Below are positions 1 through 64,000 of a stretch of DNA of 64,000 nt, piece after piece (within the stretch, counting starts at the first letter, position 1; every line of letters starts with the position of its first letter). The DNA is from Styela clava (Eukaryota), in the NCBI RefSeq assembly GCF_964204865.1, contig NC_135251.1, positions 9,486,001-9,550,000 of the forward strand, given 5' to 3'. Under the pieces are notes generated by a model. The model was not told where the DNA came from. It saw only the letters and a program-made list of their open reading frames with translations, and did not search any database. Made by a program: the position numbers and the translations under genes.

Positions 1-2190
1 CAAAAAATTTCGAGCATTTATCAACAAAAATAAACCTGAAAGTTTGGCATTATCTTCTGCAAATACTTCTAAAATATTTTCACCCACATAGTTTGTGGCA
101 CGACAAGTATAAATTCAATCATCCGGTAATTGTGCTTCTTCAATATATAAGATCGCGTGAGTATCTTCATGGTATTGGTAAACACTCGAATCTTCCTGTA
201 GAGAAACGTTCACCCCATCTTTCATCCATGTTGTTGATGTTGGAGACGGGTAACCAGAGGCATTGCATACAACCTGTCTTGATCCAGTTGTAACCGGAGA
301 GAATATCGTGTATGGATTTATGTTTGTTATGCTGACATTGACTGAAATAAAATATTTTGTTTATAAATGTGTAACAATCGCATAGTTAGCTAAATTCCGT
401 GAGAAATATGAAACTTCGTAAAAAATTATAATATTAGTATCCTTTTAATAGTTTCCATCATTTTTGAGTAATTTAAATTATGAATTATACAAATATTCTG
501 GACTCCCCGTAATCTAAAATATGTGGACATATGAAAGAAAGTATAATTGTACATCTTTTAGATTGCAAAGAAGAAATTGGCGAATTTGTAGATTGATCGA
601 TATGAATATTTTGTCTGTCAAAACTAAACAGAATATAATGTATGATAACTCGGCATTGTGCATGGTAATAATTCAGTGTTAATGGAAGAAGTAGATTTAT
701 AAAAAATAAAGTTATTATTTCTGAACACACATAGTGACAAATGGAAAGGCTTTAATTAATAACAATGATTAGTCACTTGTATAATATTTTAAAAATGAAA
801 GTTTCGATTTATAATTACCTAATGTTCTTCAATGACGTTTCGCAGAACACGCTACTACACTATACAATGTACAAACAAACTTATCCTTATTTGGTTAACC
901 TGTTTTATTACCTATCTGTTTTATGTGTTTATCGACGAATCATCAAAATGATGTAAATTGCATAGCGCTGAACTGTTCCGCATAGTTACAAGTCTTACCG
1001 TGAACTATCAAATCCGTTGTTGCATTTCTTTGATAGTCATTCGATGCAGAGAAAGCAACAAATATATATTTTCCTTCGCTCGATTTGTCTATGTTCTGGA
1101 GTATGAACTGAGTGGTTCCATTGTTGACATTCTCCTGTATATCTATGGGACTTTCAGAACTAATATCTCTGTGGAGCTCAATCGTCAAAGCACCGTCATA
1201 TGTTGTAACATTGATCGGTAGAATGGCGTTCCCTTCAGCAATGGCAATAAGAGATTCAGTTCCTCGAATCTCTATCAAATCTGATAAATAAAAAGTTTTT
1301 GGCCATCAGGAATTGAGCATAAGTGTTGGTTTGCATAAATAATATTACTAATTTGCCATGTTAGTAAAGTGTGATGAATGTGTGATTTTATAATAGAATA
1401 TTCAATAATGAAAATTGTGGTGTCTTATTATAAATTGTTTAACGAGTCAAATGATAATATCTATTACTGTAGTGGAGTGTGTTAACAAGATCAAGTTTCA
1501 TATCAACAACTGATAGCAGTTAGGATTTTATAATCTAATTTGAAACGTCTTCCTTACAAATTTCAAACGAGTTATATAATATCCATCATTTCAGTTTTTA
1601 TAATTCATGCCTGTTTTTTCATTTTCTGTTTATTTATTATGATTGATTTTCATATTATTTATAGAAATTTATATTGAATATATAGAACTATAGGTGAATG
1701 CTATAAATTTCGTTAGAGACTAATTGAAAAATTTGGTTTATAAATGGTCTTTTCCTGTAATTCGTTGAGTATTAACCCTTCATATAAAATCTCTTCTATT
1801 TTTTAGGTATTATATGTGACCAGCACTCACTCTCTGAATGCTCAGAGAATGCCCAATCATTATTATGAATTTCACCATTATCGTTGGTCTATTAGTTTTT
1901 GTGAAGAGCTGTATTAAAAGAGACTTCATATAACAATCATGTTACATCTAATCTGATGGATCTGATGGACAAATGAACACTTTATAAGATTTCAAATAAA
2001 AACTATATCTCATATTATTAACAACTAACGCATAGAAACGAATTAATAAACTGTAAATTAGTTCTACACCAAAAAAATCTTATCGATTCCGTGTTAATTT
2101 TTGCACCAGAAACGCACTTGATATATAATGCAAATCATAATAGTCAATAGTCTTGACATTTAACACCCTAAGAGGAATTCTGATACGTAC

Positions 2191-2316
2191 GGTTGCTAGA
2201 GCAGATGTCGCCGTAAAAACCTAGGATGCAATCACATCTAAAATATGAATCCTGTCCTGGAGTATTTTCACAGCTTCCGCCGTTTCTGCAGGGGTTAGGA
2301 TTGTTTAGGCAGTATT
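2191..2316 (-). CDS. EGF-like domain exon (copy C)
   Basis: YCLNNPNPCRNGGSCENTPGQDSYFRCDCILGFYGDICSSN, six Cys, ttttag acceptor, gtacgt donor. Confidence 0.85.
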
Positions 2317-3100
2317 CTAAAATAAAATAAAATTGTAAAAATATTTTTTTTCAAAAATCATACAGAGTATAAAATCTTCTTAAAAAATATAGAGTTTTCA
2401 AAATTGAACATATTGATTTAAAAATTGCAATGACCTTCTCAGTAAACCTTGTATCATGTTACGTATGTTCACGTTTTGTCCTATAACACGCATTTTATTA
2501 GTAATATTTTATTCAGATTGTTAACAATCACCATTACTAGAGCAGTTATTGTCGAAGTAACTCGACATGAAATAACATCCATAATTTTATCAATTCCTAG
2601 CGATCGATTACCCTAACATGGCGATCGAAGTGCGGGCCACCCCTGGCCTTTAGCATCTATCGCCAACATGCAGCTCCGGAGCCGCATTCGGCCCTTTGTT
2701 ATCGGAGATCTTGCTCATGAATCATTGGTTACAGCAGTTTTTGATAGAAGTTTTTGGGGACTTAATGATAGTGGTTGAATAAGAATAAATACTCTTCACT
2801 AATTACACATAACATCGATTCCCAGAGTATTAGTCGCGAGCGATAAAAATGGGTCGCATTAAGGAGATTCAAGTATGTAAAAACAAACTTCATATTTTCA
2901 TTTTACAGTTTTATCATGTGCTCATAGACTAGATTATTGTATCTTTTGTATTTCATTTAGGTTCTACTCAGTAAGTTTCGTGAGTTTTAATAGTCACTGA
3001 CATTAGATTACATGTTGCTGCTCCAAGGAAGTTTGAGTTTTATAGAAAGAATGTCATATGGCTCTTTGAACGACAAAGGTTGTCAAACCATGGTCTACTC

Positions 3101-4092
3101 CAGTGGTTACCAACCTTTCTACCCTGCTGGACCGGTAAAATTAAATAAAATGTACTCGCGGACCGGCAAATATTTCAAATGAGTGGTACAGAAAATAATA
3201 ACATATATTTGCGTATTATAATGCAATGTCGGGCACTCACTAAGATTTTGGATAAAAAAAAAAAGATAGCCCCGTATGTTAACCAAGATGTCGAACACAT
3301 TTAACGTCGTATGTTTTCCAGGTTAGGCTTGGGCCATAATACCAGGTACAGGTACAAATAGAACGGGAGTCACTTGGCTAGTCCCCGAACTACTAATAAA
3401 ACTAAAATGAGGAAAATTGGATTAAAGTTATGGCCTAACCCTAACCTGGTACAAATATTACATTCCAGTGACCGCTATCTTGGTTCACATACTACGGAGT
3501 TACCAAAAAATGCTCACTTAAAAACATTTTAGGTGAAGAAAAACTATTAAATGATGCGCCGCTCAAAAATTGAAATGTGTACATAAAATAATACTATGTA
3601 TTTGTGTAAAAAAATGCAGTGATGGGCACCCGCACCAATGATGCGTATAAACGCCACACAGAAAACATCTCACATAATAAAAAAAACATGTACATGCCAA
3701 ACCATGTACAAACACAATAAACAATACTGAGGATTTTGCTGGTGGTTCTTTTAAAATATCGGATTGCAAATGAAGCTCCAAAGAAGTTTCTGCAACACGT
3801 AGCTCTTCATCGACGTCCAGTTTAATTTCTTTGCTTTGTTTCAATTAAAGCTGGCGATGAATCGAACCGAAACAGCGAAAAGTATAAATACTCAGCGCCA
3901 AAACATCGCTGGACCATTATTACCGCACTTATCGAACAGCAATATGACGGCAGACGAGAAATTGCGTAATAAACCAACGCAACTTCGTCTTTCCGGCTTC
4001 GGTAAAGTGATTGAGACGGCAGAAAAATAACAAAACAACGGAGTTTCTTGCGGACCGGCACCGGTCCGCTGACCATCGGTAGGGAACCACTG
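3101..4092. mobile_element. Non-autonomous hAT (Charlie/Buster-type) element containing a nested MITE
   Basis: TIR CAGTGGTT.CC.ACC at both ends; perfect 8-bp TSD GTCTACTC (3093-3100 and 4093-4100). Confidence 0.85.
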
Positions 4093-4234
4093 GTCTACTC
4101 TTTGGTATTTATCAAAAATGTTGTTAACAGACCAAAATAGGTTTTTCGTCCAGAATATTGAAACGTTAAGATGACAGGGAATTTTATACAATTGGCAATT
4201 CATATCGCGCTATAGAAAAAACCATCATGTACAC

Positions 4235-4668
4235 CAGGGGTCGGCAACCTTTTGTCGCACGCGGGCCAAAATAAAGGTTGCAAGTCATTGGCGGGCCGCA
4301 CATATTTTTAGAATGTTAAAAATCGAATTGATGACCGATGAATCACATTTTATCACACAGATCAGAAGTTAAATTTCAAGCAGCGCGCAAAGACTGAACA
4401 TTTGAATATTTTTTGCGCCATTAAACCATTTGCACTTAGCATCAACTTTTCCGCGTTTTGTTGTCATTTGTCTGAATTATAATTAAATTATAGGCTCAAT
4501 AAACAAGTAATTGTGAATTATATACTTGCTACGTTATAATATAATTTAGTCTACACGTAAATTCTTTTGCGTAAAGAATATAATGGACAAAACAGCTATA
4601 ATTTGTTACTATAATTCAGTGAAGCGTCGCGGGCCAGATTATATTGCTCCGTAGGTTGCCGACCCCTG
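4235..4668. mobile_element. hAT MITE
   Basis: 16-bp TIR CAGGGGTCGGCAACCT; perfect 8-bp TSD ATGTACAC. Confidence 0.9.
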
Positions 4669-5660
4669 ATGTACACGATGCAATATCGGAGTTGGAGCCC
4701 GGCCGTTTTATTTAACTTGTAAATTTTGAGTTCTACTAAACAGGAATTGCAGACTTTAACTGATTATAAAATAAGTCAAAACTTTTTCAATCAAAATAAT
4801 CAAATATGTTTGTATCGGGGTTGGAAACAGAGTTGCGTGGTTATGTTCATTTTCAGGATCAAATTTGAAAAACCTGTTGCTTACTTTTGCGGATTTTCAG
4901 TAAATGTTGGCTACAGCGCTAATTTTTAAATGATTAATTTTGACTTACAATCGATAAAAATGATGGATATTCAGAATATGTCCACTACTACATTATTTTA
5001 ACATCTATTGTGCATTTTGATGGGCTCTCGTATGTTCGCAAACAGAGCCTTGTTTGAATGGAAAGTCGTATAAACTAAGTGTTGTCTGCTCAGAACATAA
5101 AATGTACAGTAGAAACTCTACCTACGAAATTAGGTCGTTCCGGAAGTTGTAAGCTAAAAGTTTCGATCGTAGAAACGTAATAATACCACATGATAAAATA
5201 AATATAACAAGTAATATAACTATCGATTTAAAAAAAAAAGTAAAAAGTCGAAGCATTTAATCAATAAGTCAGAATAAAAAAGTTTAATCGATTCGTCATA
5301 AATAGAAAATTTAAATTGTATATGTCTATGTTGAGGTATAAATTTGGCATTAACACTGGTCTATAAATCATGTGAAGAGCTCTATTAAAGAGAATAAGTG
5401 TAACAACCATGCTATATATCTGATGGATTTTGCTTGTATAAACACAAATGATGACTTTATGAGGTTTTGATTGAAGACTATATCATTTTATTGATAACTT
5501 ACTCCTAAAAACAAACTGATAAACTGTAAGGCAGTCCTACAACAACTAAATCATATTGACTCAGTGGAATTTTTTTTTTCGCATCAAAAATGTATTTTAT
5601 ATACAATGCAAATCATAATAGTCGTGACATTTAACACATATGAGAAATTCTGATACGTAC

Positions 5661-5786
5661 TGTCACTAGAGCAGATGTCGTCGTAGAAACCCGGCATACA
5701 AATACATCTAAGATATGGATCAAGTCCTGGTGTATTCTCGCAGTTTCCTCCATTTTGGCAGGGGTTAGGATTGTTTGAGCAGTAAT
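5661..5786 (-). CDS. EGF-like domain exon (copy B)
   Basis: YCSNNPNPCQNGGNCENTPGLDPYLRCICMPGFYDDICSSD, six Cys, tttcag acceptor, gtacgt donor. Confidence 0.85.
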
Positions 5787-5903
5787 CTGAAATAATAAAA
5801 AAATAGTGAAATTAACTGCTTATGAATTTTCTCAAAAACCATACAGAGTATAAAATCTGTTTGAACTAAACAGTGTAAAGTAAACATTTTTATTAGTCTA
5901 AAC

Positions 5904-6356
5904 CAGGGGTTCCCAAATCGCGGCCCACGGGCCAAATCCGGCCCGCATAACGATTTAAAATGGCCCGCCGAGCTTAAGCGGAATTGTAAAACAGATTTTG
6001 TTTCTACCTTTTTGCAATCTAGAAACCTCCGATTGTTATGTCATTATCACAGTTTAAGCTCGTGTTCATCAGAGCATTCCGATTATATAAGTATCTCAAT
6101 TATACGTACCGGTGTTAGGATCACATAGGCAGTAATTTGGTTTTCAGCCATGTAAGAAAGGTTCGAAGGCTCGTATTCCTCTATTGGAAGGAATTAAACT
6201 TCAGCGATTTATCCACTTTGCCAACGAACTATTTTAGCTCTGTGGCAATACTACATAAAGCGCCATTATGTGTCAAACAAACACGTTTCTTCCGGCCCGC
6301 GAACATCCTTCCGATTCTAATTTTGGCCCGCGGCCAATAAAGTTTGGGAACCCCTG
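5904..6356. mobile_element. hAT MITE
   Basis: TIR CAGGGGTTCCCAAA; subterminal GGCCCG repeats; perfect TSD GTCTAAAC. Confidence 0.9.
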
Positions 6357-6717
6357 GTCTAAACCGTCCTCAGTGAACCTGGTGACATTTTGTATTACAA
6401 TATAATATTAATATAATTAGTTTATCAACAATCACTATCGCTGGAGCAGGTGAGGTCGAAGTATCCCGGCATGCAGTCACATGTATATTACCACGGCATG
6501 CAATCACAGGTATAATACATATGACAAATAGTGAAATTAACTGCTTCAATATTTTCTCAAAAACTATACAGAGTAAAAAATTCGATTGAACTCAACAGAG
6601 TTGTTAAAAAGGAGCATTCGTTCGCGTATTGGTACAACGTCCTGAGTGAACATGCAGACGTTTCATATTATAATACGCCTTTTAATCGTAATATTTTCTA
6701 AGCGTGGTGACAATTAC

Positions 6718-7556
6718 CAGGCTTGTTCACGGGAATGGGATTTCCATGAGAAATGTCTTATGGGATAGGACAGCACATATTTGTATTTACCATGGGACTC
6801 GGGGGACAAAAAATGGCGTATAATTTTGGGGTAAATAATGAAAAGGCATATAATTATGGAATTCCTGTTCATATATTTGAACATGCCTCTCTTGTTAGTT
6901 ATGATATTGAGCACTAACAACTTACTTTGTGAAGCGACTAATAGACACATGTATAATAAATAGTTAAGTGGATTTAAAATTGACAAAGACAGTAAATTTT
7001 GTCGTTTTGCATGTCTCCTCGTACATGTAGTCCTAGTTAGTGGACGCTAACCCCCAAATTGCACATTTTTTTATTGAATTGTATTCAAATGGGAATATCA
7101 AATGACAAAATGAATATAACGAGTTCGGTAACAATCAACATGCTTGTTCATGGGAATGGGATTTTCATGGGAAACCTTCCATGGGATAAGACAACACACA
7201 TTTGTATTTATACGAAATGGCGTATAATTTTGGGGAAAATGAGGGAAAAGCTTATAGGTATGGACTTCGTGTTCATATATTTGAGCATAGCTCTCCTGTT
7301 ATTTATGAAGAGCAAAATATATTCAGAATTCACAATATACTTTGTCAAGGGGCTGATAGACACATTTATAATAGTTAAGTAAATTTAAAGTTAACGAAGA
7401 CTTTAAATTTCGTCGTTTTGTGTGTCGTCTCATTGTACATGTAGTACTAATTAGTGGACGCTAAACCTTGAATGAATTCTTTTTAAGGAATTTTGTTACA
7501 ATGGGAATACCACGGGATGGGATGGGACAGAAAAGTATGTCCCATGGACAAGCCTG
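6718..7556. mobile_element. hAT-like MITE present as a head-to-tail dimer
   Basis: TIR CAGGCTTGT(T/C)CA(C/T)GGGA; TSD ACAATTAC/ACAATCAC; internal duplication 6718-~7100 vs 7139-7556; ATGGGA subterminal repeats. Confidence 0.8.
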
Positions 7557-7564
7557 ACAATCAC

Positions 7565-7690
7565 CGTTGCTCGAGCAGGTGTCGTCGAAGTAACCAGGTA
7601 TGCAATCACATCTATAATATGGATCCTGTCCTGGAGTATTTTTACAGCTTCCTCCGTTTTGGCAGGGGTTAGGATTGTTTGTGCAGTATT
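7565..7690 (-). CDS. EGF-like domain exon (copy A)
   Basis: YCTNNPNPCQNGGSCKNTPGQDPYYRCDCIPGYFDDTCSSN, six Cys, tttcag acceptor, gtgatt donor. Confidence 0.85.
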
Positions 7691-9389
7691 CTGAAATAAT
7701 AAATAGTAAAAATAACTGTTTTTATCTATCTTTTCTTAAAAAACATACAGAGTCAAAACCTCAGAGAGAACCGTACACGATGCTGTATTTAAGACCAAAC
7801 ACATTGATTCAAGAATTGATCTGACGTCCTCAGTAAATCTTGTATTACGTTAACTATGTTTATGTTTTGTATTACAACAAGTATTTTATTAGTAATATTT
7901 TTATTAGTTTATTAGTAAATAATCATCATTGTTAAGCAGTCGTTGCCCAATTAACTAACTTGTCAAGAAATCATTTTCCACAAGCTGAGTCTTGTTTGAA
8001 GGGAAAGGCGTACGAAGCGTGACAGAAAAGTATGTGCTATGTAAGCCTAAAATTTGGTTGCCCGGCACATAAAGTATATACAAATCGCCACTAAATTTTA
8101 GAATGCCTGCTGTTTGTCTACCGATCTTTTGTTTGCGCATACACGCATTGTTTGTTTATGATTTTCCGATACTTCTCAGCATTACGTAACAGCAATTAGT
8201 GACAACAAACAGTAAAAACTACTTACCTTGCGAAAGTCCACATGAACTAAAAGTAGATACGATAGCTACGACCACTACAAAATTTTGCTTTTTCATTATC
8301 TTATAAAACTAATTCACCATTGTTTATTTTAAAATTGTGTTGATCTAGAATTCTAGATAATACCAGATAAGAGATTGATTGAAAGTTTGCTATACGATTT
8401 GCGACATGTTAAAACGAGTCGCTATTTTGTACATCTTTCAAGATTTAAAACTTCAAATAAACTCCGTATATAAGAATAAAATAAATAACTCTCATAAATA
8501 TAGGAAAATTAAAGCAGCATGCTATATGAATATATTTTATGAGCTACAATAGCACTCATCTATAAATAGACTGATGTTACGTCTTAAGTTCGTTATAGAT
8601 GTTTGTTCGATTCGTCTTCATATTATCATATTGGCTCAAATAGGTAATACATGCTGTCTTGCTCATGTTCACTATAGTACGTAAGCTAAACATTATGCCC
8701 ACATATCAGCTAGGTCTGCCGCTTGTGAATGAGGGAATAAAAGTTCACAATCCGCGTTTAATATTCTAAATATATGCTTCACTTCAGAAAAATTTCTTTC
8801 ATTCCTATAGTGTTGAAAAAAGTGTCGCATTACTATTCTCGTGTTATTTATTATTATTTATTATTTATTGACATACTTATATATTAATAAAACAAAATTT
8901 CAATTATCGTGGATTTGCATTCGTAAATCGCAACCAGGACGTTAATAAACCTGCATAATTTAGTACCCATTGACAATTCCGACCCCATACTTACTTACCC
9001 ATATAGTTCTAGCACCCGCGTACAGACTGTATACATGGACATTTGAACCCAAGTACATTTTCACCCACGGACATCTGCATCAATGAATATTTGGAATTAA
9101 ATTTTGTCGAAAACACAACTATTTAGGGTTACCGTGGTTTTTGAATAGACTTAAGTGAAAATATCAAATAATCCATATTTGAAGGGATACAAATGTCGTA
9201 TGTGCAAATGTGAGGCATCGCAATTGTTCTTGGTGTAAATGCACTCAAATCTCCGTGGGTACAAATTTTCGTCGGTGCAAATGTTCTGGGTCCTGTTTAT
9301 ATATATATGGAAAAAACGAGTGCAAATGTGCTGTAATAAACATTCAATTCGTGTTTATAGTATTTTACGGCATTTCTAGCAACTTGTCT

Positions 9390-10230
9390 ACTAGTATATG
9401 AGGAGGGTTGAGACATGGCAATGATTAATCCTATTTAAAAATTGTAGCCAATTTGCCAAATTATGTTAGATGTTGCCAAAGTTATCTGTCGTACATCCGG
9501 GAATACCGTAATAAATTGCAAAATCTGTCATTATCAGTCGACACTGACTTGTTGGAACAGTGACTTTGTCATACGGAGAGTGTTCCCTTACCTTACCTGC
9601 AATATCAATGACGCTCAGTTCCTTGGTTTATCTTGAATTTCTATTACATAAAACCTGTTATTATTCCTTTTCTGCTCTCTATGTTATGCAAGAAATATCA
9701 TCTTCAAATACTACAAAAGCACAACTTTGGTGGCAAAGGATCATTGGAAAATATCGCGAACCTTTATTTGACGGCAAAATCATCCCTGATAACAGCGCCA
9801 TAACTCATCACTGGCCCATTAAAATCTATTCCTCATTCTATTGAAAAACTATCTACTAAATTACTACAGAATGGGTAACTACGAGTTTACCTCGCACAAA
9901 CTAACTTTATACACAGTTGTCTACAACATAAATCATTCAATATATCGAGGTATCGTCGATAAGCGCTTTATTGACAAAGAAGGTAAAGTATAAATATTTG
10001 AATTGAAGATTGCCTACACCTTTCAAGTTCCCAATATCCGTCGATTATTATTTCATCACTGTAAATGTAACTAAATCATTACAGCGATGCCCATTGAACA
10101 AATTTCCAGCAGAAATACCAAGAGTCGTGAGTTGAACATTTTATCATTCATTTTGCTGTTTTCTGCCTCTATATATCCGATACAATCGTCGGAACCGATT
10201 CTTGTGTCAATTGAACTATTTCAAACCGAA
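9390..10230 (-). pseudogene. Heavily decayed, probably coding segment paralogous to 18400-19420
   Basis: Shares blocks with 18400-19420 (e.g. gttggaacagtgac.ttgtcat..ggagagtgt.c.ctt.cc; tatcgtcgat..gc.tttattgacaa). Minus-strand fragments such as FNGPVMSYGAVIRDD look FN3-like, but all frames are interrupted. Confidence 0.35.
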
Positions 10231-11389
10231 CTGCAATTTGCTTGGTAACTTTCTAAATTGTATGCCTCGTAATTGAAAATTGCAGAAAAAATCAAAATAT
10301 ATTTATCTTACCACACATAACATACATTTTCCATTAAATTATCCTTTATCTGATTTGAAACTCGAAAATCAATACACAAATCTGTATTCTTGGTAATATT
10401 TTTAATATTACTTCATTGGCATTGCGACATTTTTGAATAAATCTTGCTATTATCATTTATATTCTGAGTCCTGTATTTGAGAAGTGTTTAGTACAGTGAT
10501 CATGGCAAAAACATCTAAATCCCAAGCTATCACTACGTTATATCACTAGCAGCCGACAAACTATAGTTTGTATTATATGTATTCAAGCTGATAATGGGAT
10601 GACAACGAGCTCCGGTTCAGACTGGCTTCACGTTGCTTTAGCACAAAACGACGCGAAGGTCATAACAAATGTTAACTTACATGAACAGTCAATCTCGTTT
10701 ACATTGAAAAAAGGGGAACGCAAATTTATAACATGAGAGCTATGCTCAAATATATGGACACGTATCGCCACATTGTGGCAAATTTTGATGGCGTCATAGC
10801 AAAAAAAGTAGGAGCCTTCGAGCGAATAATATAGTCTTTACTCACTGAAAATTTCGAAGCAATTGGTCCTGTAATCAAAGAGGAAAGCGATTGTTTCATA
10901 ACGTGTCGAAGAACAAGGATAAGAACAAGAATAAGAACAACAACAACATAATATTGAAACGATCGTTATGTCCACTGACGTGTCCAATGAAATAATCAGG
11001 CAGCGTATATTAGCGTTCCCCAAAACTCAAACTCCGGGCATAACTGAAGCTGATTTCAAAATTTCTTTATTTGCCGTCTTTCTCAGATTGAAGTAATAAA
11101 ACTAGTCATTACAGATATACATATACGTTCAAGTTAAGTAGTCTGTTTTTTAAAGGATAATATGCTTCACAATGAAAAGGCGCTGCATAACAAAATACAA
11201 TAATTTGTACCGCAATTAGCTTTCAAACAAGAGGTTAAAGGTGAACTATTGAAACTTTTGCTGGGATAAGAAATTAAAGTTTCATATTTTGTTTTAGAAA
11301 AAAAGGTATATCCACGTCTTGAAGTATTTGGAAACAATTCTTCCCCGAATGTCAATCTGTCAATGAAAATGTAAAAAACTTTATAAGTT

Positions 11390-12460
11390 TTTATATTATC
11401 AGAACCGGTATGTGACGCAGTTGTTGTGGCCTAGTTGTTGGGGCGACAGACTAGAAATCTGTTGGGCTCTGCCCGCGCAAGTTCACATCCTGCCGATAAC
11501 GCCGTTCCCTTGTTTTAATGAAATCAAATATACTTTTGTTTATATGGTATTCTCTTTGGATACTTCGTTTTTCATCACGATGTTTTCCAAGTCAATGCTG
11601 AGATCTGTTCAAGGGACATATTTGGAATAGGTCGAATTTTTAAATTTGATTTATTCAATATTTTACAAGTTTCTTGCATGGAGCTTCTCTTTGATTTATC
11701 CCCTGTAAACAGATAAACATTTTTTGTTAGGAATTGTATACGTTGTACCACGTTGTATTTTTGTTCAATATATGAAGACCCATTCTTTAATGTTGAAAAT
11801 TAGACAGTGTACCCACTGAATTCTTGTTAATTTTACGGGAAACCAAAATTTTCATATTTTTATATATCAGAAAAAATTTATATCCACCTGTTGTATTTAG
11901 AAACAAATATAATCCGACTGTATATCCGTAAACAGTAATGTAACCACCGCTATAATTTTTACATAATATTATCAGAATCAGAGGTGACGTAGTGTCGTGA
12001 CCGAGTGATAGAAGCGACTGAAAATCTATTGGGCTCCGGCCGCGCAGGTTCCGCAACTTGATCCGTCGAAATAGTTTCTGCATTTTTTACATGGTATTCT
12101 CTTTCAGTACTTTGTTTTTAATCTTAATGTTTCCCTAATCAATGCTGTTGTGATCTGTTGAAAGAAAATGTTTGATAAAGGCCGATTTTTTTAATTCAAT
12201 TTGTTTAACATTTCGCAAGTTCCTTGCTTAGAGTACCTCAAATTTTTGGTTTAATCCCGTGTAAACAAAAAAACAGACACTGTCTAAAATTGCATATACC
12301 CCATCTTCAGTTGGACGCCCGCGCAAGTTCGTATTCTTCCAATAACGCCGTTCCCTTGATTTTTAGTGAAAATTATATATATACATTTGTTTATATGGTA
12401 TTCTCTTTCTGTACTTCGCTTTTCATGCCGATATTTTCCCAGTCAATGCTGGAATCTGTT
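11390..12460 (+). repeat. Three diverged tandem units, each with a tRNA-Ser remnant (11420-11501, ~11989-12070, ~12310-12347) and a shared downstream flank
   Basis: The flank atggtattctcttt...tact t..ttttt...c.a.tcaatgctg...atctgtt recurs at ~11544, ~12090 and ~12395. Confidence 0.75.
11420..11501 (+). pseudogene. tRNA-Ser(AGA) pseudogene
   Basis: 82 nt colinear with eukaryotic tRNA-Ser(AGA): ACAGA-CTAGAAA-TCTGT anticodon arm and long variable arm GGGCTCTGCCC. The D-loop and the T-loop (GTTCACATCC) are mutated. Confidence 0.8.
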
Positions 12461-13940
12461 TAATTTATCGATTGTTTTTATTTAACTGTCTCCTATCGAG
12501 CTGCGACACGCTTGATAACCTACAATTTTTTTCTCAATTTTCAGGTATATCTTCAGAAATATCTTTCTTCTATTTTCTACGCAAAAAACGGCATGTAGTA
12601 TTATTGCTTATTAATGCTTTTAATAAGAAGATTAATTACAGCTCTATGAACCTATAATATTATGAGTGATTCAAGGAACTACTACTTGTAGTACTACCGC
12701 TAGCATGATTCTCGTGGTATATCCTTCGTGACTTTTTCAGGGTTTCACTAAAAATTAAAATAACCGTCTACCTAACTTTATTCAAAACTGTGTCAGCACT
12801 AAATCTATGAAACTCGGGTTCTAGAAAGAATCCCTCAAAATCCTTCGTGGAAGATTGATTTGGGTAGACTTAATTTTTTGGTAAAGCTTTTTTTTAAATG
12901 GGATATTGTGGCAGTAGGCTAATGGAGTCTTTTTTTTTTTCAGTTTTCACTATCTCAAAGTCGCGTGCGTAGTCATGGTTTCGATAGATAAATACTGTAT
13001 ATTTTCCAATAAGGCAAACTTGACTATTCGCAACCGACTACAAGAACCTCTGCCCAGGTGAGCCCATTCCAGCATGTTATTGGCTCTATTTATCTGATTG
13101 TTTGTTATTATGGCGAGCGCGATTCTTCGACCTTTTTTTATCAGTTTAACTCACTTGTGTCACGATACACTATCGCTTTGCAGAAAATGGAATCTTATGG
13201 AATCGTGTTTACAGACTTGGCGATAATGCTTATTCGTGAAACTGCATCGTTGCAGAAATATTATTTTCGCGTAGCTGACACACCACACAGACTTACTTCG
13301 CTGTCGAAGTTATCCAGTCATATATATAAGCGTACAATTTCATCTCTCTCGGTTTGTTTATTTGGTGTAAGGATTATTGATAGCAAGTAATAAGCAAGCA
13401 AAGTATTTTTTGAGGGGGGAGGAATCGGCTATGTCCGTGCAGAACAAAGCTTCCGAATAAATCTTCCAGGCCATTTTTTCCGAATCGTACCATTGATATA
13501 TCTTATCAGATCATATATTCAATCCCTTGATATTGGGTAAATGTCAGAATCGAAAAATTAGTATCATATCTAAAATTAATTCAATCAGTACAAATTGAAA
13601 GTTCGCTTTCATCAACTTTTAAAATTCAAGAACTGCGATCAATAGTCAATAAAAAACAAACGACAAACAACAATGCGGATATATGCCTACAATGACGCCC
13701 TTTTTCTTATCTCCTCGATGCCATATTTTCATAATCTGGTATTGAAGAATAGATATCATCCGAATCTAAAAAAAATAACAAGAAATCTTGTTAGGACGTT
13801 AATATCATTGACTCAATTGCTATTGCAAAATATATCCTACGCAATAAAAATAAAATACTTTTAACACCATTTCAAAACTTGTATTTTGCTGTTTGAAAAA
13901 CTCTCTGTTTGAAATTATAAATCCACAAATAAAATTGAAC

Positions 13941-15634
13941 CTGTGTGATTCGCATTTTCTTCTGCATGTACTTCTAGTGCTTCATCGCCCACATAATCTG
14001 TAGCACAAGTTCCATCATCTGATAATTGTGCTTCTTCAATATACAAAATCGAGGTTTCTCCCTGATGTTGAGAGATGCCCAAGCCCTCACGTGAGGAAAC
14101 GTTCTCCCAATTTCTCATCCATGTCGTTAATTAATGTTGAGAACGGGTAACCGGAAGCATCACATACAACTTGTCTTGGTCCAATTGTAACTGGAGAAGA
14201 TATCGACCCTGGATTTATGTTTGTGATGTTGACATTGACTGAAAATTAATATTTTTATTTCCAATGCCTTTTGAATGAAAAGAATGCAACGACTAAATAT
14301 ACGGGCCTAAAGTTCCAATGACTAACCACCGTGCCAATAACTATCGCGACTTAATGTGAAATCGGAAATGAAATTTCATTTTCAACCGCGGTAGGAATTA
14401 GTTGTCGGCAATAACGCAGCTGAACATATGTCAAGATGATTTGACGTAATGTCACGTGGCACGCAATATTCGTCGAAAGGTCAAATTTGAGATTGAAATA
14501 CCGTGCCTCATAGGAAATGTAAGTAATGGCGTTTTAGCAGATTCCATCATCTTCAAGTGATAAAAATTTGAAATCCATTATTTTCCTAACAATAACAACT
14601 GTCCCCACAACAACAACCATTTAGCAAAGCGATCCATATGAGCACTTCGTGTACCGTGATCGTCATTTACTAAACAAATATTTAATGTTTATATTAATGA
14701 AATATTGAAGGCAAATAAATTGCTGAGAGCTTTGGGCTACCCTTCCGTATAAATTCAAATCTTATCGTGAACCATCAATTCCGTTGTTGCATTTATGTGA
14801 TTATTATCAACTGATGCAAAAAACACAATAAATATATATTTCCATTCGTTTGATTTGTCTATATTCTAGAGTATGAAGTGTGTAGTTCGATTGATAACAT
14901 TATCTTGTATATATGTATGAGATTATCAGAACTACTATCTATTTAAAGCTCAACCGTCAAAGGGCCATCATAAGTTGTAACGTTGATTGTCAATATGGCG
15001 TCTCCTTCAGCAATAGCAATAACCTACACATTTGCCTGAATTTCTATCAAACCTGAAAATGAGAATAATTTTAAATAAATATAAATTGTTTAGAATATGC
15101 CCTATACGTTAATATAAATGTTGGGTGGAGCAAACTGTTTCTCTATTTTGGGCAAACTTCACGCTGTCTCCTATTTGATGGGTTAAAAATTAAAGATTGT
15201 AAAATAGTGTACACGCAGAAATAGAATTCAATCTTAAACCAGTAATTCCATTTTTACTGAAATTAACAAATTTGAATTACAATATAAATATTATATTTTT
15301 AATTTAATGTTTAATTATGTTAAATCAATTCCATGAAATATTGAAATAAATGGGTTTGAATAACAATGCGGCAAGCTACTCTGCAACACCAAACTACAAC
15401 ATTATCAACAAATATTATTGCTTTTTCTTACGCATCCCGTACTGATAACATTAAGGTTTCAAATAAACAAAATTGTTAATTCTTCATTTTACACCTTTTT
15501 AATTTCGCATTTTTATTTTTTTATATTAATATTTCTCATACCTCTTGAACAATTGGCACCGTGGTATATCACTGTACAATTGCAATAATAGTAAGGTTTA
15601 GTATCGTTCACTGAAACACTGGACAAGCATAAAC
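13941..15634 (-). pseudogene. Pseudogene paralogue of the EGF-Ig-Ig gene
   Basis: 15634-15542 is a shortened EGF exon (4 Cys; PYYYCNCTVIYHGANCSR). 15052-14766 is a paralogue of Ig exon 1280-999 with TAG/TAA/TAG stops and its donor mutated GT->AT. 14238-13941 is a paralogue of Ig exon 341-36 with a 4-nt frameshift near 14130. Confidence 0.88.
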
Positions 15635-16203
15635 CTATCATTTAAAAACAATCATTATTTTAAGCTCGATTAAACTTTCCGAGAAGAGCATATTTTGTTA
15701 AAGTGGATCTTATTTTATTTAACAGATAGTGAGTAATTTTTTTTATCAATTATGAAGCCCTGGTTAATTTGGGCTGTATGGACATTCAATACGAAGTCTG
15801 AACGATATCAGTCTCTTGTTCTTGGAATACTACATTGTTGGGTTATTTGTAATAATGATCATGTACAATGCAACATATTGTCAATTGAGTAAGCTCTTTT
15901 TATTTTTTAACAAAATTCTTTACATCATCCAACCATTTAGGTAAAATAGGAGCTCGCGATATCAAGTACAAATATAGTAAGAATATTAATTCATTTTTTT
16001 CGAGGCACTGAGAAATTCTTTCCGATTTCAATAAAATACTGTTTCTATTCTCTTTGATCCCAAATATGTTAGATTTATTGCCTATTATCGAAAAATGTCT
16101 TAAAATAAATGTCTTACTTGTCATATATTATTCATACAATATGAACAACGGAATGACGGTAAATCCCAATCAAGTGCGTATATTAAGATATTATCGTTTA
16201 TAT

Positions 16204-16300
16204 CAGGGCTTCCCAAACTAGGGGCCGCGGCCCCTCAAGGGGCCGCGAAACGATTTTTGGGGGCCGCAAAGAGAACACCAATTTTACACAAAGTACTTTG
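16204..16300. mobile_element. Left end of a truncated hAT element
   Basis: CAGGGCTTCCCAAACT followed by GGGGCCGCG repeats; no matching right TIR found. Confidence 0.55.
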
Positions 16301-18399
16301 CATCTTTCAAGACTCTTGATTCGAAATACAATTATTAAAAGAAGTGTAAAAAAAATCGGTTTCATTTACTTATAAATAACACGTTTTTATTTAAAATAAC
16401 TGCTAAACAGATTATTAACCGTTAAAAAGGAGTAGAAAAGATTTCTTGCTATCGACTGGGTCAAAAAAATGCGCTATCGAGTAAGTTTTATTTTAAGAAG
16501 TGGAGGGCTAGGTCGCATTTTCCTATTTTCGGGATAACACGGTAGAATCCTCGCGCTTGCATAACAATGTCTATACTGATCGTAAACCCGAATTGATTGC
16601 ATAACGATGCCGGTTTTAATCGTTTTGCCAGCGGTTCCCGAAGGCGCTTTGCTAAATGTGCTTCGAAAATTAAGAGATTTGTGTTAAATATCAACTAATA
16701 TATGATTAAATATTTTATTTATTCTAAAGGTTTTATTGTTTCTCATTATTGTAAATGATGTATATTATGAATCAATAATTTCATTTCACTGCTCTATGTT
16801 GTTCACTTTCTGTTACGTAGGGTCTATTGTTACGTAACAGTAGAGGTAAACCCTACTTGCTGCAACATGAGTGATTTTTTAGCGTCTTAAAAAAGAACAT
16901 GGCAGAGATAAGAAAGAGAAGTTAACCTTTTGCCTGTATTCTTTAGGCCTACTACTTGTTTATAAACTCTAAAAGGCATAAAGTACACATTAACGATGAT
17001 AAAATTGTGTATTATTTAAAGGCAGCATTTTTTTGTGTAGGTGCGCCGTGAGTTTTAGCATTGGTGGCCTCATTGGTGGCCTTTGTTTTAGCAACAGTTT
17101 TGACTGAATTTGATAAATTACACCAACAAGTGTTAAATACCGAAGTGCAACCAAGCGGATAATTAGTTTTTGATTCACGTCGTTGCATATATTTGTTAGA
17201 TTCTTTACTGACTGAAAAAGTTAACAGCTGTAAAAAAAATCTGGGTCATTTGTCTCATCTTCAGTTGTCTTATCTACTGAGAGGGGAAATTCTCCTTGGA
17301 GTTGAAAGCAACCTTTGTTGGTGAAACAATTTAATTTTTTTTTTCATTTATCGTCAAGTTTGAGCATTTGTCGTACGAAAATTTTTGGAGAAACAAGTGC
17401 TATATTAGTTATAAGTGTTGTTTGCTCTGCATAAACAGACAGTCATCACTATGTTACTACAGGGCGAAATTTGAGTTTCTGAAAAAAATAAATTTATTTC
17501 TTTTAATTGGATTAGGGCGGATAAGTTTTCTACCATTACGCACCTTTGTACCAGACTCCAAGATGAACGATTCTCTATTGTCATTTGCCACCGAACGTCC
17601 TTAAAGTATAACTGAGATGGATTACGTACTCATTGAACCAGTTAATTTGGGGTTGCATCTATCAACTCAGTTTATCCAGTGGGACCTTAAAGCGTCTGAA
17701 AAATATCTCGCTACGCTGGACACCACGATGGCGTAATATTTATAATATATAAGTCTTCCTTTATTTTTCTATTTTCTGCTTCTGAATATGTTTCTTTGTC
17801 GCGATGCGTTTCACCAGAGCAATTAGTTAACTCTGACGATATTTATTTATTTGTGGCTGTTTTTTATACGATGTAATTGCCAGCGTGTCCTAACTAAACA
17901 CCGCCGTGGAGGAAATGTACAATTTATGGCTGTAGTTCGTTCGCGCTATTGCTTCGAAAGAAAATGAGCATAGCAAGGAATGATGTAGAGGATAAATAAA
18001 ATTGTAATGACTACCGAATTCATACTTGTGTTTTTAAAGCAATATTGATTTTCGATTTATATAATATTAATGAAATAGAAATGAAAGTTTGTCTGAAACA
18101 CAAATATCTTCGGTAAAAAATGGACGTGGGTGTATATTAACGTATGCGAAAATATCAAAAAATGCATGTGTTCACAGATACAAATATCCGTGAGTGCAAA
18201 TGCAAACGTACATGGATAAAATAAATGTTCGTTGATGCAAATATTTTTGGGTGCAAACGTGAGTGTATGTGGCCTCAGAAGTATGCAGGTGCAAGTGTAA
18301 TTTACAAATATAGTGTGTGTAGTTTACAAATATACGGTTGTAAATGTACAGTACCTTAATTCGACATTCGTAGCGCTTGTATTGTATGACTTTAATATG

Positions 18400-19420
18400 T
18401 CTACTGTATATGAGGGGTCGCGACCTGTCAATAAATATTAATATTTAAAAGTAGTAGTTATCTTGTCAAAGGATGCAAACATAAGGCTAGATTATCTGAT
18501 GTACATTCGGAAATACAGTATTACACTGTAACGTTTTTTTTTTATATCATCTGCTTGTGGGGATAGTGGCATTGTCATTTGGGAGTGTGCTCTTGCCTTG
18601 GCTGTTATATCAATGATGATAAAATACTTTGTTTATAGCGACTTTCTTATACACAATACCTGTTGAAATGCATTCTGTTCTCTATCTGATATAAACATAA
18701 ACAATTTGTTAGCTTTTGGGGCGATTTTCCTCGGAGAAACATTTGGTGCATTTGGCGTTGGATGATCTCTCATACAATGGCTACAAGGAATTACTGACCT
18801 ATTGAAATATATTTCTGTTTCATATGAGATATGCGCTAGTACTTTAGTTCAATAAGCGCAACTAATATATCAACACATTCAATTTATCAATTGTCTACAA
18901 AAACAATCATCTCAAATATTTAGGTATCATCGATTGACGTTTTATTGACAATGTTAAAATGTAAATATTTATAAACACCGCAGACACCATTTAAGTAAAT
19001 AATGTGTTGGTCGTCTATGATCAATTCGCCACTGGAAATTTAACTAAATTATCCTGTTACATTTTGTCAACATAGGTAGCACGCATGTTTTATCACCATT
19101 TTACAAATTTTCCATAGATCTGCTGCAATCGAATGAGAGAAATTATGTGTTTACTAAACAAATTTCAAATGAACCACAAACTAAAATGACTGCCTAGTCA
19201 TTCTGAAAGAGTTTTGGGAAATTACCCAAATTCCAATGCCGCTCGTTTACAAACACTAGTTATCTTGCGAAGGGATGCAAACATAGTGCTAGGTTATCTG
19301 ATGTACATTCGGGAATACAGAAATAAACTGAAAATTTTTTTCGATTTTATCTGCCTGTTGGAACAGTGACATTGTCATATTGGGAGTGTGCTCTTGCCCT
19401 GGCTATTATATCAATGACCA
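18400..19420 (-). pseudogene. Second decayed copy of the 9390-10230 segment, with an internal duplication (18450-18620 vs 19255-19420)
   Basis: Direct nucleotide similarity to 9390-10230 and to itself. Confidence 0.35.
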
Positions 19421-20172
19421 GCCTAGGCACCCTCGTTTTACACGCAATTTGTGTGTTTTCTTTGAATGATGCGACTTGAAGTCTTCAACAGTTACTGTTA
19501 AATACAGATTTTATAGCATATAGTTATAGCTTGTGAAATAACTCCGCACATGTATTTGCTTCAACTCTTCAGATATGGCAAACTCATATGGATTTAAGCA
19601 CTTAGCAGTTATCTTATCAAAATGTGTCGAGTATGCATGATGATCGTATTTCATGGTCTCAATCTTGCGATTATTTCAAAACCTTTTATTTTTTTTTCAA
19701 CACACATTACATTCGCATGAACGTCATTTTTGGAAATATCTCATCTATTCTAGACGACTTTTGTCAACATTTTACGGAGACGAATTAGCATTCTTTTTCA
19801 TCATGTTATTCAAAAAGTGATCGAAATACCAAAATTATTCTTGGTAAAACGTACACAATCGGTCTTATTTTTATTCATTGATATGATTAATTTAATTTAT
19901 ATAACAATTTGATGAATAGTTCAAAACTTCGTCTTTTACAATTTAGCAGGTGTACATGTTCTACGTATAATTGTCTCAAATTATATTAATAAAATCGAAC
20001 ATTATTAAACATTTAACCTTGAAGGACAAATTATTCCTGTCACGCAGGTCAAAATGCAATGCTTGGAATTATTTTGAGAATTTGTTATCTTCAAAGCCGT
20101 TCACAATTCAACTATGTGTAAAAGTATATCGATACCCGACCACTTATTTACTCCGTGGTAATTTTACTAATT

Positions 20173-20547
20173 TTACTAATTTTCGATTCTGAACTCATAT
20201 ATTATCTTTCAGAAGTGCACACACACACAAGAATTTAGGGGGCTCCCGAAGTATGCGAACCAAGATGGCGGACATCGGAACGTAACATGGGTAACAGCCT
20301 AACAGGTTAGGGTTAGGCGATAATTTTTTTTCTAATTTTCCTTATTTTAGTCCTATTATCAGTTCGAAGACTAGCCAAGAGCCTCCCGTAGTATTCATAC
20401 CTAAAATTATGGCCTAACCCTAACCTAGTACACATGTTACATTCCGATGTCCGCCATCTTGGTTCGCATACTTCGGGAGCCCCCTAAATTCTTGTGTGTG
20501 TGCACTTCTGAAAGATAATATATGAGTTCAGAATCGAAAATTAGTAA
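20173..20547. repeat. Long inverted repeat: Merlin-like MITE plus ~65 bp of inverted-duplicated flank
   Basis: 20173-20280 is the reverse complement of 20442-20547 apart from one CA microsatellite unit. Confidence 0.92.
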
Positions 20548-20724
20548 TAGAGGAACTATGCTTAAAGCATGATTCAGTGGTGATCGACCAATTCAAATAT
20601 ACAGGCAATTTTAAATTACAGCAAATTGACGCATAAGTGGGGGTGTACTGCTGATATTTTAGTTAGTTCAATTTCTGAAAACTCACTGACGTTAGCAACA
20701 CAAAATATATACAATATTTACAAA

Positions 20725-20730
20725 TTTATT
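20725..20730 (-). terminator. Probable polyadenylation signal (AATAAA) of full-length myomesin mRNA
   Basis: TTTATT on + strand ~860 nt downstream of the stop codon, at the end of an AT-rich 3'UTR-like tract. Confidence 0.5.
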
Positions 20731-21584
20731 GGTGATAATATAATATAAAAAGTGCATAAAAAGTAAATAAGAATATTTCTCATTTTATCAGAAACCATCC
20801 TTTCTCTAGATTGCATTAACTAAGGTATTTTATAATATTAGAACCACACAACTAGAATACACAGTAAGTGCTGTGAAGCATCATGCGCAAAACAGTGGAA
20901 TAATCAGTAGTCAGTAAATTGTTACTACTTGTGTTTACGTTATCAATACATTATATTATGTTGATATAGGTAATATATAAATTCTATATAATGTCTTATG
21001 CAGTGAAGTTGTTCACCGTGACAAAGCTAAATATTGAAGAAGCCAGAAGTCGATGAAGAAAGATATACAATAAGACATAAATTACCAATGAAATTGCTCC
21101 ATGTCATTATGAAGATAATTGAGCACATATATCTAGTTGATACATTGAATTGCAAAAACGTATAAAGTTACTCAAAAATCAGTCAATTGCGACAATGAAT
21201 ATCTCAAGTTGGTATATCATATTACAGAAGAATATTACGATCATGTCATGTTTAATATTTTTTTGAAAATACAGTCAGGCAACATTATAGTAATATGTTT
21301 TTGAATTCTTGAAAAGTGCATTTGTGATCGATATTTCTCACATCGTGGTGGCAATTTTTCGTACTTCTTTCTATACATCATTCATTGTCTTTAAGGTAAT
21401 TCAATATATGATAAAAGTATATCCAAATAATGTATTATATATCAAAAGGATATAATCTTCTTGTGTTCAGAAAACTATTGCTTCTAGTATTTCACGAAAA
21501 TAGATTAAACTAGGTTTGAATTCTTAGAAAATTGCATTCGTGGGTGGTCTTTTTACATCGTGGTAACAATTGCAGTCCATATTC

Positions 21585-24500
21585 TTATTGTTCAGTGATT
21601 GTCTCTTCTTCAGCTTTTTTGTCAGTTTCATCATCTTCTGTTATTGGTTCTTCAGTTGGATTATCATCAGGTGTCTAAAATATTTAAAAAATATAATTAA
21701 AGTTTACTATTGAATAAGAGAAGATATTTAGAGAATAAATGACTTATTTTCCGGCATTGGGTGCTCGAGGTTGTTTGGGTGAAACGTGATGACCAAAAGA
21801 TGTCATCATTACATTTAACTAGATTTTGGTTTTTGGCGGATATTTATTGGTCAGGAAAAATCTTGAATCAACCAAATAAAACTAATTAAGCGTTGCTTAC
21901 AACTTCAATTAAAATACTCAGCATCAGCATTAAAAGTAGCAAACCTTTTTTTAATAGGCACAAGTTTAAATAAAAATGAACTTATCTATGTAATTCACAC
22001 AATCGATAACTATTAATAAATAATAAATAAACTCAAATAAGCCAATAGGTATCTAAATTAATTAAAAATTTTGCACTGAGATGAGTATTTTTAGGCCAAA
22101 ATATTTCAGATTGTTTGAAGCGTGGTAAATATAAGTATGTCTGAGATATGATTTGTGTTAGCGTAGATAAATAAATTTAGACAAATTGTTAGAGTAAAAG
22201 CATAGAAAATCGTTTAGTGGTAAAATTTGATGGTGCTCTGTCAAGTTTATTTTAAAATAGACGCGAGTACTCTATAGTAGTCTATACAAGAGTACTTTAC
22301 TATGAGTGTACGTATATTCCAAGCACAATATAGACAAACCTGTTGTATAGCTATTTCTTCAGTTGTTTGAACTTCCTCGTCTATTTGTATTTCTGTTGTG
22401 TCATTAATATTTTTTTCTTCCTTCATTAGGGCAAGTCCTCCGTCATCAAAATTTTCTGTGACCTCGTCGATGACGTCATTAACTCGTTCTTGAACTCCAT
22501 CTTCTTCGATTGAAGATATTTGTCGAATTTTGTTACTTTTAGCGAGGAGCTCTTTGAAAACTGAAAAAAATCAACAAAAAGGTTTAATACTTGTTTCGTA
22601 CTTCAATAGTTTCAACGCACTCACTTAAAATTTGGCAGTGACTTGAAAACGTGAGGAAATGTTTGTGTACATTGGAGGTACCTTTTAAAATGCATGTATT
22701 CAAATTATCCAATCTATCAATTTTATGCTATCAAACAAAATTTACCTTTTCCTGTTACGTCAGCACTCATCTCTGTTGAACTCGTTTTTGTTTTAATTTT
22801 ACAAGTGTATGTACCGGCATCGTCTTCAGTAGGATCCTGAGAAAATAAGACCGTCATAAAATGAAACATATATATGGATGGGCTGTCATAAGCCAAATCA
22901 GACGCTGTCGAAATAATGAATATCTGTAGTTGTTCGTTACAGAGAACAGTTCTTGGATGCTCAGAGATGATTTTTATCAAAGCAAACTTTTGATAATATT
23001 GATATAAATTTGCCAATAAAAAAAAATTAATATTAAAAAATTCATGAGATTTTTGAACACAATATTTCATTACAATTTTCAATAATTTGCATATTCCTAT
23101 ATAAAAATCACTCCAATTAAGTGATGCAATAATCAAACATAAAAAATCGCTGCAGTATTAATAATATTCAGAAAGTTGAATTAAAATAGAATCCAGAATT
23201 TAATACTTTATTCCTCCTGAGTTACCTTTATCAGTAATTTGACTTGGTTATCGGTAAGAGTCATATCAAATCTGTCCCCGATTATAACAACACTATTCTT
23301 CATCCATGTTATATTGGCTCCAGAATCCATTCCAGTTACCTTGGTTTCAAATGAAGTTTTATGATCAATATGAAATGGATGAAATAAGCAACAAATTAAC
23401 AAGCCGATTCAACGGATATATATTTCATAGTGAATTCTCCAGATCCACGTATTGTTTATCTTTGTACGAATGTGGATTTGCACGAATGAATGGCATGGAC
23501 CTCATAAAACAGTTGTTTATTCGAGTAGGAGATGTTAAAGCTTTGTAATTAACTATCTAATAAGGTAAACGACCGTAATAGTTTGAGATTTGACCAATTA
23601 ATGCAGATGAAAACCTTATTAAAATAAATTATTATGTTACCGTCTTACAAACTCAAATATGCTTAGTATAAAACCGAAAGTGAAAATCCATCACACAAGC
23701 AACAATAACTTCTCACTGGGTGAGCCAAACAATAATGGGTTAAAACGGTGTATTAAAGTGATTTATTTGTTTTATTTCAGTTATGTTGGGGTAAAGTAAT
23801 CTTTATCAGTTCTGACTCATACAATTAAATGAATAATAACCATGATAATATAAAATTGTTAATTGGTAAAATTAGTTAATCGGTGAAACGAATAGATACA
23901 AGGCGCTGGTAATTGATGATCCTTTTTACTCTAGGCAAGGTCAGCAACAATCTACTTACTTCAGCTTGCAAAACTAAATGTGCATCTTGGTCTACATCGT
24001 ATGTGATTCCGTCTGAAGTCACTGAATAGAGAAATATAAAGTTGAATATATCTATATATATAAAGCTAGCTATACAAACTATAGTACATGGTATTGCCTG
24101 GAGATTACGGACTTCAAAAAAGGAGTAGCTTCTTTCCTGTCAGTTGCTAGTTGCCTTGTTGGTAGCGTTTGTAGAAAAACGTGTTAAAATAAAATTTAGC
24201 GGAGTAGTAATTGTAGGACTGTGGCTCTTAAATAATCTGCTGATATTTGCCTTCTATAGAGCGCATAACAAACACGACCATAACAACCCAGAACAGTTGT
24301 TTACGGTTCTGCTCAAATAATGATTCAAACTTGTATTTTGGCAATGCAAGCAGATGTCGACGTGAAATCGCTTCATTCAAGGTTTTCCAGTTTTCATTAA
24401 TTCGAGCTAACGCACAAACGCTAAGATGAGTAAGTCAAACGTCATTGAAAACAAAATCTAACTACATTCAAGAAATCCATTACTTATATAATTTTCAATA

Positions 24501-27500
24501 TTAATGAATCTTGTTGAGAACTTACTTGCAACTCCTACAGCTTGTTTTGGTGTAGGCTCTGTCTTTACCTGTTAAAATAATAAATAAATTGTGTTTTTTT
24601 TTGCGTTTTTATTGGACCCTACATTACCTATAATAGCTTCAACTATAATTTAAGTAATTGAAATAACGTACATTATCTCATCAGTTTGGTAACAAGAAAC
24701 CAAGTTAGGTCCCATTTGTAAGAATTGTTATAATAGGGGGACATTAAAAAGCCTAGTTGTTACCCGAAAATCGAAATATTAATTTTATGACTGCTCTTTT
24801 AGAAAAAAATGCACCGTTCGAGCTGGATCGTAAGTGCCTATAATGCTTATTCTGTCTCTTTTGATGATAAACATTAATATTGAAAAGAAGATTTACAGGA
24901 GTTCCATTTTCGTTGGCTTTCTTTTCTCCTTCTTCACGTTTCTTTCTCAACTCTGCTCTCTTTTTCTTTCTTTCATCTAAACGTTGTTGTTTTTCTCGTT
25001 CTTCGTCTTCCTTCAGTTTCATGGCAGCCTTGTAGACATGATCGTATTCTAAATGAGAGAATTAAAAATGAATTCGGAGAACACAAAAAATTCAACGAAA
25101 AAAAAAAGATAATAAAAATTATATGGAATTTGACTGTAACTTTCGCTAGTTTCTTAGATGAATACGCATGATGTTTACTTACTCATCAAGTTGCTCAAGT
25201 GAGCAGAGCTTTTGAACTAATGGCTAGTAATTGATTTATAGGCGTGCATTAAAAAACAGTTTTTATCAAGAAATCCAGATTAGTTTTCAATAAACAGAAT
25301 AAGAGGGTTTGTAATATAGGACGAAAGATATCAAAGGGTAGACAAAAAACGTAACTCTAATTCGAATATGGATAAACCTGGCGGTTTGTTTTAGTCGCAT
25401 TGGAGTATTAAAACTAGCAATTACTATTCCTGTGTGGGGTAAGTAATATTTAACTAACCTCCATCGCCAAAGTTGAAGTTTACTTTGGTATCAAATGTGG
25501 AATGAATAGTGATGAATTCGCAAGTGTAGGTTCCGTGTGAATAATCTGGCGTTGGATGATTGAAAACAAGAGATACAAGTCCCAATTCTCGATCAATGAC
25601 GCACTAGAAAACGGAAAATGCGAGGTCAGTGAAAATACGTTCTTGTTTTTAAAAACCTTCAACCCAAAATTTTGAGGAGTGCAGTCGCCAATTGCTCCGA
25701 CCTTTGTACTTTTGTAAAATGAGATAATCATGATATTTTAGAAAGAGCAAAGTTTGTTATTTATGTCAATTACTAATTATCGAATGTATAGCGATAATGC
25801 CAGTTTTAAAATATGGATCCAAAAATTTAAATTTTTCTCCATATAGAATTTACCACACATCGATTAACCGTAAAAACAACAACAGAACAATCAATGATAC
25901 TTACAGAATATTGCTTTTCCTTAGTGTCAATTTCTACATCATCCTTGTACCAAAATATTTTGACATCATCGCGAAGTTTTGCAACTACACAATATAATCG
26001 AATGATTCCCGGAAGTGCTTCCGACCGCAGGCCTTGCAAAAAGTTGATCGCTGTAACAAAAATATAAGAATTGGGTTACAAGGAAATTGTATGTTGTACA
26101 TACATGCAAGAGACTAGGATTGATAAAAAGTAATTACCGGAAAGTATTTTGGGGACTTTTTTCTATGAACAGACATTGCACAATATGCGACACACAACAA
26201 TAGCAGACGAAACATGATGTATTTGAAATTCTTCTTAAAATATGATTTAGTGCTGTTTAGTCAAGCAGTTCACATTTTTGTGATATTCTCATTTCATGTC
26301 ATTCAAACAATTTGTTTCTTTCAATTCAAACGAACGTTATTGCGATGAGTTCAATGCTAAATTTGAAAGTATGCAAGTTGTATAAACTTCATATACTTTT
26401 GAGTCAGAGAGTGAAAGGTTTCAATTTTTCTGCTCAGCACCTTATTCGTGGCATAAAAATGTAATAGTATATTAGATATTATTATTGGTATTAAAATTTG
26501 ATAAACAATCCAAATTTTAGAAGTCAATCGGGTCAACTCATCTATACATATTTCAGACATGATGGGACGTTAAGTTGTACGTGAATGATGAAAAAATGTT
26601 ATTGCGCCAAATATTCGTTTTAAATATAAAACTATTCTATATGTCATACCTGCATCTTCTGCCTGCAGTACTGGTGCCTTAGGAGGGGGAGGTGGTGGTC
26701 TCTCAACATCTATTTCACATCTTGTTTCATCTCCTCCACATTTGCAAATGATTTCACCACTGTCTTCGTAGTTTAGGTTAAGAATCTAAATAAATAGAAA
26801 GGTTTAGGATGTGACCTGAGTAACTTGATGTGTATTAATTTATAAGTGGACCTTCATCGTAATCAACACAACTATCGAAGATAATAAAAAAAAATTGATA
26901 GCAACGTTATTGCTCCGAATTTTCACTCTTAGTAAAGATTACAACAGCCATATATAAAGGACAATATATATAATAAATAAATGGGATAATTTATCATATC
27001 GCGAATATGTCCAAACAATCTAAAAAGATAGTGACACAATATCTTTTGGCGTGAATGGAAACAATAAAAAAGTGTTCGAGACTAGTGACATGGTTAGTTG
27101 TATAGTCATATAAACAGTTACTATATGTAGTTCCAGATGAAGTGAACAGAGTCAGAATTGGAAGTTTCTTTTTATATTTCTGTCGATAAGATAGGATTTC
27201 TATTTTTATCCAGGGGAGAGAAAATACGCTAAGAAGGCTTAATCATATGGCGAACCACAACCTCTGGTCCGGTTAACAGTACATGTCGGGTATAGGATTA
27301 GTTAGCCAGCTATTTGTTTTCATATGTATGGACGTAATGGTGACTAGCAGTTACGTGACCGACCGGCGGTTAGGTGAACCACCCTACGGCGGCGAGGAGT
27401 ACAGCAATCCCCTGCACATAATAAACCCCGAATGGGATTCGAAACTGCGCAGGGTAATCAGAGGTTCGTTGACTATAGCGATTCCTAACTCATATCACGA

Positions 27501-30500
27501 TGCGTCACACCGCCGAGCCAAAGATGGCCGCCAGCATAAGATGATTATTTAGGCTTGAAGTATAAAACTACCAATTACAAATATAACTTTGAATTGGGTT
27601 GCGCGAGACTAATTCCCTATCCTTCCTCTATGCCTTTATATTAGTGGATCCGTATGCGTATACTGCAAGGATGCTGTAGCTGGAATAAACATGATTATAC
27701 TGTCCAATTCAAGAGTCCTGCTGCACACTAACACAAATGTATTTCTGTAACGTTTCGTCTGACCAAAATCAGTAAACTGTTTGTCTGACTTTGGTCGGAT
27801 GGAACGTTACAGAATTACATTTGTGTTAGGGTGCAGCTGGACTCTTTAATTGAATAAATTACAAAATATGATGGTATTTTTCATTATCTTACCTTGAGAA
27901 TTCTTCTGTTGCCATCTTTTATTATCTCATACTTATCATCGCCTTCTTCCACGCGTTCACCATTGTGATACCTGGTATTAAGATACAGATATCTACATGA
28001 ATAATATGATTCACGTTATGAAATCGCGCATTCACATTGCAAAACATGAGTAACTTTTATCTTTAATATGATGTTAAATAAAACAAAAATTCGTTAAGTT
28101 GAGTTTTATCTGTTAATGTGTTTGTTGTATTATGATGGAATATCCAAAAGTTTAAACATGCTTAAATAGTTTTATGAAAAAGTTCACTCAAAAAAAAAAC
28201 GAGTTCAGAGCAATAAAAACACTTATGTTGAAAGCAAACACTAATCCAGAATATATGTATATGTATTTATTGTTTGGATAATTATATCATTATAAATAGA
28301 ATCACAGGTATTTAAAACCATTTATTTGTATACTATCAGAGTTTATGATAAGTCGTCTTAAAAAATGCGGAGTTTTAGAATATATTGATCACGGAAAACA
28401 TAAGTAACTTGAACATTAACACATTCGTTGTTATTTAGTATAAAATTAACAAAAATAGATACATGCTCCAATAGTTTTATAAAGAAAAAAGTTTGCTTGA
28501 AGGTAAATTTGAAGAAAGTTACCAGCGATCACCATTGTACAAAATTTATCCTCATTATCAGTGAATACTGGTTGGCATAGGACGAAACAATCAAGTCAAT
28601 ACCGTCAGGGTAAAAGCTTTAAATATTAATGTTCAATCATACCAAGCACATTCTGGCTCTTTTCCATCTTTATACAAGGCAGATGGAAGTATAACACAGT
28701 CGAATTCAGCCTCCTCTTCTTCATGATCGTAGTCTCCTCCGTGAACAGAATTAGTGAATTGAGCTGGAAGAACTGAAAATGCGTGGAATATAAAATAGAA
28801 TACCCAACATTATAAAATAATTAGATTTCCTTTTACCACTCACAGACTCACATTTTGATTGTTGCAATTTAATTATTAATAACGATTGATATTGAGTGAA
28901 ACGCACAGTGGCATTTTATGAGCATGGAGTCGAAAATAAATACAAATAAGATTAGTAATTAAAATGATGATATATATTTAACATATATAAAAGAAATGTG
29001 GCTCAAATGACTAGGCCAATTCCCCAAAACGATAGAAATTAAAGATATAGATTGTCAATGTTAATAACAGTAGTTTCAATACTGCAAATTGTTATTTTTT
29101 CAATTCGGTATTAAAACCTTTGGTGTATCTGCTCGATAACCAGCCGAGACTCACCTTATCCCGATAAAACTGTGTAATTGTCATTTTCTCGTTATTTGTG
29201 TTTGATATATATTTTCATTGGTTGGAAAAATAAACTTGACTTGAATTTACCAAATGTTAATGCTCAAGAAAGAACAAACCTCCGTCAACAACCAAATGGG
29301 CGGTGAAACTACCACCAAATCCTGCAACTGTGTAGGATGCAACGTCATTTACAGCACAATTCTTCAGAACAAGATTTCTCTTGTTTCCATCGCTTATTAT
29401 TTCGTATCTTTCATCTGATTCAGAAATTTCCACACCGTTCTTCGACCACGTCACCTAAATGATGAATTCAATGTAGTCAAGAACTACTTTGAACCAAAAC
29501 TAGGTAAATTTATAATCACATACTGTCTTCGATATCAGTGTGCTGGATTTAGCTATTGGACGTTACAAAAAAATCTATCTGCTTTTATCTAAACGTATGA
29601 TTGTAATTATTTGATCAAACAGTTCGATAGTAATTTTATTTTAATAAGATCTAACACTTTTGATATTAACAGTCAGGTATTTAAATCAATACTAATCATC
29701 TTTTCTACGTGCACACTTTTTCCTCACAAAAATGACAACAATATTCAAATCAATACTAATCATCTTTACTACGTGCACACTTTTTTCCTTACAGAAATGA
29801 CAACAACCAAATAATTTTTGAATTCAGCAATATCCCACTCACCTTGGCGTCATCTCGTGTTAGTGTGCACGAGAAAGAAGCAGTTTCTCCTCTATTGATG
29901 TAAATATCTTCCGGACATTCAACAAAGACAACCGGAACCACTGCAAAATGTATCTTCATTACAAAAAAGTTTGTGCAAGGACTCGAACAAAATAGTTTGA
30001 TAAAGAATACAGACACAATAATTTATTGGTTATAAATAATTTGAATTTTTTTAAATTTCAAATAAAACCAGCAAAGCTCGCACACCCCGCTACATATTGA
30101 TGAAAATTAGTTCAGAATGTCATTTGTTAATGAAAACAGTAATCAATAGCATTCACTGTAGGTTTGTTTATAAATACATTCTAGTTAACTATTCATATAA
30201 ATAAGTTTTTCAATTCCAACGCCAATATTTGTTCAAATTATACCTATTACAAAATGGCTTCGTAATTAGAGTGTTGGGTGCAAATAAGTTTGAGTTGAAG
30301 ATCTGAAGTTGAGCCTTGTACCCGATACCTCGCATATAACGGGTGTAATAGGAAATTGGGTAACAGGAAAGATTTAGGATCATTGACAAAGGTACCTCCG
30401 TGCCTATATCAGTGACCGCTTATTCGTAGTCATGAAAGTATTAAAAGCAGCATAAAAAAAACATTAAGCTCTACTATTTCAAGGAACAAGAATTTCCATA

Positions 30501-33500
30501 TAAAATAATATATTTATGTGTATTTAAAATAAACTAGTGCATGCAAGAAAACATTCAACCTTGTGATAATTCACTTACTTCCATCAACGATACAATAAGC
30601 AGATGTAGCGCAGTCATTATACAAAGCAACACAGTGCACAAGTTGTATGTCAGATATCTGACAATTATTTATCGCCAAAGATCGTTTGATTCCGACGTGA
30701 ACTATGTCATATTTTCCTTCTGGTTCAACGATTACCTGGGTTTAAAAATGAAATTTGTAATATAAATTTTAAAAATCAGAAATTGTAATTTTATTATGTC
30801 TGATGAACTTTTTAATCGCTTTTTCGAAAGTGACGTATTGGGTTAATCTATTTATAAGATTTTTCTTGAAACAGTTACAGAAAATAAAGTTTTATTTTAT
30901 TCTTTATATTGTTTATAGGCTATGTTTATTACTACGTCACCATTACCGGAACTCAACAACAATATTGTCGCTGAATGAATGACACGAATATTGATCCCAC
31001 AAAAACAAAGCACTTGCATTTTTTCTATTTATTTTCTCATATAATAGTCGTATAATGCTTCTCGTACGACAAAGCTAAATATCTGTATACGAATCTCAAT
31101 AACATTGATTACCTCTTTGTTATTTCCAAGGCACCATTTTACTTGTGTATGCGGATCTTTGACGATGCATTCAAAGAATGCTCTTGTCCCGGAGTCAACT
31201 TTGTTTTCTTCAATGCCGCTTACAAACGCTGAATAATAGGAGATTGTCTTAAATTATAAACAACGTGACTATTTTTTCTATTTATGTACAAATCACACAA
31301 GGCGAACAAGAACACAGTTAGACTATCGCGTTGATAGAGCTAGGCCATGAATATTCTCATATGCGGTATTCGAAAGATAATTAATGAATGAATGAACGGA
31401 ATAGGAGGTAGTGGGATATATATTATTACGTTTAGTACAAAGTGTTTCGTTGCAATACATCAGCATTGCACTAACATATTCAGTGGAACAAGATGCAGCC
31501 GCTATTACAGATTCTTAATGGCAACAAATAGCATATCAACAGCGTGATGAATGACAAGTTTTTCTAAGAAATGTTTTATAAGCCTTATTTATAACAAGGA
31601 AATAGACTTGCAGTTTCTGACACTCACGTATATTCGCGCGTCATTGGTCGACAACGCGTTTTTGAAATCAACAGAATAGGATTTGAAACGAGCTTGATCA
31701 TAATACCTATATTTATAAGTGCTACTAGGGTTCGTGTAATGAGAAGAACTTTATTTACCTTGTCGTCTTTCTTCTTCCTCCAATGCACGTTTCTTCGCCA
31801 ATTCTTCTTCCTGCTTTTTCCGTCTCATTTCTAACATTGCATTTTGACGAACAACAACTAATTCTGTAACAGTTACAAAATTGAATTCAAACAGATAAGG
31901 CAAAATAAAGTTCAACATCAAATTTGAAATAATTTCCAAATATTTAAAATGATAAAAACTGGTATAAACTATCAAAGCTTTCTCACTAGAATAGTCTTGG
32001 ATTAAAATCAAACATAGAAAATTTATCTAATATTCGATTCCTGTGAATCATAAGGAAGAGTCAGACGAATATTAACGTTTTTCATTTAATCGAAGATTAT
32101 AAATTAGAACCCAAAAAATTTGTTTGTCAAGTGTAATACTTTAAATGCAATAGCATTTATAGGTAACCAACTGTAGGCCTACTGGCATAGGAAGATAAAT
32201 AGGTAAAGTCAGTCTGACTAGGGGGATAATAAGATAATGTGATGTTGTGAACATTTTATTCTGGAACGAATTTCAAGAAATATTTCAGGAGTATCTATAA
32301 ATGTAGTACTGGAAGTACCACATCTGCACAGCTCTATTATATTAGAGGTAACCTACCCCAGTCTTCTCCAGGAGTTACGAAGCACGACATAAGCGATGGT
32401 TTTCCGGTTCCAACTTTGTTTACAGCGCTCACGCGGAAGAAATAAGTTTGTCCTGTGACTAATCCATCTACTTTGTACTTTTCATCTCTGATTTCCTCCG
32501 GCATTTTATTACAAGGGATCCAGATTTCGCTTCCTTCTTTGCATCTGTTCATAAGCATGTTGATCACAATTTGTAATTTTCTTCTTTTTAAATTGGTCAT
32601 ACCCTAATTGGTTAACTTAATTCAACTAGGTTTACAAAATGTATGATACAGGTTAAATACATAAATTAAAACCCTGGTTTGAATCATTCTTGTCTGTGAC
32701 TTTGTTTTTATGAGCCATTACCTAATCAGTTACTGACAATTAAGGAGCTAATTTGTACTATTACGCTTCGGAATTGCGACACATCACTATTTTACACGAG
32801 TTTTGAACTATAAAAATACAATCTGCTGCGAAATACTATGTTCTCGACTTCAAAAAAAGCGGCTAAGTAACCGGTAATTTACCTTTCAACGACATATCCA
32901 ATCATTTCTGCGTCGCCCTTGCATTGTGGTGCTTTCCATTTCAACGAAACTGATTCCACGTCCATCGCCGTTATGAGGAGATTGCTAGGATAAGTGGGAG
33001 GCTCTGTGTAGATATTAAATTTTAGTCAGTGTTTCTGTACTCAAACAAACATAGTCACAAAGGAGAAAGAAAAAGTTCATGGTGATGGAAGTTACAGGCA
33101 ACTAATGATGTTCGACAAGTAACAAACATTTACATTTAATAAATCTAAAGTTTTAACAAATAGTATAATGATAACCTATTATATTGAATTATGTAAATCT
33201 TGACTGCACTTGTGATGATTGCAAGACTATTTGATCGCATTAAGTTGTACATCTTATATTTGTCCATATTAGTATACTCCATGCATTTTTGCTGGTACTG
33301 TCCTGGTCCTGTTGTGAAGTACTAAATGCTTCCGTAAACCAAGCCATATTATGGTCTAATATTATAACACACTACTTCCTAATGAAATAGATGTTCTAAA
33401 AGGACAGTTAATTAGAATGTACTCATATAGTTTGCGGATCTTTCTAAATTTATTTTACGAAGTCGTACTGGGACTTATCGAAAAACCTTTCTCTAAATTT

Positions 33501-36500
33501 TATTTTGAAGTTGATCATGAACGGAATTCTCATAATGAATCACCTGGATCTTTCACCAATACACGTCCTGGAAGCATTTTCCAATCACCGCTTCCAGCAA
33601 TATTGCAAGCCCTAACTCTGAACTCGAATTCTTCTCCAGTGTTCAATCCATCCACAGTAAAATGCCTCTGATTCAAAGGCTTGTTGTTTACAGGACGGAA
33701 TTTGCCACCGGCAGGACGACTGGAAAATGTAAAAATGATTAGAGTTTGTAGCTGTAAGATACTTCTGAGCATGGATACGAGCATACATATGCATTGATTG
33801 AAAAATAGGGGAAATTTAGAATTGCCGTATGCAAAAAAGATCGTCTTATAGGGTGGCTCAGTAAATAAAAACAGAACCTCGGTTTTTCGAAACATATTCT
33901 AGAGAGAACATAACTTACGGGCAATGCATTCTAAAATAAAATCTCGAGGCCTTGGCTCACCCTTGTCTATTTTCGAATATGCATCATTTTGAAGCTTTAT
34001 CATTATGAATTTGTATGCGCGTTGGTTACTAAATTGTACTAGTATTCGATTTTCGCCATACCGAAAATACACATTATACATTCAAGAAATAAAAAAAAAA
34101 TAAAAGAATGACATTTTATATTAAGGGAAGACCGGAAAACCAATACTGGTTTCAGAACAGAACAGAAATGAATACAACAATAGCAATTAAAAAGGCAAAA
34201 CATACATGAATATGAAAAAGTGTAAAGCATGTATAGGCAATCTGATGAAACTAACAGTCGTTTTTGTCAATTTCGTTTCCAATTTACCAGGACTTTTATT
34301 AACAATATCATAATTCAGAAATCTATATAGAAGATTATTACTAGATTCTTGTAGTAACTTACTATTCTAAAAAGTATCCGGTAACGGACGAACCACCATC
34401 AGTAGTTGGAGGATCCCAGCATATTTTAACGGAATTTTTAGTGACGCATGGTCTTCCTTTCTCATCTGCAACTCTGATTAGTCCCTGAACTCCGCCCCAC
34501 CAATTTGGTGGCTCTGAAAAAAAAGTTGAACGAATTAAAACTTTAAAATAAATTAGAAGTTTCGTAATTGGATATCATCCTACAATATAAATATTCTATA
34601 CAACTCTTTCAGTTATAATCTCTCCTAGGCAATATTTTATTTAACGTTCTTCTGTTGTGCATAGTGATGACATTTGATATATGTCATATTTGCAGGGTTT
34701 TAGTATCACGAATTTTCCTCTGAAACAAATACGGAATTGTTGCCGAAAAAGTTTTAAGAATGCTGTTGCCTTTCGATGAAAGATTGAATCATTTGAACGT
34801 GTAAATGTCAGCAAATAATAAGCAGATCTTGTTGAACAGAGCTAACTTATATTTTGGCAAAAAACGAACCATCCCATGCAGAGATTTGTTTCGCGTCACA
34901 GTATATTTGTGAGATATTTGATATGTTTGCTCAGGACAAGGATCTATAGCCATTAAAGAAATAACGATTAAAATATTATGAAGCACTTCGATATTAGAAC
35001 TTAATTTAATCTCAGAATAAAGCATACTTGCTTCGATGATGGACATATAGTGTTTGTTCCCAAAATACATAACATGTAATATCAATATTGTTAGGCAATC
35101 GCATCTATGTCAAATATTATTAAAAAGCTGAAATGACTGGAAATATTGTTATAGAAAAGCAATGATGAATCAAAACTTACTTATTCCATCAGTTGCTATG
35201 ATTGGTTCACTTTCTTCTGAGAACTGACTTGTTCCTCTTGAAGTGACAGCTCGCACTCGGAATACGTAAGATTGGTCGCTTTCCACGCCTGATACTGGAT
35301 AATGTGTCAGACTGTAATAGAAGTTCGACATTACGATTGACTCAACAGGACACTTTTAAATGAAACAAAAGCTTTAAAATATTCCAGATGCTCTAGTAAC
35401 TCCCGTTCAATACTTTAATGTATGAACTGTATAAACTATAAATATATATAAAAGCAAACGTAATACTGGCAAAATAAAATGACCTTCAATGTGTAGCAAG
35501 TTTAATGATAGTAGCAAACCTAATAAGTATTTGATCATATCCAAGTAATATACATATATTAATATAGACTCTCGGATTGAATGAAAACGTGCTGGATCCA
35601 AGGAGAGATAAATAGATGAAAGACTTACAAACAATGAAATGACGCTCACAAGATACCAATATAAAAAATGGCCTACGTGATTGGTGATTGATTACAAATC
35701 TTCCATCCCTCAGATCCAACCATCTTCATTTCAATGTAATACATCGGATCTTCTCCTGCTGTTTTGAATGGTGGGGTCCAACCAACAGTGATGTATTCTC
35801 GGGTTGCCTATGAAGTTGAAAGTTTATATTAGTTTATACTTCCATATACAACGTTCTTTATACTCTTTTTTTTTTAAATTATGTAATCATTTGTTGCAAT
35901 TAAACAGCATGGTTTTGCATATGGTCAAATTGTGCTCTTGTAATTCTGTGAAGTAGATATGGGTTCAGGTTAAAAAAAAATGTGTGTTATTTTACAAGAA
36001 CTACGCTGTTACGCTAAAACCTCTCTCGAACTCGAAATTAATAATATTTGATCAAATTCGATAATTCGACAAGCAAATTAATATAATTACTAAATGTCAT
36101 CAAAGTAAACTATACTGAGACAACTAACCGAAATAAAGCTGGGGTAGCTGAAGTTAAATGCGAACTACAACGAGTATTTCATAATTTAGGTAAAAATATG
36201 ATGGAAAGAAAATGGCATTTACAGTTAATCCTTTGACATCCACTGGAGCACTTGGAAGTTTACTTCTAACCACAGCGCTCTTTGGCTTCACCACAGTATC
36301 AGCCCCTTCTTTTTCTTTGATAATGTCTGTACTGTTCTCAACATCGCTCTGCTGTTTGGCATCAGTTTTGCCATCATCATTTGGCATTGCATCGCAGGCT
36401 CCTATTTCTTCTTGCGACCTCTTAGAGCAAAAAGTCGAAAGTCAACTGAGGGAAGAGCCCAAATTTTTATTTATTCTTGTGAGAATAGACAAATGTCATG

Positions 36501-39500
36501 TAATGATTTTTACAAATCGGGGTAGCATTTGCACGTACAAATAACTAACCAAACAAACATGCGTTCAATAAAATTTGGTATCAAGTACTAAAAGAGACAC
36601 AAAAATGATGCATAGCATTTTTAAGTTCTTGACATTACAAGCAAAAGTGGATCGATGTTGTATACCAAAGTGTTTTATTATATAAATTCGTCAAATTGGA
36701 TGGAGGAGTAAAGAAAAACATTTTGATGAATCTAAATTAATTCTTACACTACTACATTGTTCGGCATTTTCACAAGAATCTCTGCAATCCTCGGTTGGTT
36801 TTTTAATGTCTTCAATATCAGCAACACATGGTTCTGTGGTGAAAATAATAAGTGAGAGTATCACTAAGTGATTCAGAATTTACTGTATCATTGAGCATCT
36901 AAGTATGGTCTATCTATAGACTCTATATGTACAGAGTATTAAATAACCAACAGTCTCAGAATTGCAGACTATTAGTAAACAAAATTGCCATAGACGTGCA
37001 ATTGACATGCAAAAACGTCTTTGATATATAGAATTTTCAAACAATTTCGCCAGATTTTATATTGATATCAAATAAAAATTTCTCTTTCTTTGTTTATTGA
37101 TAGATCTTATTGTGTCTGTAGTTTACTGAAACAAATTTATTGAAACTAACAGTTATTATTACCATTAAATCGGGCAAAGTTTTTGAAATTAGCGCTACTT
37201 TGCCTTCGCATTAGATTAAGACAGGTAAAACGGAGCATGTGTTAGGTGAACAAATAAATGGTAAGGACACTCAAGATACCGGTGCAGTAAGTTCAATAGT
37301 AACTATTAAAAACATGATGGGCCAAAGAACTGAGCACTGTGGAACGCCAAAATATAGAGTGTGCTAAGCAACACCAGTCGCAGGTAACGACGATGAACAA
37401 CAAATTTTTGATTTTTTTCTTAATTAATGTCAATGTCAAATGTCATATTAGTCAAAAATATACACACAAATGTGAATCATAAAATCAATTCATATTCAAC
37501 AATTTCAATCTGAAACATATGCTAACCTGGTGATGACTCTTGGGACGGAGTTGCAATTTCAACGACAGTTGAGCATTCGCTTGGCTCGCTACATCCGACA
37601 GAATTTACGGAAAATACTCGGAATCTAAAGTGAAAAGAAATAAACATTATTGGTGATATGGACTAAAAGAATCATAGTAAATTAAAACTAAAGTGAAGCA
37701 AATATTAACAAATTTCAGATCGTGATTTTAAAGAAATTTATTGTACTTTTTTATGGTATTTCGTGGGATTCTGGAGCAGTGGTTCTCAATCTTTTCGTTC
37801 CCCTTTTTCTATTATGGGACTCTTTATTGCTTCCTTACTGTGCACAAGGACGACTTATTTGTTCAATCTTTGTAGGATTTTAATAGGTAGTGTTTTTACA
37901 CAGTTTAGGTAGGATATATGTACATAAATATGTAATATTGAAATAATGAAAAACTAAAGAAGATCAGTAATACTGCACTAATAACTGAGCAAAGTTCTCC
38001 CTTCTTTTTAAATAACACCACAAATTTATTTCTAGAGGAAGAATTTTTCCTCAACTGGGAAATGTAGGTTCAGAATGAATAAAAATCATTTTACTAAAGT
38101 TCAATTTTGTGCAAGATGGTGAGTTTAGATGACTTCAACTCACTTGTAACTTTTTCCTGGAGCAAGCCCTGTTACCGGATATGGGTCAGTGGTTTGCAAT
38201 GGTTGGCTAGTCACAGTTTTCCATTCCTCACCCTCTGACTCGCAGCATTCAATCAGGTATCCTTCGACTAAAAAAAAATTGAAATTAACGAAAAAAGCTT
38301 TACTATATTTATTGGAAATTGGGGAAACTTGGGGACAATCATTGATTGATTAGCCATTATTCTTTAATTAAAAGAATAGCAATAACTATAGAGACAAATT
38401 CAGAAAGGTCTAATCGTGAATATCGGGATAAAATCGTCATTAAATCACTACACCCGATATTATTAATGAGAGACAGCATGTGTTTTTCATGCATGTAAGC
38501 CTTGAACAGAAGTTCTAGCTATATTATCAAGATTTGCTGAATACTTTTATTTTCATTGTATTCCAATTTGCGAAATCCAAGCAGCATGATCATTTTTATA
38601 ACTCTTGTTTTAATAAATATTCATATTTTCTAAGAATAAAACGACTCTTACCATCGCATTCTTCACCACACTCAGGCGCTGCCCATCCGATATTTACGAC
38701 GTCTCCGACAGGAGATAAAGTAGCTGTAATTTTGGTTGGGATTCCTGAATAATAAAATTTGATATAAACATCGGCAGTTGCTTCAATATCAGAAAATATT
38801 AATTTATGAATAAGAATGTATAAATAGCTTTGAGATAACCAAAGACATGAAACCTCCGTTTTTGACAATAAATCAAATTTTAAATTTCAAAAAAAGACAA
38901 TCAGTTGTTCAAAACTCTATATATATATAATAATGTATAAATAGCTTTGAAGGAATCAAAGACATGAAACTTCCGTTTTTGACAATAAATCAAATTTTAA
39001 ACTTCAAAAAAAGACAGGTGTATCAGTTGTTCAAAGCTTTAGCGGTTGTTATTTAGGCACCCGGTTATGAGTTGATTAACAAAGTGTTATTAATTGAATA
39101 TGGGCAAATTATAAAAGTTTCCATTAATTTTAGAAATTTTGTCATAAAATGACTAAAAAATTTGCACAACTGAAGGGAAATCATTTTAGTGGAATTTACA
39201 CTACACCAATAACACAACACCACTGACATCTTCAAGGCATCACTGATCAGATTTATCGATTTGCCGATGCTGCGGTTCCACGATTTCTTGTTTTCACGTA
39301 AAATTGAAGTCAAGTCATAACATAATACTTATTTTTTCAATAGAATAAAGTAACTACTAACTGGTATAGTATAGTAACATCATCCGTGTTAGGTAATAAC
39401 AAATTCGATTCAGAATCCTATTGTACACATACCTGGCAACTCATTTCCGTCCTCTTCTTCTACTGATATTTCGTCTGTTTCGGGAGGAAGAAGACTAGAA

Positions 39501-42500
39501 GGATCTTCAAATTCTTAATAAAAATAATTCTCGTTAAGATGAGTTTATTCTGTTCTGTAATACTCTCATTCATACAGTAATGATATGCTGCTTACACCGT
39601 CAATTATCGAAAGTGGGCAACGCTTGAAAATCTCGACCATTTACTGGGAGACAAGCATGAAGTTTTTTGTCAAGAGTGATTTTAAAAAAACTAAGGTTAT
39701 GAGATACCCGTTTTCTAATAGCTCGTTCAGTAACATTTTGACCTAAATTGCATCCAGTTTGGGTCAGTTGGTATTTACCAATGCGTATTTCAACGTGATT
39801 ATTCTTTGTAACGTCAATAGTTCTTGGCACATCATTGGTTGCTCGAAATTTTGTAAAGAGTTCACCTGTTCATATGACTATGCTTTGAGCATATTTTCCT
39901 TCAATAATCTAGGCATCTCGTCAGTAAAAAACAAATAATAATTCTGATATCTTGCTATCAATTCTCATGTTTACCTTGTTGTAATCTTGGGGATCCGGCA
40001 TCTCTAATAGCAACCGCGGCAGAAGGTAGAGACGCTGCACTGGTACCCCATCTAGTGACGGCTCGGACACGGAGGAAATACACTCTCCCTTCTCCTAAGC
40101 CAGTTATTGGTGTCTTTGTAAGTCTTACTGGTGTCTTATTCCACGGTTTCCAAATACTAGATCCTGCTTCAGCTCTGTATAGCAAAAATGATGAGATTTA
40201 TAATTTATTGTAACTAAACAAAAGTAGCGCTTCGCCCTGTGTTTTTTTCTGCATTGTACATACAATTGCTATCATTTCAGGCAAGTTCTTATATGTTCAT
40301 TATATGCCTGTACAATACTTACGTTTCTATTATGTATCCTTCAATTGGTGCTCCACCAAAATGTCCTACGTAACCAGGGCCTTTCCATGACAACATGACG
40401 TAATCACGGGTTGCTTCCGATATCTCGACACATGATGGCGCTGAAGGCGGGGCATCCGAACCCTGAACTCTAACGTAACATCGTGAAGTGGCTGCACCAC
40501 TCGAATTGAAAGCGCGACAGCAATATTCTCCTGTATGAATGTATAATTTTTCAATTGAGAAATAGCATAATAAAGAGAATAATGTCAATGTTAAATTATA
40601 CATTCTGTAAAAAGTAAAGTAAAAGAATGAATTTTTACTTGCAGGCTGTCAGTTAGCATGTTTTTATTGACTAATTTAGAAACTGTTTTTAAAATTATTT
40701 AGCTCAAAATTCAGACAATCAACAATGACTCAGATTGTTATTCTTTAAAAACAACATTTGTTGAACAACAAACACGAGAATATCGGTCGGAGACTGAAAA
40801 CTTATCGATCGAAACTGCAGTTTCGATTTATGACTCTATATCACTAATTAAATGATAACTCGCTAATTATACGACATAATTCATCCATTAATAGGCTTCT
40901 GGTCAGAGATATGATAAATGCACATGCAAAATTTGGAGCAGATTCAACCTCGCCTTCGTGAGATATCGCGTTCATCTAACAGACAAACAGACAGACAAAT
41001 ACCTATCAACATATCTACCGATCTTAAGATCGATAAGTAATAACCACCCAAAACTTTATGCGCAATCGATAAAAAAAATTCGTAGCTTTAGTGGAATTGT
41101 TTAGATTGGCAAGACTTATGGATTTTACTTATTACTTCCCATATATCAGTTTGCCATCATCCGCACAATTTATTGGATAGAGATAAACTTTAGCCTTAGA
41201 TCTTGAACTCGCCATGCAACACGAAAAATAGGAGACAACAAAATATCGACAACTGTTATACCTTCGTCGTCAGTGTGAACTTTTAATATCGTTAATGTTG
41301 CTTGTTTTCCATCAAATGAGGACTGAATATGTGACGAAGTTTCTTCAATAGTTCTTCCTTTAAATAAAACGAGTTGTTTCATTTATGTGCCCAATATATC
41401 ACACCCACATATATTGCAATCATTTTGTTGAGCTCATGGAATGTAAGTGAAATTTTGAAATCCAACTGTATGCCTAAAAACCTGTGTGGAACATGGTACT
41501 TAATGGGTAGTTAGAACCGAATCGGAATAAAGATAGATACAGAAATGTGGCAAGTGGCTGAAACGAGAATATCGGTCAATAGGCTATAGGGTGCCAAAAC
41601 CATGGGTTAGGGTTAGTATGGGTTAAAATATCCGTGAAACAAAAATATTCCCATAGGTGCAATAGTATACAGGTGCAATTGTCATGGGTTCAAATGTACA
41701 TGAGTTCAAATGTAATGGAACCAGAATATACAGCCCTGAATTTTTGACTCTAAATGAATTGTTTGATTTAAAAACGGAATTTAGTGAGCCAAGAAGATAA
41801 TTTTCTTTTTTGACTAAGATAAAAGTTGGGCGCTCCCGTAGTATGTGCACCAAGATGGCGGACACCGGAAAATAGTATGTGTGCCAGGTTGGGGCTAGGC
41901 CATAATTCTATTCCAATTTTCCTTATTTTAGTTCTATTACGATTTTGGGGACTAGCCAAGTGACTCCTGTAGTATTAGTACCTAAAATTTTGGTCTAACC
42001 CTAACCTGGTACATATACTACGTTCCGGTGTCCGCCATTTCGGTTCACATACTACGGGAGTAGCAAAAATTGTGACATAACTTTAAAATTTTGAAATTCT
42101 AGGATTTAACGTGTTTCGATATCAGCACTTACCATTCAGAGTCCAAAATACTTCTGGGTCGGGAGATCCGTCAACTTCACAAGTAATGATCATTGCTTCA
42201 CGTTCTTGCACTGTCTTCCCGTACAGTGGAACAACGAATCGGGGGTAACCTGAGATTTATTATACGCACGCATTATATTTGAAGCAAGCAGATGAGGCGT
42301 ACATACCCGGAACATAGATTCCGGGCAGATAGAGAGCTCAAAGGGCTGTAATATATTTATTTCCCATGGCGGCACTGTGGATGTATATGCCATAGGATAT
42401 AGGGTGTCCATAAAGTTTTTTAAATTGCAAAAGGAATTTGTCGATACCACATATTGTTTTGGCCCTCACAAATGTAATAAATGAAGAAAAAATACTTAAA

Positions 42501-45500
42501 CAAATACTTATTAAAAACAACAAACCTGGTTAAGATATATTGAGAACTGACTTCATACCAAAATAAAAATTGTAAAGAGACCTCATGGACACCCGTACTT
42601 CTTCTTTGACCAAGCCATTTTTTTTTATCTTAATTTACCACCTAGTCTATTTACATAGTTATCTTTCCTGACTGACTTTCTACCTGACTGACTAAGTCCC
42701 TTCCGATAAAACACACAGGTTAATTTTTACCAAAGAAACAAAACAACATTCAATATAGAATCGAGCAAGGGAAATTAGAAACATCAGAAAAATATCCTGC
42801 CCAATGAATGTGTGCGACCGTTAGTGCCTCACCAGATGCATCGATCAGGACAATAAGCAATAAAACATTAAGATACACTAATACTAAGTAATATGTTTAT
42901 ACTCAAATACTTGTGGCCGGTGTGACAAGAAGCCTTTTCTTGAACTGTTTACCAACCTCATATGGGCTTAAAATCAATTGTTTACAGATAGTATTTTTGC
43001 CCTTTGAAAAAGACATTTTGTATTAAGTATTACTAAAACTGCATTTGAGCATAATGTTAACCCAGGACGGCATTTCAGTGTTTCAAAGAAGGTATTATAA
43101 TTACACCGCGTGATCATTTCTATTAATATAACTCCAGAATAAGGATTATTTCGGGTTAAGAGGATCTTTTGGTTATGCTAAGTTTCGTCAAATTTTTTTT
43201 TACCTAAGGCAGGATTACCGGTAAATATACTATAAAAGTGTTCGTTGTTTACTGTGTTTATGTAGTATAATATATTTTTAAATGCAAAATTTCAATAGAA
43301 AATTAAGAGCCGAAAACTAAGATTTGGATGCAAAAATATCATCAATTTCCTAAATTTCAAATTTTAAGTTTTTTTATTCAACATTTTTTAATTAGGATTT
43401 TTACAGCATGTTGCTGGTATCAAAAAATAAAATTACTTCTTTATAAAAATATTTGCGATCAAATCTCACAAATGTCAAAATTTATTCCTTATTTCTGTCT
43501 GTGATAATATGTTTTCAATTACTGTTTTCAGAACCCCAATTGTTAATTTCCATATTTTTCACTCCGATTTTTCAGCTGTTTCAGATTTTTGTTCTGCATC
43601 TTTTATTTTCTCCTTTGCCAGAGTTTTTTCAAATGTTTCCAGACTACCCCGCCTTTTCTCATTCGTCACATTAACTTCTATAGCGACTTTAAATGTTCCG
43701 CTTTTTTTTCTTCCGCTAGGGTCGTCCAAGCTAACCTCGCTACTATAACTTTTGATGACGTCATCGGTGGTGTCATCTTTTCTATCCCCGGAGGAAGATA
43801 GCGTGCCTGTCGCCTCGCTGACTTGTTTTGTAGCATCGAGTATAGCGTCATTGACTATATCTTTAGCTCCAACCGTGATGTCATCTGTGTACGTCATTGG
43901 CTTGTTTGCCAATTCTGATAGAGCTTTATCGCTATTTGTTATTTGTTTGTCTAGCTTCGCTTCTTTTATCAGTTGTTTGACGTCAAAATCCAAATTCTCG
44001 AGTTGTGATCTAAATTGACGATGAGCGTCTGTCTCGGGAAGCTTGTCGTATTCCTTAACTTCGATTGCTCCCGCGTGAGGACGCTTCTCTGTTAAAAAAA
44101 ATAATTCATATTTTATTTCTAGAAGCTTACAGCGTGCGGTTTGGTATAAATATTGTTATGTCTCAATTTCCTATATTTCTAGATATGAAAATACCAATAA
44201 TATTTGTGGAGGAAACGTAAACTATGATAAATTTATAGTGTTCAATTGACAAGTCCAAGATTGCAGATTTTTCAACCATTTCGAGTATAAATACCTACGA
44301 TATCAAATTTTACAGTTTGGTATGAATCGAGATGCAACAACGACATTCTAATTTATTATATTTTTAATATTGATATTGGAATTCGGCTACTTTCTATCTA
44401 TGCAAAAATATTCAGTTCTCTAGAAACCATATTTAATAAAGTTTAGAAAAAATATTTTAATTTCAAAAATGAATATGAATTACCTTCAACAAGCTGATGA
44501 TGAATCAGATGGGGATGAAAGTGATGATTTTGATGATGATGGATGCCAAAATAATATGAAATGATGATGAGAACTCAATCCCGTAACCGCAACGCTGCTC
44601 CATGTTGTTCAAAACCTAATTTTCTAACATTAAATCTCGAGTAATATTGTTGAAGTTTTTTACAATAACTACAGTCTTGAAGATTTCAAATCAAAATACA
44701 GCTAATTCTTTCTTTAGAATAAAAAAATGGAAAACTTTTCTGAAATATTTTTCCGAAAGGATATTGTTCTCTATCTATCTGCGTTCCTTCTGCAATATTT
44801 AAAACTATATATTGTAATATTTTTCCTCAACGCAAAATCGGAGCTTTTATTAATAATCTATATTATATCTCATTCTCTATATCTCATGAGTTTCCGCATG
44901 CGTCGCATGCATTCTATCCAATAAGCTAAGATATAGATAACATTATGAATCTAAGATGACCCTTCGAATTATTCCAACGATAGTTAGTAATTTCATCTAT
45001 CTGTCTGAAATCTACAAATTTAATGTTTTTAAACATTGCTGTTTTACGTGGTTTCCAAGCTTTTGACTGACAGAACTATTTGTCCCCAACTCTCTTTCTA
45101 TATTTTCCCTTTCTATAATGTAAATAAACTATCTTTTCTCTTTTTTCCATAAGACTGAAATCTGGGATTAAACATGACGATTGTCTAGTTCTTGTTTTGG
45201 CATAGCCAATGAGAGTACAAAAATGGGTACTCCCTTAGCGTATGTACCAGGTTAGGGTTAGTCCCTGATTTTATTTCGATTTTCCTTATTTGAATTATAT
45301 TACGAGTTCGGAGACTCTCTGTGTTAACCAAGTGAATCCCTTCACACAATATGATGTAAAGGAGGCGAACAAAATTAGTTACCTCCATATTGATACACCC
45401 ATTTCAGGAGGGCCGAAAAATGACTGCATGAAATAATGGCAAAAAAAAATTAAAGTGAACATACCAGGTATATTGAGCCCCTCTACGTCTGGATAATCTG

Positions 45501-48500
45501 TCGGTTTCTTCAAGTTGTATCCGGATTTAAAATCGACGACTCCGATTCTGCCTCCGTCGTATCGTCGGACTACCAATGTAGCATAACTTGAGATTTCTCC
45601 TTTTCGGTTTTGCATTGATACCCGGTAGGTACCAGAGTCTTCGATTGAAGCTCTGAAATATGAAAAATATAATTTGATGAGTATTTTTTTTTAATTTTGA
45701 AATTGTAACTAATAAAAAATATGGACATCACTAGGTCTGGGAATTTCGAATCGAACCGAATAGTAAGTTATTCGTATCGGTTCAGACGAGAATTTCGAAT
45801 TGCCGCCATCTTGTTTGGTTTTTTGTTCGCCCTCGGGTCGAGGGGAAAATCTCCCTTTTTTATTCACATTATAATTTTAAAATGCAATTGTGACATATAT
45901 ATGACTCTTTTCTTCCGAGTGTGTTATTGATGAAACATGTTTCTCTCTGTGTCTGAACAGCAAACTGTTTATATATGATAGATTACGTGTTTTCATTGAT
46001 TTATGTATCTGAAGGACCTATTATAATAAAACAGTCAATACAAATTCATATTTTCCAAGTATTCGAGATTTGATTCGATAAAATATTCGATTCGATTCTA
46101 AAATCAGAAAATATTCTAAAATGCCCAAACCTAGACATGATGAGAGTCTGTTCGCAACGTTCCTAAACTTGCGGTTTGCTTGAACATCAGCTCAAGGTGG
46201 CACATATTCACAGTATTGTTTAAAACAATAATTCACCTCAAGAAATATCATATAAAGAAAATGGAAACCATTCCTTCCTATTTTTCATCCTTTAAACTTT
46301 AAAGGCGATCGGTGTCAAATACACAAAATATTACTACCCTGAAGAGTTTTACATGTATTATTCTTGATATATACCTCGTTACTTCGCCCTTGCTGAAGTT
46401 CAAGAATTAAAATGCGAAAACGTTAGGCAAAAGATACCTGCAGATCTCTAGAGTGTGTAATCCAAACTGGTTTGATATTTTAAATTTTCCTGGACTACAC
46501 AGCGATGGCTCGAGTGGCACCATGTCTTTGTACCATGTGACTCGGGGTGTTGGACTTCCACGCACTGTGCAGGTAAATTTGACGTTCATCTGAAAAGTTC
46601 AAAAAAAATTTCAAATCAAAAAATTTTCAATTTAATAAATATTGTTTGTATCTTGTATGGTTAATATAATGTGAAAATAGAAGCATCATGGATTAATAAA
46701 TTGATATGTCTATTTGGGATAGGCTATAGACTTCTGATTATGAAATACAAACTATATTAATATTCAGTATTATGAAAATTGATTATAGAAATGTTAAAAA
46801 AATAAAAATCGAGGTATATATCAATAAATATTGTTTTCTGAAGCTGCATGAGATGTTTTATTTTGTTAATCTTTGTTTATTTATTTGTTTATTCATTTTA
46901 ACCTTGACTCGGAATCAATGAGTTTTGGGTATTCCCGAAGCATGTGAACCAAGATGGCGGACACCGAAACGTAGTATGTGTACCAGTTCATGGTTAGGCC
47001 ATAATTGTGAGTACAAATACTACGGGAGTCACTGGGCTAGTCCCCGAACTCATAATAGAGCTAAAATAAGGAAAATCGGAAAAATATTATGGACTAACCC
47101 TAACCTGGCACACCTACTACGTTCTGGTGTCCGCCATCTTGGTTCAAATATTTCAGGAGTATCAAGTTTTATGTCTTTAACTGAAGCCATTTTATTACTG
47201 GGCAAATCATGCTTTAGTTATATTTTCATTTTTTCTCATATCAAGTGATCATTGTTTAAATTACCTTTTCCCACACTACATGTGATCTCAGTTTCATATC
47301 AAACATTGGAGCTTTGTCTAGTTTTCCTCGCTCCAGACTTTCTTCGACATCTCTGTCGGTGATAACAAGTGGACGTTCAATTCCTCGGTAGCGGTATCTG
47401 AAAATATTGTGAGTCTTTTGGTGTATTTTCTAATGTTTAGTACAAAATGCTATTTTCGAAGAGCTTTAATTTTTTATAATAATATTGAAATAATGAATCT
47501 TTATTCACTGGGGTAATTCTCCCTCCTCCTTTGCAAACATATAATCAGGTTTTAAGTTATTCAATTATAGACTCTCACTCTGGAATAGTCGTTACACAAG
47601 TTGTTTATTAGACTTTATAGGTGAGGCGATACGTGCCTCGTACTAACTTGATCTTATTAACCCATGAAGCCAATTTAATTTCTTCCAACCAGTCAACGGC
47701 AATATATAGTATTTCGGTAATTGTCGAAATTTGCAAAACTCGTGGAAACAAAATGGATACGAGAATATAGCTTTCTGCTAGACCAGAGGTGGGCAAGGTT
47801 TTTGAATCAGGGGCCAAAAATATTTCCCACCTAGACTGGCGGGCCTAGTAAGTGTGACGCAAAAAGTTGCATTTTATGAACAATATTTATAGTATTATAA
47901 AATCAAAAGTGGAAAAAAAAAGCCTCGAGCTAAAAGTAAATTCGATTGCAATCGCAACAAATTCCTTGGACTACTTTCTAGCTAAAACATCAAAATTCGG
48001 TTCGAGTTTGGCATCAGGCGGGCCGGATCTAAATACCCAACGGGCCGTATTAGGCCCAAGGGCCGAAGTTTGCCTATATCAGTGCTCACACTTCATTGAA
48101 ATACAATGGTTTCGTAGTTGAAAAGAGCTCCAACTTTTGTCTGTTCAACAGCAACAGGAAGTTGTTTTGTGAGATGAGTTGGGAGATAAAGTTAATGCGA
48201 ATTTGTAGATTCATTGTAATATTACTCACTGATAGTTAGGGTTCTTGTAGTATTGCATTTCATCATCGTCTTCGACGGCAAACTGTTTTCTTTTTGCAAT
48301 GTATCCGGCCACTGATCGAATGTTTTCGTCTTCTTCAGCCATGCCAGGGTCTCCTCGCCTGTGAGTTAGGTAAAAAAATATTCAAATGAACTGGTGATTG
48401 AATTCTATTTTGAATTCTATATTTTTGTTCGATGGATCCTTCATCGTCGCATGGATGGAGCTTGTTAATTTCTACGGCATCTCTTCCTGAACCAACCCAT

Positions 48501-51500
48501 TCAAATGACTCGCCATTCTCTCGCAACCTAATTTGATTAGCACGGGAGAGAGGCTATTTTATACACTTTAAGCCGATTTACTCAATTTCACCACCTCCGA
48601 GTGAAATGTAAATATCTTAACATAATATGCCACCACACCAGCTCGATATAACCTAGTGATTTTTTAACAAACGCGTATCATTCGACGGACATAACATATA
48701 GAATTAATTACGTGTATTTTATTAATAATTTAAATCAGATGTGTGACTACCATCCATAATTTCCGGAAACTTATCTCCAATTTTATAATTTAAAAAAATC
48801 ATAATGGAGTATTGTTATTTAGTTGGTTCTGTAAACAATATACGAAGATAAATATTTCAGTTTCTTACTTTCTCATCGGAGGTACAGCGTATCCAAAGTC
48901 GGTATGAACTAGAGGCTCCTGTGATCGTTTTCTCCAGTTGAGTATGGACTGCAATTCCTCATCTTGTTTTTGTTGTCTTGAAGGCTGACGGCGCGGCTCA
49001 TCTTCATATTGCTGATGGCGAACAGAGCGCTGTTGATGTTGACGAGATGTTTCTATATCTACGTCATCGTATGTTTCATTGTACTGAAATAGATTTATTT
49101 TCGTAAAACGGCGACGATTAGAAAGAAAAACAAACTTTGAGGAAAAACAGCTATGCGTTCGTTATAGGTTTATATGTTATCTGTTTATCTCCGTGGACGA
49201 CAATCTGTTTTTGCAAATCGCTTTCACTCATAACAACATGGCATCTGACAAACAGTTAACGAAGATTGAAGAGGTACTATTTAGGTAAAAACTGAGTGCT
49301 TATGAACATCGTTGACTACCCAAGTCATTTTGCCTTGGGTGAAGTCGTGGAAGTGAGAGTTTAGACCAATATCTTTATCCTTCAACTCCTTCAATTCGGA
49401 AATAGTTTGAATTATGTTACCCAAACTTGTTGGGGCCAATCCATTTGGTTGGGTATGCCGGAAGCGAAAACTTTTCATCTTACTAATCGCAAGTTTTGTT
49501 TATGTTTAAGTATCTGTTTGTAAGCCAATCTGTTCAATACAATAGGAAAATTTATTTATGGAAAATGTTTTTTAGGAATTTTGATATTATTTGATTTCCA
49601 TTGCATATTTACATTATTTTGCTTTAAATAAGATTGCAACTCTAAAGTTCAACATAGCCAGTCAAAGGAAGATTATATTCCCAAATGCCGATAGCATACG
49701 TCAATTAGATTTTAGCATGACCAATGCTCTTGTTGTTCGTTAGCCTTTGCTAAATGCTTGAGTTACTATAAATCGTTATTTTTGATCAAATAATTCCCCT
49801 GGGGTGAAATTAAAGACATAACTATGTGCGGATAATTTAGTTCAGTTGCTAATATTAGAAATGAAATAACATTTCCGAGTAATTATGGTATTTCTATACG
49901 GGAACAATATGTCATAGCAGAGACGTTCGTGGGCCCGATTCAGAAGCAGTATCAAAAAACAACTTTGTTGATTGAAAAACTGGACGATTTTTGCACTATA
50001 ACATTCAAGTAAACGGACATGGAGGTTTGCGTGATTGAAACGCGAAAATATTGTAATACAACAACAGCCATATTATGGTTACCGTGTGTGATATTTAAAT
50101 GTAAAAGCTAAAGTTTCAAAAAAGAGCCCTATATCAAAATTGTCGCCGTATGGCAAAACAAGATGTATATGCGACGTGAAAAAATGCTTAAATAAGGGCA
50201 GAGCTAAGCTTCTCATAAAAAGAAACTCGCGTAAGTTCTAATGAATAGCACTTGATAATTATACCAGCAACTGAGAATGAGTATCCTAAGTATCATCGAA
50301 CCACAATTATTCGTTGTATTGAGCGCTATTCTGTATATTCAGCAACTATGCATTAGAAAATTGAAAAAATTGACTAAAACTCAGAGCTTGAGCGTAAGTG
50401 ACTAAAATATTTGTTTCAATATTCAAAATAGGGGATTAAATTGTACAAGCTTAACAAAGACAATCTTTAATATTCCATTCGAAGTATGTTTGTCATCTTC
50501 TATATATAAATATACATATATACATATGTCTGTCCACTTGAAAGAAGCTAACTTTGATGTTAAATATAATACAATTCCACTCACATCATCCATCTGCGGT
50601 CTTTGTTGTCGTCTGGGTTCTCTGGGTGAAGGCGAACCGTATCTGATATCATTTGATCTGAGACCAGATCTTCCAATACGAGGTTGATATGTCGGTACTA
50701 ACGGTTCCAATGGCTCATCAAAGTCATAATCGTCGTATGTTTTGAGGTCAAGTCTGCGACGGCTGTAAATTGAATTATGCAAATAGTGGTAAATGACTGG
50801 ATAAAGGTATGATGACTGATGATAGTTTTTGGATATACAGTAAAATTCAGAGATGCAATAAGCGTAGACAAATTACGTTCGAATAGACTTTCAAAATTTA
50901 TTTGCTTGTATGGAAATGAATGTATTCATTTTAAGGAGACGTTTTCGTACAATACATTAAAAATCAATTCTCAAATTTCAATAAATTTTTCCATTAAATG
51001 CTGAACGTTATGGCATTTTTGAAAACAAAAATACAGTAGCCTTTGAGTCGGAGAAGTAAAATATTTATTCAGTTTTAACTTATTAAATTGAATTTTCGTT
51101 TACACCATTTGTTTCAAACACTATGGAAATATACGTAAGGATAACTTCACCAACACTCCCTCTCAAGAATAAGTAAACTAATTTGTTAACTTAATACATA
51201 AAGACCTATATCGAATAAACTAAATTAAAAAAAAAAAAATTATACAATACTTTTCTACGGATTGTCTACGTCTCTCCTGCATATGCTTAATTTCTTCTTC
51301 AATTTCGTCGTCGTCGGCATTGTTGAATTTAAATTGTTGTTGTTGTGGAGCTTGACTGCTCTATAATTAAAATAAAACATCGGGTTTAAATACTTCGTAA
51401 GAGTTGCAAAAACAAACAAGAGTGAGAACGTATGAATCTAATTTGAGCATAAGCATATTATTTGAAAAGTAAATCTCTTCTTGGCTGTTAATATTAAACT

Positions 51501-53416
51501 CAGAGAATATTTTCATGAGAATAAAATGTTGATATTTTTATTATATTAATTCAGCGCAAAGTTTCTGTATTGAATAAGGACTCGACAGAAATTTAAGGCT
51601 AAGATGCATATCATGTGATTGCATTACATTACTCAATATGGCGTTGGTTGCATTTAGCCTAAGATTAACAACTTCACAAAGATAGTCATAAAATTACATC
51701 CTAGTCCTAGAATTAACAAAAAGCTAAAATAGTATTGCATAGTTTCGTAGTTTTCATATAGACAAACTGGAACGACTCAGTGGGGAATAGGCTATATATT
51801 TGAATTTATTCAAAGCCATTGTGCAGCGAATTGCTTGGACTCACGTAGATTGAACAAAAATAAAGGATCAACTTACTACTCCCACTTCAAATCATTGAAT
51901 TAGTAATATTTGACAAAACTATAATGTAAACGGACCTCCTGAAGGATGCGCACCAAGATGGTGCACAACCTGAACTCAGGTTGTGTACCATGTTAGGATT
52001 CATGGTTAAGCGACATCTTGGTGCGCATACCTCAGGAGTACCATGTAAACTTACTCTATGTGAGGGGGATACGCTTCTTCTCCCAACAAGTGGAACTTGC
52101 AAAGGAGAGCTTACTAGCGACATCGTTCGACCTTCTTCTGCATCTTCTCCGCCAAATCTGAGAGAAAATGAACTTTCATGAAAATTCAATATCTCCATGC
52201 CAATAATTTAACGAAACAAAGTTACTATGGCAACGTAAATAAATTATAGACAAAAAAAGCAATGCAAGATATATTTACAAATTGGTGTAAGACTGTCCGT
52301 ATCTTTACAATGTTATTTGAGTCCAACTACCAGCTCACCAAAATTGATAGCCTATCTATATGTTATCAGTCGAAAACCGTGTGACGCAATTTCTATATTT
52401 AACAAATGCTGGAATGTAGCACACGAGGCATCAACAAGATTACTTCGAAATCATAATTTACCATTAACTATAAGAACACAAACATCCTCCAAAACAAGAA
52501 TTTTATGAAACGATTCATGGCCATAGTGCCCAATGATAGGCAGAACCAAAAATCACTAAAGACAATGAATACAAGATCACATTAAGATAGCGGTGCTCCT
52601 CAAGTACGCGCACCAAGATGTCGCATAACCTGAACCCTAACCTGGTACACAACCTGAGTTCAGATTGTGCGTCATCTTGTTGCGCATACTTCAGGAGGTC
52701 CGAGATAGCTACATTAAACAATAGTATCAATGAGTTTTATTTTTAGCTGGTTAGCATTAGGCTCTAATTACATTCATTGTAAAATAATAATAAATAAGTA
52801 TGATATACGAGTATATTAGATGTTAGTTTCGCAATTAGACAAGGTAGCGAATAAAAAGTCAAATATAAAAAGTTAATATTATGACACATGCAGCCCAGTT
52901 TGTTTACGATATAGGAGTTGCATAAATCTGGGAACTGACACCGATATCCGATCAATTTAATAATAAGTTCTGATAAGAAAGGTTAAAAACACTGACGTTT
53001 CGAAAGTAATTACAGTTTAATTTCATTTTTAATTCCCAATACGTATTCATAATCTTCTTGATATCCTTGTCAATTTTTTGGACTTTTCAATATACTGACA
53101 CAAAACATACAATAAATAACTTTGAAATAAAATCAAATAAAATCTCACCTTTGACCATTGAAAAGCGACGTTCTGGAGAGTCATAACGATTTAATTTTAA
53201 TTTTCAATTCTTAATATTCATTTATAGCGTTTTTGGTATTGTTGTAAGAGTATGCATATTATATTATACACTGATAAGCAGCATAAAATAAATATTTTTT
53301 AACGAAAAACCTCACCTTCGTGACCGTGCAAAATCACGTGATCCATGGTCTCGTGTGTAGAAAGAATATTCATCTCTGTCGTGGTGTTCACCTCCTTGGG
53401 AATATCGAACAGGCAT
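21585..53416 (-). CDS. MYOM: Myomesin-family M-band protein, full-length isoform (head-Ig2-FN3x5-Ig5-acidic tail), 42 coding exons, ~1855 aa
   Basis: Manual splicing: all introns are GT-AG and all phases are consistent. Exons 5'->3': 53416-53316, 52157-52055, 51360-51251, 50762-50585, 49083-48869, 48358-48230, 47397-47265, 46589-46438, 45652-45465, 42249-42133, 41357-41262, 40530-40323, 40174-39975, 39513-39433, 38744-38652, 38267-38144, 37624-37527, 36833-36748, 36420-36223, 35807-35677, 35311-35181, 34513-34363, 33719-33544, 33003-32883, 32544-32357, 31863-31759, 31228-31113, 30735-30579, 29940-29843, 29454-29280, 28772-28643, 27971-27893, 26785-26650, 26050-25905, 25603-25459, 25048-24897, 24568-24526, 24021-23960, 23339-23226, 22836-22746, 22560-22340, 21674-21585 (TAA). 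The first Ig (APMFDMKLRSHVVWEKMNVKFTCTVRGSPTPRVTWYKD..PGKFKISNQFGLHTLEICRASIEDSGTY..SSYATLVVRRY) closely matches myomesin My2 as I recall it. The 2 Ig + 5 FN3 + 5 Ig order is the myomesin architecture. Confidence 0.9.
22340..31228 (-). CDS. MYOM: Myomesin C-terminal five I-set Ig domains with helical linkers
   Basis: Ig motifs: AFFECIVKDPHTQVKW; ASFSCTLTRDDAKVTWSKNG..RYEIISDGNKRNLVLKNCAVNDVASY; WYHNGERV..KYEIIKDGNRRILKILNLNYEDSGEIIC; IRLYCVVAKLRDDVKIFWYKD..GTYTCE; ITWMKN..DDAGTYTCKI. Confidence 0.85.
27192..27520 (-). mobile_element. tRNA-derived SINE (second copy ~59265-59560)
   Basis: Two dispersed copies share ttaatcatatggcgaaccac..ctct.gtccggtta and gcgagga...agcaatcc; B-box-like GTTTCGAATCCC on the minus strand. 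Confidence 0.6.
27711..27846. repeat. Intronic hairpin, 62-bp arms (55/62 Watson-Crick), 12-nt loop
   Basis: 27711-27772 pairs with 27785-27846. Confidence 0.9.
29685..29806. repeat. Tandem duplication, ~63-bp unit x2
   Basis: aatcaatactaatcatcttt.ctacgtgcacactttt..aaatgacaacaa occurs twice. Confidence 0.85.
32357..40530 (-). CDS. MYOM: Myomesin block of five fibronectin type III domains (with insert after FN3-2)
   Basis: Five repeats of P..P...W..P....GY/MY.(I/V/L)E....W/F...N....(Y/F).V.GL..G..Y.FRV.AVN..G, e.g. DYVMLSWKGP..GYIIE..YFLRVRAVTRWG and FTVDGLNTGEEFEFRVRACNIAG. Confidence 0.9.
36950..37360 (-). mobile_element. Decayed non-LTR retrotransposon (CR1/L2-like) RT fragment
   Basis: Minus strand 37359-37302 reads LYFGVPQCSVLWPIMFLIV, a degenerate form of the GVPQGSVLGP.LF RT motif. 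Confidence 0.55.
38816..39040. repeat. Tandem duplication, ~117-bp unit x2
   Basis: atgtataaatagctttga...gtttttgacaataaatcaaattttaaa...tcagttgttcaaa occurs twice. Confidence 0.85.
40773..41043 (+). mobile_element. Helentron/DINE-like non-autonomous element
   Basis: aaaatttggagcagatt...gagatatcgcg + (ACAG)n microsatellite and a terminal hairpin (ccgatcttaagatcg); no TSD seen. Confidence 0.4.
41590..41722. repeat. Dispersed repeat family (also 63762-63910; looser relatives at ~9000-9290 and ~18090-18355)
   Basis: Shared ccatgggttagggttagtatgggtt..tatccgtgaaa..cataggtgcaatag.atacaggtgca and GGTTCAAATGT subterminal repeats. Confidence 0.65.
41829..42064. mobile_element. Merlin-like MITE, long form
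   Basis: TIRs as above; TSD AAAAGTTG/AAAAATTG. Confidence 0.8.
43481..43486 (-). terminator. Probable polyadenylation signal of the short myomesin isoform
   Basis: AATAAA ~73 nt after the TGA of the alternative terminal exon. Confidence 0.55.
43559..44088 (-). CDS. MYOM: Alternative terminal exon of the myomesin gene (short isoform ~612 aa)
   Basis: Strong acceptor ttttttaacag at 44089-44090 in phase 1, matching the donor at 45465. The 530-nt open frame (EKRPHAGAIEVKEYDKLPE...AEKSE*) ends in TGA at 43559-43561. AATAAA lies downstream at 43481-43486 and 43373-43378. No phase-compatible donor was seen. Confidence 0.75.
45732..46133. mobile_element. hAT (Ac-type) MITE
   Basis: TAGGTCTGGG...CCCAAACCTA termini, TTCGA subterminal repeats, degenerate TSD GACATCAC/GACATGAT. 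Confidence 0.65.
46928..47163. mobile_element. Merlin-like MITE, long form
   Basis: TIRs as above; degenerate TSD. Confidence 0.75.
47265..53416 (-). CDS. MYOM: Myomesin exons 1-7: low-complexity N-terminal head (My1-like) leading into the first Ig
   Basis: Translation begins MPVRYSQGGEHH..., continues through R/Q/D/E-rich exons, and contains FGYAVPPMRKRGDPGMAEEDENIRSVAGYIAKRKQFA. Splice phases 2,0,2,0,2,2,0 chain without stops. Confidence 0.8.
47784..48083. mobile_element. Degenerate hAT MITE
   Basis: CAGAGGTGGGCAA... left end and ...GGGCCGAAGTTTGCC right end, with GGGCC subterminal motifs. Confidence 0.55.
51932..52042. mobile_element. Merlin-like MITE, short ~110-bp form (others 52592-52701, 57950-58049)
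   Basis: Related TIRs; perfect TSD ATGTAAAC here, 7/8 TSDs at the other two copies. Confidence 0.8.
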
Positions 53417-53572
53417 CTCGAACTCGAACTTTCAATTCCTAACTATAATAATAAGAACCCCTGTAGTCTGAGATATAAAGAATGATGTTGAGAAAAATAA
53501 AAGAGTGAAGATAAATCTGAAGTTTGAGTGTGAAGGATATATGCTATTGTAGGGATCACATATTGGTCAGTT

Positions 53573-53808
53573 GGTACTCCCGTAGTATGTAAACCAAGAT
53601 GGCGGTCACCAGAACGTAGTATGTGTACCAGGTTTGGGTGAGGCCATAATTTTAGATACAAATACTACAGGAGTCATTTGGCTAGTTCCTGAACTCGTAA
53701 TAGAACTAAAATAAGGAAAATTTGAATAAAATTATGGCCTAACCCTAACCTGGTACACTTACTGTGTTCAGGTGTCCGCCATATTGGTTCACGTACTACG
53801 GGAGCGCC
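53573..53808. mobile_element. Merlin-like MITE, long form (other copies ~3265-3504, 20238-20484, 41829-42064, 46928-47163; partial copy at ~45225)
   Basis: ~75-bp TIR GGT(A/G)CTCCCGTAGTATGTGAACCAAGATGGCGG..GGTTAGGGTTAGGCCATAA; perfect 8-bp TSD GGTCAGTT; 7/8 TSD at the 41829 copy. GGNRM termini with an 8-bp TSD fit Merlin/IS1016. Confidence 0.8.
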
Positions 53809-54159
53809 GGTCAGTTAATCCCAACATATAAATAAATAGTCATGAAGGCATAAAATATGATAGTTTTGTATTCGTTCTATAAATGATATTCAGACGACAA
53901 TCGTTTTACGCCTAAAATTAAAACATTTCTCAGATCTTTACAATAAAGTCATTTAATTCGGTACAATTTTTCATAAAATTACTATTTATTATTACACGCA
54001 TATAATCACTCTATCTATGATAGTAATTTACAAAATTCCTAGTTTTCGACAAAAAGCTAAACATATCCAACCGCGTTGACAAAGGTACGGTTAACAGTGC
54101 AATTCCGGCCCCTAGTAGACACCATTACCCCACGCACTAATTATTGAACTTATCCTTAC

Positions 54160-54310
54160 GCGTTTCAGTTTTCCGACATTTCGGTGAAGCTCACTGACTC
54201 AAATGAATCAGAAGTAAAGAAATAGTTAGAAGACTTCAAACCCGCGACGTCAACTAGTCGACACCTCTGTCGACAACGGGAGAAAGGTGCGAACATCTGG
54301 TCGATCTATC
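54160..54310 (-). promoter_or_regulatory. Candidate non-coding first exon and proximal muscle cis-regulatory module of myomesin
   Basis: The ATG exon has an upstream acceptor (~53443) and a GTAAGG donor lies at 54159. Just upstream are GACGTCA (54246-52), ACACCT (54261-66), AGGTGCGA (54285-92, T-box-like) and CATCTG (54294-99, E-box). Confidence 0.4.
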
Positions 54311-57038
54311 CCCGCAAGTGAGAATACGAATGTCGCCATAATGTCTCTCTCGACTGAGAGTTACGTTGAGCGCAGACCCACATAAAATGATGCTTCGATG
54401 AAAAAGTACATTACTGGCTAGAAAAATAGTATCCAAAATTATGACCCCACCAGTTAATAAGCGAGAGGGCCCATGAAGTATGGTCTTTTATTAATTGCTA
54501 TTTCACTATGCTTTATTGTATTGCTCAAATATATTTAAACTGTCGTGGAATTTCTATATAACCGGACCATCGGTCCCTTGCTACATAAACATGGATGTTT
54601 CAATAATTCTGATACTGTCAATATACAAGTGAGAAATGATCGCGACAATATCACCGTGTGGGTGGGTGTAAAGTAAAATAAAATTATCTTCTAAAAATTA
54701 CTACTATCTAGTAAGTAGTCCTTAGTTTATGTTTTTCACTATACTGAAAGCAGACTACATGAACAAATTACAATAAATTATGAAAAAGCATTTCATGGTG
54801 AGAGGAGCCACCCATAACCTGAATTAATCAGTTAAAATTATTGCCACGAAATATCGGAACAAAAATGCCCTTTCCTATTTCAAAGAATGTTTGCAACCTG
54901 CTGTAGTTATAAACAACCTGAGCGTCTTCATACAAATACATATACACACTCTGTATCGGAATTTTGGATTTCACAAGGCGTCAGCATTTGCGCGCATTAC
55001 CTATAAGATTATTTACGGCATCGCAGCTGTTCAGTGTATCTGGCGATAGTGCTGCATTGCTATGCGACGTGAGATAGCGCTTAACCCCTTGACAACTTCA
55101 AGCTGTCCTCGAAGACTCCTCAAAAAAAGCTGATTTTTTTTCAAATGAGGGAAATTACCGATATCTAGTGTTGCAAATCAAATATTTTTGCAATTCACGC
55201 CAAGTTTTTACATCTTCCTTCGCACTATGGAACTGAAAGTTACGTTTGTGTTAGGTTTAAAAAAAAATTTATATCAAAGAGTACAAACTGAGTAATTGAC
55301 GGTTACTTGTGGGTTACTCTTCTTCTACTCTTTGATTTTATCGTGTGTTAAACTGACGATTTATCAGGTTTGCGGTGAATTTAACAGCGTGACCTATGAT
55401 GAGCCCATGCTTGTCGAAGTGTGGAATTTACATTGCATTGCAAGTTATTTGGAATGTTTTTTAATATCGCCGTCGTCGCGTTTAATTGCGATAATTGAGA
55501 TGTTAAAAGTCGGCTATGGCAAATATATAGCGAAATGTGGAATTCAGGGTACCTGCTTTGAATCAGGGGTTCTGAAACGTTTGGTGTTATGGTGCCCGTG
55601 AAGTAACCTCTATTATTTACGAAGTCTCACAATGAATCCGCCCCACAAATTTGACACCTGACAAACATATTAGTGAAGAAGTGTCAAAATATGGCAACAA
55701 GACGGTAAATAAATACAGCATTATCTATTAGAACTCATATATAATGCCATACTTGAATTAACATTACCGTTGTCAAATTTTATTAATGGTATTATTGCTT
55801 ATTTGGACATTGGCCAAGTATGTATTTTAATAATTAAGCGAATAGCTCGCGGAGCTCCTAGGTTTCCTCGAGGAGCCTCCTCGAGGAGCCGTGTGGGTTC
55901 CGTGTGGAGCACTTTAAAAATCTATGCTTGAAAAATCAATACTTTGTCATGACCTAGAATGTTTTTAGAAGTAGTACAATATGGAATAAATAAATAAAAT
56001 ATCCGACTTCGATTTAGGAATTCGAAGTGGTACCTAACTTCAATGACAACTTCTTGACAGAAACATAAAAATTTTAATTTCCATTCACAATTTATTCATT
56101 TTTTATAATTCTGGGGCTTAGAAGATTGTTTTTTCTTTGGTAACAGCAATGATAAATATAAATTTGTATTTGAGCATTAAACCGGTAAAATATTGAATAC
56201 CGTTCCTACTTCATTCATTGTGCATTATTTCATTGCAGAAATAATATAGCATGAGAGTCATGTGATATGGCTCATGCGAGTTAAAGTTAGTGAAGACCTC
56301 ACGAGTCTAAAAAAATCAATGGACTCTCATTCAAAACAAATTGTGACGACAAAACTAAGTACGACCTATGTCTAATGATAAACAAAGCGAGAATAAAATA
56401 CGGATCATGACGAAATGAGGTATTCAAATTTAGCTGATGTCTCCAAGGGAATCAAGCTACAAGTGAAAAGAGCGTGATCGTACATTCGTTTAGTTTTGAA
56501 TTAAAATAAATTTGAAGTTTACGGTCAAAGTCCAACCATATATTCATATTACAATAATTTATTACGAAATGTAATAAAATTGCGTACCGACAAAAATGGG
56601 CTATAAATTAGTTGGCGTTCTAACTAATAGGATTATTTAACGATTTTTACGCAAATAGTTTTCAGACTTCATATATGTGAAATTCATTCATAGCTGTTGT
56701 TTTCCAGTAGTGGTGGTCCGTAACTCTCAGGGATCACATTCTTTGCTTCTAAGTGAGTGCGCGTGACTTTGAGTCGAGCATTTTTATTATAAATATGTAT
56801 ATATAACGTGAACAGAATAACGCGAATAAAATATGACGGAATAACTTAGTAAAATTAGCCGAGCAATGTCTCACGGGAATTCAAATTGAACTGCTAAAAG
56901 ACAAGAGTTCATAAAATGCAATTACTTGTGAATTTAGAATTATTACTAATCACTCAAGAAAGTTTCATATAGAAATATGACGTTAGAATTAGAAATGATT
57001 TGAACGTGATGATGTTAATATTCTTAGTACCATAGTAT

Positions 57039-57289
57039 CAGTGGCGTTTATGGAGTATGGCATTCAGGGCTCGTGTTATTGGTGATGTTTGGATGGGGCG
57101 CAAAACAAGCAAAAATTAGTAAAATGATGAATTTTCAAATTAGAGATAATTTGAACTCCTATGTTCGCTTAAATAATAACCTACCAGGATGTCATTTCAA
57201 CAACAACCGTAAATAAGAATTGTTAGTGAACTATCAAGGCGCATTTATAAACTATGCCATGTGCGCTATTTCACGTAGATACGCCACTG
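57039..57289. mobile_element. hAT (Tip100-like) MITE
   Basis: TIR CAGTGGCGT; partial TSD CATAGTAT/ACTAGTAT. Confidence 0.65.
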
Positions 57290-59264
57290 ACTAGTATAGT
57301 AATCGTTAATAACTAAGACTCCGACGTAATGAGTTGGCACTATTCGCAGAATATCTTGCATATTTGTACAACGACGCACCGTGCTAAGCGTTTGGATCAA
57401 GCTTGCTATAACATCGATTTTTACCCTGCTCGGGTTCGTAAGTTTGACTTCACTGGGAGATAACTGTATGCGAAAGGGTTTTGTCGTCACAGAGTGATAT
57501 GAACCTCATGTCTGGTTCTAATCAATCACGACTTTACCCGTCAGTAGAGTCCGATATAATAAATAAATAGGAAAAGTTGATTGTGGAAAATTTTCATGCA
57601 AACTCGCAGGTCGTAATACATAACTCCGATTAAAATCATAACAAACTATTTAATTAAATCATATTATCAAAGTACGCCATTTTTCAATAATCCTAATAAT
57701 TTGCTATAATCAAAAATTTAAAGTGAGTAGCGGAGCCATTCTGTATATACAACTGCAGTACGTTTCATTGCATGTCAACCGAAATGTGTTTAGCCGACCA
57801 CATAAGAAGCTATTTCGCGGCACAATGACCAGCGCGTATTCCGAAGCAATAAAATGTACAAGTAAAATTTCGTTCCTCACTTAAACCGCTTGTAAGTCAT
57901 TGTTCCTGGATATAAAGCTGATAAGCCGGCAATATCTGTAATTTTAATTGGCGCTAAGGAAGTATTCATACCAAGATGTCGCACAACCTTAACCTGGCAC
58001 ACTATGTTCAGGTTGTGCGCCATCTTAATACGAATACTTTGGGAGCACCTTTTAATAAATATAGCAAAATGATAATAACAAAGGCCGAATATTACCCGAA
58101 TAAATACAATTCAATTAATTAGCTGTAACTTTAAATAATATGGTAGAATAATAATAGCAAAGACAGAAGAATACGAGATTTGTTTGACAATACTTTAATT
58201 CACTCGAACGCCTGTTATCAAGAGCCATAGAAACTTTCATTTGAGACCATAAATCAAAATGATATTTCAAATTAAAAAAAAAATTATCTATCTACTTTTA
58301 CCAACATCCTTTTACTTTGTCTTAGAATTGACATCATTGATATCGAATCCATTGATTTCATTATTAGGAATAATCTATAATCAGTTTACTTAATAACATC
58401 ATATAATAGAATGTCCCGATTAAGCGTATTTCCGTCCATGTTCCTAAAAAAATCGTGCCACTATACATTTTAGTATATCACAAACACACGACAACTATAC
58501 TTTCACAAAATCCGATATTTCATTATCTTTGTCTCCCTCCTACAATATGGAAAAATAGAAATTTAAATGTCTATTCCAGTACTTTTGTTTCTATTCCAGA
58601 AATTATTACAATTATATCAACTCAACATCATTACAATTATATCATCTCAACATGCATATGTCCATTCCATAACGATATTCGCTACCTCTCATTCCATACC
58701 GATAACTGACCCAAAAGGAGAGAAATCGAATATAAATATGCATCGAAAGTAACTCTCTCGTTTTTAATGCAATTTATGTCGTCATAACCAGATGTAGTGC
58801 TTGTCTGTTGCAGAAGAATGGAAGGAATTCAGATGAGATTCTGACGTAACAATCTCTAAGCCCTAATTAGGATTCGTTTTTGTGAATTACACCGAATCTC
58901 TACTGTGAATGAATTTGTGACGCACTGAATGCAGTCAAAACTAAATGCATTAATTTGTAATCTTCAGAAATCATGCACTGGAAATATTATCTAATTCGCT
59001 AGTTTTGGATAGAGCACATACCTCTCTTCAAGAATACCTCTTAGTTACTGATTGTAAGAACAGATCTGCGTATATCATTATATCAACAGAACGTTATATC
59101 GTTTCAACCTTAATCGTCGTTTGTCACTATATATTATTTCTTACAGTAGTTACAAGCCCGAATTTTACGGATTGTATTTATAAATGAGAAGACATTTATA
59201 AATAACATCCATATGAGGGAGATTGGAGAACTCATCGTAATTCTAATTAGCGTCCATTACATCG

Positions 59265-59560
59265 GGATAGAATAGGCTTTACATTTTTATTCCGGGGAAG
59301 AGGAAAGTCGATAAAACGGTTTAATCATATGGCGAACCACGGTCTCTAGTCCGGTTATGCATGGACTGGATGTTGGAAGAAGCTGTAACCGACTCGCGAC
59401 TATGTGAGCCACACTACATCAGCGAGGAGAATAGCAATCCTCTCGAACAAACTTACCTCTCACGATATTCTAACCTGCGAACCCACGCAGGTTACAACGC
59501 CTAAAATCCAGAGGTGCGATTGCGAGCGTATTCCTAACGCTCAGAACGACGCGCTGCATT
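59265..59560 (-). mobile_element. tRNA-derived SINE, copy 2
   Basis: Similarity to 27192-27520. Confidence 0.6.
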
Positions 59561-60356
59561 TATCTTCGTAAATTTCGGATCTTTTGTATAAATTCCACGT
59601 CACTATAATACAAAATGTGTGATTTGAGAAAAACACACCAGCCACGTTTTAAAATAATAAATTAGTAATTATGCAGTTAGGGTTGGAATTTGGGATTGAT
59701 TTAAAAATTTGAATCTACACGCAATCTGCATTCCTAGTCCTCACTCTAACCCTAACCGGATAATGATTAACTTTTTTTTAGCGTTGGTGGAGGTGTTTTT
59801 TGTAGGAACTTTTTACAAAATATCCGAAATTTTTATGTTAAACACGGATTTGCAACAGGACAAAATTCCATGCTTCACCGCACGCTAGGCACCAGCTGCA
59901 TTTTGCTTGTCTGCTGATAATATTTGACACGATCTTATCTTAATTCAACCCCAATTACTTATTATTCAGGGGCGCAAACCAGAAAGTTTAATAAGGTAAA
60001 ACAGTTGAGCAATTATCGATATATCTTCACACAAGGAATAGTCGAGATCCTTATCGAATCTTCGAATTGATAAATATCTATAAAAACAGCAGCGTTTCGT
60101 AATCTATTCAAATAGAAAATTCGTCATTGCAAACCGCGATATGCGAAACTTTCTGATTGAATTCTGCATTTATTTTTGTCCTGCTCGTTTCGTGGCATTT
60201 TACAAAATTTAAGCTCGAAATAAATGATATTATCTTATTTACATTAAGTGAGTAAATATCTTTCAATTAAATGAGACATGACAAACAAACATACTTATCA
60301 CAAACACAATCGGGCCCGTGAGAAATGTTAGCTCTCTCTCTCTTACGGGCCGCGTC

Positions 60357-60372
60357 GGGGATGTAGCTCATA

Positions 60373-60407
<35 letters not shown>

Positions 60408-60429
60408 GGATCGATGCCCGGCATCTCCA
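60357..60429 (+). tRNA. trnA-AGC: tRNA-Ala(AGC)
   Basis: GGGGATGTAGCTCATATGGTAGAGCGCGCGCTTAGCATGCGCGAGGTACCGGGATCGATGCCCGGCATCTCCA: 73 nt, complete cloverleaf, anticodon arm CGCGC-TTAGCAT-GCGCG, intact A/B boxes, TTTT terminator at ~60437. Confidence 0.96.
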
Positions 60430-63121
60430 TTCGCAACTTTTCACACGCGACACCATTTTGTCCATTCGTGTTGACAAGTGCTTCTCTCCGGTGCAAATTG
60501 TATTCTAATGCATTTCGTGCTGGAAATGTGTCGTATATAATGGGAGTCCTAACACATATATATGCGAATAAATACCATACGGAAAAGTTTTGTTTTGTTG
60601 AGATAATCATAGACGCTCACCGAAAAAATATACCCATTACTAAGATAATATTGATAATACTCCAGTTCGAAGTTTTTCGACTTACTTTGTCGCCCCATTT
60701 TGCGACTGGGTTTACCACAATGTCTAATTGTATTATGCTCTTTCTTAACTCGACAGTGCCAAAATACCATAAATCAGTTATAGAAATCTAGCCAACATTC
60801 AAAAAGTAAAACATTTGTTTGCCGATGTGATGACTGCCTGCTTAGCTCGTGAATTTTATCTCGCTTTTTAAAGAGAAAATTTATAAAGGAAGATTTAGGA
60901 GGCAATCCTGTGGCTTACGTAAAACACATTCTAGAGTTAACGAAGGAAAAGAGAAACCGACTCATAATAAGGTTAATAAAATTTTGCCTAAAGCATGGTT
61001 TGGCACGGAGGTGATATAAAACTGATAGAAGAGTTTATATATACTACTGAAGCTCGGGGAGAATTATAAGTTTGGAAATTATTGTGTTTTTGATTGATTG
61101 CCTGCGCAATTTTGGGCTATGTCAGGCTGCGACATTAATTTTCGTATTCTGGCGGAATTAATAGTTATATAGTCAAGGCTGGGTCTTGAGTAACTAACGA
61201 ATACCTCTCGCCATGTCTTTGAACTCACAAAACAATGAACAATAGACGGCCGAAAGCCCCTTTGCCCAGCTTGGGCCGCATACAGCTAACAATTCTCCAT
61301 TAAATTATATATATATATAAAATGAAGGGTAAATCAAGAAATTGCTCTTACGCAGAATGACGTTTTCTTTGATATAGTCATTTGTCATTCCACAACGCGT
61401 CATATTAAATTTGAAAGCGGCATATACAATAGCAGTAAAGTGGATTAGGTGTACTTGAAAATACGTAGGTGGAATGAATACGTTGAAATGTACTATTGAG
61501 ATGATCGAGCAATATTCAAGTGTAAAAATAAATTGCCCCTAAATTATATACACATACTACATTAAATGTATACTTATGAATAATTATTTCTGCCAGAAAC
61601 AAAGAATTTAATTTGAAATTTAGGTTTTTCCTTATCTCATGCTTTGTAAGGACGAAGGAGTTGAACAAACCGAGACATGAGTGAAAAGTCCAGGAAAATC
61701 ACAGATAATATTCTTACAGGACAAGCTAATACATTTATATTACATGACCCTGTGACCTTTCCAACAAAATCACTCGAATTAAGTTACAAAGTATAATTGA
61801 TTTCATTTTGTAATCGATATGTTCGACATAACATCTAATGTTAGTTGCTGACTCGTAGTAAATTCCCAATGAGACCCATTAAACTTATGCTATCGTTTAT
61901 GACTTGCATATGAACCGTACAAACAGTCAGAGTTCACTGCGTTACGTCATAGTCGTACACTATGCCGGGGGAGGGCCAACGCTTGTTAACTTGTTTAAGC
62001 AAAATCTCTTGTTAACTTGTTTGAGCAAAATCTCCTCAGACCAACCGATGGTAAATTAGGTTGCGGCTACGTGCTGAAGTATAGTGCCTTTGTACGTAAA
62101 TGTTCGGTGGCATGGTAAAGTCTGTCGAAAAAGATTAGCTGTTTATATGAATAATATGCAAAAAAAAAAATATGCGCCGAAGTCATGTAAAAACCTCTAC
62201 AACCAGTCCCTGAAACTGCTCGGAGATATTAGTATAACATAATTTTGGCGTTAATAAACATGAGCGCAATTCGTTACACAATGATATAGATAAGGAAAGT
62301 TCAATAGCTAAGAAAAATTCGTCTTGTATTAAGTCATCTTGCATTTACTTTCAGTGTATTTTAGATACAACTCTCTCGGGAGTTTACGTATTGTTTTTAT
62401 TCGAAGAATGTATTACAACAACCTATTTATGTTCACATGTGTAATGCAATACGAGAATAGCTAGAGTACAGCTATGTACTCATAACAACTGTTGAAGGTA
62501 CCGAAGACGGGCGCTTTTAAATGCAAATGCTTTATATGTTGATAATCACCCTTCTTCAATGCTTCATTAGCACTTCACAAGCATTTAGATTTTAGATCAA
62601 TGATTCTAAGCCAATGGGCCATGGCACACTGCTGGACCGAGACTTTTCAAGCTGGGTGACAAATCTATTATAAATTACTAAAATTATTGATTGATAAATT
62701 AAGTAATTTTGATTGTAATAGCATTGAATGATGATGCTGTTGAGTGGTAATTCACATTCAAGTAGTGGTGAGCTGTAGCCGGAACGCAGCGGAACGGCGT
62801 TCCGGTTGTTGGACATTTTATTGCATTTGCGTTCCTGTTGTTGAAATAAAATTATGGTACAAAAAGTCTAATTTCTCTGGTAATCTTAAGTATTAATTTA
62901 TGTATTGTTACATCATGATTCATAATTCTTTTTACATCACATCACGCAAATAATTAGTACAGCAGTAGCGTGTGATAGATGTTTTCCCGACCATTGACCC
63001 CATGGAAATTCATTCTATACAATTCTACTAATAACATTTGTATTGAATTGGGGTGAGGCTGCAAAGTTGCATGACTCATACCGCATGCCGAAGCCGGAAA
63101 ACTGGCTTCCAGGGTCAGAAG

Positions 63122-63235
63122 TAGAGATGTACCGATGTATCGGTATCGGGTATCGGTATCGGCAATATCGGCCATTTTTTCGGTATCGGCCATGTATCGG
63201 TATCGGTTAGATTAAGGCCGATATTTCCGATATAT
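63122..63235. mobile_element. End of an hAT (Ac-type) element with ATCGG subterminal repeats
   Basis: TAGAGATG terminus followed by a cluster of (T)ATCGG repeats. Confidence 0.6.
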
Positions 63236-63667
63236 TTACCTTTTTGATATGATCCAGAATGTTTTAAAAGATAAGTTGGAATACTACTTTTCAATTTATT
63301 TTTTGTCTGGAGAGATCGTGAGCTATGAGCCATACATGTCCCTACCCCCGCGAGAGAATATGATTCACGTATTTTTAGCTATTTTCGCTGTCAAATTTTT
63401 ATATTGACATTTTTGATATTACATAGTAATTATGAAGAAATATATCAACACGGCACATAACAAAAAGCAATTAGGCGCCCAGTTTTAAATCATACAGTAG
63501 AATTGGGGTCCTTATTTGCGGCACATGGACTTTTGGCACGGGTATAAATTCTGACTGTTTGTCGTCAAGTACGAGTGTCATTCAGTCCGACGACATCGAT
63601 AAACTAAATTCCGACACAATTATCCCTCTACACAGATATTAATTTTGTTTAACAACACAATTTCTTT

Positions 63668-64000
63668 ATAGATATATTGACATGACCGCCTAGCCCTAGA
63701 GGGCCTAGAGTCCTAGACTGTCTCAAAATATATGATGGCAATTGTATAATAATAGAAAATGGTGACCGTACATTTGAACCCATGCGTATATCCACGGGTT
63801 CAATTTATATGCGGGTGCTAAAAGCCTAAAACCCATGGGTTAGGGTTAGTATGGGTTTAACTATCCGTGAAATAAAAAAAATTCCATAGGTGCAATAGCA
63901 TACAGGTGCAGGTTCAGGATAGATATATTGACATGACCGCCTAGCCCTAGAGGGCCTAGAGTCCTAGACTGTCTCAAAATATATGATGGCAATTGTATAA
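63668..64000. repeat. Perfect direct repeat, period 251 bp, running off the window end
   Basis: 63668-63749 is identical to 63919-64000. Confidence 0.9.

What the first reader, a model, noticed from the sequence alone, without database searches (positions are those of the whole stretch)
43373..44088. Alternative terminal exon producing a mini-myomesin (head + one Ig + novel 176-aa tail)
Seen: a 530-nt stop-terminated exon with a strong phase-matched acceptor and its own AATAAA signals, inside the intron between the first and second Ig. The tail is charged and partly helical, with PKA-type motifs (KRRGSL, RKKSG). The upstream donor (45465) can join either this exon or exon 42249. Established: titin novex-3 is made by the same logic, and I know of no equivalent for vertebrate myomesins. 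Inference: one locus yields an ~1855-aa cross-linker and an ~612-aa myosin-binding short form, perhaps for non-striated body-wall muscle lacking M-bands. This is the best candidate for an undescribed system in the window.
Basis: partly seen in the sequence, partly recalled or inferred. Interest (0 to 1): 0.75.

Follow-up and report, generated by a model that had tools for sequence, protein, structure and literature searches.

The report
Short myomesin form from alternative last exon
A sea-squirt muscle gene of the myomesin type makes, besides its full-length form, a truncated form that ends after the first Ig domain in a unique tail conserved in other species; this is a real but fairly ordinary kind of isoform switch.

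Summary
A polypyrimidine/AG acceptor at 44088 opens a 530-nt stretch that is in frame with the upstream donor at 45465 (phase 1). It ends at TGA 43561-43559 and is followed by AATAAA/ATTAAA signals.

Contigs of public runs, whose record does not say RNA but which skip introns with GT..AG ends, join 45465 to 44088 in 4 of 4 runs laid (3 studies). They join 45465 to 42249 in 1 of 4. One locus therefore gives both a long Ig-Fn3 protein and a short head-Ig-tail form. Contig depths suggest the ratio flips between samples.

The tail matches no Pfam family. In an exhaustive search of 1.84 billion proteins it has three credible relatives, all unnamed ORFs, 39-44% identical. They share two conserved blocks and an invariant RRxS site.

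- RNA continues about 0.7 kb beyond 43373.
- The second "PKA" motif is not conserved.
- Protein sizes, tissue use and the 5' end were not verified.

The body-wall-muscle idea is untested. I found no paper describing such a myomesin form. I rate it a new member of a known kind (truncation through an alternative last exon, as in titin Novex-3). Interest is moderate.

The parts
43559..44088 (-). Coding part of the alternative last exon: acceptor ag|A at 44088, 175 whole codons plus a split first codon, stop TGA at 43561-43559
   Evidence: Sequence and translation. Spliced joint 44088/45465 with GT..AG ends in 4 of 4 runs. Longest open run of the window, 0 of 2000 simulations as long.
42667..43558 (-). 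3' untranslated part as far as contigs of the runs reach. AATAAA at 43486-43481 and 43378-43373, ATTAAA at 43392-43387. True 3' end(s) unknown.
   Evidence: Contig pieces 43468-43592, 43279-43444, 42797-43497 (X5), 42731-43061 (X2) and 42667-43084 (X6) (table 8). Signals. Contigs cannot show ends.
45465..45652 (-). Shared exon, second half of the first Ig domain plus linker. Its donor (G|gt at 45465, phase 1) is used with either acceptor.
   Evidence: Weak I-set match, E 0.042. Joints to 44088 (4 of 4 runs) and to 42249 (1 of 4).
46438..46589 (-). Shared exon, first half of the first Ig domain
   Evidence: I-set E 2e-8. Joined to 45652 in 4 of 4 runs.
47265..47397 (-). Shared exon upstream of the Ig core (linker and first strand)
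   Evidence: Splice sites read. The loose end of the X5 short-form contig beyond 46591 is the reverse complement of this exon's last letters.
42133..42249 (-). First exon specific to the long form (start of the second Ig domain), acceptor phase 1
   Evidence: I-set E 9e-6. Joint to 45465 in X6, on a 1695-nt contig of depth 34.1.
41261..41356 (-). Next long-form exon (second Ig domain, middle)
   Evidence: Joint 41356/42132 in X6. I-set E 0.0055 on the open piece 41173-41382.
43940..44065 (-). Conserved N-terminal block of the tail (codons 8-49)
   Evidence: Conserved in the 3 of 3 sequences that cover it; P0005 does not cover it.
43625..43693 (-). Conserved C-terminal block of the tail (codons 132-154), with RRxS at codons 145-148 (43654-43643)
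   Evidence: F132-E143, R145, R146, S148, E153 and K154 are invariant in 4 of 4 sequences.
48230..51360 (-). Four head exons placed by eye with matching phases: 51360-51251, 50762-50585, 49083-48869, 48358-48230. Start codon not found; at least about 250 nt of transcript lie further upstream.
   Evidence: splice sites and phases read by eye and not checked by reads. The X5 short-form contig has 1015 nt beyond 46591, against 765 nt for these four exons plus 47397-47265.

Best explanation
This is a genuine alternative last exon of a myomesin-type muscle gene on the minus strand.

After the exon that completes the first Ig domain (donor at 45465), the transcript takes one of two routes:
- It is spliced to the nearby acceptor at 44088. 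The message then ends in that exon. The product is the N-terminal head, one Ig domain and a 176-residue charged tail that is probably disordered.
- It is spliced 1.8 kb further on, to 42249. The message then continues through the second Ig, five Fn3 and further Ig domains.

Shown here: both joints exist in RNA-derived contigs, they share the same upstream exons, and the tail's reading frame and two sequence blocks are conserved in three other, unnamed, organisms.

Inferred:
- The choice is a regulated competition between the proximal acceptor plus cleavage/polyadenylation and the distal acceptor.
- The short protein keeps whatever the head binds but cannot cross-link. In vertebrates the head binds myosin, by recall. 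The short form lacks the Fn3 and C-terminal Ig parts.
- The invariant RRxS in the tail is a site for a basophilic kinase.
For: Spliced joint 44088/45465 with CT..AC on the plus strand (GT..AG on minus) in 4 of 4 runs laid, from 3 studies. Its depths are 18.8, 44.9, 216.2 and 3.67; the shorter side of the joint is 187, 187, 188 and 21 letters.

Joint 42247/45463 (cut +2, i.e. 42249/45465) in X6, depth 34.1, on a contig that also holds 41261-41356, 45463-45652 and 46438-46591.

No depth in 4 of 4 runs at 44092-44278, just on the intron side of the acceptor, so this is not intron retention.

Contig depths of short against long form: 216 against 5.5 in X5, 3.67 against 34.1 in X6 (a rough measure).

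The frame is phase-matched and stop-terminated. The open run was reached by 0 of 2000 simulations.

Three relatives of the tail are P0002 (E 8e-121 by construction; 44% identical), P0003 (E 8e-51; 40%) and P0005 (E 6e-6). They share two conserved blocks and an invariant RRxS.

Codon 15 is K in the window. It reads E in 4 of 4 runs, which is the residue of P0002 and P0003.

The tail is single-copy in its own genome. It overlaps none of the repeats found in 41000-47500.
Against: All evidence is from assembled contigs. They cannot show 3' ends, strand or true levels, and they drop rare variants.

The kind of the runs is a guess in the record ('RNA?'). I infer RNA from the skipped introns.

No poly(A) end was seen, and contigs run on past all three canonical signals.

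No protein evidence exists.

Two of the 4 differences listed in the tail change the residue, against 0 of 7 in the Ig1 exons, so constraint on the tail is weaker (10 further differences were not shown).

The homologous ORFs carry no organism, name or context. Their first residues look like read-through of an acceptor, so they do not show splicing in those species.

The long-form joint was seen in only 1 of 4 runs.
Confidence: 0.85

Rival explanations
1. The exon is used, but the product is noise or a decay target. On this view it is opportunistic intronic polyadenylation or a 'poison' exon that merely lowers output of the full-length protein, and the tail has no function of its own.
For: Intronic polyadenylation is common in animal genes (abstracts listed). 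Half of the listed differences in the tail change the residue (2 of 4). The stored model of the homologue P0002 has no confident fold (pLDDT 0.49, pTM 0.15).
Against: The frame stays open over 175-210 codons in three diverged sequences. Two blocks are nearly invariant: 20 columns are invariant across the 4 sequences. P0002 and P0003 are 54% identical to each other. The short form is the junction assembled in 3 of 4 runs, at depths up to 216. No joint from inside or behind the exon to 42249 was listed (4 joints were not shown).
Confidence: 0.07
2. The tail is also, or instead, a small gene of its own, transcribed from inside the intron or trans-spliced at 44088. Its product would be a tail-only protein.
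For: P0002 and P0003 are stand-alone ORFs that begin with M just before the conserved start of the tail. Tunicates use spliced-leader trans-splicing (recalled; an earlier AI note on leader genes of this genome appears).
Against: In 4 of 4 runs the exon is joined in cis to 45465, and no run has depth at 44092-44278. In the window the frame upstream of the acceptor has no ATG; the first ATG of the frame is at codon 64 of the frame translated, which is P0001 of 112 aa and would lose the whole N-terminal conserved block. The first residues of P0002 and P0003 read like translated pyrimidine tract plus ..cag|G, which is what a prokaryote-style gene caller makes of unspliced DNA.
Confidence: 0.05
3. 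There are two separate genes: a head-Ig-tail gene ending at about 43400 and an Ig-Fn3 gene starting at 42249 (a split myomesin).
For: In 3 of 4 runs no contig joins 45465 to 42249.
Against: In X6 a 1695-nt contig of depth 34.1 runs 46591-46438, 45652-45463, 42247-42132, 41356-41261 and on at both ends. Its joints have GT..AG ends. Contigs drop rare variants, so the three misses are weak evidence.
Confidence: 0.02

Closest known systems
Titin Novex-3 (recalled, not from a call: an alternative exon with its own stop and poly(A) site gives a short titin)
   Same: A giant or large sarcomeric Ig/Fn3 gene in which an alternative last exon lies inside an intron. The short form keeps the N-terminal binding end, gains a unique tail and loses the distal part.
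   Different: A different gene (myomesin type), with a much earlier cut after a single Ig domain. The tail shares no detectable sequence with anything named. Partners of the tail are unknown.
Drosophila sallimus giving kettin by alternative 3' end (recalled, not from a call)
   Same: A truncated N-terminal isoform of a modular muscle protein made by early termination, with use that depends on tissue or stage.
   Different: An insect gene of another family. For the present locus, tissue dependence is only suggested by opposite contig depths between runs.
EH-myomesin, the known splice isoform of vertebrate MYOM1 (passages read in PMC8482499); also the myom2a exon 16 cassette in zebrafish (passages read in PMC9770155)
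   Same: Regulated alternative splicing of a myomesin gene, with a disordered extra segment.
   Different: Those are in-frame cassette exons in the middle of the molecule, and they keep the full domain set. Here the protein is cut off after the first Ig and ends in a new tail.
Vertebrate myomesins MYOM1-3 as a family
   Same: The order of exon pieces is head, Ig, Ig, then Fn3 pieces, then Ig pieces. Myomesin-1 My4-My5 (5fm5) is the best one- or two-domain solved match of two Fn3-bearing exons, at 50.7 and 63.9 bits.
   Different: One later Ig exon is nearest to MyBP-C and titin, not to myomesin. No vertebrate counterpart of the tail was found.

Membership tests
Alternative last exon ('skipped terminal exon') isoform, Novex-3 type | One upstream donor joined in RNA to two alternative acceptors | tested here: met
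   45465 joined to 44088 in 4 of 4 runs and to 42249 in 1 of 4, all with GT..AG ends.
Alternative last exon ('skipped terminal exon') isoform, Novex-3 type | In-frame stop codon inside the alternative exon | tested here: met
   Phase 1 donor and acceptor, 176 codons, TGA at 43561-43559.
Alternative last exon ('skipped terminal exon') isoform, Novex-3 type | Own cleavage/polyadenylation site before the next constitutive exon | tested here: inconclusive
   AATAAA at 43486-43481 and 43378-43373, and ATTAAA at 43392-43387. Contigs continue to about 42667, and contigs cannot show ends. No joint from behind the exon to 42249 was listed.
Alternative last exon ('skipped terminal exon') isoform, Novex-3 type | The truncated protein is made | not testable with these tools
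   No proteome or ribosome data. Indirect support only: conserved frame and blocks.
Myomesin family (MYOM1-3) | Architecture: unique head, 2 Ig, 5 Fn3, 5 Ig | tested here: inconclusive
   The first 4 exon pieces: I-set on 3 Ig pieces (E 2e-8, 9e-6, 0.042), none on the tail. A further 20 open pieces scanned at E<=0.01: fn3 on 5, I-set on 2, none on 13. The count of five Fn3 and five later Ig units was made by eye.
Myomesin family (MYOM1-3) | Closer to myomesin than to titin, MyBP-C or obscurin | tested here: inconclusive
   5fm5 myomesin-1 is the top one- or two-domain chain for exons 40322-40558 and 32340-32603. Multi-domain titin chains sum higher. It is weaker for 33533-33898. MyBP-C and titin are best for 29260-29454. 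The Ig1 exon is nearest to titin and receptor phosphatases.
Myomesin family (MYOM1-3) | C-terminal dimerising Ig (My13) and M-band location | not tested
   Outside this finding. Another first-stage note on the window (s1-807493) questions the My13-type end.
   R145, R146 and S148 are invariant in 4 of 4 sequences. The second motif, RKKSG, is not conserved (0 of the 2 other sequences that cover it).
   Needs a kinase assay or phosphoproteomics.

The most novel reading that the evidence does not exclude
The short form is not a side product but the main adult product of the locus. On this reading it is a tunicate-specific thick-filament accessory protein, made of the head, one Ig domain and a phospho-regulated disordered tail. 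It would serve muscle that has no M-band (the non-striated ascidian body wall). The full cross-linker would then be switched on only in striated larval tail and heart muscle. One gene would toggle between 'bind myosin' and 'bind and cross-link' with muscle type.
Probability: 0.25. Interest if true: 0.6.

Novelty: new member of a known kind. Interest (0 to 1): 0.45.

Why it matters
Myomesin is treated as the obligatory cross-linker of the M-band and as a chordate (tunicate plus vertebrate) invention (passage read in PMC11203038).

A naturally occurring form that keeps the head and first Ig but cannot cross-link would be a ready-made dissection of the protein's functions. It is abundant in some samples and has a conserved tail.

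It would also bear on how ascidians build both striated and non-striated muscle from one gene set.

It gives a concrete target: an exon of 530 coding nt that can be deleted or tagged without touching the long form.

Practically, gene models of tunicate myomesin should carry two 3' ends. Expression counts taken from 3'-biased data will otherwise confuse the two forms.

Tried and rejected
Pfam on the tail gave 0 families at E<=1.

The word-index protein search gave only the window's own ORF and P0002. It sees only proteins of 0.55-1.75 times the query's length.

The exhaustive profile search gave 5 hits. I dropped P0004, a 1908-aa protein made of Calx-like repeats with 11 weak stretches (sequence), as a composition or chance match. 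That left P0002, P0003 and P0005, plus the window's own P0001.

Cluster look-up gave no names or accessions.

The scan of JGI metagenome contigs matched 101 stretches to a pattern, and none was a relative.

The Atlas does not hold the window's tail. For the homologue P0002 the best feature hit scored 0.76 and all TM scores were at or below 0.41, so no kin and no fold.

tblastn of the tail against the window found no second copy and no likeness to the long form's linkers; the best other E-value was 3.7.

Rfam found 0 families in 41000-47500.

I considered an internal donor in the tail exon (GAG|gt at 43736/43735), which would turn it into a cassette. It is phase 0 and runs into a stop when read into the exon at 42249, and no such joint was listed. 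Rejected.

Literature searches found no paper on a truncated or alternative-last-exon myomesin, nor on tunicate myomesin isoforms:
- myomesin + Ciona, 5 papers, 3 listed.
- broad, ill-posed, 2,671 papers.
- myomesin + short isoform, 26 papers, 15 listed.
- ill-posed, 194 papers, none of the 20 listed holds myomesin.
- myomesin + Styela, 2 papers.
- myomesin + terminal exon, 9 papers.

The library lacks most subscription journals, and supplements were closed. Automatic gene models (RefSeq, ANISEED) could not be consulted and may already hold this isoform.

I did not resolve the start codon, the 5' end or the 3' end.
Full report
WHAT IS THERE

The gene lies on the minus strand. I read the exon borders directly.

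- The first Ig domain is coded by 47397-47265, 46589-46438 and 45652-45465.
- The last of these ends ..CCT G|gtatgt, so one base is carried over (phase 1).
- A run of nine T, then AACAG, precedes position 44088. From there the carried G plus AG starts a frame that stays open for 175 further codons to TGA at 43561-43559.
- The next exon of the long form starts at 42249 (ag|GT TAC.., also phase 1) and ends at 42133.
- On their own, the open pieces score as Ig I-set: 46440-46589 at E 2e-8, 42134-42247 at E 9e-6 and 45466-45651 at E 0.042.
- AATAAA lies at 43486-43481 and 43378-43373, and ATTAAA at 43392-43387. A further AATAAA at 43607-43602 is inside the coding part.

IS IT MORE THAN CHANCE?

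The stop-free run through the exon is 198 codons. It is the longest in any of the six frames of the whole window; the next are 169, 149 and 144. None of 2000 first-order Markov simulations of the 3215-nt intron, scored on both strands, reached it (mean 91, maximum 179).

IS IT EXPRESSED AND SPLICED AS CLAIMED?

The look-up of sequencing runs, queried with 43373-44088, listed 15 runs.
- 13 hold the stretch or part of it, and 11 of those hold at least half of the sampled words.
- Nine are labelled 'RNA?' (a guess) and come from three studies.
- Four are labelled '?' and come from a fourth study that may be the genome's own data.

I laid 4 of the 15 (X1 and X2 of study P1, X5 of P2, X6 of P3) on 41100-46700. 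All four are kept as contigs. I infer RNA from the fact that these contigs skip the introns with CT..AC on the plus strand, which is GT..AG on the minus strand.

- The joint 44088/45465 is present in 4 of 4 runs. Depths are 18.8, 44.9, 216.2 and 3.67. The shorter side of the joint is 187, 187, 188 and 21 letters.
- The contigs that carry it are 1333, 1333 and 1883 nt in X1, X2 and X5. They continue through 45652/46438 and beyond 46591.
- The loose end of the X5 contig beyond 46591 is the reverse complement of the end of exon 47397-47265.
- The joint to the distal acceptor (listed as 42247/45463, cut +2) is present in 1 of 4 runs. In X6 it lies on a 1695-nt contig of depth 34.1 that also holds 41261-41356 and the same upstream exons.
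- No run has any depth at 44092-44278 or 44653-45213. At 44279-44652 there is 3.3-5.9 in X1 and X2 and at most 0.71 in X5 and X6. The exon is therefore not a piece of retained intron.

RELATIVE AMOUNTS

With the caution the tool itself gives (one depth figure per contig), the isoform-specific contigs point to a switch.
- In X5 the short form stands at 216 and the only long-form piece (41261-41325) at 5.5.
- In X1 and X2 the long-form exons have no depth at 41100-41473, and 1.1-2.7 at 42222-42408.
- In X6 the long form stands at 34.1 and the short form at 3.67.

I cannot say what tissues or stages these runs are, because their names are coded.

THE 3' END

Contig pieces continue behind the stop.
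- Two allelic versions of 43468-43592.
- Two allelic versions of 43279-43444.
- 42797-43497 in X5 (700 nt, depth 56).
- 42731-43061 in X2, and 42667-43084 in X6.

Neighbouring pieces overlap by 30 letters, as neighbouring unitigs do. In X5 the depth falls from 216 to 127 (the two alleles summed) to 56 across the canonical signals. That would fit partial use of proximal sites and a longer 3' UTR for the rest. Contigs cannot show ends, so this is inference. There is no canonical hexamer between 43372 and 42362.

IS THE TAIL A REAL CODING SEQUENCE?

It has no Pfam match at E<=1.

The word-index search found one relative, P0002: 214 aa, 45% identity over 95% of the query. A profile of the two sequences, run against all 1,835,955,588 representatives, gave five proteins at E<=0.001.
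- P0002.
- The window's own 112-aa ORF, P0001.
- P0003, 211 aa, E 8e-51.
- P0005, 78 aa, E 6e-6.
- P0004, a 1908-aa repeat protein that I set aside as a chance match.

In the four-way alignment, identity to the window is 44, 40 and 39%. P0002 and P0003 are 54% identical to each other.

Two blocks stand out.
- Codons 8-49 are conserved in the three sequences that cover them.
- Codons 132-154 have F132 to E143, R145, R146, S148, E153 and K154 invariant in all four.

At codon 15 the window has K. All four runs read the base that gives E, which is the residue of P0002 and P0003.

Of the differences that one search listed (10 more were not shown), 2 of 4 in the tail are synonymous, against 7 of 7 in the two Ig1 exons. 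In X5 the coding piece has 4 differences in 526 letters. The piece behind it has 20 differences and 3 gaps in 700.

I therefore could not see whether they too lie between two Ig exons. Their first residues read like a translated pyrimidine tract and ..cag|G. That suggests unspliced DNA read by a prokaryote-style gene caller, with an acceptor at the same place.

The tail is single-copy in its 377-Mb genome. It has no likeness to the rest of the window and overlaps no repeat.

The Atlas's stored model of P0002 has pLDDT 0.49 and pTM 0.15, and no neighbour above 0.76. This fits a mostly disordered, charged tail: 36 acidic and 30 basic residues of 175, with short conserved segments. My own structure prediction could not be run.

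WHAT THE GENE IS

Stop-free pieces downstream of 42249 read, in order, as the rest of an Ig, then Fn3 pieces, a charged helical-looking linker and further Ig pieces.

Of 20 pieces scanned at E<=0.01, 5 hit fn3, 2 hit I-set and 13 hit nothing. That is expected of half-domains. By eye I count five Fn3 and five later Ig units, the myomesin layout.

Against solved structures:
- The Fn3-bearing exons match multi-domain titin chains best in sum. Human myomesin-1 My4-My5 (5fm5) is best among one- and two-domain chains, at 50.7 and 63.9 bits. The match is weaker for another Fn3 exon.
- An Ig exon at 29260-29454 is nearest to MyBP-C and titin. This agrees with another first-stage note on this window.
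- The Ig1 exon is nearest to titin and receptor phosphatases.

'Myomesin-type' is therefore reasonable but not proven here.

Earlier AI notes of this scan call the genome Styela clava. I did not test that.

THE HEAD

I placed four upstream exons by eye with matching phases: 51360-51251, 50762-50585, 49083-48869 and 48358-48230. Together with 47397-47265 they sum to 765 nt.

The X5 short-form contig has 1015 nt beyond 46591. If all of these exons are included, the short message reaches at least about 250 nt further upstream than 51360. The X6 long-form contig has 776 nt beyond 46591.

Both forms thus share the upstream exons as far as can be seen. The start codon was not found, and the sizes of 612 and 1855 aa remain unverified.

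HOW IT MOST LIKELY WORKS

Shown: a choice between two acceptors for one donor.

Inferred:
- The proximal acceptor has the better pyrimidine tract (13 of the 19 bases before its AG, against 10 of 20 for the distal one; counted by eye). The short form may therefore be the default, and the long form may need the proximal site or its poly(A) signals to be passed over.
- By recalled knowledge of vertebrate myomesin, the head binds myosin, the Fn3 region binds titin, obscurin and creatine kinase, and the last Ig dimerises.
- A head-Ig-tail protein would sit on thick filaments without cross-linking them. Its conserved RRxS could make that regulated.
The opposite isoform ratios between runs are compatible with it, but nothing here tests it.

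COMPARISON AND NOVELTY

The logic is that of titin Novex-3 and of kettin from sallimus (both recalled).

The known myomesin isoforms I could read about are in-frame cassettes: EH-myomesin (passages in PMC8482499) and zebrafish myom2a exon 16 (passages in PMC9770155).

[quoted passage not shown] PMC13078634 lists MYOM1 as a marker in Ciona heart cells (passage).

Six searches found no paper on a truncated myomesin or on tunicate myomesin isoforms. The library is partial, supplements were closed, and automatic annotations could not be checked. With the short form this abundant, a pipeline that uses RNA-seq may well already model it.

I therefore class it as a new member of a known kind. It is real, conserved and apparently regulated, and of moderate interest.

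Noticed in passing
window 41833-42069, 46923-47159, partial copy 45236-45316: Palindromic, MITE-like elements of about 237 nt sit in the introns. Their terminal inverted arms are 76-78 nt and 83-85% complementary. The bins that hold them reach depths of 7,000-34,000 in the runs laid, so the family is very abundant in these contigs. Similar peptide-like read-throughs recur elsewhere in the window, for example near 20316-20483, 51887-52198, 53443-53661 and 57877-58122.
   Followed up: partly
window 42409-42595: A further short stretch in the same intron has depth 7,100-9,300 in all 4 runs and many loose ends at 42510-42513. It is probably another repeat family or an abundant unrelated RNA.
   Followed up: no
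window 44044 (codon 15 of the tail): The assembly has the base giving K. All 4 runs laid read the base giving E, the residue conserved in P0002 and P0003. The reference individual carries a minor allele or an error.
   Followed up: yes
window 51360-51251: The most upstream head exon that I placed begins at an acceptor and is open from its first base. An out-of-frame ATG in it opens only a 21-codon frame. The true first exon and start codon lie further upstream.
   Followed up: partly
window 29260-29454: This Ig exon of the long form is nearest to cardiac MyBP-C (57.1 bits) and titin, not to any solved myomesin Ig. It fits the separate first-stage note s1-807488 on MyBP-C/obscurin-type Ig domains.
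   Followed up: partly
window 36157-36441: A charged, Ser/Asp/Lys-rich open piece sits between the second and third Fn3 units of the long form, with no Pfam match at E<=0.01. By position it may be an EH-like insert. It shows no likeness to the tail.
   Followed up: no
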